Source: Candidatus Bathyarchaeota archaeon (GTDB taxonomy: Archaea > Thermoproteota > Bathyarchaeia > 40CM-2-53-6 > RBG-13-38-9). Taken from it: a stretch of 64,000 bases of DNA. The notes beneath the pieces were generated by a model. It worked only from the letters and a program-made list of their open reading frames with translations. It ran no database searches and was not told the DNA's origin. The translations under genes were made by a program, and so were the position numbers. This document shows, piece by piece, positions 1-64,000 of this stretch. The stretch is taken from NCBI GenBank assembly GCA_963807605.1, contig CAWECG010000004.1, positions 384,001 to 448,000 of the forward strand, in the 5' to 3' direction. Position 1 is the stretch's first letter, and each line of letters begins with the position of its first letter.

Positions 1-1118
1 AAAGGGTCGAAATAGCAAGCTACTTGGCTGAACCTTCTTGCATATTCATGGGTCGAGGTAAACACCCTCTACGAGGCAGATGGAAAAAGGGGCCCAAGGA
101 ACATGATATAATTCTGAATCTATCTCCCGATGCGCCAAAACCGCCGGGAGACTGGAAGGAGATAGTCTGGGAACCAGACTACATGTGGGTAGCAAAGTGG
201 GATGACAAGCTCCGTGGTGACGAGAAGTATGTCTGGCTAGCTGACACATCGACGGTCAAGCAGAACAGGGATAAGGACAAGTTTAACCAGGCAAAAGAAC
301 TTGAGAAGACGATAGAGCACGTACGGCAACACATAATGGCAAATCTAAAGGGAGAAGACCTCAAGAAACGCAAAACTGCCACAGTCTGCTATCTTATAGA
401 CGCCTTGAAGCTTCGTGTCGGAGATGAAAAGGATAGAGATGAAGCTGACACTGTCGGCGCGACGACCCTCAGGTCCAGCCACATCAAGATCGGCCCCGAT
501 AACTTAGCAACTTTCGATTTTCTGGGCAAAGACTCTGTAAGATGGCACAAAGATATACAACTGCCTGAGGCAGTAGCAGAGAATCTCAAGGAGTTCGTAG
601 ACAACAGCGGCTCATCGATATTCAAAGGGATTCGTTCTGACACTGTCGCACAATTCCTGAGCGAGGCGGTCCCAGGCCTCACAGCAAAGGTCTTTCGAAC
701 GTACCATGCAACAACCACCGTTCGAGAGTATCTGAACCAAGAAGCTATCCAAAAGTCCGCACCAGATCATGTGAAGAAATACGCGGCAACCATGGCCAAC
801 CTGCAAGCAGCAATCGTCTGCAACCACAAGAGAAAACTCCCGAAGAATTGGAAGAAGACCCTGCAGAGAAAAACAGAGAGACTGCACAAACTGAAGACTA
901 CAAAGAAGAAGACAAGGAAGACTATGGAGAATATCGAAAAGGCCGACACAGAACTAAGAAAGACGAAGGTCACCCGAGACTATAACCTACAGACATCACT
1001 CAAGAGCTACATTGACCCTAGAGTCTACAGGGATTGGGGAAGAAAGGTCGAATTCGACTGGAAACAATACTATCCAAAGACGCTCCAGCGCAAGTTTTCC
1101 TGGATTGACAGCCAATAG
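1..1118 (+). CDS. top1: DNA topoisomerase IB (eukaryote-like), 5' truncated by the window edge
   Basis: Frame is open from position 3 (RVEIASYLAEP...). Motifs GRGKHP, LRVGDEKD, FLGKDS, AKVFRTYHA, CNH and catalytic Tyr in SLKSYIDP. Confidence 0.95.
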   Translation, partial: RVEIASYLAEPSCIFMGRGKHPLRGRWKKGPKEHDIILNLSPDAPKPPGDWKEIVWEPDYMWVAKWDDKLRGDEKYVWLADTSTVKQNRDKDKFNQAKELEKTIEHVRQHIMANLKGEDLKKRKTATVCYLIDALKLRVGDEKDRDEADTVGATTLRSSHIKIGPDNLATFDFLGKDSVRWHKDIQLPEAVAENLKEFVDNSGSSIFKGIRSDTVAQFLSEAVPGLTAKVFRTYHATTTVREYLNQEAIQKSAPDHVKKYAATMANLQAAIVCNHKRKLPKNWKKTLQRKTERLHKLKTTKKKTRKTMENIEKADTELRKTKVTRDYNLQTSLKSYIDPRVYRDWGRKVEFDWKQYYPKTLQRKFSWIDSQ

Positions 1119-1191
1119 CGTCGCAATTACCTAGTAGAGTGGTGCGTATGCGAAAAGGGCGTAGACGACGTCCACGCATTCTTGGACAGAC

Positions 1192-2139
1192 TCAGACAAG
1201 GGATCGCCCGCAGCTTGGACAAAAAATCTCCTCGACCTGTTTAGATCCTCCACAAAACCTGCAAGTCACACCGAAAGCTCTTTCGAACATCTTTCTTTGA
1301 TTCAACTTTCTCACGATCTCCGAGTACTCGGCTGATTCAGCGAATTTCCTTACTGCTCTAAGCCTATCCAGATGATTGGGGTGACTCTGAAAAGCCTCGA
1401 GGATTGAGGAGAAACCCGTATCAGAGTTGATGATCTCATCCACACCTACTATCTTTGCAAACATTGCAGCTACTGATGTGAAGCTAGCTGCAGCTATCAG
1501 GCTCGCTTTGTCAGCACTGAATTCTGATTCCCTCTGCCAAGCCAATAGAGCCAACCTCAAAGGTATCGAGATCGAGCCCAAACCGAAAGCATATGTTGAA
1601 AATGCCATCCCTTGTGCCAGGACTTCTGCAGTCGAATGGTATACCAAGTGACGACTCTTAATATGGCCCATCTCATGACCTAGTAACGCACGCAACTCAT
1701 CGATTGAAAGGCGATCCACTAGGGATTGACCGATGAATACAGTGGCTTTGGAGTCAGTCCCGGTAGTAAACGCATTCTCATGACCAATATCACCTACATA
1801 TACCATCGGTAAGAAGTCCAAGCCAAGAGTATTCGCACAATCCGTTGCCACAGATTCAACTAAGGAATTAGGCCTTGAAGTCACATTTCTCCGAGACAAT
1901 TTTTCATTGAACCTTTTCAGCCGTGGCTCGACTATCATTGAATGTACCAAATGAAGAATTGGTCCTGTGGCTTTCAGAATTCCCAGAGCTCTCCTATCTC
2001 CGTCGGTAACAAAATCCTCAACGGACAAATCGTAGCTTGTGGCGGCTCGAAGGGCTGAACGACAACGTCCACAGAAAAGTGCTCCTTGGCAATTTTCGAG
2101 TCCGCATCGCCTGCAAGCAGTAGGCATCGAAATCACCAA
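1192..2139 (-). CDS. M48-family zinc metallopeptidase with N- and C-terminal double zinc ribbons
   Basis: NAFT, HEMGH (HExxH), RESEFSAD and SHP motifs; CxxC pairs at both ends. Confidence 0.85.
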   Translation of the reverse strand: MVISMPTACRRCGLENCQGALFCGRCRSALRAATSYDLSVEDFVTDGDRRALGILKATGPILHLVHSMIVEPRLKRFNEKLSRRNVTSRPNSLVESVATDCANTLGLDFLPMVYVGDIGHENAFTTGTDSKATVFIGQSLVDRLSIDELRALLGHEMGHIKSRHLVYHSTAEVLAQGMAFSTYAFGLGSISIPLRLALLAWQRESEFSADKASLIAAASFTSVAAMFAKIVGVDEIINSDTGFSSILEAFQSHPNHLDRLRAVRKFAESAEYSEIVRKLNQRKMFERAFGVTCRFCGGSKQVEEIFCPSCGRSLV

Positions 2140-2257
2140 CTACTAACCTCTCGTAAAAACGAGTTAGTAGGTGTTGTTAGCAGATCTTCAGGGCTCATAG
2201 ACAACGCAAATAATATCTATTCCCCTTGTTAAAGTTGAATCGGAAAGGCGTATTGAA

Positions 2258-3232
2258 ATGAGTAAACAGTTGAAGCTGACGTGGGACTATGGAAGCCCCC
2301 GCGAATACCTGAGGCTTCATGAGAGGTTTGAGATGCCCCCCGTTATCATAACTTGCGCTATCACTGGCGGATGGCAAGGAAAGGAAGCAAACCCAAACGT
2401 TCCAGAAACACCCGATGAACAGGCCAAATCAACTTTTGAGGCTTACGAGGCAGGTGCTTCGGTAGTTCACGTTCATGCGAGGGATCCCAAGAAAGGATAT
2501 GCTGATCCTGTAGGCTCTAAAGAGATCTACTATGACATCAACAAGAGGATAAGAGAGCTCTGCCCAGACATAATTATCAACAACACCACCGGCGGAGGAC
2601 CAACAATGACTGTTGAGGAAAGGCTTCAGTCGGCCTTTGCCAACCCTGAAATGTGCAGTCTGAACATGGGTACACTTTGTATGAAGGGTCTCTATAAGGC
2701 CCGAAAGCCGCCTCTCACAGGCAGAGACCAAGACGTAGCGGTCGAGTCCGTGTTCAAGAACACTTATACTGATACTGAGAGATTTGCGAAGGAGATGCTC
2801 GACCGCAACGTTAAGCCTGAGATGGAGACATTCGGTGACGGCAATTGGTACTTGATAGATAATCTGATAAGCAAACAATTGCTGAAGCCTCCGTACTGGG
2901 TCTGCTTGGTCCTCGGAATGGGCAGCTCCACACCCCCAACACCTTGGCATTTGATGAATCAGACTGCTTACGCTCCACCAAACACCATGTTCAATATCAT
3001 AGGGATAGGTGTTCATCAGGTTCCTTTGACAACCTTTGCTATGATCATGGGGATGCACGTTAGGGTCGGCATGGAAGACAATGTTTACTATGCAAGAGGC
3101 GTCAAAGCGAAGAGTAACGCGGAGCTCGTTGCAAGAGCAGTCAGAATAGCCAAAGAACTCAACAGACCAGTAGCCACCCCAACCGAAGCAAGACAGATGC
3201 TGGGGATCTCCAAGAACCCAACCAAGTATTGA
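2258..3232 (+). CDS. Beta-keto acid cleavage enzyme (BKACE / 3-keto-5-aminohexanoate cleavage family), copy 1
   Basis: ITCAITG, PETPDEQ, AGASVVHVHARD (Zn His pair), TTGG, RVGMEDN, ATPTEAR. Confidence 0.92.
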   Translation: MSKQLKLTWDYGSPREYLRLHERFEMPPVIITCAITGGWQGKEANPNVPETPDEQAKSTFEAYEAGASVVHVHARDPKKGYADPVGSKEIYYDINKRIRELCPDIIINNTTGGGPTMTVEERLQSAFANPEMCSLNMGTLCMKGLYKARKPPLTGRDQDVAVESVFKNTYTDTERFAKEMLDRNVKPEMETFGDGNWYLIDNLISKQLLKPPYWVCLVLGMGSSTPPTPWHLMNQTAYAPPNTMFNIIGIGVHQVPLTTFAMIMGMHVRVGMEDNVYYARGVKAKSNAELVARAVRIAKELNRPVATPTEARQMLGISKNPTKY

Positions 3233-3258
3233 GGAGTAAAACCTCCTTCTTTTTTCTT
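3232..3258 (+). terminator. Short stem-loop plus T-tract after BKACE copy 1
   Basis: GGAG-taaaac-CTCC followed by ttcttttttctt. Confidence 0.55.
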
Positions 3259-3576
3259 GCTCTGCCAATGACTACAGACTAGGTCAACGAGGAGCCCGTT
3301 GAACCTTGTTGCTAGGGTGCATATGGCACCTGCTTTAATTTTCCAATATCGAGGGATACTTCTCGTAGAAGGACCACTTAATAGCGTACCTTTGCTTTGA
3401 TACAGCCGGATAGAGTCGACGAATCACCTTCATTCCTAACTCATTCAATGAATTCATCAAATCTGACAATTAATCCCTGAGAATTCCAAACAAACTGAGT
3501 GGTGTTCTTTTTCGATTTTTTTTTGGGTAAGCTTAATATGCCTTCTCTTTGTTGAAGGGAACCAAGGCGTATCGAT

Positions 3577-4551
3577 ATGAGTAAAACCTACAAACTGACA
3601 TGGGACTATTCAAGCCCCAGGGAATACCTCAGACTGCATGAGAAATTTGAGATGCCTCCCGTCATAATAACTTGTGCCATCACTGGAGGTTGGCAGGGTA
3701 AGGAAGCGAATCCAGGTCTTCCAGAGACGCCAGACGAGCAAGCAAAGTCAACCTTCGGGGCCTATGAGGCAGGCGCTTCGGTAGTTCACGTTCATGCGAG
3801 GGATCCCAAGAAAGGATATGCTGATGCTGTAGGCTCTAAAGAGATCTACTATGACATCAACAAGAGGATCAGAGAGCTCTGCCCAGACATAATCATCAAC
3901 AACACCACCGGCGGAGGACCCGGCATGAGCCTTGAGGAAAGGCTTCAGGCTGCCTATGCCAATCCTGAAATGTGTAGCCTGAATATGGGCACAATGGTTC
4001 AAAGGGGCCTGGTGAGAGCACGGACTGGTGCCCTCAAGGGCAGAGGAGAGGATCAAGTTGTCGAGACAGTCTTCAAGAACTCTTACACTGATACTGAGAG
4101 ATTTGCGAAGGAGATGCTCGACCGCAACGTTAAGCCCGAGATGGAGACATTTGCCGATGGTAACTGGTCGCTAATTGATAACCTGATAAGCAAACAGCTT
4201 CTCAAACAACCATACTGGGTCTGTCTCGTTCCCGGAATGCAGGGTGCCACACCTCCAACACCTTGGCACGTTATGAATCAGACCGCCTTTGCACCTCCTA
4301 ACACGATGTTCAACATCATAGGGATAGGTACCCACCAACTTCCTCTGACAACGTTTGCAATGATTATGGGATGGCACGTTAGGGTCGGCATGGAAGACAA
4401 TGTTTACTATGCAAGAGGCGTCAAAACGAAGAGTAACGCGGAGCTCGTTGCAAGAGCAGTCAGAATAGCCAAAGAACTCAACAGGCCAGTAGCCACCCCA
4501 ACCGAAGCAAGAGAGATGCTAGGGATCTCCAAAAACCCAACCAAGTATTGA
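3577..4551 (+). CDS. BKACE family enzyme, copy 2 (tandem paralog)
   Basis: Same length (324 aa) and same motifs as copy 1. Confidence 0.92.
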   Translation: MSKTYKLTWDYSSPREYLRLHEKFEMPPVIITCAITGGWQGKEANPGLPETPDEQAKSTFGAYEAGASVVHVHARDPKKGYADAVGSKEIYYDINKRIRELCPDIIINNTTGGGPGMSLEERLQAAYANPEMCSLNMGTMVQRGLVRARTGALKGRGEDQVVETVFKNSYTDTERFAKEMLDRNVKPEMETFADGNWSLIDNLISKQLLKQPYWVCLVPGMQGATPPTPWHVMNQTAFAPPNTMFNIIGIGTHQLPLTTFAMIMGWHVRVGMEDNVYYARGVKTKSNAELVARAVRIAKELNRPVATPTEAREMLGISKNPTKY

Positions 4552-4582
4552 GGGATCTCAATCCCTCCATTTTTTTGTTTTT
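4550..4582 (+). terminator. Stem-loop plus T-tract after BKACE copy 2
   Basis: GAGGGAT-ctca-ATCCCTC followed by atttttttgttttt. Confidence 0.65.
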
Positions 4583-4676
4583 GTTATTGGCACGACATTA
4601 GATAGGCATGCGCAGTTGGAAACCACGCGTGCAGGCAATCGCTCGTCACGAGAATTCTAGCGACAGACTAAGATCA

Positions 4677-5444
4677 TCACTGTTCTAGAGAGATGGCTGT
4701 CTTAAGCCAACTTATAGTCTTCCCTACAACCATCCTATGTTTTCCCGAGAAGATATGATCCCCCCCATTCACGACAACAATTTCCTTCGGCTCTTCAGCT
4801 CTGGAAAAGAGTTTGGTTGAACAGCTAATCGGTATAATGTCATCTTTGTCTCCATGTATCAACAAGAAAGGTCGTGGCGAAATTCTGTTTACGCAGTAGA
4901 TTGGGTCATAATGCTCGGCAATAGCCTTCCATTCTTTAAGAGCGTTGGTCATCCCCAACCCTGAAACAAATGGCAATCCTCTAGCCAAAATGGTCTTACT
5001 GTGAAGACCAGTAATGTCTTCCTTGAGGCTGGCAACCGGGCATAACGCTGCCACGGCCTTGAGACTGTTGTTCTGTGCAGCGGTTTGGATCGCCGCGAGT
5101 CCGCCAAAGCTGTGGCCTACAGTAGCAAGTCTGCTTGCATCGACGTCTTTCCTTTGAGCCAACACCGCTAGAGCCTCTTGCGCGTCTTTCAGAGCACCTA
5201 GGAAGCTATACCGTCCGCCGCTTCCCCAACATCCCCTGTAGTGGAAGATCATAGGAGCAAAACCCTCTTGGCAAAGTGATGAGGAAAGATCATACAGTAT
5301 CGGCGCCACGCCGGGGAACCCGTGCAGGATTAGAACTCCTAGAGGGAGCACCTTCGTCTCTGCCGGGATTAGGAGTGTTCCGATCAGTTTCTGGGACTGG
5401 CTTCTGAAGACGAGTCTCTCAAGCTTGTAGGGTCTTTCTTCCAT
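4677..5444 (-). CDS. Alpha/beta-fold serine hydrolase
   Basis: HGF, GHSFGG nucleophile elbow, HGDKDD acid, GDH histidine. Confidence 0.88.
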   Translation of the reverse strand: MEERPYKLERLVFRSQSQKLIGTLLIPAETKVLPLGVLILHGFPGVAPILYDLSSSLCQEGFAPMIFHYRGCWGSGGRYSFLGALKDAQEALAVLAQRKDVDASRLATVGHSFGGLAAIQTAAQNNSLKAVAALCPVASLKEDITGLHSKTILARGLPFVSGLGMTNALKEWKAIAEHYDPIYCVNRISPRPFLLIHGDKDDIIPISCSTKLFSRAEEPKEIVVVNGGDHIFSGKHRMVVGKTISWLKTAISLEQ

Positions 5445-5584
5445 GAATATCTAACCTACCGTGAGTAGAGACAACTGACTCATACATTTGAAGGAGCTAC
5501 TTAATGACACTGCAGTGGCACACTAAACCTAAATGTCTTTAGCCGACATCGACATGCAAAGCATTCTGATGGGGTTCTTGAGAG

Positions 5585-5803
5585 ATGGGGTTTTGGGAAA
5601 ACGTATTCTTCAGTCCACAATTCGTCGTGATGTGTGTTTCTTTGGGATTTGTCATCCTATTGCTTGATGAACTTGGGTTCAGAGAGCATACAAAGGCGAG
5701 AGACTACGTCAGGGCAGCGCTGGTCATAATCGGGCTCGGGGTCTCAACTACAATATGGCTCTATCTTCTCTCAGTCAGCTTGGGCAATTTCAATCAGGAG
5801 TAG
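5585..5803 (+). CDS. Small two-TM membrane protein
   Basis: Two hydrophobic stretches; fills an intergenic gap. Confidence 0.5.
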   Translation: MGFWENVFFSPQFVVMCVSLGFVILLLDELGFREHTKARDYVRAALVIIGLGVSTTIWLYLLSVSLGNFNQE

Positions 5804-5867
5804 GGCAACATGGTTTTTATCCAAGAATGCGAGAGAGAATACCAATGCGTCAAAAAGGTAGACTGAG

Positions 5868-6188
5868 ATGCAACTAGAAAAGACTGGGAATGTCAAAACT
5901 ATCTCACAGAAAAGTGACCTCAAAATCCTAGTAGTTATCGAGCTTCATCAGGACAATCCTGACCAGCCGCAAAGACCGATAATCTCCCCAATCAATCAAC
6001 CGCTGGAAAGACAAATCTCGGAGTCGATACACATGGCTGTTTCAGCGATCCCCATAGGCCTTCAACAGGTAGGAAGGTCTCCAAACGAGGTAAACTGGGT
6101 GATGACTAGGGAAGAGTACGCCGACAGCGGCTTGTGTGTCGGCGATACTGTTACGTTAATCCTTTCGCGAATTCAAAGGATAGAATAG
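5868..6188 (+). CDS. Hypothetical protein, possibly arcadin-1-like
   Basis: 106 aa; C-terminal MTREEY...L.VGDTVTL resembles arcadin-1 (recalled pattern, unverified). Confidence 0.4.
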   Translation: MQLEKTGNVKTISQKSDLKILVVIELHQDNPDQPQRPIISPINQPLERQISESIHMAVSAIPIGLQQVGRSPNEVNWVMTREEYADSGLCVGDTVTLILSRIQRIE

Positions 6189-6433
6189 AGCACTCCTCAT
6201 TCGTCGAACGGTTCAGGAATTCCTCACCAAACGTTGCATACATCAACTTGACCCTGCTGGCGCACAGTGAATCTAGCGTTCTTTTCCGTCCTCGATATTT
6301 GGTCTTGAATTGTTGGCCCAGTAGCTTACGCGCGAAAGTAGCCAAGATCTCTGAAAAAGAATCAAAATCTAGACTCAAATAGGTCCGAACAACTTACATT
6401 TATCGACTGTTCATACTAAGCCTGCTCAGCCCG

Positions 6434-8198
6434 CTATGCGGAGAGCTTCTTTAGCTGATTGTTATACATCTCCAGAATTTCTTTTGTTGTGCTGGCATCT
6501 TCTGGAGACTTGTCCAATCTGTATTTCCCCGTAAATCTGGGAAACCTTATTGCAAGCCCACTATTTGGCCTAATTACCCCCACACACGCACTGTGAACTG
6601 GGCTAAGAGTTATTTCATCGCCGATAATTTCGAGAACCATGTTCGGAACGAGCCAGAACATCTGCTTCGAGTTTCGAGTCAACTCTCGGGTGTCTGTGCG
6701 AAGTCTGAAATGGCCTGAGTTTCTTTGGAAGTTCTGCCAAGTCTTGGTCAGTGAAACCGGAGCCGCATTTACACACTGTCCGAAACATGTCCTCATTCTC
6801 ATCGTAGGCGGCTAGTAAGAGTGCGCCATAACTTCCGCCTCTCTTGCCTTTGCCGTGAAAAGCTCCAACCACAACTAGATCTACTGTATCGGCCATCTCA
6901 GCTTTGTATGCTCTTTTGTACTTTACCCATAGCCAGCCTCTCGCCCCAGCCTGATATATCGAATCTGGCCCGATGGACTTGAACATCAACCCTTCACAAC
7001 CGTCAGAAACCGCCTTGTCCATGTACTGCTCGATCTCTCGAGCGTCGTCAGTCACCAGTCGCTCAGACATTCCAATAGATTCGTTTTCTGTAATACTTCT
7101 TGCCAGAGCTTCTCTTCTATGCGGATACGGTTTCATAGTGAAGTCGACGCCGTCAGCGTAGAGCAGATCGAAGAGGAAGACCTTAACCGGGACCTCTCCG
7201 ACCATCTTCTCAATCCCATACTTCCTGCCCCTCCTTTGACTAATCATTTGAAAAGGAAGCATATCACCCGTATTCGGGTCAATAGCTACGCACTCCCCTT
7301 CGACTATCGCCTCCTTTTGTTTCACAGAGTCGCGGACATGCTTGACGACTTCGGGAAACTGATCCGTGATTTTCTCAAGCCTTCTTGAGAACAGGGAAGC
7401 AGACTTATGCGTTACGTGAGCCTGAATCCTCAATCCATCGTACTTGTACTCCGCGGCAGCTTTGCCACCCAGCTTCTCAAGGATCTCTGTTGGATCAGAT
7501 AGACGTTCAGCCAACATTGGCCTTATCGGACGGCCTACCCTAATCTTCAACTTCAGCACTCCGTCAATGCCATCTGAAGCGACGGTTCTTGCGATGAGGC
7601 CGAGATCCGAGGAGATATTATATGCTCTCTCGAGTTGTTCCTTGTCTTCAACATTGCCTGTGTAGGCCAAGGCCAATGACTCGAGCAGAGTCATGTCCGC
7701 CACACCAAGCCTCAGCTTACCCAGAGCCATCCTAGCAATGTATTTTGCCTCTCTGGGCGACGCGTCGTTAAGGAGGCTGCACAGCAGTCTAACCTTGGCT
7801 TCAATCGATCCGGAGCCTGTTTCACGCGCTATCTTATCAAATGCTGAGTACACGTCTTCCGCGTTAAGGATTTTTTTCGAAAGGGTCTGCTGCATCTTCT
7901 TTCCAAGAAGTTTCTCAGCAGTTTCTCCTAAATCTCCAGTTGTTCTGTAGCTGGCTGCGACAACATCCTCCCTCTTGCCTGAGGCCAATGAGATTGCTTT
8001 TATTATGAGTTTCTCGGCCATTCCAAGCTCGATACCCATGTAATCGGGATACAGTTTTCCCTGCATGAGATAAACGGTCTCTTGGATGACATTTCTAGGC
8101 GTCTTCTTGAAAAGTCCCGCCAGCAGATCTCGCATCTCAAGCCTTTTGGTGGTTGCCTCTATCTTGTCGTAAGTCTCCACAAGTATCGAGTATTTCAT
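6434..8198 (-). CDS. lig: ATP-dependent DNA ligase with an apparent 1-nt frameshift near 6657
   Basis: [26 protein letters not shown] and DLVVVG lie in 6615..8198. The OB-domain end ([10 protein letters not shown]...IRFPRF) continues in the frame of ORF 6434..6802. Confidence 0.93.
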
Positions 8199-8246
8199 CT
8201 CGAATCGATTATAGCTCGTCTTCGCAGGATTAGGGAATTGTGGTTG

Positions 8247-8786
8247 TCAAAACACAGACTGAGCTCGGTAAACCTCTTCATGGATAACTTCTCTAAGACT
8301 TCTCCTCGGCGTGGCAGCAGACACATATTTTGGAAATCCAATTGGGATTATCGCAACAGGCTTTGCCTTGTCGTCGGTTTGTACGGCGTCTGCTGCGACC
8401 GCCTCGTCGAAGGTTCCAACCCAACACGCTTCCAGACCTTTGTTGTGAACTGCCAGAAGCATATTCTGTATGGCGGCTGCGGTATCCTGTATAGAGTACA
8501 GCTCAGAACCTCTGCGACCGTAGATCCTTGATGACCTTGATTGGTTCGCCAGAACCACTACTACAGTGGGCGCCTCGGCGATGAAGCTCTGATGAAAAGC
8601 AGCTTCTGCAAGGGCACTCTTTCTTTTCTGATCTCTAACTACAATGAACTCCCAGGGTTGGACATTCCCTGCACTTGGCGCATGTGTACCACATTTGATT
8701 ATCTCCTCGAGGTCATTTTTTGAGACCCCCCTGTCATCAAAGCTCCTTACGCTCCGTCTTCCTCTGATGGCTTCAAGAACGTCCAG
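8247..8786 (-). CDS. Nitroreductase family protein (probable CTG start at 8786, longer than the ORF-track call)
   Basis: Manual translation gives (L)DVLEAIRGRRSVRSF...APSAGNVQPWEFIVV in frame with 8247..8558; GGGGGAGG lies upstream of the CTG. Confidence 0.9.
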   Translation of the reverse strand: MDVLEAIRGRRSVRSFDDRGVSKNDLEEIIKCGTHAPSAGNVQPWEFIVVRDQKRKSALAEAAFHQSFIAEAPTVVVVLANQSRSSRIYGRRGSELYSIQDTAAAIQNMLLAVHNKGLEACWVGTFDEAVAADAVQTDDKAKPVAIIPIGFPKYVSAATPRRSLREVIHEEVYRAQSVF

Positions 8787-8861
8787 GGTTTCCCTCCCCC
8801 AGGTGAATCCGCACCTGCACTTTGAATAGGAGTGGCCTAGAAAGCGGCCATTTCCTAAGTT

Positions 8862-10043
8862 CTACTCGATGTGCACTCGGAACAGGTCCATGTCTAGACC
8901 GATTTGGTCAAGGAATTCTTTGGCAGCGTGTTCGACATCTTTTGATTGAGTTATGTATCTGCCGACTATGAGTATGTCCGCTCCGGCCTTCATGGCGGCC
9001 GTCACAGTGCTCGGCTCCACTCCGCCGGCTACTGCCACGAGGAGTTTCCAATTCTTGAATTTCGTTTTTATCTCCTTGATGAGTTCCCATCTTGTCTTGC
9101 CTACTCGCTCCTCATCTATTCCTCTGTGGAGTATTATAACATCGGGTAGTTCCTTGAGCGACTCAAGAATCTTCATCGGGTCGGCGACGTCCATCATGTC
9201 AATTATCGCGTATATTCCAAGCCTTCTTGCCTCATAGATGAATTTGTCAAGCGTATCACGCGATGCAAGACCTGAAGCCACGACTGCGTCGGCGGTTTCC
9301 TCAAATGCAAGGTCGACTTCGACTTGGCCAACATCCAAAGTCTTGAGGTCTGCCACGATGAAGACATCCTTTGCAACCTGTCGGAGTTCTTGAATAACGC
9401 TAGCGCCGTACTTCTTGATTAGGGGAGTACCGGCTTCATATATTACCCTGTCACTCCTCGGTACTTCGGAGATTATCCGCTTCGTCCGTTCAAGATCGGG
9501 TATGTCTAGAGCTATCTGGAGATAAGGCGGCATCCAGAGTCTCGGAATTCTGAAGCCCATGATGGGGTGCGTCGCCCTGTCTTTATCGTAGATAATCTTC
9601 TCGATAGTCGGATACTTATTTAAGGCTCTTCTGACTGCGAGTTTCGTAGCGCTGTAGTTATACTGGTAGATCTTTCGGTAGTCTTTTGCCTCAGGGTGTA
9701 CGAAGACACTGCATAGAACGACCCAGTCTTCGACCACATCCTTCGGAATAAGTCCTTCTTCCACGGCATCCGCAATGGCCTTGGCGACACCAGCCTGAGC
9801 AGGACCAAAGATCTTCGCAACCTCAGATATGTCCTTGACAGTGACCTTAGGAACCACAAGTGTGTAGGGCTTCGATGGAAGGTTGGGCCTAATTACCGCC
9901 AGAAGCGGCGTGTGACCAGCGGAATAGTTCCCAAAGCTGTTGGCAAATGCTTGGCCAACTGGCCCCTCCTTGGTACCAATCAATAGATCCACGTGTGCAA
10001 TTTCAGGTTCTTTTCCGACTAAGGCTTCACCGATGAGGTACAT
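8862..10043 (-). CDS. fae-hps: Bifunctional formaldehyde-activating enzyme / 3-hexulose-6-phosphate synthase
   Basis: N-terminal [14 protein letters not shown] and FGPAQAGVA (Fae); C-terminal [30 protein letters not shown] (Hps). Confidence 0.95.
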
Positions 10044-10212
10044 GTCGCCACTATCCTTATTCTATTTGTAATCTAGAAAGGGCCTGAGTTTATAAATGCG
10101 TTTTCTCTTCGCTCTTGTCTTTTCACTCTTGACGTCATATCAATATGCTCTCTTCCAAGCAGTTCTGATGTTACAGTTAGATCTTCCAAGCATCGCTGGA
10201 TACTGCTTATTC

Positions 10213-11124
10213 CTACTTGCAGACGTTTTGTTGAAGTCGCCTCCAGTAGTACAAATACTCTTGCGCATATCCCGCGTAGCGGCCGAAATGCATTCGGCCA
10301 AACTCACTTAGGATCTTGTAGTCTCGAACAGTTAGATGTCGACCATCTCTGATTCGTTTGGCAAGTCTTCGGCCCAACTGAAAGTGGTAGAGCTGGGCAA
10401 GTGCTCTGGCAATCCACACGTCAACTGGAAAGGCCTCAAGCTTCTCGAGAGAGAAGAGCAGGATACAATCGGATACCTTGTTTCCAACGCCATGATCATA
10501 AGACATGAGAGTTGACTTAGCTTCGTCGTAGGGCATCTTTCTTAACTTGTCGAAGTCGATTACGCCTTCACAAACGAGCTTGGCCATCTCTCTAAGTTCC
10601 AGAGCTTGTCTTCGTCCGTAGCGCAGCCCGCACTTCATGAGATCCTCCAACTTGGCTCGAGCTACAGCCTCGGCTGTTGGAAAGGAGTAGTCGATATAAC
10701 CATCCCAAACAACCTTCTGTCCAAATCTGCAGCTGAGAGTGTTAAGCACCTTCCTTATCATCACGATTCTGCAGTTCCTTGAGCATATGTACGACACCAG
10801 GCACTCCCAGGGGTCTTGGCGCAGAAGTCTGATTCCTCGAACTCCTGCTACAATCGTTCGAAATGTTTTATCTTTGCACAGCTCTTTGATGATGGCATAT
10901 AAGTCGTCGTCAAGACGCAGGTAGCTTGTGATCGTAGTCTTCGGAATTGAATTGGAAGATCGAACTTCCAAGCGATCCTCTTGTTGTCTTATCTTGATCA
11001 TTTTGTCGTCGAGGACCCCGAGCCACCATCCATTGAGTTTGGCCCACCGAAATACCTGACCACACGATAATGTTCTATCGAGGTCTATCGACTTTGAGTT
11101 GTCGTCTAGCTCTATGTTCATCAC
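10213..11124 (-). CDS. 8-oxoguanine DNA glycosylase (OGG1-type, HhH-GPD)
   Basis: TLSCGQVFRW, LLRQDPWECL, GVGNKVSDC (catalytic Lys), FPVD, YAGYAQEY. Confidence 0.9.
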   Translation of the reverse strand: MMNIELDDNSKSIDLDRTLSCGQVFRWAKLNGWWLGVLDDKMIKIRQQEDRLEVRSSNSIPKTTITSYLRLDDDLYAIIKELCKDKTFRTIVAGVRGIRLLRQDPWECLVSYICSRNCRIVMIRKVLNTLSCRFGQKVVWDGYIDYSFPTAEAVARAKLEDLMKCGLRYGRRQALELREMAKLVCEGVIDFDKLRKMPYDEAKSTLMSYDHGVGNKVSDCILLFSLEKLEAFPVDVWIARALAQLYHFQLGRRLAKRIRDGRHLTVRDYKILSEFGRMHFGRYAGYAQEYLYYWRRLQQNVCK

Positions 11125-11147
11125 AGTGCCTTCATACTCGGCGATTC

Positions 11148-11879
11148 TTACTTGTTCAGCTTGGTTTGTATCAGGAGTAGATTGTCCAAGTAAAGGTCAA
11201 ATTCGCTTAGAAAGCTCCTGAGCTTTAGTACGGACACGATCGGTACTCCCTCGATCATGCTAGTCTGACTCTCGGTCAATGTAACAATGAGGGGCACAAA
11301 GATCGTCTTGCGATCTGGCGGAATAGTGAGTATTTCCCCGTACCTATCAAGCTCCTTCACCAGAGCCTCTGTCCGGCTAATCTGTTTCTTCACGGCATTG
11401 AGAAGGCGGCTAGTGAACAGACCGTATCTCCAGTGTTTGCAGTCGACGCAGATCGTCGTCGAGTCTCTTCTTCCAATGAGGTCTATCTCATATTTTCTGT
11501 CGGCATGCCTGAACACGAATCTTGTGAAGGTTTTAAAGCCGTTAGCACGAAGGGCCTCAGCTCCAACATCTTCAAACTCACTAAAGGATAGACTTCCACA
11601 GACCCTTTCGAGATTTACTCCCGCCTTAATGCCCTCTAAAGCTAGATTGAGACGGTTTTCGCGTGTGACTTCTATCGCTGAGCCCTCACATGAAAGCAAA
11701 CCCATTTTTGCCAACAGCTCAACCGCACCCTTCACAGTCACAGTTGGCAATCCAACGATATCTGGAAGATTGTGCACGGATATTTTCTTGCATTCGCGCG
11801 TGCTTTTCAGAAGCCCGAGAAGCAGTCTACATGTGACTTCTTTGTTTAGACAGTTGATTTGGCCGCAGAGAATGCACAA
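11148..11879 (-). CDS. wHTH plus PD-(D/E)XK restriction-endonuclease-like protein
   Basis: EFE...EIDLIG...CVDCKHW motif; HTH-like N-terminus. Confidence 0.75.
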   Translation of the reverse strand: MCILCGQINCLNKEVTCRLLLGLLKSTRECKKISVHNLPDIVGLPTVTVKGAVELLAKMGLLSCEGSAIEVTRENRLNLALEGIKAGVNLERVCGSLSFSEFEDVGAEALRANGFKTFTRFVFRHADRKYEIDLIGRRDSTTICVDCKHWRYGLFTSRLLNAVKKQISRTEALVKELDRYGEILTIPPDRKTIFVPLIVTLTESQTSMIEGVPIVSVLKLRSFLSEFDLYLDNLLLIQTKLNK

Positions 11880-11892
11880 TCTAACCGTCGAC

Positions 11893-13038
11893 TCAGCCCG
11901 GGGGGGTTACGAACGTAAGAGCAAGTATTGCTAGCACTATTAGGTAGAATAAGGCTCGCGATCTTGACAGAGGGGAGATGTCTTCAAGTGGTTCTGCGCC
12001 CGCCCAAGCATGTCTGCTTGCCGTCATGAGTAGTATAAGGAATAGTGCGAAAAACCAGTAACCACTCACAACAAGGACAGCGAGACCAATTATAGATGTA
12101 ATCCTGTGTCCCTTAGAACCGAATACAGCTCTCGAGATATGACCGCCGTCAAGCTGCCATATTGGCAGAAGATTCAGGAAAGTTACGAGAGAACCTACCC
12201 AAGCAGCGAAGAGGGTCTGTCCTAGCACAAGAGTCCAGCCGTGCGGCAAAGTGTAAATCCTGAGTGCATCAACAATCCAGAATATTCCTGAGAATAGGAG
12301 AGGCGAACCGGGCCAAGAAACCGAACCTACCAGCTTCTGCTGTTCAAGAGAGGCGGCCTGCGTCTCTGGAATTGATACACCGAGAGCCATACTCAGAAAG
12401 GTGACGAGAATCATGATTACAAACCCAGCCAATGGGCCGGCAAGCCCTATGTCGAAGAGTTCATCTTTGTTAGTGGGCGGACTCTTGAGAGAGATAATTG
12501 CTCCAAATGTTCCGAATGGTGGAAAGCCCGGTATGAAATAGGGGGTTGATGCCGCCAAGCCATGTCGGTTACACACGAGCTTGTGTCCCAACTCGTGGGA
12601 GCCTATTATCCCTGCGAGACAGGCGGTATATATTGCCGCTTGAAGGTAGGGGTTTGCTTTGGGCATCAGCCTCTGACTCCACAGGGGATTACCGATCCAC
12701 AATAGGTAACCAGCGATGAAGATCGTAACCAAGGTCACAATGAAAAGAACTGGGCTGAGTCCTCTTCTGCCGGCCTTGATGGGAGGTTTGCTAAAAAGCT
12801 TAAGCACATAGTTAGCTTCTCCACGCCTAACCATCGGCAGAAGTCCAAGGGATGACAGCTGATTTGCCAGAGCCTTGAATTTGTCCTTCAGAGGTTCGAC
12901 CGCTATGATGAATGTGGGGTTTCCTGTCACATCGATAAATGCGTCAGTTATGTTGAAATCTTGACTCACTATGGTCTTCAAATCAGCCAAGGAGTATTGT
13001 GTTGCATAAGTGGGCTGGGAGGGCGCATAATTGCTCAA
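11893..13038 (-). CDS. Site-2 protease (M50) membrane metalloprotease
   Basis: HELGH, GTFGA, AGPLAG, NLLPIWQLDGGH; multiple TM segments. Confidence 0.93.
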   Translation of the reverse strand: MSNYAPSQPTYATQYSLADLKTIVSQDFNITDAFIDVTGNPTFIIAVEPLKDKFKALANQLSSLGLLPMVRRGEANYVLKLFSKPPIKAGRRGLSPVLFIVTLVTIFIAGYLLWIGNPLWSQRLMPKANPYLQAAIYTACLAGIIGSHELGHKLVCNRHGLAASTPYFIPGFPPFGTFGAIISLKSPPTNKDELFDIGLAGPLAGFVIMILVTFLSMALGVSIPETQAASLEQQKLVGSVSWPGSPLLFSGIFWIVDALRIYTLPHGWTLVLGQTLFAAWVGSLVTFLNLLPIWQLDGGHISRAVFGSKGHRITSIIGLAVLVVSGYWFFALFLILLMTASRHAWAGAEPLEDISPLSRSRALFYLIVLAILALTFVTPPG

Positions 13039-13190
13039 GTTAAGTTCTCCTCAGGCATTGATAGCGCTAACCGCTGAGCTCTTGTAATATAAGTCTAGTG
13101 ACAACAACCTCAACTTTGAAAGCCAGGCAAGCTTTCGAATTGAGTTAAAGCCTTATATCAACGATTTCCAATCACAGCCGCGATAGCGAG

Positions 13191-13706
13191 ATGAACCTGC
13201 ACTCCGAGGTAAAGATCAGAAGATTCTCCGCCGAAGACCTCGCAACGGTTATGGAGATAAATAGAACCTGCCTGCCAGAGAATTACAGCAGTTATTTTTT
13301 CCTCGATATCTGCAAGAACTACCCTGATGCCTTTCTGGTCGCAGAGTTCGAAGCGAGAATTGTCGGGTACATCATGTGTCGACTGGAGACAGGTTTCTCG
13401 GACTTTGCTCACTTAAGACCCGCCAAAAAAGGCCATGTCGTCTCTATCGCAGTCGTACCGGAGTATAGAAAAATAGGAATCGGTGGCACACTCATGCTCT
13501 CTGCGATCTCAGCACTTGCAAGTTACGGCTACTCAGAGGCTTTTGTGGAGGTCAGGATTACAAATGAACCGGCAATTAGTCTGTACCGGAAACTTGAATT
13601 TACGATCGTCAAGAGAATACCTCGGTACTACTACAATGGTGAGGACGCCTACGTCATGGCAATTCGGATGAATAGGCGCAAGTCGACGCGCGCGTCATGT
13701 AATTAG
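13191..13706 (+). CDS. rimI: N-terminal protein acetyltransferase (RimI/Ard1, GNAT)
   Basis: CLPENY, GHVVSIAV.PEYRKIGIG, EVRITN..AI.LY, YYYNGEDA. Confidence 0.92.
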   Translation: MNLHSEVKIRRFSAEDLATVMEINRTCLPENYSSYFFLDICKNYPDAFLVAEFEARIVGYIMCRLETGFSDFAHLRPAKKGHVVSIAVVPEYRKIGIGGTLMLSAISALASYGYSEAFVEVRITNEPAISLYRKLEFTIVKRIPRYYYNGEDAYVMAIRMNRRKSTRASCN

Positions 13707-14279
13707 ACAATACAGCAGTCATCACACAGCTGTAGATCTGACTGTAGACACGCAGCGGACCGTAGCTTCCAGTCTTCTCTGGATCTTCGGCATCACTTCA
13801 GGATTCTTTCAAATCAGATCAATGATAGTCGCCTCTCTTCGAGGTTCAGAAAAAAAAGGGCAGATTCTAGCGTGAACCGATTGAGGGTTTTTCCAGAGAT
13901 CTTTGCGACCTCGATCATCATGGCTTGGGTAGGGAACGCTAATGGAGAACCTGAGGAAGCTAAGCCACTACGAGCGGCCAGCCGCAATAGTCACATATCA
14001 AAGCCCTATCGTCTCGTGTGACTTTTCCACAATTAGGGCAGTAGATCAGCCTTCGGGTATCCATAGGGGGCCCCCTTCAGAGATAAGGTTAATTCAAATA
14101 CGAGGCGTATTATTTTTGGAGCACCTATAAGAGAGAACTGCACGATTTTGCTGCACTAGAAACTCGTCAAGTTTCTTTAGGCCGGATCCCGTTCAGGAGA
14201 AAAACAATAATAGCAAAGACCAAACAATCTTACTTGATAAACGGTTCTTAGCAATCTCACGCCAAAACCGGGTGAGAAA

Positions 14280-14537
14280 GTGGCCTCGAAAGAATTTCGT
14301 AATCTTGCCAACGAGTTTCCAACGATCTCTGAAATAGCCTACCGGGAATACCAAAAATACTTCCATGTCTCAGATGTTATGACTACTACGGTCTTGACAA
14401 TATATCCTGAAGCCTCGATGGAAGACGCGGCAAAGATAATGAGCGAAAGACACGTCGGCAGTCTCGTTGTTATAGAGAAAGAGACACCAGTAGGAATCGT
14501 CACTGAGAGAGACCTTGTGGAGGCTTACGCGAAATAA
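14280..14537 (+). pseudogene. Truncated CBS-domain protein (single CBS repeat)
   Basis: VSDVMT...AAKIMSERHVGSLVV...GIVTERDL, then a stop; CBS repeats normally occur in pairs. Confidence 0.55.
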
Positions 14538-14577
14538 TATCAAGAAGAATCATCTTCTGCGAGGGGGTGAGTGATGC

Positions 14578-14892
14578 TTGCCTATAGATCCCGACTTCCA
14601 GAAGAAGCTAAAAGCTAGTGGTGAACACGCCGGCCATAAAGTGTGGGGTGATGTCCAGTCGCCCCAGAAACTCGGCATTCACGGCACAAATGTCGCTGTG
14701 GACTTTGACTGTTGTAATGCTGATGGAATCTGTATATCGGTCTGTCCGGTTTCTGTCTTTGACGGGACGGAGACACCGGGCAATACGCTCTCAGACAAAA
14801 AGTCTGACCCAGTCAACGAACCTGCATGCATAGTATGCATGGCTTGCGAGATGCAATGCCCGACCAAGGCCATTAAGGTAACCGCTCCGTAA
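14578..14892 (+). CDS. zfx: Zinc-containing dicluster ferredoxin
   Basis: PIDPDF, HAGHKVWG and GIHG (Zn His ligands); CNADGIC...CP and CIVCMACEMQCP. Confidence 0.88.
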   Translation: MPIDPDFQKKLKASGEHAGHKVWGDVQSPQKLGIHGTNVAVDFDCCNADGICISVCPVSVFDGTETPGNTLSDKKSDPVNEPACIVCMACEMQCPTKAIKVTAP

Positions 14893-15064
14893 CATCCGTG
14901 TTAGCCGCGCTTCATAAGGTGCCATGTCGAGTAATCAGAATAGTGTAGAGACAACTGAAGCTGAGATGTCAACAGTAGCTTAGGAAACAGTTCAGCAAGA
15001 CAGTCGGTCATCAGACATTGCGCGTAATTCTTAGGATCTTCGAGTGAGAATAGGGCTTTCTGGG

Positions 15065-15364
15065 TCAGCGCCCTTCTTTCCCAGTTTCCCACTTCTCCCT
15101 CTTTACCAGAAGTCGCAGTGGAATATTCTGGCTTGTCCCGTCGGGCAGGCTCCTTCTAATACTGATAGGTAAAACACCCTCCTCCAGCTCCATCAGCCCG
15201 ATGGTAATAGGCGATCTGGCGGTGCTATCTAAGTTCAACAAAACAGGCGCCCCCATTGAAATCTGAAGCGCTCGTGCACCGACAACCCTAGCCTTCTCGA
15301 ATCTCGTCAGTTTCTGAGGCCCTATCAGAACTTGAGGTTGACCTTTAGGACTCTTCTGTTTCAC
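15065..15364 (-). CDS. rpoK: DNA-directed RNA polymerase subunit Rpo6 (K)
   Basis: LTRFEKARVVGARALQISMGAP...LPISIRR. Start is estimated at the GTG after GGAGG and overlaps the thermosome stop. Confidence 0.93.
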   Translation of the reverse strand: MKQKSPKGQPQVLIGPQKLTRFEKARVVGARALQISMGAPVLLNLDSTARSPITIGLMELEEGVLPISIRRSLPDGTSQNIPLRLLVKREKWETGKEGR

Positions 15365-16991
15365 CAGCACCCTCCTCTGACCCTTTTGGAGGCGGCATTC
15401 CTCCCTTACCTTTCCCTGCCTCAATAATGTCGTCAACCTTCAGAATCATAGTCGCAGCTTCTGTAGCCGAAGCTAGTGCCTGCCTCTTCACAGATGCCGG
15501 CTCGTGTACTCCCGCCTTATACATGTCCCTAACCGTTCCCTTATATGGATCTACACCAGCCCAGATCTCACCCTTCTCATGTCTCGCTCTCAACTCCACC
15601 AAGATATCAACAGGATCTAGACCGGCATTCTCAGCCAAAGCCATCGGAACAGACTCCAGAGCGTCCGCGAAGGCCAGAAATGCAAGTTGGCCTCTCCCAG
15701 GAATTTTCCTTGCGTATTCTCGCAGTCGCTTAGAGACCTCCGCCTCTGGTGCGCCTCCCCCAGCGACCATCTTCGGTTCTTGAACGATGTCTTTGACGAC
15801 GCATAGAGCGTCATGTACGGCTCTCTCAACCTCGTTTACTATTCTCTCGGTGCCTCCCCGAACAAATATCGTTACAGCCTTGGGGTTCCTGCATCCTTCG
15901 ATGAAGAGCATCCTATCATCCCCGATCTTTCTCTCCTCAACAACCTTGGCGTAGCCCAAATCCGTTTTTTCTAAGTTGGCTGTCTCTGTGACTATTGTCG
16001 CTCCTGTCGCCTTCGCCAGCTTCTCGATATCGGATGCTTTGACCCTCCTAGTGGCTAGGATACCCTTCTTTGCCAAATAGTGCTGTGCCGTGTCATCTAT
16101 CCCACGCTGGCACAGGAGAACGTTCGCCCCTGTGCTCGCGATCTTCTCAACCATTTCTTTGATGAGTTTCTCTTCTTTCTTGATGAATGCTTCAAGCTGT
16201 TCGGGCTTCTCGATTGAGAGTTTTGAGTCAAATTTTGTCTTCTCAATCTCAAGAGGCTTTATCAGAAGGACAATCTTCGCGCCATCCACCCGTTTGGGCA
16301 TCCTAGCGTGGACGATCTCTTTGTCAATAACTAAGCCCTTTATCAGTTGAGTGTCAGAGATGCCTGCTCCTTGTTTCTTCTCGACTTTTACATCTTCTAT
16401 GTCAACTGTGTACTTGCCAGATTTCTCTTCAGCCACATAGAGTATCGCATCTGTCACCAGGGTTGCTAATTTCTCTCTCTCTTCAGTGAGTAGCTTTGTT
16501 GCCATAGCGACGTCTGCTATTCTGCGAAGAATCCGCTTGTCTGTGGGGTGTACCTTTACGGCGATATCATAAAGAAACTCATTTGCTTTCTCAAGTGCTG
16601 ACGAGTAACCTTCTACAATAATGCCGGGATGGACATTTTTCTCTATCAGAAACTGCGCTCTGTTGAGAAGATCTCCGGCCAAGACGACCGCGGTTGTTGT
16701 TCCGTCTCCAACCTCTTGATCCTGTGTTTTGGCTACCTCAACCATGATCTTCGCTATGGGATGCTCTACTTCCATTTCCTTAAGGATGGTTGCCCCATCA
16801 TTAGTGACTGTAACGTCGCCGAAGGAGTCCACTAGCATCTTGTCCATTCCCCTCGGGCCAAGAGAACTCTTAACTACTTCACTGATTACGCGGGCCACGG
16901 TGATGTTCGCACGCTGACCCTCTCTACCTTGAGTTCGTGCACCTTCTTTCAAAATTAAGACCGGTTGACCTGAAAATTGAGGTGAAGCCAT
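15345..16991 (-). CDS. ths: Thermosome subunit (group II chaperonin)
   Basis: [38 protein letters not shown]. Confidence 0.97.
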
Positions 16992-17060
16992 TATAACTTT
17001 CTCCGATAAAGGCGGGCTAACTAGAGTTGCATCTCGTCATAATAAGTATTGTGTTAAATA

Positions 17061-18139
17061 TGCTGTGTTGCGCGACTAGGTTTCAGTGATGTTTTTCGCT
17101 TTTGTTGGCTGTCTTCAGGTTTCGTCTAGCCGTGTGTTGCTGTGGTTGTTTCTATCAGCATGTTGTATAGTGAGGCTTTGATCATCATCTCCTGTGCCAT
17201 GTTTTGCATCGTTTTGGCTGAGACGTATTCTCCGAAGGTTCGCTTCAGCGATGAGAAGGCTGATTCAGCCATCCATCTATACCCGTAGCCATGATTGTGT
17301 TTCCAGGCTTCAGGGTCTTTGAGGTATTCTTGGGCTACGAGCTTTCTGGGCATGCATCCTCCGGCCCTGCTGGATGTGTTCTTGCGCACCTTGATGGCTG
17401 GCTCAATCCCTTTTGCGTTGAGATAGCGGAAGTTGCTTTTCATATCGTATGCTCCGTCGCCAATTGCCTTGGCGACCTTACCTTTCTTGGAGGCTTCATC
17501 AACAAGCGGCTGGAGCATCCCTCCGTCACCTGTCTTCTCATCCGTCACCTTCAAGGCGAGTATCTTCTTCCGCTTTACATCAACGGCGATATGGATCTTG
17601 AGGTATCCGCGTCTCACCTTCCATTTATGGCGTATCCATTCGCCGCGGTTAGCCACCTTGATGCCTGATGCGTCCACCGCCAGGACTATGTCGTCGCCAT
17701 AATCTTTCTCATCCAGCTTCACATCTAACCTGTTCACGCGTCTATCTATGGTTGAATAGTCAGGCACATGGATCCTTGAGTCGAATCTTCTCAGGGCTTT
17801 GAGGAATCCTTCTGTCTGCCTGTAGGGTAGGTGGAATAGCAGGTGCATGTAGCCTAGAAGCCTGATGAAGATCTCAGGGTAGACGTATTGTCCACCTTCC
17901 TTCCCAGTATTCATCTTTTCAAGCTCAATGTTCCACCTGTCAAGGATGCGTGGGTCAAGCAGGATCTCCCCACGCTTCACGAGACCCTCATTGATGCGTC
18001 TCCAATCTCTAGCAGCCAATCACAATCGTGGAATAGTTCTCTCACAGGCAATATAGATCATCCAACCACTTCCACGTCAATAAACCGAAAACTCAAACCT
18101 ACATCCATAAACAAAAATGTCTAGTCATGCAACACAGCA
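17061..18139 (-). mobile_element. IS5-family insertion sequence (1079 bp) with 19-bp TIRs and an 8-bp target duplication
   Basis: TIRs TGCTGTGTTGCGCGACTAG (17061-17079) and CTAGTCATGCAACACAGCA (18121-18139), 2 mismatches. GTTAAATA is duplicated at 17053-17060 and 18140-18147. Confidence 0.95.
17126..18019 (-). CDS. IS5-family DDE transposase
   Basis: LPYRQTEG, PDYSTI, AVDASG, KIHIAVD, GDGAYD, YGYRWMAESAFS. Confidence 0.95.
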   Translation of the reverse strand: MAARDWRRINEGLVKRGEILLDPRILDRWNIELEKMNTGKEGGQYVYPEIFIRLLGYMHLLFHLPYRQTEGFLKALRRFDSRIHVPDYSTIDRRVNRLDVKLDEKDYGDDIVLAVDASGIKVANRGEWIRHKWKVRRGYLKIHIAVDVKRKKILALKVTDEKTGDGGMLQPLVDEASKKGKVAKAIGDGAYDMKSNFRYLNAKGIEPAIKVRKNTSSRAGGCMPRKLVAQEYLKDPEAWKHNHGYGYRWMAESAFSSLKRTFGEYVSAKTMQNMAQEMMIKASLYNMLIETTTATHG

Positions 18140-18600
18140 GTTAAATACAGTTGAAGGATCGCCAGACGGAAAGGTCCTCCGGCAGGATTTTGGTCTTGGA
18201 GATCTCTTCTGCCATCTGAAAATAGTACTTTCACAAGCCGAGATATTTTGAGGCCACGATCGAGATTGTATCCGCCTATCTGTTGGAAAGGCACAGACTT
18301 CGCATCAGCGGAAAACCAACTTGCCGAAACCAGTTCTAATGATCATCAGCTTACGCTAGTGACGTTTCATGAAACTGGCCTCGTATAGAATTATCCCCGC
18401 AGTCATGATTCGAATGATCTAACACGCACCGCAAAGACAATATCGACCGAAAAGAGATGTACAACAAGAAAAAACAATCCGTGCTGAAATAATACATAGT
18501 ACGATCGGCAAGTCAGTTGTCCACGAGCTTGCGATCCGCCAACAAGACTTAAGATGATCGTAGTGAGATGATTCAATATTGTTTGGCAGGATGATCGCAC

Positions 18601-19731
18601 TTGCGAAGTTTTCTGAAGATAAATCAGCCTTCCCTTGGGAATGATGAGGTTGAAGCTGTTTCTGAGGTCCTTAGGGACGGCATTCTGACCGACAAGAGCG
18701 GCTGCGGACCGAGAGTCCTCAAATTTGAAAAGGAGTTTTCGCGTTACGTCGGGGCTAGATACGCTATTGCCGTTAACAGCGGCACGTCTGCCCTTCACGC
18801 ATCGCTCTTGGCTCTGGAAATCAGGCATGGAGACGAGGTTCTCCTTCCATCATTCACCTTCTCGGCAACCGCCGAAGTAGTTTTGCTGGCAGGAGCCAAG
18901 CCTGTATTCGTTGATATCGATTCGAGAACTTACTGCATGAGGACAGACGGCTTGGAAAGCAAGATCTCAAACCGCACAAGCGCGATAATGCCGGTGCACC
19001 TCTACGGACTTCCAGCGGATATGGGGCATATCAAGGAAATCGCCCACAAACACGGTTTGACCGTCATAGAGGATGCGGCCCAAGCCCTCGGAGCTCAATA
19101 CAGGGACAAGAGGATCGGCTCGTTAAGCGACGCGACCTGTTTCAGCTTCTATGCCGTCAAGAACATTACGACGGGGGGAGAGGGAGGGATGATCACCACT
19201 AACGACAGTGACGTAGCAGAAAAAATGAGATCCATCAGGGTGCATGGCGAGGAAAGACCATACTGGGTCTCAGGGCTAGGACACAACTATAGAATGACCG
19301 AGATGGCGGCATCGATCGGCTCAGTGCAACTTAAGAAACTGCCTGACTTCCTAGAAAAACGCCGAAGAAACTCAGGCTACCTGTCCGAGAAACTGAAAGA
19401 TCTTAAGAAGGTGGAGTTACCCGTTGAGCCAGAAGACAGAAAGCACGCTTGGCACCTTTACACGCTCAGGCTAAAAGGTGCAAATGCGGGTAAACGTAAT
19501 AGAGTGGTCGATAAGCTTCGCAGCAAGAACATCGGAGCGGCAGTCTACTACGAAACACCCGTGCATCTCCAACCTCTTTATCGAAAGCTGAGCAGTTCTC
19601 ATCGCAGCGACTTACTTGAGACTGAGAGGGCAGCTAGGCAGGTCTTTTCTCTTCCAATACATCCTGCGGTGAAGCGAGAAGACTTGGACGAGGTTGCCTC
19701 AGATCTAGAGAAGATCCTTTCAAGACAATAG
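18601..19731 (+). CDS. DegT/DnrJ/EryC1/StrS PLP-dependent sugar aminotransferase
   Basis: NSGTSAL, PVHLYG, EDAAQA, FSFYAVKN (PLP Lys), GEGGM, NYRM. Confidence 0.93.
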   Translation: MRSFLKINQPSLGNDEVEAVSEVLRDGILTDKSGCGPRVLKFEKEFSRYVGARYAIAVNSGTSALHASLLALEIRHGDEVLLPSFTFSATAEVVLLAGAKPVFVDIDSRTYCMRTDGLESKISNRTSAIMPVHLYGLPADMGHIKEIAHKHGLTVIEDAAQALGAQYRDKRIGSLSDATCFSFYAVKNITTGGEGGMITTNDSDVAEKMRSIRVHGEERPYWVSGLGHNYRMTEMAASIGSVQLKKLPDFLEKRRRNSGYLSEKLKDLKKVELPVEPEDRKHAWHLYTLRLKGANAGKRNRVVDKLRSKNIGAAVYYETPVHLQPLYRKLSSSHRSDLLETERAARQVFSLPIHPAVKREDLDEVASDLEKILSRQ

Positions 19732-19833
19732 GCATCGACTAGAACAACTCCTAGAGGTCACGATCAAATCGTCATCGGGCAGCTGACCTTTCTTTAGCCC
19801 GGGCAGGAATTAAGTTTCACTGGTGTAAAGGCA

Positions 19834-20208
19834 TTGACCGAAAGTGTCTCCAGGACAAAAATCAGGTTCATCATAGAGGATAAGGGCGAGTCGGAAGGGG
19901 AACTGATTAGATATCTTGCCCCCAGAACAGTGGAGGCATTGCTTCGATCGATGCCAATCCATGGAATAACTGCGATCACGAAGGGAATAGTCTATTTTCA
20001 AACGCCTGTTAAGGTCGGGAGCGAGAAGCCTAGGATACAGGTTGAAGCGGGCACTCTAGCTTACTGGCCTGTGAGCTCTGCTGTCTGCATTTGCCTCGAG
20101 AACATTCAACCCTACAGCGCGTTGAATGTGATTGGCAAGATTACGGGCAACTTGGCAATTTTAGAACAAGTAGGGTCTGGCAAGAGAGTAAGGATGGAGA
20201 AAATCTAA
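19834..20208 (+). CDS. Cyclophilin-like fold protein
   Basis: APRTVEALL..P, GTLAYWP...ICI and NVIGKI pattern. Confidence 0.75.
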   Translation: MTESVSRTKIRFIIEDKGESEGELIRYLAPRTVEALLRSMPIHGITAITKGIVYFQTPVKVGSEKPRIQVEAGTLAYWPVSSAVCICLENIQPYSALNVIGKITGNLAILEQVGSGKRVRMEKI

Positions 20209-20252
20209 GTGGAAGGAATGATCCATCCACCCAACAACCGACTCTAAGATCT

Positions 20253-20582
20253 TTAGGCTGCGGCGGCCTGATATATCCTAACCCTAGCGTTGCCTCCGGC
20301 AGACTTCACAACATGTTTCTTTGCAAGCTCCTCTAGCAGATCCTTAGCCAGACTTATCTTTAGATTAAACTGGGAAGCCAGAGAGTAAGGAGTTAGAACG
20401 CTCATTTTGGAGATCTCTGAAAGAAATCTTTCATCATTGATGTCAGGCATACTTATACTCCTTTCTTTCTTTTCGAACTCACCCTTTCCCTTGGCTTTGG
20501 GTTTCTTGATCTGCTGCTTCTGCTCAGGATTTGCCTGTGAATCATCCATTTTGGAAATACTTTTCTTCTTTGCGCCACCCAA
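20253..20582 (-). CDS. rps25e: 30S ribosomal protein S25e
   Basis: (M)GGAKKK start at TTG 20582; LTPYSLASQFNLKISLAKDLLEEL. Confidence 0.9.
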   Translation of the reverse strand: MGGAKKKSISKMDDSQANPEQKQQIKKPKAKGKGEFEKKERSISMPDINDERFLSEISKMSVLTPYSLASQFNLKISLAKDLLEELAKKHVVKSAGGNARVRIYQAAAA

Positions 20583-20682
20583 TAGGTTCACCGGATGTGA
20601 AAACGAAGTCTTGCATGATAAAAGTCTTTTGCAGAGAGGGTGGGACAAAGAATGACATGGTTCTGCAACCACCTAAGTCGAT

Positions 20683-20951
20683 TCAGGACCTTGTGATTAC
20701 GATCTTGTATTCCTCGTGTCCTAGCGTGCAACCCAGCTTCTCTGCAGCGTTCTCTGTGTGCGATTCGTTTGTCTCGCTAGGGTCGAAGGTGACGTAGAGT
20801 TGACAAAGCATCTAACTTGTCCATCATCAAGGCCTTCATTTCTCTTTGAGCGTTTTTCTATTTTGGGCACGCAAGATGGACATTCGAGACCTCTAAGAGA
20901 GGTCTAACTATTGACCTCTCTCTATTTGTCTTTGGGCTTATTGTCTGACAA
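20683..20951 (-). pseudogene. Degraded heavy-metal-associated (HMA/CopZ-like) domain
   Basis: Manual translation: LRGLECPSCVPKIEK...EG..., then a frameshift to LYVTFDPSET...AEKLG; two in-frame stops upstream. Confidence 0.7.
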
Positions 20952-21086
20952 GCATGATTTCTCGTTGTGACAATTCAGGAGAAGGCTCTGGCGTCTCCAG
21001 CAGAACCTGCAGAGAACCGCCTCTGATCAACTTAGTGTGATTGTTAGGCGTGCAAGTTCTACTATATCAGTCGTTCCGGGCGTGAT

Positions 21087-22160
21087 TCACCGCTCTCTCG
21101 ATCCGCTGATGTACTCCTCAACCCATCCTTTTGCGATGCTGGTAGATGCCTGAACGGGCGGGTGCTTGAATGCGTAGGAGGATATGCTGACTAAAGGTCC
21201 ACTTACCTTTCTGTCCAACGCCAGTTTGACAGCTCTGATTACATCTATTATTACTCCTCCACTGTTTGGTGCGTCCCAAATGTCTAGTTTAACGTCAACA
21301 CTGGCTGGTGACTCGCCGAAGTATCTGCCTCTGAGACGAATGTAACAGATCTTCTTGTTATCTAGGAAATCAACATAATCGCTTGGCCCGATCCTCAAGG
21401 GGACATCGTAAGGGATCATAGCCTGTACCGCGCTTGTCTTGCTTATCCTCTTTGACTTCAGCCGCTCCTCTTCCAACATGTTCAGAAAGTCCGTATCGCC
21501 ACCTATATTCAACTGGTAGCTCTCATCAATCTTAACCCCTCGATCCACAAGCAACTTCGCCAACGTCTTATGCAGGACTGTTGCGCCCAGTTGGCTCATC
21601 ACATCATCGCCTGCAACTGGAAGACCTGCCGATCTGAATCGTTCCTGCCAGCCTTCGTTTGAGGCTATGAAGACCGGGATGCAATTGATCAAGGCACATC
21701 CCGCTTTGAGCGCCTGCTCAGCGTACCATCGTGTAGCTTTCTCACTTCCAACAGGCAGGTAATTGACCAGAACATCTGCGTTAGATTGACGAAGAACATC
21801 AGCCACCTCAACGTCCTTCTGGTCCTTCTCGACCTTAACAACCGGCTTTAGGTACTTGCCAAGACCGTCCATAACTGGTCCACGTAACACTGTCACTCCT
21901 GCATTCGGAGGTCTCGCGAAGATCCGGGTATTATTCGGTTTGGAGAAAATCGCCTCGCTGAGATCCCTACCAACCTTTCTTGAATCAACATCAAAAGCGG
22001 CGACGAACTTTATGTTTGACGGGTGGTACCCTCCAAACTTGACGTGAAGCAAGCCTGGAACGATTTCATTCTCTGGCGCTTCCTTGTAGAAGTGAACTCC
22101 TTGAATGACTGCTGATGCACAGTTTCCAACGCCAGCAATCGCGACATTGATGTTTGACAA
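21087..22160 (-). CDS. ino1: myo-inositol-1-phosphate synthase (canonical copy)
   Basis: GVGNCAS, NYLPVGS, GDD, NIGGDTDFLN, SKRISK, DNKK, WDAPNS, AFKHPP. Confidence 0.93.
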   Translation of the reverse strand: MSNINVAIAGVGNCASAVIQGVHFYKEAPENEIVPGLLHVKFGGYHPSNIKFVAAFDVDSRKVGRDLSEAIFSKPNNTRIFARPPNAGVTVLRGPVMDGLGKYLKPVVKVEKDQKDVEVADVLRQSNADVLVNYLPVGSEKATRWYAEQALKAGCALINCIPVFIASNEGWQERFRSAGLPVAGDDVMSQLGATVLHKTLAKLLVDRGVKIDESYQLNIGGDTDFLNMLEEERLKSKRISKTSAVQAMIPYDVPLRIGPSDYVDFLDNKKICYIRLRGRYFGESPASVDVKLDIWDAPNSGGVIIDVIRAVKLALDRKVSGPLVSISSYAFKHPPVQASTSIAKGWVEEYISGSRER

Positions 22161-22264
22161 TGGAATTGTCCCCTAGTGTTTTTCCTCATTGATAGATTGG
22201 TAGGGTAGAAAAGTCTTGCTTAGCCACGAGCCTGATTAAGTGAGTCAGATTCAAACAACCTCTT

Positions 22265-23047
22265 TCAGTTTGACTCAAGCGCTGAAATCGCCTCATCTCT
22301 GATCGATCGTGCAGATTCTGTGGGATTCGCGGAGTCATAGATGGCTCTTCCAACGATGAGGTAATCAGCTCCGGCCTTGACCGCTTCCTTGGAAGAGCCT
22401 CCCTGCACGGCTATCCCAGGAGAGTATATGGGCACTCTACCTTGGAGAATTGCCCTCGTTGAGGTAATCTTCTCAAGATGCGTTGCTCCCACGACAGCGC
22501 CATCGGCGTCCCAAGCCAACGCTCTCTCAGCGAAGATCATAAACTGCGGGCGTTCCCTACCAGTCTTGATATCGACCACGGTTTGGCCATAACCTTCGGC
22601 GGCTCCTTTGTGGCTCATATGAACCAGAAGGATCACACCCTTACCTCTAGCCGATGCTTCCCTGAAGACTGAGTCCAGCCCACCCTCCCAGCCTACGAAC
22701 GGCGATGCTATAAGAGCATCGAAGCCAGCATCGAAGTACTGTACCGCGGTGGCTAAGTTTGTGTGAGCGACATCGTTGAGTTTTGCGTCCATTATCGTTA
22801 CTAACCCAAAATCATGGGCGCGTTCGAGAAGATCCTTGATTTCTCTGTCCAAACACAATCTTAGAACGAGAGGTCTGTTTAGCTTCAAAGCGCAAATGTA
22901 AGGCGAGACTGCCTCAAGTATGTCAATGCATCTTGTGGAAAGAGCCGTTCTATCACGATCAGTCAGATCAAGGGCTAAGACTATTTTGGTCTTCAGCCTT
23001 TCAGATGCTTGGTTGATGGACCTCTTGAAGGTCGACAATCCCATCAA
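22265..23047 (-). CDS. pyrF: Orotidine-5'-phosphate decarboxylase
   Basis: LALD, DAKLNDV, MSH, VVGAT, SPGI..QGG, IVGRAI. Confidence 0.93.
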   Translation of the reverse strand: MMGLSTFKRSINQASERLKTKIVLALDLTDRDRTALSTRCIDILEAVSPYICALKLNRPLVLRLCLDREIKDLLERAHDFGLVTIMDAKLNDVAHTNLATAVQYFDAGFDALIASPFVGWEGGLDSVFREASARGKGVILLVHMSHKGAAEGYGQTVVDIKTGRERPQFMIFAERALAWDADGAVVGATHLEKITSTRAILQGRVPIYSPGIAVQGGSSKEAVKAGADYLIVGRAIYDSANPTESARSIRDEAISALESN

Positions 23048-23048
23048 C

Positions 23049-24167
23049 CTAGGGTCTGGGGGTCACCTTGCCTGATCTCCGGTCTTTGGCGAACATGTTG
23101 AAGAACCGGGTTGCTTCGTCAAAAGGTAGAGGTTTGGGCGGCATCTTGAATCCGTATGCGCAGACTTCCAATGGCACTCCGGTGATTCTGCGATCCTTTG
23201 CGAGCTTCAGTGCTCTTATGACGTCTACGAGTACCGCAGCGCATGCGGGTCCTTCAACAACGTTTAAGGTCATATCGAGAGTGAACTCGGCTTGACCGAA
23301 GTACTCTCCTTTCACCCAGAAGTGGCTCGTTCTGGAGTTCTTCATGAATTCGACATAGTCCGATGATCCCGCGGCCATTGGGAATTTGTATGGAATGGCA
23401 GAACTTACGGCTTTTATCTTTATCTTTCTCTTGATCCAGTATCTTTCTCGTTCGAGAGCATTGAGAGACTCCATTCCCCCGCCTATGTCGAGTTGGTAGC
23501 TCTCGTCGATCTTTACGCCTCTTCGCGCAAGCATTCTTAATATGGATTCGTGGAGGATAGTCGATCCGACCTGATTCTTTATGTCGTCGCCAACGAGTTG
23601 GAGTCGGGCAGAACTGAATTTTCGTTGCCAGAGCCCATCCGCAGCTAACTTGGTAGGGGTTGCATTCAAGAAGGCGCAACCAGCGTCAAGGGCCTCTTTA
23701 GCATAGAACTTCGTGGCTTTGGTTGCCCCTGTGGGCAGGAGATTAACCAAGATCTCTGCCTTCGTTTCTCGAAGAAGGTTCGAAACGTCTGCTGGCATCG
23801 AAGGGTCAACTGGGACTTTTCCTTTGGAGTAGTATCCCAGACCGTCAAGCAGCGGTCCCTTTCTGACCGTGACGCCGATCTTAGGGACTTCACTGAATTT
23901 AGGAGTGTTATTTGGATTAAGGAAGATTGCGTCAGAGAGGTCGCGTCCGATCTTGTCACTGTTGACGTCTATGGCGGTCACGAATTCGATATTCGCGACT
24001 CGATATCGGCCAACTCTCTCAGACATTAGTCCGACATTTCTCTTTCGTTTGGAGGCAGCATAATAATGGACTCCTTGTACTAAGGCTGAGCAGCAGTTAC
24101 CTACTCCTACGACAGCGACGTTGATCTTGCTCATCTTGAACTCACGATTGGCATTGATGTAGGACAT
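23049..24167 (-). CDS. Divergent inositol-phosphate synthase paralog
   Basis: GVGNCCS, GDDIKNQVG and FKMPP retained; several active-site motifs altered. Confidence 0.85.
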   Translation of the reverse strand: MSYINANREFKMSKINVAVVGVGNCCSALVQGVHYYAASKRKRNVGLMSERVGRYRVANIEFVTAIDVNSDKIGRDLSDAIFLNPNNTPKFSEVPKIGVTVRKGPLLDGLGYYSKGKVPVDPSMPADVSNLLRETKAEILVNLLPTGATKATKFYAKEALDAGCAFLNATPTKLAADGLWQRKFSSARLQLVGDDIKNQVGSTILHESILRMLARRGVKIDESYQLDIGGGMESLNALERERYWIKRKIKIKAVSSAIPYKFPMAAGSSDYVEFMKNSRTSHFWVKGEYFGQAEFTLDMTLNVVEGPACAAVLVDVIRALKLAKDRRITGVPLEVCAYGFKMPPKPLPFDEATRFFNMFAKDRRSGKVTPRP

Positions 24168-24271
24168 CCACTTGAAAAGGTTATATTCTCACTGAAATGG
24201 CGGCTGAGTAGAGCTGGTTCCCGTACACTACTTTGATCAAAGGCTGAGTGATATCATACGACACTTGAAGT

Positions 24272-25015
24272 TCAAGGTAAGAATGGCAGGCTGTCAACAT
24301 CTATCAGTTTAGCGTAGAAATATTTGGCTTCAGACGTGTTGGAAACGAACTCCAGCTTCTCGCCTGTGGGCTTCGAGGCATTATATCGGATGAAGGCTCC
24401 TTGAGGGGGCGCCTTCATCCTGTAGTAAAAGAATACTGGTAGCGCATCAGCTTCAAAATAGTGCTCAAAGGGAATCACCACTCCAACCTGATGTTCCCCT
24501 GCCTTTTCCAAATGCCACAACGGAAAGACCGTGCCTTCTCTTACTGATAGAGGAACGAGGACACGCATTATAGATCTTAGGTCGTCCACCTCCATTAGCA
24601 GAGGTTTCGCTGGCTTTGAGTACTTGCCTTCAAGAGAATCTCTGAAGAGAGCAGGAGTCTCCTTCATATTGATTATCGAGGCATACCTGTATCTCGTATC
24701 ATCGAAACTGTCGCTGTAGGACCATTCTTCTCCCGCTGGAGTGTCACATCTATATGCTAGAAACGGTTTCGTGGGTTTCTCGCCTATTAGATAAGCTAAC
24801 AGTGGCAAATCTCCGTTCCAGTACATGTATGCTGTGAAGAAGCATAGGGCAAACTTGTCTTTGAATGGAAGAGTCCAAGCTATCTGAGAGCCTTCGCTAA
24901 AGGCAAGCATGAGCCTTGCAAAATTCTTCATGTCAGGCACCCTGATCGGGATGGGCGGTTTGTCTGAGATCAAGGATAGAGGTCCCCGCTGATACAACTT
25001 AAAGGAGGGCGTCAC
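24272..25015 (-). CDS. Hypothetical protein
   Basis: 247-aa ORF co-oriented with neighbours, with two similar halves; no family recognised. Confidence 0.65.
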   Translation of the reverse strand: MTPSFKLYQRGPLSLISDKPPIPIRVPDMKNFARLMLAFSEGSQIAWTLPFKDKFALCFFTAYMYWNGDLPLLAYLIGEKPTKPFLAYRCDTPAGEEWSYSDSFDDTRYRYASIINMKETPALFRDSLEGKYSKPAKPLLMEVDDLRSIMRVLVPLSVREGTVFPLWHLEKAGEHQVGVVIPFEHYFEADALPVFFYYRMKAPPQGAFIRYNASKPTGEKLEFVSNTSEAKYFYAKLIDVDSLPFLP

Positions 25016-25068
25016 ATTGATAAGAGCCTTTCTGGTGATGGCGGATTACTGACTACTGATAATCTCAA

Positions 25069-27120
25069 ATGAATCCGTCAGTTAGGACTCTTTCTTCCCG
25101 CTCCACATGCAAAATCAACAGAGTCAACTACACTCAACCTTTTCTATGTCTCCATGCTTCAAAAATATTAGAGAATCAATTGTGCGAGAGGGGGAGAATT
25201 CTGTCTGGGACATCGGACTCCTGGTCGAGGAGGCTATATTCAACTGTCAAAGAAGGCGAGAGTCTACTCGATGCGTTGGAATCTCAGGGGCACAGTATCC
25301 TCTCTATGTGTGGGGGCCGAGGGTTGTGTGGGAAATGCAAGGTGGTCATTCTCAAGGGCTCAGGTAACCTGACGCGTGTTACCCAAACCGAAAAAATACA
25401 TCTGTTAAGCTCAGACCTCAAAGCGGGTTACAGACTGGCCTGTCTCGCCAAATCAACCAGATCGACTACCGTTGAGATTATGATACCGCCCGAAAGCGAG
25501 CAAACACAACAGAGGTTCGTCATCTCCGGGCTGACTCCACCTGTCAAGTTGTTACCGCCTATAAGAAAGGTGTTCGTCAGGTCTCGACCCCCCACCCTTA
25601 AAGACCCCACAGCTGACCTTGAACGCTTGATTGGGACACTGAGGAAGAAGGGAAAGTCAGAGATATCAGGAATAGGCTACAATACCCTGAAGTCTTTACC
25701 AAGACTCCTAAGACTCGATGACTGGAGGGTGACAGCCTCCATCTTCAAAAATGAGGAAATAGTTGGACTTGAGGCAGGGGACAAGACAGGTTCTTGCTAC
25801 GGTTTTGCAATTGACGTTGGCACGACTAAACTTGCAGGCTACCTCGTCGATCTGAAAGAGGGTGAAACTACCTCCACCGTCTCAAGTCTGAATCCACAAA
25901 CCAAGTTTGGTGCAGATATCATATCGAGAATAGCATATGCCATGAAAGGTGAAGAGGCCCTCGCTGAGCTGAACAGGTCCGTTGTCGACGGCATCAATAA
26001 GCTGATTCGCGACGCTTGCCAACTGGCGGGGTTGTCAACTAAGGATGTCATCGATGTATCCGTGGCGGGTAACACTGCAATGCATCATATCTTTCTCGGC
26101 ATCTCTCCACGCTACCTCTCCCTCTCTCCATATCCAGCAGGTCTGAAGAGAGGCTTGGAGTTGAGGGCTACCGATCTTGGTTTAGAGACTGCTCCAGATT
26201 CCCGGGTTTACATGTTTCCAATCATAGCCGGCTTTGTTGGCGGCGATGCTATTGCAGACATTATCGCAACAGGCATGCATTCAACACGAGAGCTCTCGAT
26301 GCTTATTGACATAGGAACTAATGCCGAGATAGTTCTGGGGAACAGGGACTGGCTGGTCGCATGTTCATGTGCTTCTGGACCGGCTTTCGAGGGAGCTCAC
26401 ATTAAGCATGGCATGCGTGCAGCAGAGGGTGCGATAGAGAGGATATGGATCGACCCCCAAACTCTGAATGTTTCGTACAAAGCCGTTGGTGGAGTCAAAC
26501 CTGTTGGGATATGTGGTTCAGCAATAGTCGAAGGCGTGGCGGAGATGTTCAGGGTTGGCATATTGGATTCAAGGGGACGCATGCGTAGCGACAGAAGCGC
26601 GGAGAGTCTCAGGGAGGCCGATGGCTCAATGGAGATAGTGATAACTTCGAAGAGGAATTCTGGAATAGATGACGATATTGTGATAACTCAGTCGGATGTT
26701 CGGGAGATACAGCTCGCAAAGGCCGCAGTTTATACCGGTATAGCAATCCTAATGAAACACAGGCATATCAAGCCCCGAGAGATAGAGAGAGTCTTTCTTG
26801 CCGGGGCTTTTGGAACATACATCGATCCTGCCAGTGCTCGCGACATTGGGATGTTTCCGGAAATTTCCCTTGGAAGAATTCAGTTTGTGGGTAATACTGC
26901 CGGATCTGGAGCTAGGATGGCCTTGATCTCCAGTCAAACAAGAAAGCTTGCTGAGAGAATCGCCTCCAAAGTTGAATATGTGGAGCTTGGCGCTGACCCA
27001 GACTTTCAGAGGGAGTTTATCTCAGCCATAGACTTCCCGAATGCTAAGAAGGAACTCTTCCCAACTGTCAACAAAATCATTGAACGAAACTATCACATTT
27101 CCGAGTCAGAGAAGAATTAG
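25069..27120 (+). CDS. ATP-dependent corrinoid reductive activase (RACo/RamA-like; 2Fe-2S plus ASKHA); true start probably near 25200
   Basis: CGGRGLCGKC...RLAC, IDVGTT, GADIISR, GNTAMHH, FVGGD, DIGTNAE, GPAFEG, GICGS, LAGAFG. Confidence 0.92.
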   Translation: MNPSVRTLSSRSTCKINRVNYTQPFLCLHASKILENQLCERGRILSGTSDSWSRRLYSTVKEGESLLDALESQGHSILSMCGGRGLCGKCKVVILKGSGNLTRVTQTEKIHLLSSDLKAGYRLACLAKSTRSTTVEIMIPPESEQTQQRFVISGLTPPVKLLPPIRKVFVRSRPPTLKDPTADLERLIGTLRKKGKSEISGIGYNTLKSLPRLLRLDDWRVTASIFKNEEIVGLEAGDKTGSCYGFAIDVGTTKLAGYLVDLKEGETTSTVSSLNPQTKFGADIISRIAYAMKGEEALAELNRSVVDGINKLIRDACQLAGLSTKDVIDVSVAGNTAMHHIFLGISPRYLSLSPYPAGLKRGLELRATDLGLETAPDSRVYMFPIIAGFVGGDAIADIIATGMHSTRELSMLIDIGTNAEIVLGNRDWLVACSCASGPAFEGAHIKHGMRAAEGAIERIWIDPQTLNVSYKAVGGVKPVGICGSAIVEGVAEMFRVGILDSRGRMRSDRSAESLREADGSMEIVITSKRNSGIDDDIVITQSDVREIQLAKAAVYTGIAILMKHRHIKPREIERVFLAGAFGTYIDPASARDIGMFPEISLGRIQFVGNTAGSGARMALISSQTRKLAERIASKVEYVELGADPDFQREFISAIDFPNAKKELFPTVNKIIERNYHISESEKN

Positions 27121-27161
27121 AAACCAGAAATCTGGCCAGTAGGGTCTGAACCTGTTCCGTG

Positions 27162-27953
27162 CTACCTGAACAGATCAAACTCCTTTGGACGGATAATCTC
27201 CTTAACTGAGCCCTTTCCCTTTGTGTAGCGGTATCCTCGGATCAAAGCAACTGGCGTTTTGTCAGACTTCCTCATAACAAGCTCACCGGTTGAGGCGAGC
27301 TCATCGGCAACTGCCATCACCGTCAGCCGCAGGACGCGTCCATACATGTCTTTGCGGCCACGGTAATCCAGCAGAGGTTTCATTCCCGAGATACCTATTG
27401 CCAAATTTGTCTGGCCAAGCCTCCATGGTCTCCCGAAGGTGTCTGAGATTATCACGGCGACATCTGCGCCCGTAAGATGCTTTATTCTTCTTCTGAGGAC
27501 TCTGGCTGAAGCGTCAGAATCTCTCGGTAAGGTAGAGATGTACTTTGTGCCCTCAATATTCGATTTGTCAACGCCCGCATTGGCACACACGAAACCATGA
27601 TATGTCTCGGTAATCAGGTGGTGTCCCCGCATCTTGACTATCTCTTTCGTCTCATCGAGGATCACCTCAACATGGCGTGGATCCTTCCTAGCGTCTCTAG
27701 CTATCTTCTTGGCAAAAGGGGATGGAGTGATCTCACGTAGATCGATAATTTTGCCTTCAGATTTTGAGACTATCTTTTGGGCAACCACAATTACGTCACC
27801 ACCTTCAAGAGAAAGATCCTGATTACCAGCGGTCTCAGCTATGATCTTACCTAGGTCGTCTCCCTCCTTGATGGAAGGAATCCCTTGCAACCCAAAGACA
27901 CTAAACCCTGACGCCCTGTAGAGCTTCATGGGATTCTTGAGCTTTGTATTCAT
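27162..27953 (-). CDS. cofE: Coenzyme F420-0:L-glutamate ligase
   Basis: QKIVSKSEG, ANAGVDKSN, SDTFGRPWRLG, ADELAS. Confidence 0.95.
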   Translation of the reverse strand: MNTKLKNPMKLYRASGFSVFGLQGIPSIKEGDDLGKIIAETAGNQDLSLEGGDVIVVAQKIVSKSEGKIIDLREITPSPFAKKIARDARKDPRHVEVILDETKEIVKMRGHHLITETYHGFVCANAGVDKSNIEGTKYISTLPRDSDASARVLRRRIKHLTGADVAVIISDTFGRPWRLGQTNLAIGISGMKPLLDYRGRKDMYGRVLRLTVMAVADELASTGELVMRKSDKTPVALIRGYRYTKGKGSVKEIIRPKEFDLFR

Positions 27954-28152
27954 CGATAAACATCCCGGAATTCATCAATAATGCAACGAGACATTTGCAG
28001 AAATAGGTTATGGAATGACAGAAGTCCAATCTAACTGGGGAATGTGATGAAGAAGACAATTAATTCCTAGAAGACGAGATGCTTGAACCTGTCTTAACCC
28101 AAAAAATCGACCTCGCACGATCCCTGGTTGCCTCTCCGGACTCGCCCGCACT

Positions 28153-29712
28153 TTACTCGATAGAGTTTCCAGGATTGGAGGTTAAACCAATTATCCTGTA
28201 GACCTGTGCAATGTCCAGACTCTTGCTTACTATGTCGGCGATCAGGTCAACGCCAGATGCCCAGTCATCCTGTATGGTTCTAGAAGGAGTAATTGTAGGG
28301 GAAAATCCCTTCTTGTTGGCAAGATATTTCAGAAGAGCCTCGCGAAAGGATCCGTCAAAGAGCCCATGCAAGTAAGTGCCGAGAACCAGCCCGGAACTGT
28401 CCGTTGCGCCATCAATGAGTTCTTGTCCCGTCCCAACAACTTGGATTTTGAACGCGGGGCTAGCAGACGGTCCAAGAACCGTATTGCCCATATGTATCTC
28501 ATAACCGATCACACCTGAATTGCCTACCTCATCGAGAAGTGGCCCTCGACCTATTGTCGTTGCCGAAACCTTTCTGGTAGTCTTTGCATACTGCTCAAAT
28601 TCCGTGGAAACATCCAAGAGACGTAACCCATCAACAGTTGCTGGAAGACCGTCCTCGACACCCATTCGATCAACAATTCTCTTTCCTAGCATCTGATACC
28701 CCCCACAGATACCGATCACTGGAACGGCAAGCCCAGAGATCTTTAAAATCTCAGAGGCCAAACCATTTTTCATCAGCCATTTGAGATCGCTTAACGTATT
28801 CTTCGTTCCGGGAATGATTAATGCGTCTGGGGCGCCCAGTTCCTCCACGGCGGATACATATCTCAATTTGACCTCCGCGATTGCACACAATGGATCGAAG
28901 TCCGTGAAGTTGGCGATGTGAGGCAACCTGATCACGGCAATGTCGTATCTGGCTGCTCTTCGCGGCTGATAGCTTTCAAAGAAGAGTGAATCTTCCTGTG
29001 GCAGAGCGAGATCGGGAATGTAAGGTATGATGCCCAGGACTTTCTTGGCGGTTTTCTTCTGGAGCAATCTGATTCCTGGCTCTAGAATTTCAGAGTCGCC
29101 GCGTAACTTATTAATAACGAGACCTTTGACCAGTGCTCTTTCTTTTTTGCTCAGAAGGTCAATTGTACCAAGAAGGGTCGCAAAGACCCCGCCCCGATCG
29201 ATGTCTGCGACCAGGATTACTGGTGCGTCCACCATCTTGGCGATGGTCATGTTTGCGATATCATTTGGAAGGTTAATCTCAACTGGGCTTCCAGCGCCCT
29301 CGATGACCACCATGTCGAATCTTGATGAGAGACGACGGTATGACTCTCGTATAGCCTCTAGACCCTTGTTAGGCGCGAATTGTGTCACGTAATCTTTGTA
29401 GTTTAGGTCAAGTGACGGCTTTCCGTGAACAATTACTTGACAAGTCCTAGAGTCCTTCGGCTTCAAAAGGATCGGATTCATGTCAGCGGTGGGTTCAATT
29501 CCGGCGGCTAACGCTTGTAGCGCCTGAGCTCTAGAAATCTCTGCGCCGTCATTCGTCACATAGGAATTCAGGGACATGTTTTGAGCTTTGAAGGGTGAAA
29601 CCCTGTAACCTCTTCTCGCAAGGAGTCTACACAAAGCAGCAACAAGAAGAGTCTTTCCGCTATGGGAGGAGGTGCCCTGCACCATCAAGTTCCTGCATTT
29701 TTTCAAACCCAA
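28153..29712 (-). CDS. cobQ: Cobyric acid synthase
   Basis: GTSSHSGKT, PFKAQNMS, EGAGSP, DIDRGG, NFTDFDPL, GICGGYQMLG, GTYLHG. Confidence 0.96.
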   Translation of the reverse strand: MGLKKCRNLMVQGTSSHSGKTLLVAALCRLLARRGYRVSPFKAQNMSLNSYVTNDGAEISRAQALQALAAGIEPTADMNPILLKPKDSRTCQVIVHGKPSLDLNYKDYVTQFAPNKGLEAIRESYRRLSSRFDMVVIEGAGSPVEINLPNDIANMTIAKMVDAPVILVADIDRGGVFATLLGTIDLLSKKERALVKGLVINKLRGDSEILEPGIRLLQKKTAKKVLGIIPYIPDLALPQEDSLFFESYQPRRAARYDIAVIRLPHIANFTDFDPLCAIAEVKLRYVSAVEELGAPDALIIPGTKNTLSDLKWLMKNGLASEILKISGLAVPVIGICGGYQMLGKRIVDRMGVEDGLPATVDGLRLLDVSTEFEQYAKTTRKVSATTIGRGPLLDEVGNSGVIGYEIHMGNTVLGPSASPAFKIQVVGTGQELIDGATDSSGLVLGTYLHGLFDGSFREALLKYLANKKGFSPTITPSRTIQDDWASGVDLIADIVSKSLDIAQVYRIIGLTSNPGNSIE

Positions 29713-29914
29713 CTATTATCCCTCTAGACATGTATGATTCGGTTTAGATGAGATTCTCAACGAATTCTAAGCAAGCGCGCGCGTATCCGCCGCAATTATT
29801 ACATGCCACGCTTCTGAAGCAGTTCTGCTTTTTGGTGAACACTGCTTTCGGCTAGCGGGCGCACTTGACAATCTAGACGATCGAACATAGGATAGGCTTC
29901 TGACAACAACGCAG

Positions 29915-32503
29915 TTATTGAAAGAAAGTCTCAAGTTTTGTTGTCCCTATGAGTTCAGCGAAGCTTAGTCCAAGAGCATCCAAGACCTGCTCAAATGTCG
30001 AGTCAATGTATTCTACATATTTTGTTACATCGATCTCACTGAGGTTTGCCAGCTGGACCGGCTTAACGCTTGGTTCCCCAACGACTTTGACATATGACAC
30101 TAGATCTCCACTCCTGATCTCTTGGCCGTTTCTGACAAGGAGCATAGCTGCCTTTACGTGCTGAGGGGTAGTCTTGACGTATGATGTTGGAGGCTTACCC
30201 ATCATCACGTTGAAAGCCAGGTCGTCAAGAGAGTATTCTCTATTCTTGAGTCTTGCGTAACAGCTTTTCACAATCTTTTTGATTGTCAATCTTGCTTGTT
30301 CAAAATCTTCCCCAAATCCGACGCGACTAAGGGTTTCTATCATCTCATAGAAGGAAATCTTCAGAAAGTTTGGTACATGTCTTTTCTTTCCCGTCAAGCC
30401 TTTGATGTCCACGTTTCCGTCTGGATAGACCCCCAGATAGTTCTTCTTGCGGAGGCTCAATGCTACGTATCGATAGTTCTTGTCAACTTCAAGTTCTAGG
30501 CCAACTTCTGCCCTCGACCACTCCATCAGCTTTTCAAGGAGCTCCGGCTTTGAACCCTCAAGGAAGATAGAGTCTGTATCGCCATAGAAGACCTCGATTC
30601 CAAGCTCTTTGGCTTTCTCCACGGTGTTGGTAATCACGAATCTGCCTATAGCGGCCGTCGCCTCGGCCACAGGGGGGCAGTAAAGGGGAAAACTCTCGGA
30701 GCCGAAGACGCCGTAGCTTGCGTTGAGAATGACCTTAAGGGCGTCTGATACAACCTTGTACCATGCTCTCAGTGAAGGGGACAGACCTGGGCCCTTCGAT
30801 TGTGGCTTGTACCAGTTGACTCTTAGATCCCTCAGGGATCCTATAAGAAGACTTTCGAGAGCGATCTTCTTCTTACAGATCCAGTGTGTGGTCCCGGGAA
30901 TCTTGCTTGAGCGACATTCTTCATCTGTGTGAGTGCAATTTATTGTTTCATAGCCCAAATTCCAGAGTTTAATTATTGACGGGTAAAGCGAGGCGAAATC
31001 CAGGACTGATACGTTGAAGTGAACTCCAGGAACTGGATTAACGACGATTGCGCCTTTGTATTTCTTGCCCTTGATAATCGCCTCGGTTACAGTGCCTCCT
31101 TTCTCACTTATGATCTCATCCGACCGAGGGATGAGGTATCCACGTTTTCGATGCTCTCTGTAGAGCATACTCTTGATCCACGCGGATACGCCCTGACGGG
31201 TTACATCTTCCACGCCCATATATGAGATTCTTGAAAGTACTATCATGAGCTTCATGAGTAGTTCGTCATCGAATTTTGTCAGGTTCTGTGTGATCTCGAC
31301 ATCCCGATAACAGTACGATGCGAGATCCGAGTACGAAAGTTGGGACACAGGACGTTCTAGAGGCTTCTTAGACATGTTCACTAGAGCTGAACCGATCTCG
31401 TCGAGCGTCTTCTCCCTGTATTTCTGGCCGAATGCGTATACTTGGATTGACCTGTTGAAGAAGAACCTGTAGAGGTCGATGTGAACGCCGGACTTGAGCG
31501 TTGCAGAATCACGACCCAACTCGATCGGGATCTCATCCCTCGTTAAGCCAAGTCTTTGAGCGCGGTTCCAAAGATATCTGAGGTCGAAGTCGTCTCCGTT
31601 GAACGTTATTGTAAACGGATAGCTAGAAAGAAGAGAAAAGACTGCTTTTAGCAGGTCTCTCTCATCTTCATAGAATTCGACTATGCTTTTTGATGGTATT
31701 TCCTCTTTGCCTTCTTCAACGCCGGCTCTTCTGAGCAGCATGAGTTTCTCCATGCCGTCTGAACCAATGCCACCTACACAGATCACTGGGTCTTCAGCGA
31801 CATGCGGGTCAGGCATTCTTGTTGCGATCTGAGAACACACCTCTATGTCCAATGCTAGGCGTTTGATTTTTGGGACAGGACGTTCGAGGAGCCCAATCCA
31901 TTCGTCCGACAAGAGCCTGTAATCTTCAGACTCAGCTTCCAGCACTTTCCCGAGACTGCCCAAAACTCTTGTTGAGACTTTACCGGCTGGCGTGAGCCTA
32001 CCGTTTACGGTGCGATAGGGCATGCCGGGCTTCAAGCCACTGTCATAGATGTAGTTTTCAACGTATTTTATGTCGGCCTCCCAAGCTCGTATTATCTCTC
32101 TTATAGTTCCTGATGGTCTGCCTCCTATCGAGAGCGGGTCTTTGGCCACTATCATGGACATAGAGACTTCTCTATCTCTCAGAGCGTCATACCTGTTGAC
32201 TGTTTCAAAATGGTCAAGTCCCGAATGAGCCATTAGTGATGAATTCTCTTTCAACTTCTCTATGGGTAGATCCGAAAGACAGTAAGGTTTGTGGGCCGTG
32301 TCATCATACCACAGTACAATCTTCTCAGTTGATATGTCGTACAATTTGAGGTAAGCAGACTTCTTCGCTCCATCATAACAGCAAGCGACAAGATACGATT
32401 CCTTGGTTGAATCTCCAAGATCTGCCAAGCGAGAGGGAGGTGTCTCGATAACGTTCTGTGGCCTCTGTATTACTGGAATGTAATCTTCCAAGCTTTCCTT
32501 CAC
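29915..32503 (-). CDS. polB: Family B DNA polymerase (PolB1-type)
   Basis: Exonuclease motifs LDIE, FNGDDFD, YCYRD; polymerase motifs DFASLYP, KVILNASYG, YGDTDS, KKNY. Confidence 0.96.
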   Translation of the reverse strand: MKESLEDYIPVIQRPQNVIETPPSRLADLGDSTKESYLVACCYDGAKKSAYLKLYDISTEKIVLWYDDTAHKPYCLSDLPIEKLKENSSLMAHSGLDHFETVNRYDALRDREVSMSMIVAKDPLSIGGRPSGTIREIIRAWEADIKYVENYIYDSGLKPGMPYRTVNGRLTPAGKVSTRVLGSLGKVLEAESEDYRLLSDEWIGLLERPVPKIKRLALDIEVCSQIATRMPDPHVAEDPVICVGGIGSDGMEKLMLLRRAGVEEGKEEIPSKSIVEFYEDERDLLKAVFSLLSSYPFTITFNGDDFDLRYLWNRAQRLGLTRDEIPIELGRDSATLKSGVHIDLYRFFFNRSIQVYAFGQKYREKTLDEIGSALVNMSKKPLERPVSQLSYSDLASYCYRDVEITQNLTKFDDELLMKLMIVLSRISYMGVEDVTRQGVSAWIKSMLYREHRKRGYLIPRSDEIISEKGGTVTEAIIKGKKYKGAIVVNPVPGVHFNVSVLDFASLYPSIIKLWNLGYETINCTHTDEECRSSKIPGTTHWICKKKIALESLLIGSLRDLRVNWYKPQSKGPGLSPSLRAWYKVVSDALKVILNASYGVFGSESFPLYCPPVAEATAAIGRFVITNTVEKAKELGIEVFYGDTDSIFLEGSKPELLEKLMEWSRAEVGLELEVDKNYRYVALSLRKKNYLGVYPDGNVDIKGLTGKKRHVPNFLKISFYEMIETLSRVGFGEDFEQARLTIKKIVKSCYARLKNREYSLDDLAFNVMMGKPPTSYVKTTPQHVKAAMLLVRNGQEIRSGDLVSYVKVVGEPSVKPVQLANLSEIDVTKYVEYIDSTFEQVLDALGLSFAELIGTTKLETFFQ

Positions 32504-32710
32504 AGACAGACCCTCACCCGAAACATGCTCTAAGGGAATTCCTTGCAGCCATTCTATTGAAAGCTGTCTTGACTTGCCTCGGGACTTTCGGAACTGTTTT
32601 GCACCCAGGCTATCCTCAGCCGCAACGGCCTTACTGATCGCTCCCTTTCAGATGCTATAAAAGCTAGTAGCATAACTTAAGCTAGTATCTTCGCAGTACG
32701 GGTTTAATAA

Positions 32711-33784
32711 TTGACAGTACAAATGACATCTTGTCGGCAAATGACACCTTCGATTACAACGGATAGGTCAAGCTATTCTAATGCAGCTGAAATGATCCAG
32801 TGGTCGGGGACAGGATTCACTCCGAATGGTCAAGTTGTTGGAGCGATCTCCATTGATAACGTGAACCCTCATTTTTTCGCATGGACATTTACTGCTTCTG
32901 CCGATGGTTCAGCATCAGGGCAGTTCCAAGTCGGCGGAAATGTGCCTGCCGGCTATCAGAAGTTTTGGGTAAAAGACATCTCCACTGACACGCTCTCTAA
33001 CGCTGTACAACTCATCATAATCCACTCATCGGCTTGGTCGCTTGTAACGGAAACGATGCACTGGAAAGTGTACTCGCAGGGAGACTACTTGACGACCTAT
33101 GAGCCCGACATTCTTGCGTTGACTCCATTCCTAGATCAGATATTTCCTAAGATAGCTGCAGACTTCGGCTATTCTCTTCCTACCTCGCCTAAGATGGAGA
33201 TTTACCTCGATCCAGCGAGTCACGGTGGAGCTACAGGAACACCGACTGGTGGCGCCATGGGAATCACTATCGCAGCTGATTCAGTGATAAACGTGGTATA
33301 CGGCATCAAGGGATTTTGGTTCTACATCCTTACATTGCACGAAACCGTGAACGTGTGGACGGGATATATTACTCCTGGATGGCCTTGGGCCAACGGCTCG
33401 TATATTTGGAAGGGGGGTAGTCAATTTCCAGGTATGTGTGACGGAATTATCACTAGAGCGCTTGGATATACTGCTGTGAGCAATGCAAACCTAGCGACTT
33501 CACTTAATGATCCTGGCGTAAAGTTGTTGCACGATTTGCAGCAAACCTTCGGCTGGGAAATATACCAAGGTATGTTTTCTTTGTTGAAGACGTATAGGGT
33601 AATATTGGCAGATCTTATTGAACCAGCTAAAACAGCTACACTCATTGCATTCATGAGTATTTCTGCTGGAGTAGACTTACTTCCTCAGTTTATATCAGCT
33701 GGGGTAGCTGGAATTTCTGATGATATGCTTGCTAGTGTTTCTAGTAGCTTCAACTTGAAATGGCCGCGCGCTAATAGAGCTTGA
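32711..33784 (+). CDS. Hypothetical protein: beta-rich N-terminal domain plus zincin-like C-terminal domain (HETVN)
   Basis: 357-aa ORF; GTGFTPN Ig-like pattern; LTLHETVN helix. Confidence 0.55.
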   Translation: MTVQMTSCRQMTPSITTDRSSYSNAAEMIQWSGTGFTPNGQVVGAISIDNVNPHFFAWTFTASADGSASGQFQVGGNVPAGYQKFWVKDISTDTLSNAVQLIIIHSSAWSLVTETMHWKVYSQGDYLTTYEPDILALTPFLDQIFPKIAADFGYSLPTSPKMEIYLDPASHGGATGTPTGGAMGITIAADSVINVVYGIKGFWFYILTLHETVNVWTGYITPGWPWANGSYIWKGGSQFPGMCDGIITRALGYTAVSNANLATSLNDPGVKLLHDLQQTFGWEIYQGMFSLLKTYRVILADLIEPAKTATLIAFMSISAGVDLLPQFISAGVAGISDDMLASVSSSFNLKWPRANRA

Positions 33785-33971
33785 AGTCAAAGTCGGCAGA
33801 ATAGGCAACAGCCTCAAAGTGACTATACCCCAAGAGATCGCCTATCACCTAGACATTAGAGAGGGCGATATGGTGGGGCTCAAACCGACCAATGGCGAGA
33901 TTTGAATGCGTAAACTGGAAAAGTAAACCGACCATAAAAAAAGGTCATGTGACTATTTCTTAACTAGAGAC

Positions 33972-34469
33972 TTGTCTTTTCCAGGTGGGGGAAAGAGTCA
34001 AGAAGTAGCTTTCAGCTTAGTTACCTACGTGCATCCCATGATCATAGCGAAAGAACACGTCATAAAATATAGAAAACTATTCTTGGACGCCATTGACTGG
34101 TATTCAAAGAATCTTGTTGAAGATCTTACGGAGAATAGAAAACACCTTTTGCCTTATGTTGAGAATCCAGATTATAATTTAGTCGCTGATTTGAAGAAAA
34201 GGATCGAGTCAGGGAATGAGATTATCGACGGAAAGACGAACCGTCTTCTTGAAAGCATTGTTGGCGGCTATCACACACACCTTCGTAAACTGAAAGAGGA
34301 ACCATGGATTAGAGGAGATACAATCGATGAACAAGTACGACAATTCGATGAAATGACTAGTCAAGACATCGTGAAAATCAAGGAGACCTCTGCACTCGTG
34401 AAAACCAAGGAGACCTCTGCACCCCTTCGTAGACGAACGCAGGATCATCATCGAGAAGACCGCCGGTAA
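33972..34469 (+). CDS. Hypothetical protein
   Basis: Helical, charged ORF; start uncertain. Confidence 0.5.
   Translation: MSFPGGGKSQEVAFSLVTYVHPMIIAKEHVIKYRKLFLDAIDWYSKNLVEDLTENRKHLLPYVENPDYNLVADLKKRIESGNEIIDGKTNRLLESIVGGYHTHLRKLKEEPWIRGDTIDEQVRQFDEMTSQDIVKIKETSALVKTKETSAPLRRRTQDHHREDRR
34369..34422 (+). repeat. 27-bp tandem duplication (VK[IT]KETSA twice)
   Basis: tcgtgaaaa(t/c)caaggagacctctgcac twice, one mismatch. Confidence 0.9.
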
Positions 34470-34547
34470 ACAAGCCCAAATCCCAAGATATAACATACGA
34501 AACCGTAAAACACTAAGCTTGTACCAAAACAGTAGTCAGGAAGAAGC

Positions 34548-35885
34548 TTGCTTCAGGACGCCGTTGCCATCGCAGTTGAAGCCTTGAGTTGGATGGAACT
34601 GGAAGGCCTCAGTGAAAGGCAGGCTCTAGCAAGAGCCTCCAGACAGCTTGGACTCCATGATGATGGCTCTTTGAGACTTGCTTTCAACTTTATTACTGAA
34701 ACAATCAGAAGACTCAGTCTCATAGATATGATTGGAACTCAAGCCCTCTCCCCCAGGAAAATGGATGAGTGGAGCTTGGGCGTAAAGAACTTCCTTCGAA
34801 TCTACATTTATTGGGTCCATTTCAGAAAGGCAACCTTCAAAGAAACCCTCAGCCTCCTCAACTCTGGCCGCAAGGTTCTAGGCCGAGAAGAGCTTTTTCC
34901 CGTTGAAGAGGCCTTCGGCAGATCCTCGGGTATCGACCCAAAGCAGCTGCTCATCAACGAACCGGAACAGATGAGAACATCTCATGAAACCGGCCATCCT
35001 GAATGGTTTGTTAAGTACTGTTACAAGCTTCTCGGAAGAGGAGACGCCCTAAGACTTCTAGACGAGGATTGCAGAGCCCCACCGACATACCTTAGAATCA
35101 ATAGGGTCAAACACAATTCAAATGAAGCGGTAAGAACACTTGAGAACGAAGGTGTCTCGCTGAAGGAGATCGAGAACTTCGAAGATCTATGGAGGGTCGA
35201 GAGGGCAGTAAGGCCGCTTGTGAAGCTTAAAAGCTATCGAAATGGAGTATTTCAAATTCAAGATCTCTCAAGCCAAGCAGCTTGCATTGCAGCAAGCCCA
35301 AAGCCTGGCGACTTTGTCTTAGATGTCTGTGCAGCCCCTGGAGTGAAGACATGCTCCTTGGCGCAGATGATGGAAAATACGGGAACAATTGTCTCGATAG
35401 ATATCTCAACGACAAGAATGAAGGTGTGGAAGGGTGAGGTCAGACGCATGGGAGTGGAAGTGGCTTACCCGACGATATGCGATGCCAAACAAGCCTTGCC
35501 CATAGATGGGGAGGCGGATCTCGTACTCCTCGATCCCCCTTGTAGTAGCACAGGGATTTTTTCCAAATCGCCCTCCATGAAATGGCGAATCAATCCTGAA
35601 GACATCACCAAACTCTCATCAACCCAGTCTCGTATGCTCGAGGTCTCTTCCAGTCATGTAAAACGGCCTGGAGCTTTGTTATATTCTACCTGCAGTATTC
35701 TTGTTGAAGAAAACGAATTGGTTATCGAAAAATTTCTTAGGACACACCCAGATTTCGAAATTGCCCCTGCATCTCTCCGAACAGGATCCAGTGGACTGAG
35801 AGGTTTGACTGAAGCCAGACGGTTCTATCCCCACACAGACCGGTGCAACGGCTTTTTCTTGGCTAGAATGAACCGCCTAGACTAG
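34548..35885 (+). CDS. RsmB/NOL1/NOP2 RNA (cytosine-C5) methyltransferase
   Basis: HPEW, LRIN, IQDLSS, DVCAAPGVKT, DPPCS, YSTCS, EENE, GFF. Confidence 0.93.
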   Translation: MLQDAVAIAVEALSWMELEGLSERQALARASRQLGLHDDGSLRLAFNFITETIRRLSLIDMIGTQALSPRKMDEWSLGVKNFLRIYIYWVHFRKATFKETLSLLNSGRKVLGREELFPVEEAFGRSSGIDPKQLLINEPEQMRTSHETGHPEWFVKYCYKLLGRGDALRLLDEDCRAPPTYLRINRVKHNSNEAVRTLENEGVSLKEIENFEDLWRVERAVRPLVKLKSYRNGVFQIQDLSSQAACIAASPKPGDFVLDVCAAPGVKTCSLAQMMENTGTIVSIDISTTRMKVWKGEVRRMGVEVAYPTICDAKQALPIDGEADLVLLDPPCSSTGIFSKSPSMKWRINPEDITKLSSTQSRMLEVSSSHVKRPGALLYSTCSILVEENELVIEKFLRTHPDFEIAPASLRTGSSGLRGLTEARRFYPHTDRCNGFFLARMNRLD

Positions 35886-36057
35886 CTGGCGAGCTATCCA
35901 GCCCTTATCGACTAGAGAAATTGAACGTCGTTCACAACCTTTATCAGACTCAATCCGTTCAGATCCCGAGAAAACGTGGATTCGCTTAAAGAATTTGTCT
36001 CAGCCACTCTGGCTTAGCCTTCAGATCGCAAAAACTTAATGGGACCATATTAGATCG

Positions 36058-36537
36058 ATGGGTTCTAGCTTGAGTCACAAGGAAGACTCGGAACAGGAAG
36101 TAATCGTTTTCGATTCTGAAAGGTGTACGGGTTGCTCTTACTGTATGATCGCCTGCAGCTTCAAACATTATGGGATGACGGATTTTGAGAAATCACACAT
36201 CAAGATCATTGATGGCCCACAGAGACCAAAGATACGATTTGTGGGGATTCATTGCATACACTGCGATGATCCTCTATGTCTCGCATCGTGCCCTGTAGGA
36301 GCTGTAACCAAAGATAACAACACCGGTCTAGTCAAGATCAATTCCACTATCTGCATTGGCTGTAAAGCCTGTTTAATCGCATGTCCAATCTCAAACCCAA
36401 GCTTCGACGAAGAGAGGCGCGTAGCGGTCAAATGCGACTTCTGTGACGGAGATCCGCAGTGTGTCAAGTTCTGCACGTCAGAGGCACTCACAAGAAGCAG
36501 CAGGGAGAACGCTCGCAAAAGATTCGCGCAGTGTTGA
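36058..36537 (+). CDS. 4x[4Fe-4S] electron-transfer protein (HycB/HydN/CooF/DmsB type)
   Basis: CTGCSYCMIAC, CIHCDDPLCLASCP, CIGCKACLIACP, KCDFCDGDPQCVKFC. Confidence 0.9.
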   Translation: MGSSLSHKEDSEQEVIVFDSERCTGCSYCMIACSFKHYGMTDFEKSHIKIIDGPQRPKIRFVGIHCIHCDDPLCLASCPVGAVTKDNNTGLVKINSTICIGCKACLIACPISNPSFDEERRVAVKCDFCDGDPQCVKFCTSEALTRSSRENARKRFAQC

Positions 36538-36553
36538 GGATGGGTCAACCATA

Positions 36554-36835
36554 ATGTCTGAGGAAGAAAATTTGATCTATCCCCTAAGGAAAAAGGCGAG
36601 GAGTTCGGTCCCCGCCTCATTCCAAGGTGCTGTCACAAATCTCATCAACCAAGGGCAAATCCAGAGTCTCCTAGACTTCTGGATTGATGAGAGGACAGGG
36701 CTCGGTCTTCCCGAGAAACCAGTCTCGGCCTACTCCTCAGAGAAAGCGGTTCAACAGAGTCAAGATATCATCAAGGAGTTGGGATTCGACCGTAGCCTAC
36801 ACTTTGATTGGAAGCAGAAGAGGCTGAAGACATGA
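36554..36835 (+). CDS. Small Cys-free protein resembling the C-terminal region of HdrC
   Basis: ATG at 36554; RTGLGLPEKP...AVQQSQDII.ELGFD..L.FDW pattern; stop overlaps the hdrB start (ATGA). Confidence 0.6.
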   Translation: MSEEENLIYPLRKKARSSVPASFQGAVTNLINQGQIQSLLDFWIDERTGLGLPEKPVSAYSSEKAVQQSQDIIKELGFDRSLHFDWKQKRLKT

Positions 36836-37716
36836 TGAGACGGTCGACATACCGATCGAAGACGATGATGTTCTGGGGTTGTATGATCCCAACCGTTCAG
36901 CCATTTGTGGAGAAGGCTGCACGATTCTCGCTCGAGAGGCTTGGTGTGACATTCCAGGAAATGCCAGATGCGACATGTTGTCCGGATCCAGAGATCTCAA
37001 GAACACTCGGAGGTGACTTGTGGCTGACGTTGGCAGGTCGTAACATATCAATAGCCAATCAGGCCGGTGGGGATATCTGTGTAATCTGCAATGGATGCTT
37101 CGACACCCTGAGCAAAGCAAACTCCGAGCTGAACGTAGACAAGGCTCTGAGTCGGAAAGTCAACGCGACGCTCACAAAGTACGGGGCAAGACACGACGGT
37201 TCAAGCCGAATATTTCACATGATTGAGTACCTCCACGACATAGTCGGCCTCGAAGCCATCCAAGAGAAGGTCATCAGATCTCTCTCAGGCCTCAATTGCG
37301 CCCCCCAGTACGGCTGCCGCATACTAAGAGAGAAGCTGGACTTACGTGCAAAGTTTGACGACCTTATCACAGTTCTCGGAGGGCGACTGATCCATACGGA
37401 GACAGAGAGGCTTTGTTGCGGAGTGCCAGCGATGTATGCCAATCCTGACTTTTCACTCCACCAAAGAGCCAAGGTAAAACTTGAAGAGATCAAAGAATCG
37501 AAAGCAGACTGCGTAACCCTCTTCTGTCCAGCATGCGCCGAGAGGCTCGAAAGAGCCCAGATGACACTCAGAAATGATGGATACAACTTCGACATCCCCG
37601 TGGTAAATTACCTGGAGCTGCTTGCACTATGCTTGGGAGCCTCATCTTCAGAAATCGGTACACATCTTCACAGAATATCACTTGACCCAATCGTGGGGAG
37701 GATCCTGAAGACCTAA
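36832..37716 (+). CDS. hdrB: Heterodisulfide reductase subunit B-like protein (two CCG domains)
   Basis: FWGC...TCCP...CNGC and YGC...LCCG...CPAC. Confidence 0.9.
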   Translation: MMRRSTYRSKTMMFWGCMIPTVQPFVEKAARFSLERLGVTFQEMPDATCCPDPEISRTLGGDLWLTLAGRNISIANQAGGDICVICNGCFDTLSKANSELNVDKALSRKVNATLTKYGARHDGSSRIFHMIEYLHDIVGLEAIQEKVIRSLSGLNCAPQYGCRILREKLDLRAKFDDLITVLGGRLIHTETERLCCGVPAMYANPDFSLHQRAKVKLEEIKESKADCVTLFCPACAERLERAQMTLRNDGYNFDIPVVNYLELLALCLGASSSEIGTHLHRISLDPIVGRILKT

Positions 37717-38063
37717 TGAAAATCAGGAGACTCCCTCTAGGCCTCTCGCTTACACTACTTACAGGGGGATCCCTAGGAATCGGGATTGCGCGAACAACGA
37801 TCGAGGTCTTCCTTTGCTCTGAACTGGTCACAATATCCGTTTTTTACATCTTCTTCACAGTCATAATCCCAGCAATACGGCCTTCAAGCGTCGATACGGA
37901 AGCCATCTTTCTCGGAGGACTAGCGAGATCGCCTTACCTTTCAGGATCTGAACTCTTTTCGCCTGGAATACCTGTCATCTCAGAAGACATTGATGATTCT
38001 TGGGAGAATTACTTCGATAGAAACAGACTTGAGCCAAATGAGGAGTCTAAGGAAGAAGCTTGA
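37716..38063 (+). CDS. Small two-TM membrane protein of the hydrogenase operon
   Basis: Two hydrophobic helices and an acidic tail; overlaps both neighbours. Confidence 0.6.
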   Translation: MKIRRLPLGLSLTLLTGGSLGIGIARTTIEVFLCSELVTISVFYIFFTVIIPAIRPSSVDTEAIFLGGLARSPYLSGSELFSPGIPVISEDIDDSWENYFDRNRLEPNEESKEEA

Positions 38064-39604
38064 CAATCGCAGCCCTAGCCCCACCCATAATCCTCACATT
38101 CTCGGCAGTAGCATCAACCGTAATCGGACGCAGATCCATTGCTCGTAGAAATGTCGTAATCGCTTTTTCATTTGTGTCTGCCGTTCTCGTGAATACTTAC
38201 TTTCTTATCCTCTCGCTGAATGGAGGCTTCGGATACGCCAAAATCGGCGAATTTACCGTAAACGCTGCTTCAATCTTCATCTCTGAGCTTGTCCTGGTCC
38301 TAGCTTTTCTAGGAGCCCTTTACAGCTTCAGCTACATTGAGGAGAGATCTGAGACTTGGGCTTACTATCTCCTCTATCAACTCTTCACTGCAATGATGAT
38401 AGCGATGGTCTCAAGCTTCAATGTTCTAGTCATGTATGTCTTCTTGGAGGGAAGCAGCGTAACAAGTGCGATACTTGTGATGTTCAGCAGAAGAAGAAGC
38501 AGCATCCTAGCCGCTTACCGATACCTTGTGCTCAGCATCTTCGGCGGCATCATAATCATAGGAGGAATCTTCTGGCAGTACCAGCTGACTCACACTCTAA
38601 ACTTAGCTGGTCTGGCCAGCCTAGCCAAAACAGATGTGAACTTTCTGGCGACCATTTACCTGCTAGGGTTCGGCGTAAAGGCCGGACTGCTACCCTTCGG
38701 CCTGTTCTGGCTCCCACCGGCGCATAGCGAGGCACCTATCCCCATACATACCCTGTTGAGTGCCGCCCTTGTCCAGGTCGCTGCCTTCGATATAGCGCGA
38801 GTCTTAGGCGGCGTGGGCATTGGAAACATGTACATCTCCAATATGCTCCTAGCAACGGGCCTTGCAAGCATGATCGTCGGCGCACTATACGCACTCATCG
38901 AGGCGTGGTATGGAAGCAAATACACCAGACTTCACGTGGGTCTCCGGCACATTCGTGGAATTAAGAGAGTCTGGGCGTTCTCAACCATCTCGGAAATGGG
39001 TTACATAACCTTGTTTCTGGGATTGGCTGGACTCCTTGCGAACCAGAAAGCGGGGTATGAAGAGGCACTGGTCCTTGGATTTGGTGGTGCTCTCCTCCAC
39101 ATGTACAATCACGGATTCTCAAAAGCTCAACTTCTTTTCGATTCAGGTGTAATGATAAAAGTTAGCCACGCCGAGGATCTCAACCTCATGGGGGCCCTTG
39201 CAAAACGACTCCCCATCATGAAGGTATCTTTCGTAATTGGAGCTCTTAGCCTCGGACTGATCCCCGCCACGTTTGGTGTGAGAACACTCAGAGAACTAGT
39301 TTTCAACAACAACATTCCAAGCCTAGCAAAACTCGTAGTCATAGCCACAGCAGGACTCTCCCTTATTGCATGCCTTTCAGTCTGGTATTGCTGCTTCTTC
39401 TCTAGGTCTAACATCCAATCTGACGATCGCCCCAAGGTCCCGAGAACCATGTACCTGCCCGGCCTCCTAATGGGAGGCCTGATAATTCTTGTCGGAAGTT
39501 ACTTCACGTTAGAATGGGCTGGCTTAATATCATCGGGTTCAAGCCTTACTGATACCCTACGGATTCTCGCCGAGACAACGATTAAGAGTAGCGCGGGGTC
39601 CTAG
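38060..39604 (+). CDS. Antiporter-like ion-translocating subunit (HycC/MrpD/NuoL-M-N family)
   Basis: YVFLE, AAYRYL, GFGVKAG..P...WLPPAH.EAP, AFSTISEMGY, NHGFSKAQL. Confidence 0.92.
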   Translation: MTIAALAPPIILTFSAVASTVIGRRSIARRNVVIAFSFVSAVLVNTYFLILSLNGGFGYAKIGEFTVNAASIFISELVLVLAFLGALYSFSYIEERSETWAYYLLYQLFTAMMIAMVSSFNVLVMYVFLEGSSVTSAILVMFSRRRSSILAAYRYLVLSIFGGIIIIGGIFWQYQLTHTLNLAGLASLAKTDVNFLATIYLLGFGVKAGLLPFGLFWLPPAHSEAPIPIHTLLSAALVQVAAFDIARVLGGVGIGNMYISNMLLATGLASMIVGALYALIEAWYGSKYTRLHVGLRHIRGIKRVWAFSTISEMGYITLFLGLAGLLANQKAGYEEALVLGFGGALLHMYNHGFSKAQLLFDSGVMIKVSHAEDLNLMGALAKRLPIMKVSFVIGALSLGLIPATFGVRTLRELVFNNNIPSLAKLVVIATAGLSLIACLSVWYCCFFSRSNIQSDDRPKVPRTMYLPGLLMGGLIILVGSYFTLEWAGLISSGSSLTDTLRILAETTIKSSAGS

Positions 39605-39605
39605 C

Positions 39606-41282
39606 ATGGAACGTTCTGAAGAGATACTTACCGGACTCAAGCAAAGACTCGGTGCAGACTTCATCTCGGAATCAAGAAGCGCCCCGAACACCTTCTGGAT
39701 TCACATCCAAAGAGGAAGAGTGAGGGAAGTAGCTAGCTATCTTACCAATGAGATCCATGGAAGGCTAAGTCACATCTCAACGATCGACAAGGGCTTGGAT
39801 GGCTACGAGGTCGTATATCATTACGCCCTAGACCACCTTGAAAAATTCCTACACCTGAACCTCAAAGTCCAGCTTCCCATAGACGAAGCTGAAATCGAAT
39901 CCGTCTCCCGGGAAGCTCCGGAGTCGTCCTGGTCGGAGCGAGAGATGATGGAGTTTACTCCAGTACAGTTCAAAGGCCATCCGGATCCCAGGCATCTCTG
40001 GCTACCCTACGAGTGGCCAAACGCTGTTGAGAGTGAAAAGTGTGAACATTTCATCGACAAGGTCGGCGACCCGTCACCGTTAGGAAATTCATCTAGGAAT
40101 GCTGAGGCTACGCTAATACCTCTTGGCCCCTATCATCCTCTGCTCATAGAAGGCGCATACTTCCGAGTGAAAGTTGATGGTGAAGAAATAACAGACGTGG
40201 ATGTGAAATTGGGGTGGAATCACCGAGGAATAATGAAACTCTTTGAGGGGCGCAGCTACACAAGAGGTGTCTTTCTGGCAGAACGGATCTGCGGCATATG
40301 TAATGTTACCCACACCACGGCATATCTGAATGCAGTCGAATCTCTGAGTGGGGCAGAGATCCCTCCTCGCGCACGCTATATTCGAACATTGATGGCTGAA
40401 CTTGAGAGAATTCACAGTCACCTCCTTTGGTTGGGAGTTGCTGGAGACCTGATTGGGTTCAGGACGCTCTTCATGCTCTCTTGGAAGGTGAGAGAACAGG
40501 TACTGGACATTTTCGAGTTGTTGACTGGAAGCAGAAGAGCTCCTGCAATGAACCTTATCGGTGGAGTAAGGAAAGATGTGACTGGCGAAACCTCCACCAA
40601 GATAGAAACGCGTCTTCGTAGCGTAAAGAAGGAAGCGGAGAAACTAATCGAAATAGTCTACAACCACTCGGTTGCGAGAAAGAGGCTTCAAGACATTGGA
40701 AAACTAGATCTTGACACGGCAAGGAAAACCGGAGTTGTAGGACCCACTGCGCGAGCCAGTGGATGGAAACTCGATACTCGCTTGTCAAGCCCCTACGCAG
40801 CATACGCGGCTGAATACACAACATGGGATGTCGTGACCGATGACGGAGGGGATGTCTGGGCTAGGACAGTCGTTCGACTAAAGGAGATTATCGTCTCGAT
40901 CAGCATAATTCTACAATGCCTTGAGGGGCTGGACCGCGTAAGCGGAGGAATACTGAGTGAGCCTGTCGATCCTAAAGACTTCAAACTGACTGAGGCCATC
41001 GGAAAGGCTGAGGCGCCAAGAGGCGAACTTTTCTACTATATCGTGTCAGACGGAACAAACATACCCCATAGCGTACGAATAAGAACCCCGAGCTTCAGAA
41101 ATATCTCGATAGTGCCAAGACTTCTGAAAGGACACACGGTTGCAGACGCACCAATAATCGTGGGAAGCATAGACCCTTGTTACTCTTGCACAGACCGCGT
41201 AGTAATTGTGAAAGACTCACCATCAGACTCTTCAAACAAATTTCTGCCTGACACGAATCGGAAGGGAGTGAAATGGCCGTAG
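39606..41282 (+). CDS. Group 4 [NiFe]-hydrogenase large subunit, fused NuoC+NuoD (HycE-like)
   Basis: ERE...F.GHPDPR (NuoC part); GPYHP, HRG, ERICGIC (L1), EAPRGE, DPCYSCTDR (L2) plus a C-terminal extension. Confidence 0.95.
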   Translation: MERSEEILTGLKQRLGADFISESRSAPNTFWIHIQRGRVREVASYLTNEIHGRLSHISTIDKGLDGYEVVYHYALDHLEKFLHLNLKVQLPIDEAEIESVSREAPESSWSEREMMEFTPVQFKGHPDPRHLWLPYEWPNAVESEKCEHFIDKVGDPSPLGNSSRNAEATLIPLGPYHPLLIEGAYFRVKVDGEEITDVDVKLGWNHRGIMKLFEGRSYTRGVFLAERICGICNVTHTTAYLNAVESLSGAEIPPRARYIRTLMAELERIHSHLLWLGVAGDLIGFRTLFMLSWKVREQVLDIFELLTGSRRAPAMNLIGGVRKDVTGETSTKIETRLRSVKKEAEKLIEIVYNHSVARKRLQDIGKLDLDTARKTGVVGPTARASGWKLDTRLSSPYAAYAAEYTTWDVVTDDGGDVWARTVVRLKEIIVSISIILQCLEGLDRVSGGILSEPVDPKDFKLTEAIGKAEAPRGELFYYIVSDGTNIPHSVRIRTPSFRNISIVPRLLKGHTVADAPIIVGSIDPCYSCTDRVVIVKDSPSDSSNKFLPDTNRKGVKWP

Positions 41283-42286
41283 GAAACCTGTTCGCGATGA
41301 CTTCTTTAGCGGGCATTATACTTGTGCCTCTCGCAAGCTTCTTCCTGGGCGTAATCTATAGCTATGAGATACGGAAGATCTCGGCCCGACTCCAATCGAG
41401 GAGTGGCCCGTGGCTTCTTGTTCCCAAGTCTCTCAGACATGCTCTCGGCACAACTAGGATTTTCCAGCCTCTCTTTGACATCCTCAAGCTGCTCTACAAG
41501 GAATCTCTGGTTCCTCACACCGCCAAGACCAGACTCTTTCGATTAGCACCCTACACTGGTCTGATCTGTTTGGTCGCCGCCGCCACTCTGATACCCTTTG
41601 CCGGCTACTCGCCCTTTGCCTCTTTCGAACTCAGCCTTGTCGCTGTTTTGTATCTCCTTCTAGGCGTCCCCTTCGCATCCATACTGGGCGGTGCTGCGAG
41701 CTCCTCACCTTGGGGAGTGCTGGGAAGTCAGAGGGAGGCAGAGCTGATGCTGGCATGTGAGACACCCCTTGCTATCGGAGCATTTACCGCCGCAGTAATG
41801 GCTAACACTCTATCAATACAGAAGATCCTCAGCGTACAGATATCCTGGTACCCCTTCCTGATTCTGAACCCATTTGCAGCGGCCGCCTTCCTACTCGCAA
41901 TCGTCGGCAAACTCCATCTCAAACCATTCGACATGCCTGAGGCCGAAGTTGAGATCGTGGCAGGACCGACAACGGAGTACAGTGGAAGTCTGCTTGGAAT
42001 CATTGAGATAGGTAAGGTTCTTCTGATCTCAGTCATCGTAACTCTCTTCATCGACCTGTTCTTGGCAGGCGGATTCATACTAGGGCTTGAATATCCCCTG
42101 AGGACTCTCGCATTCGTTATCGAAGGCATTGTGATCATTTCCTTGATCGCTCTCATACACACGCTGAACCCTCGGTTCAGGATCGATCAGGCCTTAGCAT
42201 GGTATGTGAAGGGCCCCACAGTTCTAGCTGCAGTAGGACTAGCTTGGGCCTACGTCCTACGATACTTATACCCAGCCATCCTGTGA
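41273..42286 (+). CDS. Hydrogenase membrane subunit (HycD/NuoH/EchB)
   Basis: RKISARLQSR.GP, QPLFDILKLL.KE, PFDMPEAE.EIVAG...EYSG, PRFR. Confidence 0.93.
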   Translation: MAVGNLFAMTSLAGIILVPLASFFLGVIYSYEIRKISARLQSRSGPWLLVPKSLRHALGTTRIFQPLFDILKLLYKESLVPHTAKTRLFRLAPYTGLICLVAAATLIPFAGYSPFASFELSLVAVLYLLLGVPFASILGGAASSSPWGVLGSQREAELMLACETPLAIGAFTAAVMANTLSIQKILSVQISWYPFLILNPFAAAAFLLAIVGKLHLKPFDMPEAEVEIVAGPTTEYSGSLLGIIEIGKVLLISVIVTLFIDLFLAGGFILGLEYPLRTLAFVIEGIVIISLIALIHTLNPRFRIDQALAWYVKGPTVLAAVGLAWAYVLRYLYPAIL

Positions 42287-42296
42287 GGTTGCAACG

Positions 42297-42875
42297 GTGA
42301 AATCGGGCTTAACCAAGCTTACCAGAGTACTCATCGGGAACGTCTTTCGCCCCGTTACTGTGGACTACCCAGTGAAAAGTCAACAAGTCGGAGATGTTAC
42401 CATTAACCAAGAGGAGGCTAGAGGGAAACATAGCTTCGATGACGAAAAGTGCATCGGGTGCGGAGCCTGTACCGTCGTATGTTCCAGTGGCGCAATCACA
42501 GAATCAGATGTGCAATTTGAGAGGAGCCTAAAGGTAGAGCTCGGTCGGTGCATATTCTGCGGGAGATGTCGCGACATCTGTCCTGAGAAAGGACTTGAAT
42601 TGACACCTCAATTTGAACTCTCCCAGACCGGAAAGGGTGCAGAAGATTCAATAAAAGTTGAACATACGATCCAGCTTGGAAAATGCGAAAGCTGCGGTCG
42701 AGCAACCTTTCCAATGAAACAGATAGACACGGTCGTCAAGAGAGCTCTTGAGAAGATAGATCTAGCGAACAAGATAACTGCCGGCAGGGACATGGAAGTC
42801 TACGTGAGATATTGCTCTGACTGTCGAAGAACCCAGAGTTACCTCCTGAATATTCACCCACGCAAATCGTACTAG
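42297..42875 (+). CDS. Hydrogenase 2x[4Fe-4S] subunit (HycF/NuoI)
   Basis: CIGCGACTVVC and CIFCGRCRDICP, plus HycF-like C-terminal CESC...CSDC. Confidence 0.92.
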   Translation: MKSGLTKLTRVLIGNVFRPVTVDYPVKSQQVGDVTINQEEARGKHSFDDEKCIGCGACTVVCSSGAITESDVQFERSLKVELGRCIFCGRCRDICPEKGLELTPQFELSQTGKGAEDSIKVEHTIQLGKCESCGRATFPMKQIDTVVKRALEKIDLANKITAGRDMEVYVRYCSDCRRTQSYLLNIHPRKSY

Positions 42876-42890
42876 ACCCACGGTGAGATT

Positions 42891-43340
42891 GTGAGGCTCG
42901 ATCTGAAAGGTAAGGTACGTTCATATTCACCTTGGATCTTCCACGCCCATGCTGGTGGCTGCAACAATTGCGATATCGAGCTGGCTGCATGTTTTGCTCC
43001 GCGCTTCGACCTCGAGAGGATGGGTGTTCAACTTAGAAACAACCCTCGCCACGCAGACATATTTCTGGTAACGGGACCCGCGCCAAAGCAGATCGCCCCA
43101 ATTCTACAGCGGATATACAGTCAAGTACCTAACCCGAAGGTCACGATCGCGTGCGGATCTTGCGCCATCACTGGCGGGATATACAACCGCGACGACGGAA
43201 AAGCAAACTACGCACTTGGCGGTCCAATAGAGAAACTCATTCCCGTCGATGTCTTGATTCCCGGATGCCCACCAAGACCAGAATCTATAATAGAAGGCCT
43301 CATGTTAGCTTTGGAAAAGCTTAGGAAGAAGACGACTTGA
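42891..43340 (+). CDS. Hydrogenase small subunit (HycG/NuoB/EchC)
   Basis: GGCNNCDIE, PRHAD, GSCA..GG, PGCPPRP. Confidence 0.94.
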   Translation: MRLDLKGKVRSYSPWIFHAHAGGCNNCDIELAACFAPRFDLERMGVQLRNNPRHADIFLVTGPAPKQIAPILQRIYSQVPNPKVTIACGSCAITGGIYNRDDGKANYALGGPIEKLIPVDVLIPGCPPRPESIIEGLMLALEKLRKKTT

Positions 43341-43365
43341 GATTCCTAGGCAGGTGATTTTTTAA

Positions 43366-43800
43366 TTGGTCAAAGTTGATGAATTCGACTTACCAGACGA
43401 ACTGTACTACCTCGAAGAGGGAAGAAGCTGGGCAAAGGTCGAGCCTGATGGTAACGTGCGGGTCGGACTCTCTGACATAGCCATCAAGATGGCAGCGGAT
43501 ATAATCTACATACGCCTCAAGCCAAAGGGTGCAGTCGTCGAGCGGGGTAAAGGCTTCGGAACAATGGAAAGCTCAAAATGGGTTGGACCTCTCAAATCAC
43601 CAGTATCAGGAACAATAATCAGCGTCAATGAAGTGCTAACCAAGAATCCAAGCGTGATGGTGAAAGACTCGTATGGCGGAGGGTGGACCGTGATCATCCA
43701 ACCGACAAACCTAGAGAATGACATAAAGGGTCTTCTTCATACGCCCGAACAACTCACCGCATGGGCGACAAAGGAAAAGGCGAACCTTCAGAAAAAATAG
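43366..43800 (+). CDS. Glycine-cleavage H-like lipoyl-carrier protein
   Basis: LYY....W, VRVGLSD.A, GTMESSKWVG (lipoyl-Lys position), SPVSG...VN, DSYGGGW. Confidence 0.9.
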   Translation: MVKVDEFDLPDELYYLEEGRSWAKVEPDGNVRVGLSDIAIKMAADIIYIRLKPKGAVVERGKGFGTMESSKWVGPLKSPVSGTIISVNEVLTKNPSVMVKDSYGGGWTVIIQPTNLENDIKGLLHTPEQLTAWATKEKANLQKK

Positions 43801-43861
43801 AGCAATGCCGATGAAACGGTAAGCAACTTCATCAACAATAGATTCTTGCCGGACATCTAAG

Positions 43862-45244
43862 ATGAATAAGGAACAAGTAGACGAGCTCGCCTCGATTGTC
43901 GGGCCGCAGAACGTATCCACCGAGATTCTTGAATTAGAGGTCTATTCACGCGACCCTACGGTCGTCAGGGGAATAGCGGAGGCCGTAGTCTGGCCCATAG
44001 ACGCTGAACAAATAAGTAAGGTCATGGCATTTGCCAACAAGACCAAGATTCCTATCTACCCAAGAGGGGCGGGAAGCAGCCTCTGTGGCGGCCCAGTCCC
44101 TCTGGAACGTGGAATCGTTCTCTCCCTCGAGAGGATGAATAAGATCCTTGAGATAGACGTTGAGAACCTCCAATTTCTAGCCGAGGCGGGCGCGAGCATC
44201 CGGGAGATAAACGACGCACTCAAACCCCTCAATCTGTTCATTCCGCCCGACCCTGCCAGTGAGGTAGCATGCACGATAGGAGGATGCGTCGCAAATAATG
44301 CCGGTGGCATCCATGCGGTGAAATATGGCACCTTTAAGGACTGGGTTCTAGGCGTTGAGCTGGTCTTACCCACTGGGGAGATAGTCTCGACAGGAACAAA
44401 GACGAGGAAGAGCGTCTCTGGGTATGATCTGACGGGCCTAATAACGGGTTCCGAGGGGACTCTGGCAGTCATAACCAAGGTCCGGGCAAGAGTTGTAGCA
44501 GTTCCGGAGAGTCGAATGGTAACCACCGCATACTTCAACACTGCCGAAGATGCCGGCAGAGCATCGTTCAAGATAATGGTCAGAGGCCTCAATCCCTCTG
44601 CAATCGAACTCCTTGACAAGACTACTATGCAGACAATCTCACAGTACCTGACGATGAAGTTGCCACCAGCTGGTGCAATGCTCATCTTGGAATTTGATGG
44701 CCCCCGAGGTGACGTCGATTACCGAATGGGTGTGGCAGAGAACATCTGCAAAGAGGAGGGGGTGATAGAAGTCAAGGTCTCTGCTACAGAGGACGAGAGC
44801 TTAAGCCTTTGGAGTGCTAGGAAAACCGCCTTTCAGTCTCTGGCTGTCCTAGGCAAGACATCAATCCTGATAGAAGACATCACGGTGCCTATCAGCAGAG
44901 TCCCTGAGATGCTCCGCCACATACATGAGATAGCTGAGAAATACGCAATATTAGTCCCAACATTCGGTCATGTTGGAGATGGGAATCTCCATCCCCACGT
45001 ACTCTACGACGAAGAGAACCGAGATGAGTACGACAAGGCCATGGCGGCCACGGACGAGATCTTCAAGACGGCCGTGGAACTTGATGGGACTATATCAGGT
45101 GAACATGGAATAGGCGTACTCAAGAAAAAGTTCTTTCCCCTCGAACACGATTCAATAGAGACAGCCGTAATGAAGAGGATCAAAAAGCTCTTCGATCCCA
45201 ACAATATCCTAAATCCACATAAAATCTTCCCAGAAGAGGAGTGA
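43862..45244 (+). CDS. FAD-linked 2-hydroxyacid dehydrogenase (GlcD / D-lactate dehydrogenase family)
   Basis: PRGAGSSL.GG, PDPAS...TIGG, GYDL...GSEGTL, GHVGDGNLH, GEHGIG, NPHKI. Confidence 0.93.
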   Translation: MNKEQVDELASIVGPQNVSTEILELEVYSRDPTVVRGIAEAVVWPIDAEQISKVMAFANKTKIPIYPRGAGSSLCGGPVPLERGIVLSLERMNKILEIDVENLQFLAEAGASIREINDALKPLNLFIPPDPASEVACTIGGCVANNAGGIHAVKYGTFKDWVLGVELVLPTGEIVSTGTKTRKSVSGYDLTGLITGSEGTLAVITKVRARVVAVPESRMVTTAYFNTAEDAGRASFKIMVRGLNPSAIELLDKTTMQTISQYLTMKLPPAGAMLILEFDGPRGDVDYRMGVAENICKEEGVIEVKVSATEDESLSLWSARKTAFQSLAVLGKTSILIEDITVPISRVPEMLRHIHEIAEKYAILVPTFGHVGDGNLHPHVLYDEENRDEYDKAMAATDEIFKTAVELDGTISGEHGIGVLKKKFFPLEHDSIETAVMKRIKKLFDPNNILNPHKIFPEEE

Positions 45245-45247
45245 CCC

Positions 45248-46402
45248 TTGAACTTCAGGCCGACTCTTGGCAAAGAATTGAGCTACGAACTGAACAAGTG
45301 CTTCAGATGCGGTTTCTGCAGAAGCCAGTGTCCCATCTACCAATCGAAGCAGAATGAGACATGGAATGCACGAGGAAGAATGATGACCGTCCAGCTTATG
45401 AGAGAGGGAAAGTTGGGACTGGATGAAAAAGTGCTTGACCGGATCTACACATGCGCCCTATGCAAAGCATGTGAGAAGATTTGCCCCGGACTGGTAAAAG
45501 TCACAGATATCGTTAGAGAAGTCAGACGCCAACTTGTTGAGATCAATAGCGGGCCTCTTCCTGAACACCTTAAGATGTCGGAGAACATCGCTTCCACAAA
45601 GAACATCTTGGCTATGAAATCGAGAACTCCCGAACTCCAAGGAGCTATTGACAGGCTGCCCAAGACGGCCGACACAATCGTATTCATGGGATGCGTAGCC
45701 CAATACGTCTATCCCAAGCACCTGACCGCACTCTTCAAGATACTAGAAAAAACAAAGACAGAATTCACAGTCCTAAATGACGAACTCTGCTGCGGAAGCT
45801 TCCTAGCCGAACTCGGCCTGACGAAGGAAGCAAAGAATGTTCTGACGGAGACAGCCAACTCGCTTAGAGAGTGGGATGTTAAGAGAATAGTCACCCTATG
45901 TCCAATGTGCTACAACACGTTCAAGAATGACCTTCCCAAGCTGGAGATCACACCAGCCATCAAGGTCCAACACTCGACACAACTACTGGAGGAAGCCCTC
46001 ACAAAAGGAACCCTCAAGCTCTCATCGCCGGTGAAGATGAAGCTGGCTTACAAAGATCCATGCCACCTTGGAAGATACGCCGAAGTCTACGATACGCCTA
46101 GGAACATACTCAAAATGATCGACGGGGTAGAACTCGTCGAGTTAGATCGGACCAAAGAATTTGCGAGATGCTGCGGAGGAACCATAAGAATTCCCTACTC
46201 CGAATTACGGAATGATCTGTGCAAGAACTTCTTCGATGAGGTCTTGAAGTCTAAGGTTGAGGGTGTCGTTACATCATGCCCCTCCTGCTTCCACAACCTC
46301 TACTCAACAGCACCTTACGAGATAAAAGGCATATTCGACATCCACGAGATTCTTGCTCACGCACTCGGCACACTTGAGAAGATCCCATCTTACGAGTATT
46401 AG
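45248..46402 (+). CDS. Fe-S/CCG-domain protein (GlcF/HdrD-like)
   Basis: CFRCGFCRSQCP, CALCKACEKICP, FMGC, CCG, CPMC, DPCHLGR, CCGG, CPSC. Confidence 0.92.
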   Translation: MNFRPTLGKELSYELNKCFRCGFCRSQCPIYQSKQNETWNARGRMMTVQLMREGKLGLDEKVLDRIYTCALCKACEKICPGLVKVTDIVREVRRQLVEINSGPLPEHLKMSENIASTKNILAMKSRTPELQGAIDRLPKTADTIVFMGCVAQYVYPKHLTALFKILEKTKTEFTVLNDELCCGSFLAELGLTKEAKNVLTETANSLREWDVKRIVTLCPMCYNTFKNDLPKLEITPAIKVQHSTQLLEEALTKGTLKLSSPVKMKLAYKDPCHLGRYAEVYDTPRNILKMIDGVELVELDRTKEFARCCGGTIRIPYSELRNDLCKNFFDEVLKSKVEGVVTSCPSCFHNLYSTAPYEIKGIFDIHEILAHALGTLEKIPSYEY

Positions 46403-46449
46403 ACTCGCCAAAGTACGTAGGACCGTTATCTCTTACCCAGTTCTCTTCT

Positions 46450-47349
46450 TCATTCTCGTTTTCGTTCATTCGCAGCTAGAACTTCAAAAAGAATCTTGGC
46501 AGCCTGTGCTGCAGTGGTCCCATGATCATAGTTGGGACAGACCTCAACCAAGTCCAGTCCGACCAGATCTCTGCCCACGATTCTCTCCAGAATATCTATC
46601 ACTGAGAAGTTTTCAAGACCGTCTCCCTCTGGGTTTCCAACCCCTGGAGCGTAGGCAGGATCGAGGACATCGATGTCCAAGGTGATATATCTGCTCTTGA
46701 ACCTGCTCAGCTTTGAGTTAATTAACTCGGCTATCTTTCCTGTCCCTTGATTTCGAACGTCGTAAGTTGAATAGAAGGTTATTCCGCTCTCTCTGGCAAA
46801 CTGCAACTCTTCTCTTGCGACGGCTCTTGTTCCAACCTCGATTATTCGCTCAGGCCCTATCTGCTCAGCGAGTCTCCGCATGTAGGTTGTATGCGAGACC
46901 CGCTCACCCATGTATTCATCCCTAAGGTCTAGGTGAGCGTCGAAGTCTACTACTGCAACGTCTTTCCCAAGTGCTTTGACGGAGCCATATGTTAGGGTGT
47001 GTTCGCCGCCGAGTAGAAGTGGCACCTTTCCTGCTTCCCTTATTTCGCGAACGGAAAGTTCCAAGCGTCTTAGCGTCTCTTCGATATTATCTACAACGAC
47101 GAGATCTCCCGCATCGCATATCTCAATGTCTTCTACATCTAAACCTGATCTGAGGCTGTAAGTCTCAATATTGAGAGATGCCTCTCTGATCGCGCTCGGT
47201 CCCAGAGCCGATCCGCTCCTGTACGTGCTTGTCCGATCGTAGGGAAAGCCAATTACCACATATTTCGCTTGGTCAAAATCTTGGTTGTAACCACTGAAAG
47301 GCTTCTCCACAGACGTATAGAGTCTAAGGTTGTCTCCCCTTATTGGCAA
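46450..47349 (-). CDS. speB: Agmatinase
   Basis: GPSAIREAS, GGEH, DAHLD, SH, DIDVLDP..APG, VEV. Confidence 0.93.
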   Translation of the reverse strand: MPIRGDNLRLYTSVEKPFSGYNQDFDQAKYVVIGFPYDRTSTYRSGSALGPSAIREASLNIETYSLRSGLDVEDIEICDAGDLVVVDNIEETLRRLELSVREIREAGKVPLLLGGEHTLTYGSVKALGKDVAVVDFDAHLDLRDEYMGERVSHTTYMRRLAEQIGPERIIEVGTRAVAREELQFARESGITFYSTYDVRNQGTGKIAELINSKLSRFKSRYITLDIDVLDPAYAPGVGNPEGDGLENFSVIDILERIVGRDLVGLDLVEVCPNYDHGTTAAQAAKILFEVLAANERKRE

Positions 47350-47526
47350 AGCCTAATCTCACCCACAGCCATCACCTTGACTAAAGACACGACATGATTA
47401 GATGCGGAACACTCGCCTTATAGTATGTGGTTTTTCAGTAATTGGTCTCAAAGCGAGCACATCGAAGATTCAAGACAATCTATTTATTACCTTTCCAAGA
47501 TAGCTTGGGGTCTATCGGTGCAAAAG

Positions 47527-47946
47527 ATGAGCGAATCCTCCGGAAAGTCTAGAAGTCGATCCCTGCTGTTTGCAGCCGGATTCTATGTCGCGGTGGGCCT
47601 CTACTTAATTGCCTTCAGTTTGGGCTCAAGCACTGATCTGCTTAGCCTGATTGTACTGGCTGTTGCATCAATTCTTGGTGGCGTCGGACTCTATATGTTG
47701 AAGCGTTGGGGCTTCTGGCTTGCGATAGCGGTCTTCCCTTTGCTTGCCACGGTGGCGGCTTCTACACTGTCCTTCTCAATCGGTATTCCGTCGGAAAGCA
47801 CTGGTGCAAGAGCGATGCTTTTTGACGTGTCCTTGGGAATCGTGCTCATTCTCTCGTTTGTATCTGTCCTAATTGTTCTGGACAACAGGAGCAGTTTCAA
47901 GAAGGGCTCTTCTGAACCTCCTCTTTCCAAGCCTGATCGCAGTTAG
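47527..47946 (+). CDS. Four-TM membrane protein
   Basis: Hydrophobic helices; start taken at ATG 47527. Confidence 0.65.
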   Translation: MSESSGKSRSRSLLFAAGFYVAVGLYLIAFSLGSSTDLLSLIVLAVASILGGVGLYMLKRWGFWLAIAVFPLLATVAASTLSFSIGIPSESTGARAMLFDVSLGIVLILSFVSVLIVLDNRSSFKKGSSEPPLSKPDRS

Positions 47947-48672
47947 AAAGAACTCAAGAATATCTTTCTTGGAGAGCTTTGAGACTCCTTCCGCCCTGTC
48001 TTGGAATACTATTGGAACGGTGCCGATTCTGAATCCTTTTTCGGAAGCCACTGCCAGAATTTCTATCTGAAAGGCGTAGCCACTTGACTTGAAGTTTTCA
48101 AAATCGATCGACTCGATCATTTTGCGGCGGTAGAGCCTGAATCCCGATGTTACATCTGAAATCTTTATGCCGGCGAGCCACCTTCCTAACATATTGCCAA
48201 ACTTGGAGACCGCCTTTCGGTAGACCCCCCATCCGACGATAGAACCCCCTTCAGTTCTTCTTGAACCAACAACGACATCAAATCCTTCAGAATACTTTTG
48301 TAGAAATGCAGGTATATACTTCGGGTCATGTGACAGGTCCGCATCCATGACTATAACTGGGTCACCTTGCGTTGCCTTCAGAGCCTCAACAATTGCGCCC
48401 CCAAGGCCGGTGCTCTTCTGTTCTATTACTTTGACACCCATTGTTCGGAGTCGAACTGGGGTGTCGTCATCAGATTTGTCAATCGCCAGTATGTCAAAGT
48501 CTTGGTTTTGTGACTGCATCGTCTGCCTGAGCTGGGTGACTAAATCTTCGACCCGAGGTTCATTTCTTGTCGGGATAGCTATTGAGAGCACGTCGTTTAC
48601 CGGCTTTTCATAGTTTTCGGTGACTGCAGTCTTACTGGGTATCGATGGCTCCGTACTTTGTGGTTCTCTCAA
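47869..48672 (-). CDS. GT2 polyprenol/dolichol-phosphate glycosyltransferase (DPM1-like)
   Basis: IPTRNE, D.SDD, GLG.A, MDADLSH, GSR, DVTSGFR, GYAFQIE. Confidence 0.9.
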   Translation of the reverse strand: MREPQSTEPSIPSKTAVTENYEKPVNDVLSIAIPTRNEPRVEDLVTQLRQTMQSQNQDFDILAIDKSDDDTPVRLRTMGVKVIEQKSTGLGGAIVEALKATQGDPVIVMDADLSHDPKYIPAFLQKYSEGFDVVVGSRRTEGGSIVGWGVYRKAVSKFGNMLGRWLAGIKISDVTSGFRLYRRKMIESIDFENFKSSGYAFQIEILAVASEKGFRIGTVPIVFQDRAEGVSKLSKKDILEFFLTAIRLGKRRFRRALLETAPVVQNN

Positions 48673-49933
48673 AAGGGGAAGGCTTTCTGAATAGACCCTC
48701 GAAGGTAGCCTTGGAGTTTGTCAACAAGGTTCCTGCTCCAACTAGTGATATCCCGATAATATTTGCAAGCCTCTTGAAGTCTCGATGTCTTCCAGTCGCT
48801 AGCTCAGATACCGTTGTTCCGTAGAGGAGTAGCGGCGAAACGTAGATGACGGCTGAGAAGCCTGAGGCGATAGGCCCAACGATGGTTCTCCAGTAGTCGT
48901 TAAAGAAGAAGGATAGAGGAAAGACGGCGAAGTATGGTACCATGAGTGCCAGACTGAAGATCGAGATCGGGCAAACAAAGTACGTTGCCAAAAGCATCAG
49001 AGCTTCAAACTTCTGAAATATCGACAGCCTGGTTGACTCCAATATTGAGTGATAATGCTTTCGAAAACATTGCGCAAACCCCTTCGCCCATCTATACTGT
49101 TGTTTCCGCATCAATTCAAAGGAGGGAGGAATTTCTCCTGGACAAACAATCTCTGGGAGATAGATGTACCTCCAACCCTTCAACTGCAGCCTTATCGATA
49201 GGTCCAAGTCTTCAGTCAAAGTATCGGAGGTCCAGCCACCAACAGATTGGATGGCCGAGCGCCTAAAGAGTCCACCTGTCCCGCTGAAATGAGCCAGAAG
49301 ATTTGCGGTATACCTTGCCCTCTGGTCTATGATCCCGTAGCCATCAATGGCTAGCGAGACTGCTTTTGTAACCCACGTCTGTCTCAAGTTCAGGTATGTT
49401 GATCGTGTCTGGACGAAGGCCACATCGTCACCCAGGTACATGTAAGGAACGAGCCGTCGGATCAGATCCGGTGGAGGAATGTAATCAGCGTCAAAGATCA
49501 TTACAAAGTCGCTATTTGTGTTCTCGAGTGCTGTCTGCAGTGCTCCTGCCTTGTATCCGACCCTCTCCTCTCTGTGGATGACCTTTACAATACTGGGAAA
49601 CTTCTTCTCGAAGGATCTGACGATGTCTGTTGTTCCATCATCAGAGTCATCTATCACAATTATCTTCAGTCTGTCAGCCGGATAATCCATTTTCAGACAT
49701 GATTCTATGAGGCGGGCAGCGACTCTTCTCTCGTTGAAGAAGGGGACGTGAATCGTCACCCCTGGCAGATCCTTCAATTCTGGTGCTGAAGGTGTCTTAC
49801 CTCGGCCTCTGATAGACAGTGTTGTTAGAAGTGACCAATTGATCGCGTACAGTCCCAGCAGTACGGCTGCCACGGTTGTAAGTATGAGCATCAGTTGCTG
49901 AGCAACGGACAGTTGAGAGAATATTGCTGACAT
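48632..49933 (-). CDS. Processive GT2 glycosyltransferase (cellulose-synthase-like)
   Basis: DDS, GYKAGAL, FDAD, VQTR, TEDLD, QQYRW (QxxRW); TM helices. Confidence 0.9.
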   Translation of the reverse strand: MSAIFSQLSVAQQLMLILTTVAAVLLGLYAINWSLLTTLSIRGRGKTPSAPELKDLPGVTIHVPFFNERRVAARLIESCLKMDYPADRLKIIVIDDSDDGTTDIVRSFEKKFPSIVKVIHREERVGYKAGALQTALENTNSDFVMIFDADYIPPPDLIRRLVPYMYLGDDVAFVQTRSTYLNLRQTWVTKAVSLAIDGYGIIDQRARYTANLLAHFSGTGGLFRRSAIQSVGGWTSDTLTEDLDLSIRLQLKGWRYIYLPEIVCPGEIPPSFELMRKQQYRWAKGFAQCFRKHYHSILESTRLSIFQKFEALMLLATYFVCPISIFSLALMVPYFAVFPLSFFFNDYWRTIVGPIASGFSAVIYVSPLLLYGTTVSELATGRHRDFKRLANIIGISLVGAGTLLTNSKATFEGLFRKPSPFERTTKYGAIDTQ

Positions 49934-50021
49934 CGATCATCGCTGGGATTTCAAATGACTATACCTTGACTTGCATCAAATTCCGTTATCTTAATTGGTC
50001 CGGAGCGTTTATTGATAGGTC

Positions 50022-52112
50022 TTATCTCTCGAAGTTTTTCTTAGGTGTTTCCACGTAACATTTTGGGCATGTGATGAGAGGTCGACCTCTCATGCCTCTG
50101 GACTTGACCATTTGGAAGCCGCACCTCTGACAATACCTATTAAGTAACTGGAGTGTCCCGAATTGTGGTAGGGGTAGTGAGAATCTACAGTTGCCTGTCC
50201 AAGCTCCTGAGCATCCTATGAATCTCTTTTTGGTACTCTTGCTTCTAATGACCCTGAGTTGAAGGCCACAATTGGGACACGGCACTTTGAGCGTAATTCT
50301 CTGTAAATTCATCTCTCTTACAGCATCACTGAGGTCTCGTCCTATCTCCTCTTCGCTACTCTTGATCTGACGCATTATAGGCTTCAACTGTTCGATGGCC
50401 ATAGCAACCACATTTTCATGTTTGGCTTCTCCGAACTCTATTTTACTCATCTGGAGTTCTAAATCTCTGGTGAAGGTTACGTCGACGATCTTGGGGCAGT
50501 GCTTCTCAAGAACCTCGATTACTTTTTCTGCAAGAGGGCTTGCCTTGATGGATTCATCTAAAATATAGCCCCTTCTGTAGAGGATGTCGATTATCTCGGA
50601 TCTGGTTGCTTTGGTGCCTATTCCATTATTCTCCATCTCTATCAGGAGGCTGCTGGGGTTGTAGCGTGTAGGCGGAGCCGTGAAATGTTCTTGGGCCGAA
50701 ATTCTGTTGAATGTAATCTCTTGCCCCACCCGAAGGGGAGGCAATGATACTTCGGTAAATTCGGAGTAAGGTTCATAGTACCGGATCCAGCCGGGGTAGG
50801 TAAGCCTCGAGCCATGAATGTGGAACGTGTATTCATCAGCAACTTTGATTGTGGCTCTTTGTATTAGCCTTGTTCCCGTTGATGCAAAGGCAGCCATAAA
50901 CCTCTTTGTTACCAAGTCCAGGATTCGTCTTTCTCTTGGTTCAAGTTGTCTCTTCGGCTGCTGGCCTGTTGGATAGATCGCAGGGTGAGCGGAGTCGGTT
51001 TTATTCCCTTCTGTGGGCTTGAGGGCGGATTGAGACATTAGCTCAGCTGAGAGTTCCCTATACTCTGGGTTCCTTTTGAGTCCCTCCAGTATTGTCCTGT
51101 AGCCTATTGAGGCTGGGAGTTTCTGGCTTGAAGTCCTGGGGTAAGAGATCAATGCATCCAAGTAAAGGCGCTCTAATATCCTCAAGGTCTGACTTGGGCT
51201 GGCGCGGAAGTGCTGGTAGGCTTCTGACTGAACGGAGGTTAGATCAAAGGGGATTGGCGGTCGAACCTTTACGTTACTTTCCTGAAGTTCCTCAATGTAT
51301 CCGGATTTTCCACTAATCTGTGTGACTATGCCTTCGGCCTCTGCCTTGTCATCAATCTTCTTCCTTGAGTACTGGGTTTCTACTAGAACCCCACTTATGT
51401 CCACCGTCGCATCAATCGTCCAGTACGGTATCGAAACATGGGTTACGATCTCGATCTCTCTGTCGACAATGAATCGAAGCGTAGGCCCTTGAACTCTTCC
51501 CGTGCTGATTGTTGCATACCGGCCGCTATGACTCCGGGCTGACTCCGTAAGCGCCCTGGAGAGATTGACACCATAAAGCCAGTCTATCTCATGCCTGCAC
51601 ATACCGGCCTGAGCAAGCTGGTAATCAAGCTCGGGCGATAGATTGAGATAGGCTTCTCTAAGGTCAACTCTTGTCAATGTGCTGAATCGCATTCTGCTCG
51701 CTTTGCGGTCGGCGCCGTTGCAGGCGTACTTCAGAATCATATATCCGATCAGGGATCCCTCGATGTCGTAGTCGCATGCGTTGATGAAACGGTCAACGCC
51801 GATCCCGAGCTCTTGAATTGCTCTCAGCCACCCCCTCTGGCTTTCGTAGCCCTTCTCAACCCGATACTTGGGTTTCCAAGAGAACTCCCAAACGGGATAG
51901 GCTCTCCGTGAAGAATCATCTTTCGAATCTACAACATAGAGGTGCCCGAGCGCAGGACAGATCGCCGTCTCTTCGCCTTGTCGGACGATTTCGTAATATG
52001 TCAGGCCATATTTCCGGTGTTCAGATACTGGGTCATCTGTCAATGCCTCTGCCAGTCTTCTGGCGGCATCCGGCTTCTCACAGATGATGAGCGTCCTACT
52101 CAGTATTTCCAC
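50022..52112 (-). CDS. topA: Type IA DNA topoisomerase with C-terminal zinc ribbons
   Basis: ICEKP, GHL, DYDIEG, STGRVQGP, ISYPRT (catalytic Tyr), AHPAIYPT, GIGTKATR. Confidence 0.96.
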   Translation of the reverse strand: MEILSRTLIICEKPDAARRLAEALTDDPVSEHRKYGLTYYEIVRQGEETAICPALGHLYVVDSKDDSSRRAYPVWEFSWKPKYRVEKGYESQRGWLRAIQELGIGVDRFINACDYDIEGSLIGYMILKYACNGADRKASRMRFSTLTRVDLREAYLNLSPELDYQLAQAGMCRHEIDWLYGVNLSRALTESARSHSGRYATISTGRVQGPTLRFIVDREIEIVTHVSIPYWTIDATVDISGVLVETQYSRKKIDDKAEAEGIVTQISGKSGYIEELQESNVKVRPPIPFDLTSVQSEAYQHFRASPSQTLRILERLYLDALISYPRTSSQKLPASIGYRTILEGLKRNPEYRELSAELMSQSALKPTEGNKTDSAHPAIYPTGQQPKRQLEPRERRILDLVTKRFMAAFASTGTRLIQRATIKVADEYTFHIHGSRLTYPGWIRYYEPYSEFTEVSLPPLRVGQEITFNRISAQEHFTAPPTRYNPSSLLIEMENNGIGTKATRSEIIDILYRRGYILDESIKASPLAEKVIEVLEKHCPKIVDVTFTRDLELQMSKIEFGEAKHENVVAMAIEQLKPIMRQIKSSEEEIGRDLSDAVREMNLQRITLKVPCPNCGLQLRVIRSKSTKKRFIGCSGAWTGNCRFSLPLPQFGTLQLLNRYCQRCGFQMVKSRGMRGRPLITCPKCYVETPKKNFER

Positions 52113-52344
52113 CTCTGTTGCGAAGCACTAGTCTAGCCAACACAACTACGTAATGACCAGTTACTAAGAGCCCGATCAAGGATTTGAGATAATCCTCATA
52201 ATTGATGCCATCATAGGCCATCTGCCATAGCGGATAGCATCGTTTCAATTTCTCTCCTACTAGCTCGTGGGTCCCACATAAATTGCCAGCTACCGCCGGG
52301 CTCACGGATTCACTACATTTCCGAATCTCATATGCACGGGGCAT
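52096..52344 (-). CDS. Small hypothetical protein overlapping the topA start
   Basis: 82 aa, LCxxH...Y..W..AY....Y..YL......TG pattern; 17-nt overlap with topA. Confidence 0.55.
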   Translation of the reverse strand: MPRAYEIRKCSESVSPAVAGNLCGTHELVGEKLKRCYPLWQMAYDGINYEDYLKSLIGLLVTGHYVVVLARLVLRNRGGNTE

Positions 52345-52396
52345 ATCTTCGCCGCCGCCAGCAGTATCCTCTGACTATTTCGTACCGATCTGTCGA

Positions 52397-52981
52397 TTAC
52401 CGAGTTCGTATGCGCCTTCTCGATCCGCTGGCGAAAACCAACACTACGACTACGATGATTATGTATGCTGCAAGATTCGATAGGACATATTTCCAGATAG
52501 GACTGAGGTCCATCGCCCCTGAAGCGCCACTGTAGAACCATGAGAGGGGGGCCGCGAAAGCTGAAGATGACTGCTTCAACGAGAAGAGATTGTTGATCAT
52601 CCAATTGGAGGCTAAGATGTAGGGCAGATATAATGCTGCAGCCAGAACAGCCAACAGGATAAAGGCTGCCTCAAACATCCTAGCAGGCATGATCGTATAC
52701 GAAATGGCGACTCCGCGTTTGGCCCGTATGAATGACCGTGCCTCAGTCAGATATGTCCAAGAGGAAAGCATTACAGCGAGAAAACCAATGATCGGTATGT
52801 AGACGTAGGGTATGGCCGGAAGGGAATCAAGCGGGTATGATAGGTATTCCAGACCAGTAGCTGCAAGGTAGTCTATGAAGAAGATCTCGACGAGGACTGT
52901 TGCGACAACGAGTATCAAGATTGAGGCTAGCGCTGGTGTTGAGGTCCATCGAAAAATAATTCTTCTCTGCATAGTGCTCAA
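52397..52981 (-). CDS. Four-TM membrane protein
   Basis: Hydrophobic helices and a basic C-terminus. Confidence 0.7.
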   Translation of the reverse strand: MSTMQRRIIFRWTSTPALASILILVVATVLVEIFFIDYLAATGLEYLSYPLDSLPAIPYVYIPIIGFLAVMLSSWTYLTEARSFIRAKRGVAISYTIMPARMFEAAFILLAVLAAALYLPYILASNWMINNLFSLKQSSSAFAAPLSWFYSGASGAMDLSPIWKYVLSNLAAYIIIVVVVLVFASGSRRRIRTR

Positions 52982-53089
52982 CTAAGACGCCTCCAATAGC
53001 CCAGAATCGCCGGTTTCCATTCTATTCTTCGATGAGAGATTAGATGCGACAATTAAGAGTATCTGTGAGTTTCATCCTCAGTCAAATTC

Positions 53090-53290
53090 TAGCGTGTAAT
53101 CTTTAGAGGTAGCTTCAAAGGTGGCCTTGATGGATTTCACTTGACCGCTTCGGGCTCTCTCCTTCTCATGAAGTCTGTATCTATAAATACGCACACAAGA
53201 TTGTCGCCGATTGCTTTCCTTGTCAATTCAGCACACGTAGTGCTGTCAACACCTCCTGAGACAGCGATTATTGCTCTGTCATCCCAAGGA
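53090..53290 (-). pseudogene. GMP synthase ATP-pyrophosphatase subunit fragment
   Basis: [14 protein letters not shown]....AIG..L.CVFIDT.FMR..E, then a stop; PPLKLPLKI continues past the stop before decaying. Confidence 0.8.
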
Positions 53291-53545
53291 TCCAAGGGTG
53301 GAGGGCGGATAATGTTGGACCTATATTCGGTGGATAAAACGGCTACCCACGGGCTTTCTCTCATGCTTCTTGACTGACTCGTCTAAGCCATCTCTTGTAT
53401 TCTGAGTTAGCAAATACTGACGAAGATCTCGACGTAACCGTTGTGTTCAGAGATCATAGGCTTAGACGCTTCTGAGGGAACGACTTGCTGTCAGCTGCAG
53501 TCATAGAGCAAGGTTTTATCATGGTCCGCATCTAATTCTGCAAGG

Positions 53546-55159
53546 TTGGCTGAGATACACGTGGCCAACGATATAATAGGCAAAGGCACCTGGCTTGACA
53601 AGACCGCTTATGAGCTTCTTGATAGAGAGCGGAAGCTGGGAAGAAAGAATGAGGTCATAAGAACCGAGAGCGGCCTCGGGGCATCGGGCATCCCACATGT
53701 GGGAAGCCTCGGAGACTGCGTAAGAGCATTTGGACTCAAGCTTGCGCTCGAAATTCAAGGTCAAAATGCTGAGTATATCGCTTTCTCAGACGACCTAGAT
53801 GGCCTGAGAAAGGTTCCTTCAGGGTTTCCTGAGTCTCTCAAGGAGCATCTCGGACGTCCTGTATCCTTCATTCCTGATCCCTATGGATGCCACCCAAGTT
53901 ATGGGGATCACATGAGCTTCATGTTGAGAGACGCGCTTGATAGATGTGGAGTTGAGTATCGATTCTACTCTGCAACAGAGGCTTACCGCCGAGGCCTATT
54001 CAACGAACAGATAGAGCAGATCCTCACAAACGCGTCAAGAGTCGGCGAAATCATCAAGCAAGAATTGGGCCAAGAAAAATATACTGAGGTCCTACCCTAC
54101 TTCCCGATCTGTTCAAACTGCGGGAGAATCTACACAACCAGGGCATACGAGTTCCTCCCTTCAGCCAAGAGGGTTCTCTACGTCTGTGAGGACGTCAGCC
54201 TGCGGGCCAACACAGTCAAAGGTTGCGGTCACAAAGGCGACGCTGACTATACCAAAGGCGAGGGGAAGTTGAGCTGGAAAGTCGAGTTCGCAGCAAGATG
54301 GGACGCACTGAAGATCGGCTTTGAAGCATATGGAAAGGATATCGCAGATTCGGTCAAAGTCAACGATAGAATCTGTGAAGAGATCCTTGGCTATCCACCA
54401 CCTTATCACGTACGCTATGAGATGTTTCTTGATAGTGGTGGAAAGAAGATCTCAAAATCCTTGGGGAATGTCTTTACACCTCAGCTCTGGCTGAAGTATG
54501 GAACCACTCAATCACTTCTATTGTTGATGTACAAGCGAATCGTAGGAGCTAGAGTTGTCAGACCGGAGGACATCCCGTCATACATGGATGAGCTGGACGC
54601 TCTTGAGGATGTGTACTTTGGAAAGAAAAGAATTAGCGACAATAAGGAGGCTGCCAAGCTGAAAGGTCTTTTTGATTATGCTTGGCTCCTTAAGCCGCCT
54701 GATAGGGCAGACATCCATGTCCCTTATGCACTGCTAGTCAATCTCGCCTCAGTAGCTCCTGAAGGCTCTGAGGAAGAATACGTGTTGGCCAGACTCCAGA
54801 AGTACAGATACCTGAAAGACCAACCAACAGATTTGCTACTCAAGAAGATTAAATGCGCCATAAACTGGTCTAAGGACTTTTTAAAGATCGAGGCTGAACC
54901 AGTCGAACTCAGCCCTGAAGAACGTGTCGCTCTCAGGGAACTTACTGAAGCTATTCCTAAGGAAGAAGATGAGAACAGCCTACAGAACACCATCTTCAGA
55001 ATAGCTGATGGCCATGCCGTGAAACCAGGCAGATTCTTCAAGATTTTATATCTACTTCTTATAGGGTCACCATCGGGCCCTAGACTTGGAACCTATATTT
55101 TCGATCTTGGAAAGGAGAAAGCCGTGGAGACCCTGAATCGGGAACTTAAGGCTTCATGA
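53546..55159 (+). CDS. lysS: Class I lysyl-tRNA synthetase
   Basis: GASGIPHVGS, DDLDGLRKVP, KLSWKVEFAARW, GKD, KISKS, GPRLG. Confidence 0.96.
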   Translation: MAEIHVANDIIGKGTWLDKTAYELLDRERKLGRKNEVIRTESGLGASGIPHVGSLGDCVRAFGLKLALEIQGQNAEYIAFSDDLDGLRKVPSGFPESLKEHLGRPVSFIPDPYGCHPSYGDHMSFMLRDALDRCGVEYRFYSATEAYRRGLFNEQIEQILTNASRVGEIIKQELGQEKYTEVLPYFPICSNCGRIYTTRAYEFLPSAKRVLYVCEDVSLRANTVKGCGHKGDADYTKGEGKLSWKVEFAARWDALKIGFEAYGKDIADSVKVNDRICEEILGYPPPYHVRYEMFLDSGGKKISKSLGNVFTPQLWLKYGTTQSLLLLMYKRIVGARVVRPEDIPSYMDELDALEDVYFGKKRISDNKEAAKLKGLFDYAWLLKPPDRADIHVPYALLVNLASVAPEGSEEEYVLARLQKYRYLKDQPTDLLLKKIKCAINWSKDFLKIEAEPVELSPEERVALRELTEAIPKEEDENSLQNTIFRIADGHAVKPGRFFKILYLLLIGSPSGPRLGTYIFDLGKEKAVETLNRELKAS

Positions 55160-55243
55160 AAAGATATCTTTCGAGTCCTCGATTCGCCTTAGAGCAACGT
55201 AAAAATAGCGAGACAGAGTACAACTTAATGTTGGTGAAAGCCG

Positions 55244-55474
55244 GTGTCCGAAGTAGTTCTTGCCTATGAGATTGCCCTGAGAGCCCTTGACATGCGCGAT
55301 CTCGAATCAACGAGACTCTTCATCGAGATAGGGAGAACTCTGAGGGAAATAGAACCCGCGCGTCGAGGTCTAGGTCTAGGTAAAGGTCTAGGTCTAGGTA
55401 AAGGTCTAGGTCGAAGTCTTTTGACTAAGAAGTCTTTTTCGCAAGAAGCAGTCACCCCGAGGCCACGTCGGTAA
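55244..55474 (+). CDS. Small hypothetical protein with a GLGLGK repeat
   Basis: GGTGA precedes the GTG; helical N-terminus and low-complexity tail. Confidence 0.45.
   Translation: MSEVVLAYEIALRALDMRDLESTRLFIEIGRTLREIEPARRGLGLGKGLGLGKGLGRSLLTKKSFSQEAVTPRPRR
55366..55413 (+). repeat. Hexamer tandem repeat (AGGTCT/AGGTAA) with an 18-bp period
   Basis: aggtct aggtct aggtaa aggtct aggtct aggtaa aggtct aggtcg. Confidence 0.9.
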
Positions 55475-55600
55475 CGGAACAGCCTGATTACACAAAGATT
55501 CTTTCTCTAAGTGATGCGGACGCGCAGCAGTCAAGTTTTTGATATCTTGTCGCGTAGCTGGAAACCTTATACGGAATAAAGGCGAAGAAGGCTGACCAAC

Positions 55601-55696
55601 GGGCCCGTAGTCTAGTCAGGATCAAGACGCTGAAGCAAACGCTGCGTAAGCCTGCGAAGCCGGAGATCCGGGGTTCAAGTCCCCGCGGGCCCGCCA
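55601..55696 (+). tRNA. tRNA-Arg(GCG) with a 17-nt intron (55633-55649) at non-canonical position 29/30; CCA encoded
   Basis: Acceptor GGGCCCG/CGGGCCC, D-stem GTCT/AGAC, T-arm CGGGG-TTCAAGT-CCCCG. Removing AAGCAAACGCTGCGTAA gives CTGGC-CTGCGAA-GCCGG. Confidence 0.92.
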
Positions 55697-55702
55697 CAAT
55701 AT

Positions 55703-55730
55703 TGGCTCAGATACGTTAATATGTAAGCCA
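55703..55730. promoter_or_regulatory. 28-bp imperfect palindrome (11-6-11) overlapping the putative integrase TATA box
   Basis: TGGCTCAGATA-CGTTAA-TATGTAAGCCA; arms are 9/11 complementary. Confidence 0.6.
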
Positions 55731-55743
55731 GATACTCATACTC

Positions 55744-57270
55744 TTGAGCCACTTTACCTTGAAACCAGTCAAGAAATACGCTCATCTGCTCAAGGATGAA
55801 GATGTACGTCGCTGGCTTGAAAATCTGGAACGTGGAAGCCCAATAACGGCCGAGGTTGCCTGGAGAAGAATTGGGCGAGCATGCGAACTACTCAACACAA
55901 CCCCACAACAGATGGTAGAGTCTGCAAAGAAAAACCTGAATCAATTACAAGACTCACTCGCAGACATGGTTGCGGATCTCGAGAACCAGAAGAAGGCCCC
56001 AAGCTACATCCTAGGAATCCTGAAGGCAGCAAAGTCCTGGCTCAAATACAACAACATCACCATGACAAGAACGATAAAGGTCAGCAACGCAAGCGCTACT
56101 CCAACCGTCGATGACGAACAGGTCCCAACCAAGGAGGAGCTAGCCAGGATATTGCATGCCTCTCCACCGAGAATAAAGGTTGCCGAGGTTTTGATGGCAT
56201 TCGCAGACCTCAGACCCGAAACCATAGGAAACCACAACGGAAGCGACGGACTAACCATTGGCGACTTGCCCGAACTCAAGATCGAGAATAACCAGATATC
56301 TTTTACGAAGATGCCTACCATGCTTGTGGTCAGACGACCACTCAGCAAGACTAGAAAGAAATACTTCACCTTCCTCTCAAAGGAAGGATGTGACATCCTC
56401 AAGGAATACCTTGAACAACGCCTACGCGCCGGCGAGAAACTGACTCCCGACACTCCATTAATCGGCTATGAAAAACCCGGCAACGTGAAGAACCGGTTCT
56501 CATCAACCAGAAGAATAGGATACTTGATCAGAAACTATATGCGAGCAGCAGGAGTCCACAAGAGACCCTACGTGCTGCGAGCCTACGCAGAGACACAGCT
56601 GATCATAGTTGAAGGAAAGGGAAAGATCAGCCACCCCTACTTACAGTTCATAGCAGGACACAAAGGCGACATCGAAGCCACCTACAGCACAAACAAGGGA
56701 AGACTCTCCCCAGACATGATAGCAGACATGCGATCGCAATATCAAGCATGCGAACCCTTCCTGAATACAACAGCCACAATCTCGGATCAAAGCGACGTCG
56801 TCAAACAGACAAAGCTTGAAGTCTTGAAATCCCTCGCCAGAAGCATGGGAATAGACGTCAAAGACATCACACTAAACAAAGCAACAATGCTGAAGAGAGA
56901 ACTGACCATAGAAGAAGAACTTGAACTATACGAAGACAACCTCAAAAACCTCACAGAAAGACCAGCACCCATACCTGAAGACGAAGAACACAGATACAAG
57001 AGCAAACTCGTCACAGAAGACAAGCTGGAAAAGTACCTGAATAACGGATGGGAAATGGTCCAGATCATAAACAGCAAAATACTCATACGCAGAAGACTCC
57101 CCACTCCAGAAACAAAAGAAAAACAGGAAACAATAGAATCTTACCTCGAAGCAGAAGAGAAGAAAGCACGAAAGCCTCACACCGAGGCTGAAGAGGAAAC
57201 TGAAGTAAAACTCACAAGAGAAACCAAGAAAGCCTTAGCAGGACTCAGCGAACTAGCGGACAAGAGGTAG
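55744..57270 (+). CDS. Tyrosine recombinase/integrase with a long charged C-terminal tail
   Basis: DLRPET (R), LSKT (K), PYVLRAY, AGH, ATY (Tyr); lies directly downstream of a tRNA. Confidence 0.9.
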   Translation: MSHFTLKPVKKYAHLLKDEDVRRWLENLERGSPITAEVAWRRIGRACELLNTTPQQMVESAKKNLNQLQDSLADMVADLENQKKAPSYILGILKAAKSWLKYNNITMTRTIKVSNASATPTVDDEQVPTKEELARILHASPPRIKVAEVLMAFADLRPETIGNHNGSDGLTIGDLPELKIENNQISFTKMPTMLVVRRPLSKTRKKYFTFLSKEGCDILKEYLEQRLRAGEKLTPDTPLIGYEKPGNVKNRFSSTRRIGYLIRNYMRAAGVHKRPYVLRAYAETQLIIVEGKGKISHPYLQFIAGHKGDIEATYSTNKGRLSPDMIADMRSQYQACEPFLNTTATISDQSDVVKQTKLEVLKSLARSMGIDVKDITLNKATMLKRELTIEEELELYEDNLKNLTERPAPIPEDEEHRYKSKLVTEDKLEKYLNNGWEMVQIINSKILIRRRLPTPETKEKQETIESYLEAEEKKARKPHTEAEEETEVKLTRETKKALAGLSELADKR

Positions 57271-57421
57271 ACTCGTTTAAGAAAACAAGCCAGAAAAGAG
57301 ACCTAAACACAAGCCTGCATCTGTATAAAGCTGAGCATAGTTTCATATAATTCTCAGCCGACACACCCGACACGACACGACGGGGCATCCCACCAGTTTT
57401 TCAAGGGTAGTAGGGTGAAAG

Positions 57422-57589
57422 ATCGGTTTTACACGAAAAAATCGGTTTTACACACGACGGACATCGGTTTTACAACCCCCACATCTCTCATTTTGTATAG
57501 ATGTAAGCCCTAAATCCTATCAAAATGACGGATTTACATGCCCATCTCAAAAGGTGCCATAGATCCCTCCTGTGTGAATCGGTTTTACA
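57422..57589 (+). repeat. Four exact 12-bp direct repeats ATCGGTTTTACA (iteron-like)
   Basis: Copies start at 57422, 57441, 57463 and 57578. Confidence 0.88.
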
Positions 57590-58137
57590 AGCTCCGTCTT
57601 TCTCGGTTTTGCTTGCTAGAGGGTGTCTTTTTTACTGTTTTTAGCTGTTCTGGGATGGTTATTTTAGGGTTTTACTGTGATTGTTGTTTTTGCTTTGTTG
57701 TTTGTGGTTATTGCTCTATTGTTATTCTTACCTGGTTCTTTTCTATTTCCTGTTTTGTGTTCTTACCTTGTTATCTTGCTCTTTACTGTTGTTAGCTTAT
57801 GCTGTGTAGTCTTTAGGGTTCTTTTCCTCTGTGTATGAAGGATTGATTGTTATCCTGCACTCTATCTTACCCTTTATTGCTCTTACGCTCTCCTGCAGCA
57901 CTTTCGCCAAATCTCGATCATTCTTCTTCTCTCCATCTATGCACAGCTCCAAAGCCCTTGATCTACACAGTGATCCATCATCAGACTTGCCCTCTATCCG
58001 CCTCTTTCCCTTTGTCCCTAGCGATCGCTAACACATTGTTCTTTACGGTTTACGGAATGGTCTGTCTATTCTCTCAATCAGATTTACTATGTCCTGCTCT
58101 TTCACTTCTTACATGTCGAACCAATTCAGAAGATAGG

Positions 58138-58158
58138 TGGTGCGGGGAGTGGGATTTG
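58138..58158 (-). other. 3'-terminal fragment of a tRNA (probably Leu); att-like remnant
   Basis: Minus strand reads CAAATCCCACTCCCCGCACCA (T-loop end, T-stem, acceptor 3' strand, A, CCA); no 5' half is adjacent. Confidence 0.7.
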
Positions 58159-58464
58159 GATTAAGTTCGGTTCCCTAACCTTACACTAATTACCAGCTGA
58201 TGATCAACGTTTCTCAGATATCACACTTGTCGTTCTAACAGTTCAAATTCGGGCGCTCTCACCAGCATGTCACACACACAAAATTGCGTGTTCCTCGCTT
58301 CGCTCGCATAACCATTCCTTTGGTTTTCCTTTTTTGTTGGTGGTAGGCGATATGGTACCAATCTCGGATCGCTCTACATTTAGAAGCAAAGGCGACCAGG
58401 TTAGGTCACGGTGCCCACGCTGACGCTAGCAGCGCATTATCGTTTCGATAACGATACGATACTC

Positions 58465-58842
58465 TCAGAGATGTAGCTGCAGGACTGTGACGACAAAGCC
58501 TCTACGTTTCGCGTACTTCATGAAACGCCTCTGACCTGGCGTGAGGCTGCTGTTATTGACCTTGACCTCCAGAAACGCCAGGGTCGAGCCTGTATTCACA
58601 AGATAGTCCACACCAGAAGCTCCAGGCCGAGGATCCCTCAAGAAGTGCCTTAAGACCGCTGCGACTTTCTGCTGCTGCTCCTCTGATCCCTGGCTGTATG
58701 TTGCCAGGCTTGAAGTGTCCGCACGTGTGAATTGCCAGCGCTTCCCCTTAAGCCAGCTCTCGACCGCCTGCTCTCCTCTCTCCCCTACCGATAGCCAAGG
58801 CTTGCCGTCCATTTCATCAAACATTCCTGATAGTGCGGACAC
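58465..58842 (-). CDS. Small PD-(D/E)XK nuclease (VRR-NUC/resolvase-like)
   Basis: GERGEQAV, GVDYLV, FLEVK, LTPGQ..F. Confidence 0.75.
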   Translation of the reverse strand: MSALSGMFDEMDGKPWLSVGERGEQAVESWLKGKRWQFTRADTSSLATYSQGSEEQQQKVAAVLRHFLRDPRPGASGVDYLVNTGSTLAFLEVKVNNSSLTPGQRRFMKYAKRRGFVVTVLQLHL

Positions 58843-58866
58843 CTAGACCCTCTCGGACGTTGCAGG

Positions 58867-60006
58867 TTAGGTCAGCAGATACGATTTAACGCACGAAATC
58901 ACGTCCTTAAGATCGAGGGACGCAAGGTCTTCAAAGTACTCGTGGAGCTGCGGCTTGTGTCCTCTCGCCTCAGATGACAGCTCAAACCTCCGCTCTGAGG
59001 GCAGGTTCAGAAGTAGAGCGCATCTTATCAGAGTTCTAACGGCGCTTTCGTGCTCCTCTTGCGCATCTCTGAAATGCTTACTTTCCTTGAAAACAATTCT
59101 CCCCTCCTCATCGCAGCTGCAAAGTCCAACGTCTTCCTTAGCAAAATCGTCTCTCGTGCAATAAGGTCCCGCAACAAAACCTTGGGTGTAAAATGTGCTC
59201 ACGCTTATGTATTTCTCCAGTTGGCCTATGCCGCTTCCGGTCGAATGAGATTTCGTTCCCCTATCATAAGATTCAGCTTCAACGCAAGCTATCTCTGTCT
59301 TCCCGTCAAGGCGTGGAAGCTTCTCCGCATTCTCACGCTGGGGAAGCAACTCCAATTCCTCAATGAACGCCCCTTTTGACAGTAGACCCCCATCGACCAG
59401 AGCTTTAAGATATTCAGGAATGTAGTAACCGTAAATGTCTCCACCGCCGACTGTGTAATTTCCCACGAAGTATCCCATTTCTCTAAGCTTCAAACCGGTC
59501 ACGTATTCCCAGAAATCTTCCCCAGAACCGCATGCAGCCCAAACAATACAATCAGTGGGGTTAAGTCCAAGGCTTCGGGTCTCTTCCACGAACTCTTTGA
59601 AGCGAAATGGCCCTATGTTCCCCCTCCTAGAGACTGGTGGATCTCTGATAAACAGGTACTTTTCAGACTTGAAGTCTGGAAATAGCTCTAGATATTTTGA
59701 GATTGGAAGAGAGAGTAAAGCAGTAAGTTCGTTGGTCCTGTAGATATATTCGAGATCGGTCCCTGGGTATGATCGTAGTTGTAGCTGTTCTTGGTAGGAT
59801 GAGCCTCCTACAAGGGGGTTGAACTTGATTCCGAGTCTCTCGTTGTAGACGAAAGTTGCACTTGTATAGATCGATAGAATGATAGCGTCTCTGGCACTGA
59901 TTACAAAATCTGCTTTGTTGCTGGGGTCTTTTCGGAAGATCGAGAAGTTACTCAACACCTTTTTGGCGGTCTGCGAATCTAGCAGACGCTCTCTTGTCTT
60001 GGGTAT
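58867..60006 (-). CDS. Hypothetical protein, possible restriction-endonuclease-like fold
   Basis: EDFWEY...GGD...CVEAES...GIGQL pattern; frame is open to ATA 60006, which follows GGAGG. Confidence 0.55.
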   Translation of the reverse strand: MPKTRERLLDSQTAKKVLSNFSIFRKDPSNKADFVISARDAIILSIYTSATFVYNERLGIKFNPLVGGSSYQEQLQLRSYPGTDLEYIYRTNELTALLSLPISKYLELFPDFKSEKYLFIRDPPVSRRGNIGPFRFKEFVEETRSLGLNPTDCIVWAACGSGEDFWEYVTGLKLREMGYFVGNYTVGGGDIYGYYIPEYLKALVDGGLLSKGAFIEELELLPQRENAEKLPRLDGKTEIACVEAESYDRGTKSHSTGSGIGQLEKYISVSTFYTQGFVAGPYCTRDDFAKEDVGLCSCDEEGRIVFKESKHFRDAQEEHESAVRTLIRCALLLNLPSERRFELSSEARGHKPQLHEYFEDLASLDLKDVISCVKSYLLT

Positions 60007-60062
60007 TGCTCGTTCCCTCCTATGAGGTGCTCATCTAACAGGATTGAGCCCATTACACGAGA

Positions 60063-60335
60063 TTAACGCTTTATCTGAAGGTTAGACCGTAGAGACGTTA
60101 ACTCAGCGTTGACTCGCACCACTTTTTCCTCTGTATCAAGTTTCAACACTTGTTTGAAATGTCTTTCTGCGCTTTTGTTGAGTTTTGGTATGAAGTCAAC
60201 TTTTTGCCCTTTGGTACTCCAAACAGGTGAGACTCCTCGGTCAGCAAGCCATTTTAACACTCCCTCCGGAGAACCGAGATTCCACTCTCGAAGAAGCGAC
60301 TTTGGCATACTAGAACCAACGGACACGTTCAACAC
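60063..60335 (-). CDS. Small hypothetical protein or fragment
   Basis: 90-aa ORF co-oriented with downstream genes. Confidence 0.35.
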   Translation of the reverse strand: MLNVSVGSSMPKSLLREWNLGSPEGVLKWLADRGVSPVWSTKGQKVDFIPKLNKSAERHFKQVLKLDTEEKVVRVNAELTSLRSNLQIKR

Positions 60336-60552
60336 TTGCTTGCTATTTAGTTTTTGTTGATTAGTCGGTCACGCTTCAGGAGGAAGTTGAACCGTCGTTT
60401 CTGTCAGTTTTGTGCGTGTGCTCACCAGCTATGGCACACACGTCGTAACGGCTCGCTATCGCTCGCCGTGAACCATCAGGGGAAGAACCCCTGAAACCCC
60501 TCTCTGCCGAAGATCTTAAAGGATAGCATCTTGCACTCTAAATAGGGTCTTA

Positions 60553-61101
60553 ATGACCCAAGATAAACTAAGATGGTGGAAGATAGTACTATTTGCAGTG
60601 CCTTTACTCGTTACAATAATTCTTGCAGTCTATGTTTCAGCCGCTATCCTGTACACTTCAACCTTAACAAGTCAATACTCTATATCTTCGGCTAATTATC
60701 AGATAACTGTTCGACTCATTGGGTCAGGTGGTGGTGGTACCATCATAGACCCAACCAGTACAATCTATTGGAATAACGCTATAGCTTTGACTGCCGGACA
60801 TACATACGACTCACAATTTCTTTTTAGTGGTTTAATATATGCTACTCTCTGCATGCAAGTGATAAATACTGGAGCAAACACTGTTACACTAAGCGTTTCA
60901 TCAAATCTTCCGGCTAGTCAAGGAACAATAAGTTGGTCCGACTATACTGGGGTTAACGCTATCAGTGGAAACTCAGTTAATAGTCCCTTGGCTCCAGGAG
61001 GTTCCACGGGGACAATCATTCTACATCTCAATTTAGCATCGACCGCCCAGCCAACAACGGGTATTGCGACATTTCACATATATGTCAATGCAAATGGCTA
61101 G
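60553..61101 (+). CDS. Secreted/surface beta-rich protein
   Basis: N-terminal basic plus hydrophobic signal; S/T/G/N-rich; V.NTG..TVTL and LAPG Ig-like motifs. Confidence 0.75.
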   Translation: MTQDKLRWWKIVLFAVPLLVTIILAVYVSAAILYTSTLTSQYSISSANYQITVRLIGSGGGGTIIDPTSTIYWNNAIALTAGHTYDSQFLFSGLIYATLCMQVINTGANTVTLSVSSNLPASQGTISWSDYTGVNAISGNSVNSPLAPGGSTGTIILHLNLASTAQPTTGIATFHIYVNANG

Positions 61102-61184
61102 CAAGATTACTCTGCCATCGCATGCTGTCCGCTTTATAATGCGGGGGAATTGACCTGAGGGGCCGGCTCAAATACGTAGTAGCC

Positions 61185-61874
61185 ATGTTAGCTTTTCTTA
61201 GCCTTGTGGCTCTAGCTAGAGCAGCAGTCCAGTACACATCCACGTTCACAAGCGAATATAGTGTGGCTCCCATCACAACAACTACCTCAACCCCTGCCAC
61301 AACAACAACTACTTCGGGAAGCACGTCAACAACAACTACCTCAACCATTACCACTCCTCACGCACGTGTCCCCCCAGGATTAGAGGGAGCCTGGGCACAT
61401 TCAAATATGAGTGTTGGCGCAAGGGCAGTGACTCAGGCCATATTTCTGAGAGGGCACCACGCGGTAGAGCTAGCATCTATAGCCATAACGGCAAACTCTA
61501 GCAACCAAATGATCCGGAATGTCGCTTACAACGATACGATTGTCCAAGTAGGGTTTGATCATAATGCGTCCTGCCAGTTGCTCATCAACTCATCTGCGAT
61601 GCCAACTGCAGTGTACGCAGATGACATAGTGCTCTTGGAGAAGCAATCAACGGCTGGATTGACGCCTCAGAGTGAGGCATGGGTCTACAACCAGAATAGT
61701 AGCGCCATTACAATCTTCGCTGATCCGTCAACCGTTACCATCTTCTATGGCTCAGCACCAGTTCCGGAATTTCCTGTCGCTTCAACTAGTCTATTGCTGC
61801 TCGTAACCTTCACTGCAGCCATAATTGTGGCCACACTAACAAGAAGAGAAGAAGGAAGAGGGCAAAAGCAGTAG
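61185..61874 (+). CDS. Secreted protein with a Thr-rich linker and a PEF-CTERM-type sorting signal
   Basis: Signal peptide, poly-T linker, C-terminal PVPEFP + TM helix + RR. Confidence 0.8.
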   Translation: MLAFLSLVALARAAVQYTSTFTSEYSVAPITTTTSTPATTTTTSGSTSTTTTSTITTPHARVPPGLEGAWAHSNMSVGARAVTQAIFLRGHHAVELASIAITANSSNQMIRNVAYNDTIVQVGFDHNASCQLLINSSAMPTAVYADDIVLLEKQSTAGLTPQSEAWVYNQNSSAITIFADPSTVTIFYGSAPVPEFPVASTSLLLLVTFTAAIIVATLTRREEGRGQKQ

Positions 61875-62132
61875 AGGCGCCGCCACAAGCCTAACGACAA
61901 ACTTCCACGATCCCCTGAAACCTCTGAACCAGCCTCAGAACTTCATAAGAATGCCCCTACATATGTAGAGTCAGAATTCGGTCCAATTATAACCGAACAG
62001 GACCCCACCACGCCACAAAACACAGAGAAAGAGTTCTAAGAGATGTGAATAGTCGGTCAATCGACCTTGAATGCGCTCTATGGTGTCATGCTTTCCATCG
62101 TTTTGTTTCAGTTCAATGTCTGACGTGATTGG

Positions 62133-62480
62133 TCAATCTTGCTTCGGAGAATAGGCATGAGCAATGAAGAACGATACGAGATCTTTTGAAGCGTGCCATG
62201 CTGCGACATGTATCCCTTCGTGTGCCAACTGAGCTCCATATCGGACTAATTCATGTTGCGGAATAAGTGCGACCCATACGCAGTTTGGCATCCTTCGCCT
62301 TCTGGCCTTTATCTTCTGGAGCACGTTAGACACATCTGGCATCCTGAAATATACCTCGAAGCATACACGGTTCCCCGAAGCTGTCGTAGCAGTAACGTCA
62401 ATCTCCCCAGCTCTCTGCCCTTTTACAGGTGCTTCCCTTTCATATTGGCGGTAGTCCTCGTGGGTCAACTCTCTGACCAA
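62133..62480 (-). CDS. Small PD-(D/E)XK-like protein
   Basis: RE.PV....GEIDV.A......CFEV pattern with the usual Lys absent; start uncertain. Confidence 0.5.
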   Translation of the reverse strand: MVRELTHEDYRQYEREAPVKGQRAGEIDVTATTASGNRVCFEVYFRMPDVSNVLQKIKARRRRMPNCVWVALIPQHELVRYGAQLAHEGIHVAAWHASKDLVSFFIAHAYSPKQD

Positions 62481-62783
62481 TGCATTTAACCCATCGCCAT
62501 GTGAAACAAAATAGTCGATAAGCTCATCCTGATTTCGGAACGTGTCAACACCTCATAGTCTAAAGTTACATTATCACAAAGATAAAGTCTAGAGAATGAA
62601 GCACTTCGCCTTGATGTCGTCACTGCTAATGATCGTGATCCTCTCCAGATTCATAGTAGCCTTCGGTGTTGCATACGTCAGGTCTAAACGCATGAGCCTT
62701 AGCCATATTATGGTGAGTTCTATGCCTTCCCACGGTTATAGGATAGCCCTTCAGATAAGAAACCCTAAAGGACTCGATGTGGC

Positions 62784-63416
62784 ATGGTCAGAATATACCT
62801 GGACATAGAAACATACAGGCCCAAAAAAGAAGGCGCTTTCACAGATGAGAAGATAGTCTTAGTCGGGTTAATCCGAGACGAAACTCTCTACAAGGAGAAC
62901 AGTCTGAGAGAACGTGCCGAACCCATCCTCTTTTCCGAGTGGCCGGAAGGTTCAGAGAAACAGATACTCGTGTCCACATTTGAATTCATAGAGCAAATGA
63001 CCCAAACCCACAAGTTCACTATAATCGTAGGGTTCAACATTCTCCGGTACGACATCCCCTTGATGATCGTTAAGGCGACCGACCACGGGATTCAGAAAGT
63101 TGACGATATTTCTAAGTTCTGGTACAATGTTTTCACTGCAGACTATTTTCAAGAACTTTTACCAGCCAACCAGAACTTGTTCAAAGGACTAAGACTGGAC
63201 AGGCTCGTAGAAAAGGCAAAAGAGCTTGGTGCGGATCCTCCTGAGATCTTCGGAACTGGTGCGGATGTCAAAGAATGGTATGAAAAAAAGATGTACGACA
63301 AGATTGAGAAGCACATCACACAAGACCTGCAGATTGCCCGCTGGCTTGACCTATTTGGTGCGAAGCGTCTAATTGCCGAATCGCTTCGACTTCAAGCTCC
63401 GCTTTTCCGGGAGTGA
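62784..63416 (+). CDS. RNase H-fold 3'-5' exonuclease (DEDD, PolB-exonuclease-like)
   Basis: YLDIET, GFNILRYDIP, HITQDL. Confidence 0.85.
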   Translation: MVRIYLDIETYRPKKEGAFTDEKIVLVGLIRDETLYKENSLRERAEPILFSEWPEGSEKQILVSTFEFIEQMTQTHKFTIIVGFNILRYDIPLMIVKATDHGIQKVDDISKFWYNVFTADYFQELLPANQNLFKGLRLDRLVEKAKELGADPPEIFGTGADVKEWYEKKMYDKIEKHITQDLQIARWLDLFGAKRLIAESLRLQAPLFRE

Positions 63417-63440
63417 GCCAACAAAGCACTTGACTCCGAC

Positions 63441-63629
63441 ATGACGCTACAACCTAGCACATAAGCTACAACAGCAACACCTACGCCTACCATAGGACCA
63501 TCTACCGCTCAACCAAGCTTAGACACCAGTACTCTCGAAATGTTAGCTGGAGTGGTAATCGTCGTTCTTGTAGTTGCTGGAGTCTTCATCAGAAAAAGAA
63601 GGAAAGCCCCCACGAAGGCTTCAGAATAA
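63441..63629 (+). pseudogene. Orphan C-terminal fragment of a membrane-anchored surface protein
   Basis: In-frame stop at 63462, then ATTATPTPT...LAGVVIVVLVVAGVFIRKRRK. Confidence 0.6.
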
Positions 63630-64000
63630 ACTCGCCAGTGGAGCTTTGTTTATCTTATTACACATCTTTGCCCAAGTTTTCTATCCTCCTAACACTTTCT
63701 TCGATCGACGCTAAGCATCAGTCGTCCAGCCTAGCAAGACGTCAGATTCTAGTGGTGGGTATCTTTTGATGAGGGCGTCCAAATCTGAACCGCTGGGCAC
63801 TAGAGTACTATTTGCTGCATCCAGTAAATTCATTTGACCAAGTGCGATGTAATGATGCGATCGCCGGGACTCAAATTGCTAGCCTTCTATTTCTAGGACT
63901 TGGGAAATTGGTCCGAGTCTACTCCACTTCTGCGACCCTTATCTTCTCTATTGACTTCTTCCAAGCTCTTTTTCATGGTCCAGCCAAGGGAAGAGAGGTA

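Follow-up and report, generated by a model that had tools for sequence, protein, structure and literature searches.

A bathyarchaeial operon combining an Ehd/Ehe/Drh-clade hydrogenase, HdrB and a GcvH-like lipoyl carrier with a GlcD/GlcF dehydrogenase

Introduction

In a bathyarchaeial host without methanogen coenzyme markers, one operon encodes a membrane-bound hydrogenase together with a disulfide reductase, a lipoyl carrier and a lactate/glycolate-type dehydrogenase. The question raised by this locus is how these modules might exchange electrons. The window, which is the whole stretch of DNA that was analysed, was 64,000 nucleotides long.

Operon organization and conservation

The operon was composed of 12 co-directional ORFs (36058 to 46402, + strand), all of them intact, with intergenic gaps from gene 1 to gene 12 of 16, −4, −1, −4, 1, −10, 10, 15, 25, 61, and 3 nt. 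Its GC content (0.49–0.51) was slightly higher than that of the flanks (0.46–0.49). The tight packing and the gene identities given in a sequence-only reading of this DNA were confirmed by ORFs, profile matches, and motifs. All 12 genes were found in the same order on single contigs in three family relatives (G008, G002, and G011). This gene-for-gene conservation shows that the arrangement was non-random, and it supports a conserved functional grouping of hydrogenase, HdrB, lipoyl carrier, and GlcD/F.

The synteny of gcvH-glcD-glcF with the hydrogenase held in these three relatives, but the block was separable elsewhere. A hydrogenase of this type occurred in 6 of 15 family relatives and a GlcD ortholog in 10 of 15; therefore, the hydrogenase–GlcD link was dispensable. 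In four relatives (G003, G009, G013, and G012), gcvH-glcD-glcF was retained at the same chromosomal site with the hydrogenase absent, and in G012 a hycG scar remained. As a result, the three genes were regarded as a module and not as an obligate subunit set.

This persistence would fit a self-standing hydroxyacid dehydrogenase, lipoyl-linked and recycled through Lpd and NAD, with the HdrB-hydrogenase as a co-regulated neighbour that uses another disulfide or carrier pool. G003 and G013 carried an Lpd above the family cut-off, and the widest gaps of the operon (25 and 61 nt) flanked gcvH. However, gcvH was preceded by a Shine–Dalgarno-like GTGA, with no conserved T-run ahead of it, and GcvH remained with the hydrogenase and HdrB in loci where GlcDF was absent (Ehe, G086, G017, and Odinarchaeia-type loci). 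Furthermore, hydrogenase-less G003, G013, and G012 kept an HdrB adjoining another group 4 large subunit, and hydroxyacid dehydrogenases were repeatedly recruited beside the hydrogenase clade (see below). A self-standing block was thus considered quite unlikely.

Hydrogenase and HdrB subunits

The first gene (36058–36537) encoded a HycB-like 4x[4Fe-4S] protein of 159 residues (Pfam Fer4_11, E 1.6e-16) that contained four CxxC motifs and 17 Cys in total. The second product (36554–36835; 93 residues, Cys-free) corresponded to the C-terminal tail of HdrC without Fe–S sites and matched the profile of HdrC residues 121–183 (PDB 8rvu_c, E 3.3e-9; hhalign 96%). From this homology the tail is a probable HdrB adaptor, and its gene was likewise present in the Ehe locus. 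HdrB (36832–37716; 294 residues from the ATG) was matched by TIGR03288 (E 1.6e-59) and 5odc_B (E 3.5e-45), and its 10 CCG cysteines formed two complete CCG motifs of the non-cubane cluster type. For HdrB/HdrD disulfide reductases, the complete motif was defined as C-x31-36-CC-x32-35-CxxC, present twice, and the Cys positions of both HdrB and GlcF followed this two-motif pattern.

The large subunit (39606–41282; 558 residues) was a fused 30+49 kDa protein with a C-terminal extension. Its four Ni/Fe ligands, Cys229 and Cys232 of L1 and Cys525 and Cys528 of L2, were invariant in nine homologs. The L1/L2 CxxC pairs, together with a HycD/NuoH-like membrane anchor (41273–42286; PF00146, E 3.4e-60), a HycF-like Fe–S subunit (42297–42875; NF009053, E 4.9e-30), and a HycG-like small subunit (42891–43340; PF01058, E 4.5e-30), defined a group 4 membrane-bound [NiFe] hydrogenase. 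Phylogeny placed the large subunit together with Ehd, Ehe, and Methanocella Drh sequences in one clade (support 100/99). It formed a separate Bathyarchaeia branch (support 97/94), and grouping with Ehe was rejected (p-AU 0.026). The Ehd/Ehe/Drh core of hydrogenase and HdrB(C), with the antiporter of Ehd/Ehe, was present when compared with the Ehe locus L093 and Ehd loci. The solved structure nearest to the large subunit was E. coli HycE (7z0s_E), which is biased toward H2 production (PMC9474812) and in this respect counts against an H2-uptake model.

Antiporter and ion translocation

A small membrane subunit of 115 residues (37716–38063) was weakly NuoK/MrpC-like (PF00420, E 0.004) and contained a Glu in its second hydrophobic stretch that most homologs retained. 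The MrpD/MbhH-like antiporter subunit (38060–39604) was compared by residue with MbhH, in which the charged axis of E143, K225, K256, H350, K354, and K409 has proposed proton-path roles (PMC8679088). Residues E130, K207, H351, and K355 of this axis were retained. However, Gln239 replaced the TM8 Lys (MbhH K256), and the TM12 Lys (MbhH K409 position) was lost, with a conserved Glu412 nearby. The host genome's own 4g antiporters retained the TM8 Lys. The Ehd antiporter has Gln at TM8 as here, whereas the Ehe antiporter keeps charged residues at TM8 (Glu) and TM12 (Lys). Because the two lysines are missing, ion pumping by the complex proposed earlier is less secure than had been assumed, and the chances that the H2-to-HdrB step pumps ions are about even.

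Lipoyl carrier

The GcvH-like protein (43366–43800; PF01597, E 1.1e-30) was a carrier of the ESSKWVG type without Cys, co-located with the hydrogenase as in Ehe. Residue Lys71 aligned with the lipoyl Lys of PDB GcvH and was invariant in the alignment. Genome-wide searches of the host genome (94% complete) gave no match to gcvP or gcvT, and the KWV clade was separate from GCS-linked carriers in the tree; a glycine cleavage H protein was rejected on these grounds. Among loci chosen by carrier score alone, in which kin are not independent, a CCG/Hdr-type gene lay within 2.3 kb of KW[VI]-type (ExxKWV) carriers in 21 of 36 cases and of canonical glycine-cleavage ES[VI]KA-type carriers in 0 of 13 (background 1.4%). 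Lipoylation and hydrogenase maturation genes were present in the host genome as lipA, four LplA-like genes, and one E1/E2/LplA/Lpd cluster, and as hypD and two HycI, respectively.

In sHdr-LbpA sulfur oxidation, a GcvH-like lipoyl protein is essential for an Hdr-like complex, with dedicated ligases nearby (Cao et al. 2018, PMC6067878). By the LbpA definition, the carrier shared the GcvH-like character and the conserved lipoyl Lys (Lys71) but had no Cys, whereas bacterial LbpA has a pair of conserved Cys that some archaeal LbpAs lack (PMC6067878). In addition, the sHdr system performs sulfur chemistry whereas this locus points to H2 and organic acids, and no sHdrA or sulfurtransferase genes were found in the operon.

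HdrB and GlcF might instead use a small-molecule disulfide, for example CoA, cysteine, or an analogue of CoM/CoB; the carrier would then act in sulfur trafficking or in another role. The methanogen Ehd has the same core without GcvH (PMC9723716), no gcvH adjoins the core in mcr-less G065 and G600, and a missing comA does not exclude every CoM route. However, G065 and G600 retained a KWV-type carrier elsewhere in the genome, carrier, CCG, and LplA genes were strongly clustered, and the carrier offers no Cys for sulfur binding, unlike bacterial LbpA (PMC6067878). We regard this possibility as very improbable. In G064, gcvH was located at the hydrogenase cluster although an mcr-family gene was present, a point against the lipoyl model. 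The host genome (94% complete) gave no match to mcrA or comA, in line with the earlier suggestion of a system without CoM/CoB.

GlcD/GlcF dehydrogenase

GlcD (43862–45244; TIGR00387, E 4.8e-137) was a GlcD/LctD-family FAD D-2-hydroxyacid dehydrogenase, containing the FAD_binding_4 and FAD-oxidase_C domains and the family's Arg, two His, and Glu-His. The active-site residues Arg320, His370, His377, and Glu414 were intact. Its score against the TIGR00387 glcD equivalog (457 bits) was below the 568-bit cut-off, and among PDB entries LctD scored best (7qh2_C, 288 bits), followed by glycolate oxidase (271), LDHD (246), and D2HGDH (177). In the GlcF/HdrD-like protein (45248–46402), a 2x[4Fe-4S] domain was combined with two CCG motifs, both complete, whose Cys were invariant in the GlcF alignment.

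Since HycB is the docking site of the donor dehydrogenase FdhF in formate hydrogenlyase (PMC9474812), the ferredoxin-like 2x[4Fe-4S] domain of GlcF might dock on HycB as a direct Fe–S wire, with the carrier serving HdrB separately. Against this, GlcF kept both thiol-reactive CCG motifs, glcDF kept gcvH and not hycB after hydrogenase loss, and hycB accompanied hdrC′-hdrB in most loci, including Ehd loci without GlcF. Such docking is highly unlikely. A complex of GlcF with GcvH was predicted with a score of 0.41 (best control 0.00; 79% or more of the contacts shared between runs; pLDDT of the partner 87 or higher). Of 80 solved pairs 58 reached the mark, as did 2 of 110 mismatched ones, and the range from the mark to 0.60 held only 7 of the 80 solved pairs plus both mismatches; the prediction lends weak support to an interaction.

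In other families, a phylogenetically separate GlcDF adjoined the same hydrogenase clade, and a single GlcDF clade was rejected (p-AU 5e-81). In G064, LutAB, a lactate-utilisation complex, took the place of GlcDF. Hydroxyacid dehydrogenases have been recruited repeatedly and independently next to the Ehd/Ehe/Drh-clade hydrogenase.

Comparison with known systems

E. coli formate hydrogenlyase (PMC9474812) shares HycB/D/E/F/G homologs and one antiporter-like subunit with the operon, which differs in the absence of FdhF and in the extra HdrB, HdrC tail, small membrane subunit, carrier, and GlcDF. Formate dehydrogenase genes were absent from the operon, as noted earlier, and the single molybdopterin-family gene of the genome (~460 aa) was only 21% identical to the FdhF-like query; formate hydrogenlyase identity was rejected.

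The culexarchaeial Ehe complex (Kohtz et al. 2022, ISME Commun 2:86), for which GcvH-lipoyl was proposed as the HdrB disulfide (PMC9723716), likewise has GcvH, a HycB-like protein, an HdrC tail (92 aa), HdrB, HycG, a small membrane protein (95 aa), large subunit, HycD, and HycF, with an antiporter in most loci and a non-methanogenic host. However, its partners are SdhA/SdhB-like proteins, HdrA2B2C2, and CdhA, whereas GlcD/GlcF occurred here and the host genome (94% complete) gave no match to full-length HdrA or MvhD; the carrier motif is ESTKATS instead of ESSKWVG. Strict-sense Ehe was rejected, as the operon contained no SdhA, CdhA, or HdrA2B2C2 and the large subunit lay outside the Ehe branch. 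Ehd of Methanomethylicia (PMC9723716) shares hydrogenase, HdrB, HdrC-like protein, antiporter, and the large-subunit clade. Its hosts have mcrA and it is thought to reduce CoM-S-S-CoB (PMC9723716). In seven genomes that carry mcr, the Ehd clusters contained neither gcvH nor glcDF. With gcvH present and mcrA unmatched here, strict-sense Ehd was also rejected.

Genes 1 to 10 make up the core known from published Ehd/Ehe/Drh HdrB-hydrogenases. The impression that these modules had not been seen together thus stood only in part: hydrogenase, HdrBC, antiporter, and GcvH were published as Ehe in 2022 (PMC9723716), while a GlcD/GlcF partner of this core was not found in the literature and appears new. 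HdrD/GlcD pairs of Bathyarchaeia, Methanomethylicia, and Korarchaeia, proposed to couple lactate to a disulfide (PMC10667645, PMC6421429), similarly combine an FAD hydroxyacid dehydrogenase with a 2x[4Fe-4S]/CCG protein, but the published models use an Fpo-like complex and CoM-S-S-CoB instead of an HdrB-hydrogenase and a lipoyl carrier. With the GlcD/GlcF partner, lipoate bound to protein becomes a candidate shuttle, open to testing, that would connect H2 with 2-oxoacids.

Proposed mechanism and energetics

The lipoyl carrier probably shuttles between the hydrogenase/HdrB and GlcDF, in either direction, and the link proposed in the sequence-only reading remains the best model. GcvH was linked to each half on its own: to hydrogenase and HdrB where GlcDF is absent, and to GlcDF where the hydrogenase is absent. 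The absence of gcvH from the Ehd clusters of the mcr-bearing genomes also speaks for this model. The preferred direction, favoured tentatively, is H2-driven reduction of a 2-oxoacid. Electrons from H2 at the group 4 hydrogenase would pass through HycG, HycF, and HycB to HdrB, held in place by the HdrC tail, if the Fe–S wiring follows that of homologs. HdrB would then reduce the GcvH-bound lipoyl disulfide instead of CoM-S-S-CoB, and GlcF's CCG clusters would reoxidise the dihydrolipoyl carrier and feed the FAD of GlcD. GlcD would reduce a 2-oxoacid, which may be pyruvate, glyoxylate, or a branched amino-acid-derived oxoacid, to the D-2-hydroxyacid, for a net H2 + 2-oxoacid -> D-2-hydroxyacid.

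Energetics were computed from textbook potentials, with lipoamide at −0.29 V from PMC6067878. Reduction of pyruvate by H2 was exergonic down to 1e-6 bar. The H2-to-lipoyl step was near equilibrium at ~1e-4 bar H2, and therefore little energy is left for pumping.

In the reverse direction, GlcDF would oxidise D-lactate or glycolate onto the carrier, and inward ion flux would drive HdrB to H2 evolution in a syntrophic or fermentative 'hydroxyacid hydrogenlyase'. The coupling proposed for HdrD/GlcD (PMC10667645), the H2-evolving HycE as nearest solved large subunit (PMC9474812), the lipoyl-to-H2 step, exergonic under ~1e-4 bar, and LutAB in the place of GlcDF in G064 are consistent with it. However, lactate-to-lipoyl cost +19 kJ/mol (product/substrate ratio ~4e-4), a soluble step without membrane coupling that a gradient cannot drive, and the proton path of the antiporter was degenerate. 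In addition, in G004 the same module, with an HdrD-like protein, an ESGKWV carrier, GlcDF, and LplA, adjoined a group 1-type hydrogenase, and such hydrogenases usually take up H2. On thermodynamic grounds, the gradient-driven lactate hydrogenlyase offered earlier as one of two directions was judged unlikely, and H2-driven oxoacid reduction was favoured.

In the favoured model the carrier may be a hub, also exchanging with other CCG enzymes and Lpd. The host genome encoded a second HdrB-hydrogenase and a group 1 hydrogenase–HdrD-like operon, and either of these, or Lpd, could serve the carrier instead.

Organization and integrity of the operon

The operon (36058–46402) was composed of 12 co-directional open reading frames with intergenic gaps of −10 to 61 nt, as the sequence-only reading had described, and its label for each gene was upheld by family scans. 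The second gene product (93 aa) was the C-terminal, Fe-S-free part of HdrC (residues 121–183 in the profile match, E 3.3e-9; hhalign 96%). The four Ni cysteines claimed for the large subunit were all kept, which ruled out a broken-gene or complex I (Nuo/Fpo) reading. Two full HdrB/HdrD-type cysteine motifs (CCG) were kept in HdrB and two likewise in GlcF, together with Lys71 of the GcvH-like lipoyl carrier (43366–43800) and residues R320, H370, H377, and E414 of GlcD. The 12-gene set, a putative operon, is real and intact. A sigma-70 promoter and terminator scan, which does not cover archaeal signals, gave fewer sites than shuffled sequences, and a T-run upstream of gcvH was not read as a terminator because it was not conserved among relatives.

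The operon was flanked by housekeeping genes, including an RsmB/NOL1-type methylase, agmatinase (46450–47349), family B DNA polymerase (29915–32503), and a type IA topoisomerase-like gene (50022–52112). The order methylase, operon, agmatinase was kept across the family.

Relation to known HdrB-linked hydrogenases

Kohtz et al. (2022, PMC9723716) described Ehd, Ehe, Drh, and Ehg, group 4 hydrogenases whose genes lie in clusters with that of HdrB. The Ehe of Culexarchaeia consists of the hydrogenase, HdrBC, and an antiporter, plus SdhA, CdhA, HdrA2B2C2, and GcvH, and the lipoyl group of GcvH was proposed as the disulfide of HdrB (PMC9723716). The Ehe locus of Culexarchaeia bin GB-1867-035 shared with the window the carrier, the HycB-like protein, a 92-aa tail, HdrB, the small membrane protein, and the hydrogenase genes. 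The large subunit was classified by phylogeny, as had been suggested from the sequence, and fell in a clade with Ehd, Ehe, Drh, and Odinarchaeia-type sequences (100/99), on a separate Bathyarchaeia branch (97/94). Its grouping with Ehe alone was rejected (p-AU 0.026, of moderate weight under a site-homogeneous model). The sequence-only reading had counted a match in gene set to a characterised Ehd-type complex as a refutation; the core genes were indeed found in the Ehe locus, but strict identity with Ehe or Ehd was ruled out by the large-subunit tree and gene content. Phylogeny places the operon in the Ehd/Ehe/Drh clade, as a member from Bathyarchaeia.

For GlcD/HdrD pairs, a link from lactate to a heterodisulfide has been suggested, the disulfide being unknown in non-methanogens (PMC10667645; PMC6421429), and papers on Korarchaeia and Bathyarchaeia found it puzzling that HdrD/GlcD and Hdr genes are conserved there (PMC10667645, PMC7886697). 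In the literature searched, from which subscription journals were largely absent, Ehe/Ehd and GlcD/HdrD appear separately, and no paper was found that combines GlcD and GlcF (GlcDF) with both an HdrB-hydrogenase and a carrier. The apparently new part is the GlcDF partner module, the hydrogenase–HdrB–carrier core having been published as Ehe.

Hydrogenases of the same clade also occurred in two loci from Halobacteriota and Methanobacteriota (L099:7701–13564 and L059:2108–6481), accompanied by HycB-like genes and small membrane genes and with no HdrB alongside. The L099 locus directly preceded an ATP synthase operon.

Antiporter subunit

The proton path proposed for MbhH comprises E143, K225, K256, H350, K354, and K409 (PMC8679088). 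In the window antiporter (38060–39604), E130, K207, H351, and K355 were kept, Gln239 occupied the K256 position, and the TM12 lysine was lost; Glu412, a few positions beyond, was conserved. The TM8 Gln was also found in the Ehd, Odin-type, and second Bathyarchaeia-type antiporters. The Ehe antiporter had Glu at TM8 and kept the TM12 lysine, whereas that of the window had neither; the 4g antiporters of the window's own genome kept the TM8 lysine. The change was not read as decay because it was conserved, and E. coli HycC likewise deviates from the MbhH residue pattern (PMC9474812). From these residues, ion pumping by the complex cannot be assumed.

The TM8 Lys-to-Gln change and the TM12 Lys loss were common to the Ehd antiporters of methanogenic Methanomethylicia (L080–L089), which bears on the published proposal of energy conservation by Ehd.

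Gene order and separable modules

The large subunit was present in 17 of 401 genomes of the class (E 1e-150 or better). Synteny of all 12 genes, which the sequence-only reading had proposed as a check, was found within the family, where the complete order lay on a single contig in G008, G002, and G011 and was divided between contigs in G006, G001, and G014. The tie of gcvH-glcD-glcF to the hydrogenase held in these relatives and not in four others. Among the 15 family relatives, the GlcD ortholog (76–87%) occurred in 10 and the hydrogenase in only six. In G003, G009, and G013, gcvH-glcD-glcF directly followed the methylase gene, the nine hydrogenase-side genes being missing. In G012 (L130:4538–6427), where misassembly is possible, a 17-codon hycG scar lay upstream of gcvH, and a fusion gene with membrane, Fe-S, and CCG parts stood where relatives have the hydrogenase operon. 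The carrier remained with GlcDF where the hydrogenase was lost and with the hydrogenase where GlcDF was absent. This pattern favours a carrier that is partner to both halves and speaks against a single machine that needs all 12 subunits.

Other families had a rearranged cluster with a different GlcDF (38–40% identity). On longer contigs it mostly included gcvH and aldehyde:ferredoxin oxidoreductase (G022, G027, L097); L096 lacked both and had LplA nearby. The two GlcD sets beside the hydrogenase did not form one clade (p-AU 5e-81), which ruled out a single origin; hydroxyacid dehydrogenases were therefore placed beside the hydrogenase at least two times, or one replaced the other. In G064 (L143:2050–4515), whose genome has an mcr-family gene, gcvH preceded LutA- and LutB-like genes, and this group was divergent from the HdrB-hydrogenase cluster. 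The cluster was accompanied by gcvH and Lpd in G017 and G026, and by SdhAB/HdrABC in Ehe. No carrier gene was found in the hydrogenase clusters of seven mcr-bearing genomes. The adjoining modules were without exception CCG proteins or lipoamide enzymes, the pattern predicted if they share the carrier as a dithiol shuttle.

Carrier type and predicted contact with GlcF

The carrier fell in an ExxKW[VI] group distinct from the ES[VI]KA carriers linked to glycine cleavage (SH-aLRT 94 for this short protein). A profile was made from hydrogenase- or GlcDF-linked carriers, and 36 KW[VI] carriers, none used in it, were selected on carrier score alone. A CCG gene lay within 2.3 kb in 21 of the 36 and within 7 kb in 24, kin not being independent, compared with 0/13 canonical carriers within about 2.3 kb and a background of 1.4%. 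In G004 (L171:5572–16209), one locus held a group 1-type [NiFe] hydrogenase, a small membrane gene, HdrD-like, an ESGKWV carrier, GlcD/GlcF, LplA, and a second GlcD; by gene content it is predicted to follow the same logic with another hydrogenase class.

The predicted GlcF–GcvH complex scored 0.41, against 0.00 for the best control, with contact agreement of at least 79% and partner pLDDT of at least 87. Scores of 0.60 or under were seen for 7/80 solved complexes and for the two mismatches that passed, and the model lends weak support to the contact.

KW[VI] carriers repeatedly adjoined aldehyde:ferredoxin oxidoreductase and amino-acid permease genes, with OsmC-like genes in other loci (L097:5582–7937, L198, L194, L195, L228), which suggests a connection with amino-acid fermentation.

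Host genome and direction of electron flow

The named genomes closest to the host were Bathyarchaeia. In its own genome (2.65 Mb, 94% complete, where absences are not proof), mcrA, comA, gcvP, gcvT, MvhD, and full-length HdrA had no match, and nothing convincing was found for FdhF. The genome contained lipA, four LplA-family genes, one E1/E2/LplA/Lpd cluster, hypD, and two HycI proteases, so that the hydrogenase can mature and the carrier can be lipoylated; these searches covered the mcr, CoM, lipoate, and hyp genes that the sequence-only reading had named for checking. A glycine-cleavage role for the carrier was rejected on its separate group and on gcvP and gcvT being unmatched in the 94% complete genome. 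Three LarA-family genes were also present.

That a lipoyl group shuttles between HdrB and GlcF, whichever way the electrons flow, is considered probable. Candidates for the donor module, the acceptor module, and the carrier are united in the operon, with no confounding HdrA found in the 94% complete genome. If the shuttle exists, GlcDF would be a lipoate-dependent hydroxyacid dehydrogenase, and an abundant sediment lineage would have a new path for electron disposal or energy. GcvH, GlcD, and GlcF, plus LplA, make up a soluble half that is open to direct expression and assay, which would test the lipoyl-shuttle proposal published for Ehe.

Pyruvate has a potential of −0.19 V and glyoxylate −0.09 V. 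With textbook potentials and −0.29 V for lipoamide (PMC6067878), electron transfer from H2 to lipoyl was calculated at −24 kJ/mol for 1 bar and close to zero for 1e-4 bar, and from H2 to pyruvate it was exergonic down to 1e-6 bar. Of the two directions first proposed, H2-driven oxoacid reduction was rated likelier on these energetics. Gradient-driven H2 evolution from hydroxyacids agrees with the nearest solved large subunit, the H2-evolving HycE, but would begin with lactate to lipoyl at +19 kJ/mol, a step without membrane coupling. The shuttle in its H2-consuming direction is regarded as plausible, if slightly short of probable. Among solved structures, GlcD matched LctD, a D-lactate dehydrogenase, and a glycolate oxidase best, and D-2-hydroxyglutarate dehydrogenase ranked lowest.

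It seems rather unlikely that the operon encodes a full H2:2-oxoacid respiration of two enzymes, with a lipoylated protein replacing CoM/CoB as thiol shuttle from an ion-pumping HdrB-hydrogenase to a thiol-dependent hydroxyacid dehydrogenase. Were it so, energy would be conserved chemiosmotically in a lactate-type fermentation, and Hdr-type proteins throughout Bathyarchaeia would have the ExxKWV carrier as their general redox currency.

Related loci elsewhere in the genome

A second HdrB-linked group 4 hydrogenase cluster lay outside the window (L047:8046–13506; G000:C4:56045–61505). Its large subunit was split and it had no antiporter; relatives without the window's hydrogenase retained a similar cluster. 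A second GlcD/GlcF pair (G000:C3:14056–18005; 41%/31% identical) was directly upstream of a serine-hydroxymethyltransferase-like gene, assigned by eye from sequence, hinting at glyoxylate or hydroxypyruvate metabolism. A third GcvH-like gene, with an ESTKTTL motif, was the last in a run of small Cys-rich proteins (G000:C3:541788–544534), and the arrangement was similar in G027 and G001.

Follow-up and report, generated by a model that had tools for sequence, protein, structure and literature searches.

A predicted LbpA-like lipoyl carrier encoded between an HdrB-linked [NiFe]-hydrogenase and a GlcD-HdrD-type dehydrogenase in a Bathyarchaeial operon

Organization of the operon

The window analysed here is a 64,000-nucleotide stretch of a Candidatus Bathyarchaeota genome (G000, contig C4, positions 384001-448000), and its proteins have close homologues in Bathyarchaeia/Bathyarchaeota MAGs. 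The genome comprises 2.65 Mb in five contigs and is 94% complete. At 36058-46402 on the plus strand of the window lie 12 co-directional genes that overlap or are separated by at most 61 nt (Table 1). This operon is flanked by an RsmB-like gene 172 nt upstream and by a convergent arginase-family gene downstream.

Table 1. Genes of the operon, in order of transcription (coordinates of the window)
Feature	Coordinates	Strand	Evidence
HycB/DmsB-like polyferredoxin, 159 aa, 17 Cys	36058..36537	+	Pfam Fer4_11, Fer4_7
Cys-free 93-aa protein corresponding to the HdrC C-terminal tail	36554..36835	+	phmmer: 5odc_C residues 137-183, E 1.3e-5
HdrB-like subunit, two complete CCG domains	36808..37716	+	Pfam CCG x2; 5odc_B full length, E 3.7e-45
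Small hydrophobic membrane protein, 115 aa	37716..38063	+	no family match (Pfam, NCBIfam)
NuoL/M/N- or Mrp-type antiporter-like subunit	38060..39604	+	Pfam Proton_antipo_M, E 1e-30
Fused NuoC-NuoD / HycE-like [NiFe]-hydrogenase large subunit	39606..41282	+	Pfam Complex1_30kDa, Complex1_49kDa, NiFeSe_Hases
NuoH/HycD-like membrane subunit	41273..42286	+	Pfam NADHdh, E 3e-60
NuoI/HycF-like 2x[4Fe-4S] subunit	42297..42875	+	Pfam Fer4 families; NF009053 (formate hydrogenlyase Fe-S subunit), 104 bits
NuoB/HycG-like hydrogenase small subunit	42891..43340	+	Pfam Oxidored_q6, E 4.5e-30
Predicted Cys-less LbpA-like lipoyl carrier (GCV_H fold)	43366..43800	+	Pfam, alignment, AF2 model, tree; Lys71 codon 43576-43578
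GlcD-type FAD-dependent 2-hydroxyacid (probably D-lactate) dehydrogenase	43862..45244	+	Pfam FAD_binding_4, FAD-oxidase_C
HdrD/GlcF-like subunit, two [4Fe-4S] motifs then two CCG domains	45248..46402	+	Pfam Fer4_8, CCG x2

The match of the 93-aa protein covers the last 47 residues of HdrC, and three more HdrC chains were matched by phmmer as well. For the HdrB-like subunit the longest ORF, from 36808, is given; an alternative start, the ATG at 36832, shares bases with the stop codon of the preceding ORF. With 201 bits this protein stays under the cut-off of TIGR03288, and all ten CCG-type cysteines are present in its sequence. Five other loci (L017, L018, L022, L044 and L152) likewise have a polyferredoxin directly 5′ of HdrB and keep the 115-aa membrane protein; at the position equivalent to the 93-aa HdrC-tail protein, L044 has an 88-aa ORF. 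Both Ni-binding motifs (RICGIC and DPCYSC) are kept in the hydrogenase large subunit, whose best PDB matches are HycE (7z0s_E, E 1.7e-85) and MbhL (6cfw_L). GlcD scores 457 bits against TIGR00387, under the cut-off, and the solved structure that it matches best is LctD, from the lactate dehydrogenase of A. woodii (7qh2_C, E 1.4e-84). The cysteine motifs of the HdrD/GlcF-like subunit are present in its sequence. None of the 12 genes codes for a lipoate ligase.

The carrier is a GCV_H-fold protein with an intact lipoyl-Lys. Its ORF starts with TTG, about 8 nt 3′ of a Shine-Dalgarno-like AGGTGAT, and encodes 144 aa with a Pfam GCV_H match (E 1.1e-30). The AF2 model (pLDDT 94.4) superimposes on the lipoylated E. 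coli H-protein 3ab9, the top Foldseek match, with TM-scores of 0.83/0.94. In the alignment, Lys71 (MESSKWVGP) occupies the lipoyl-Lys position of solved H-proteins, and this residue and its hairpin are unchanged across 25 relatives. An initial reading of the DNA, made from the sequence alone (hereafter the sequence-only reading), had described the lipoylation-site lysine as intact (ESSKWVG), the protein as free of cysteine and the gene as lying between the hydrogenase small subunit and glcD. All of this holds: there is no Cys among the 144 residues, and the gene begins 25 nt after the NuoB/HycG-like gene and ends 61 nt before GlcD. The carrier has a net charge of 0 and a pI of 6.6, against a median of -17 and a pI of 4.1 for context-verified GcvHs. 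A PDB sequence search with the carrier returned canonical GcvHs only and no solved LbpA.

Placement of the carrier within the GcvH family

The carrier scores under both NCBIfam GcvH cut-offs, with 83.8 against TIGR00527 (cut-off 115.85) and 106.8 against NF002270 (cut-off 117). Scanning the genome collection for the clade pattern K[WY]VG[PS] gave 80 loci. The bacterial matches have cysteines at about positions 7-9 and 144-147, and the archaeal matches, including the carrier, are missing both. Such a pair of cysteines near the N- and C-termini is the hallmark of LbpA, although some LbpAs of archaea do without it (Cao et al., 2018; PMC6067878). The suggestion in the sequence-only reading that the ESxKWVG variant resembles LbpA-type proteins was borne out, in that the signature E[ST]xKW[VA]GP is common to the carrier and to bacterial proteins that possess both LbpA cysteines and are encoded in shdr-lbpA clusters. 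One of these, from Saprospiraceae, belongs to a textbook shdr-lbpA cluster (DsrE, LbpA, HdrC1, HdrB1, HdrA, hyp, HdrC2B2, LbpA, radical-SAM, Lpl).

A careful IQ-TREE phylogeny was built from 56 rows, of which 17 lie on the canonical side; its canonical references were the GcvHs of E. coli, Halobellus, Pseudochrobactrum and Priestia and five Bathyarchaeia gcvH products whose genes adjoin gcvT/P. A 100/99 branch, found in 100% of the bootstrap trees, splits off the canonical side, which holds all gcvT/P-linked H-proteins, and the carrier clade lies opposite, together with LbpA. Rooting the tree with the canonical side makes the bacterial two-Cys LbpAs (100/99) sister to an archaeal Cys-less group (84/77), in which the carrier clade (100/99) is nested. 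Both other GcvH paralogues of the genome fall on the canonical side of a 134-row quick tree, and the solitary one does so again in the 56-row tree. In an AU test on the 134-row quick tree, placing the carrier clade beside the canonical clade was not rejected (p 0.74), the constrained tree being even better; thus, no resolved position is claimed for the carrier clade among the non-canonical members. The 56-row tree is used for two conclusions only, namely that the carrier falls outside the canonical clade and that the archaeal and bacterial groups are sisters. Within the non-canonical side, the deep branching order is weakly resolved and not robust, and Cao et al. likewise reported poor deep resolution (2018; PMC6067878).

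Signature and phylogeny assign the carrier to the LbpA-like branch of the GcvH family and not to canonical GcvH; the latter assignment was rejected on the sub-cut-off scores, the position outside the canonical clade and the gene content of the genome described below. According to a recent preprint, LbpA and GcvH differ electrostatically (bioRxiv 10.64898/2026.10.01.755906), and the net charge of the carrier fits the direction of this distinction.

Glycine cleavage and lipoate metabolism in the genome

The carrier is one of three GCV_H genes in the genome. One paralogue, at C3:992.8 kb, is solitary and of the canonical type, and the other, at C3:544 kb, is located inside an operon with ArsR, ferredoxin and four DGC-domain genes. 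Searches for GcvP (PF02347) and GcvT (PF01571), with positive controls, gave no match either in the window or in the genome as a whole, which is 94% complete. The claim of the sequence-only reading that no gcvP, gcvT or gcvL occurs in the window is therefore upheld, the DLDH-like genes being located outside it. The search for a separate gcvH/P/T set that this reading had proposed thus uncovered two further GcvH paralogues but neither gcvP nor gcvT, and the carrier is not the sole GcvH of a genome with complete gcvP/T. The same genome was also searched for mcrA, which was not found.

Related genomes show how the carrier and the glycine cleavage system are distributed. G087, from the same genus, has the carrier orthologue together with gcvPA/PB, as does G146; the missing glycine cleavage system is thus a trait of the genome studied here and not of its genus. 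G091 has a carrier orthologue without gcvP, and G022 has gcvT-H-PA-PB without a close carrier orthologue. Taken together, these four genomes indicate that the carrier is distributed independently of the glycine cleavage system. Where Bathyarchaeia have this system, a canonical ESVKAVS-type gcvH adjoins gcvT/P.

The lipoate metabolism genes of the genome comprise a LipA over cut-off, four LplA paralogues, two E2 genes and the DLDH-like genes. With tblastn, no match in the genome was found for LipS1/2-type radical SAM proteins, HdrA, DsrE or LutB. Given the result for LipS1/2, lipoylation of the carrier would rely on LipA and the LplA paralogues; given that for HdrA, this form of the system does not include a bifurcating HdrABC. 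Two ligases are candidates for acting on the carrier, encoded at C4:613.7-614.8 kb and C3:296.1-297.2 kb. The former, a 372-aa LplA, is 43% identical to a carrier-adjacent ligase from another archaeal locus. Pairing the carrier with a single one of the four LplA paralogues was given up, since no clear ligase orthology emerged.

Gene neighbourhoods of the carrier across archaea and bacteria

Ten loci in Bathyarchaeia encode orthologues with 70-82% identity to the carrier. GlcD follows the carrier in all ten and GlcF comes next in nine (the remaining contig, L014, ends within GlcD). The hydrogenase lies 5′ of the carrier in six of the ten, and the whole Fer4-HdrB-...-GlcF cluster is found in three.

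Elsewhere, these modules are again grouped with one another but in a different order. In G063, the order GlcD, GlcF, small TM protein, large subunit, NuoH/I/B, Fer4 and HdrB is found with a KW-type carrier 2.6 kb upstream. In G071, Lpl, carrier, HdrA, HdrB and HdrC are divergent from GlcD-GlcF, and in G097 the carrier stands between HdrB-HdrC and GlcF-GlcD. In a Thermoprotei locus (L044), the carrier and a LutA-like CCG protein are followed by this hydrogenase, accompanied by HdrB, the 88-aa ORF and Fer4. The carrier is placed between GlcF-GlcD and LutB-LutA in Desulfurococcaceae (L034), and in Ignisphaera (L027) it follows LutA and LutB and precedes an Lpl ligase; LutA/LutB and a lipoate ligase are flanking genes of the carrier in both Desulfurococcaceae and Ignisphaera. 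Terraquivivens (L037) pairs three genes of the GcvH family with three that are HdrD-like: the arrangement comprises OsmC-carrier, HdrD-like/GlcD-like/GcvH′, HdrD-like/GcvH″ and an HdrD-like gene with a NarI-like membrane subunit.

Genes within 5 kb of a carrier or GcvH gene were tallied for four sets of loci (Table 2). CCG proteins are encoded within this distance in 41 of 50 archaeal carrier loci, as opposed to one of 20 canonical-type Bathyarchaeia GcvH loci, in a sample chosen by motif and not by context, in which related genomes are non-independent. The CCG neighbours of archaeal carriers are often GlcD-GlcF, LutA-LutB, HdrABC or HdrB-hydrogenases. DsrE was found in none of the 50 archaeal carrier loci, versus 18 of the 30 bacterial shdr loci, with sensitivity limited by the bacterial query.

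Table 2. Numbers of loci with the named genes within 5 kb of the carrier or GcvH gene
Loci	CCG	GlcD	LutB	Lpl	HdrA	Hydrogenase	DsrE	GcvT/P
10 Bathyarchaeia orthologues	9	10	1			6		
40 other archaeal carrier loci	32	13	16	14	9	5	0	0
30 bacterial loci	26			24	16		18	
20 canonical-type Bathyarchaeia GcvH loci	1			1		2		5

Sampling was also carried out from the side of the dehydrogenase. GlcF is adjacent in 24 of 30 Bathyarchaeia GlcD loci, and the family-f1 orthologues alone have a GcvH-family gene within 1.5 kb of GlcD. Most Bathyarchaeia GlcD-GlcF pairs are thus without a GcvH gene at this distance. The notion of GlcD-GlcF and carrier as constant companions was therefore rejected, and GlcD-GlcF does not generally need an adjacent carrier. 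In the opposite direction, the conserved but rearranged synteny seen in many lineages strongly supports a predicted functional link between the carrier and CCG proteins.

Relation to known systems

The sHdr-associated LbpAs of Hyphomicrobium denitrificans and Thioalkalivibrio (PMC6067878) resemble the carrier in being single-domain lipoyl carriers of the GcvH fold with the E[ST]xKW[VA]GP signature and a strictly conserved lipoyl-Lys. They are also less acidic than GcvH, are encoded beside HdrB/HdrC-type CCG proteins and fall on the same side of the 100/99 branch. Unlike them, the carrier is missing the N- and C-terminal cysteine pair, and its operon has no hdrC1B1A-hyp-hdrC2B2 set, adjacent sLpl(AB) or LipS1/S2, having instead only HdrB, the HdrC tail and the HdrD-like subunit. 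The failure to find HdrA and DsrE in the genome (TusA lying outside the search) is a further difference, as is the host, an anaerobic Bathyarchaeon in which the partners of the carrier are a hydrogenase and a lactate-type dehydrogenase. With canonical GcvH, the carrier shares the fold, the lipoyl-Lys hairpin and the Pfam family; it differs in its scores, clade and lack of acidity, and in that P and T proteins are absent from the genome.

Kohtz et al. described HdrB-interacting group 4 hydrogenases, namely Ehd, Ehe, Drh, Ehg and, in Bathyarchaeia, "Ehd-like" (Kohtz et al., 2022; PMC9723716). In the Ehe cluster of Culexarchaeia they found a GcvH and proposed a lipoyl disulfide as a possible partner of HdrB. 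The operon described here shares with Ehe, Ehd and "Ehd-like" clusters the combination of a membrane [NiFe]-hydrogenase with its Ni-binding Cys motifs, HdrB(C) and one antiporter subunit, and the label "Ehd-like" is applied to it only as a match in gene order to the published description. In contrast to the published Ehd-like clusters, which are described without GcvH, it includes a carrier, and this carrier is LbpA-like and not, as in the Culexarchaeia Ehe, a canonical GcvH. GlcD and HdrD/GlcF are present in place of SdhA, CdhA or HdrA2B2C2, and HdrC is shrunk to a cluster-free tail next to the HycB-like ferredoxin.

The downstream half of the operon has its own precedents. Pairs of hdrD and glcD are known from Bathyarchaeota, Methanomethyliales and A. 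fulgidus (PMC6421429), and those of Bathyarchaeota have been read as lactate-linked heterodisulfide reduction (PMC6421429; PMC8407382). LdhAB-1 of Desulfovibrio, a GlcD-type enzyme with a CCG/HdrD-like partner, is discussed in PMC3949148. In these pairs, as here, an FAD dehydrogenase is followed by a subunit with 2x[4Fe-4S] and 2xCCG, and electron transfer "possibly through thiol/disulfide" has been proposed. They differ from the present operon in that here a dedicated lipoyl carrier gene lies directly 5′, a concrete candidate for the thiol/disulfide.

A proposed dithiol/disulfide shuttle

The following mechanism is proposed. LipA and one of the four LplA paralogues would probably lipoylate the carrier on Lys71, and its lipoamide would serve as a protein-bound dithiol/disulfide redox partner of the noncubane-cluster (CCG) sites encoded on both sides. 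The first of these sites would be HdrB, which may be wired through the HdrC-tail protein and the HycB-like polyferredoxin to the ion-translocating Ehd-like group 4 [NiFe]-hydrogenase; the second would be the HdrD/GlcF-like subunit of the GlcD-type FAD 2-hydroxyacid (probably D-lactate) dehydrogenase. Overall, a 2-hydroxyacid would be interconverted with a 2-oxoacid and H2, coupled to the ion gradient, with the lipoyl-protein in place of CoM-S-S-CoB, which the mcrA-less organism should not make. The analysis establishes the fold, the conserved lysine, the structure of the operon, the recurring synteny with CCG proteins and the exclusion from canonical GcvH; the lipoylation of the carrier, its carriage of electrons rather than sulfur, the identity of the substrate and the direction of the reaction are inferred. 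That the carrier shuttles dithiol/disulfide between the HdrB-hydrogenase and the HdrD/GlcF-dehydrogenase is considered somewhat probable, at a little better than an even chance. The sequence-only reading had already seen lipoamide as shuttled between these two CCG proteins; the association with CCG proteins has since gained support from synteny, and the specific HdrB-HdrD/GlcF mechanism is still an inference.

Textbook potentials are about -190 mV for lactate/pyruvate, about -290 mV for lipoamide and -414 mV for H+/H2. At standard potentials, the step from lactate to lipoamide would be uphill by about 100 mV, which counts against the shuttle. On these values, the conversion of lactate to H2 would have to be driven by the ion gradient or take place at very low H2, the situation of syntrophs that oxidise lactate; reduction of a 2-oxoacid by H2 would be exergonic and could pump ions.

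Other roles of the carrier have to be weighed against such a shuttle. Among characterised proteins, the carrier is closest to the LbpAs encoded in sulfur-oxidising shdr clusters, which are thought to handle sulfane sulfur (PMC6067878), and it is flanked by HdrB-like and HdrD-like CCG proteins; it could accordingly be a sulfane-sulfur carrier, with dihydrolipoamide binding the sulfur of persulfide or polysulfide, HdrB/HdrD-like sites reducing or oxidising it and H2 or lactate as the redox partner. Against this stand the missing pair of LbpA cysteines, the results for DsrE in the archaeal carrier loci (obtained with a bacterial query, TusA and rhodanese being outside the search) and for DsrE and HdrA in the genome, and the recurrence of lactate-type dehydrogenases (GlcD, LutB), not sulfur enzymes, as partners, so that sulfur carriage appears unlikely. 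The OsmC gene directly 5′ of the carrier in Terraquivivens, seen in this one lineage only, brings up another role, in which the carrier, reduced by H2 or lactate, would supply dithiol reductant to lipoyl-dependent thiol peroxidases of the OsmC/Ohr type or to other disulfide reductions, with no lactate-H2 circuit. A figure legend in the preprint cited above mentions a possible tie of OsmC next to lbpA to reactive-oxygen defence (bioRxiv 10.64898/2026.10.01.755906). However, OsmC or peroxidase genes are absent from the operon and from the ten orthologous loci, and both flanking modules are energy-metabolism enzymes, which makes such a supply role quite improbable.

Two further readings are less credible still. 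It might be an unmodified structural or assembly subunit whose lysine has no redox function, as the want of a lipoate ligase gene in the operon would allow; yet Lys71 and its hairpin are invariant, 14 of 40 other archaeal loci have a lipoate ligase gene no further than 5 kb from the carrier, and the 372-aa LplA resembles one such carrier-adjacent ligase, all of which renders this very improbable. Least credible is an ordinary GcvH, serving glycine cleavage or lipoyl relay and lying beside redox genes by chance, for which there is barely any room. Its Pfam domain, the name "glycine cleavage system H protein" borne by close homologues and the gcvPA/PB of the same-genus genome G087 speak for it. 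Standing against it are the NCBIfam scores and the 100/99 branch, the absence of gcvP/gcvT from the genome, the separate ESVKAVS-type gcvH that Bathyarchaeia glycine cleavage loci have beside gcvT/P, and the failure of the carrier orthologue to track gcvP in G091 and, conversely, in G022.

The dithiol/disulfide shuttle also has a wider, more tentative generalization, one that we would sooner doubt than accept. Cys-less LbpA-like lipoyl proteins may be a general "missing heterodisulfide" of non-methanogenic archaea, that is, a protein-bound dithiol/disulfide pool joining CCG enzymes. These could include GlcD-HdrD, LutABC lactate dehydrogenases, HdrABC-type complexes, HdrDE-like membrane reductases and Ehd-type energy-converting hydrogenases. 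In the operon described here, the pool would join 2-hydroxyacid oxidation to ion-gradient-linked H2 metabolism.

Novelty and implications

With the GcvH-HdrB proposal of Kohtz et al. (2022; PMC9723716), the core idea has been published for a related system. A literature search found no paper tying LbpA to Bathyarchaeia and none tying lipoyl proteins to GlcD-GlcF or LutABC. What is new is a Bathyarchaeial Ehd-like operon that unites the carrier with GlcD-HdrD, the assignment of its carrier as LbpA-like rather than GcvH, and the broad association of the carrier with lactate-dehydrogenase CCG systems in archaea.

Anaerobes that make neither CoM nor CoB widely possess Hdr-like CCG enzymes, whose disulfide substrate is repeatedly called "unknown" in the literature; for lactate dehydrogenases with CCG domains, the electron acceptor is undefined as well. 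From this perspective, a small, expressible lipoyl protein encoded between two CCG enzymes offers a concrete candidate substrate. If the proposed role is correct, the carrier would represent a sixth kind of lipoate-dependent system and would explain a link between lactate, H2 and membrane potential in Bathyarchaeia and other sediment archaea. An older role as redox carrier in archaea would then be the suggested origin of the sHdr-LbpA systems of sulfur oxidation.

Glycine Cleavage Genes of the Source Genome

Across the whole source genome (G000), neither gcvP nor gcvT was found, whereas a solitary canonical-type gcvH is retained on contig C3 at 992.8 kb. Because this gene has been kept without gcvP and gcvT, while gcvPA/PB are present in a genome of the same genus (G087), the pattern suggests that the P and T proteins of G000 were recently lost or are encoded in the missing ~6% of the sequence. 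A further GcvH paralogue, of 156 aa and with the canonical-type ESTK motif, is the last gene of an operon that also encodes an ArsR regulator, an uncharacterised 133-aa protein, a small ferredoxin, and four DGC-domain proteins in a row; a SAM methyltransferase lies downstream.

Paralogous Genes and an Apparent HdrC Remnant

G000 holds a second HdrB-containing cluster, paralogous to that of the window, in which both an antiporter-like match and the carrier are absent (see table). In another Bathyarchaeon (G071), a very acidic canonical-type GcvH (ESVKAVSDLV) directly precedes the equivalent cluster. No GcvH-family gene adjoins the other GlcD-GlcF pair or the additional HdrD-like gene of G000; Fer4 and hydrogenase-like matches occur nearby (C1:309-312 kb). 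Within the window operon, judging from sequence similarity, only the tail of HdrC appears to be left, and a HycB-like four-cluster ferredoxin is encoded upstream, substituting for the HdrC ferredoxin domain.

Coordinates of the features discussed
Feature	Location	Strand	Remarks
Paralogous Fer4-NuoC-HdrB-NuoD-NuoH-NuoI-NuoB cluster	G000:C4:56051-61220		Outside window; listed jointly with L116:6421-10969
Second GlcD-GlcF pair	G000:C3:15488-17921		41% and 31% identity
Additional HdrD-like gene	G000:C1:313405-314541		
Operon with second GcvH paralogue	L012:6434-9535 (G000:C3 ~541.4-544.5 kb)		
HdrC tail-like protein	Window 36554-36835	+	93 aa, Cys-free; match to HdrC 5odc_C residues 137-183, E 1.3e-5
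88-aa ORF	Thermoprotei L044 17937-18203	minus	Position equivalent to HdrC tail
Ca. Terraquivivens tikiterensis locus	L037:9387-19314		
Locus of LbpA-like 'GcvH'	L094:7158-12683		Acidithiobacillus ferrooxidans plasmid NZ_CP040512.1; ESGKWAGG motif; two/three Cys

Carrier Loci in Other Organisms

The Ca. Terraquivivens tikiterensis locus carries three GcvH-family genes, each beside an HdrD-like partner gene. A single GlcD-like gene and a NarI-like membrane subunit are also encoded there, and the KW-type carrier is immediately preceded by an OsmC gene. The A. ferrooxidans plasmid is 47 kb in size, and its LbpA-like 'GcvH' is surrounded by hemerythrin-domain proteins, a thioredoxin, a globin, an FAD oxidoreductase, and an 'Hdr-related iron-sulfur' protein.
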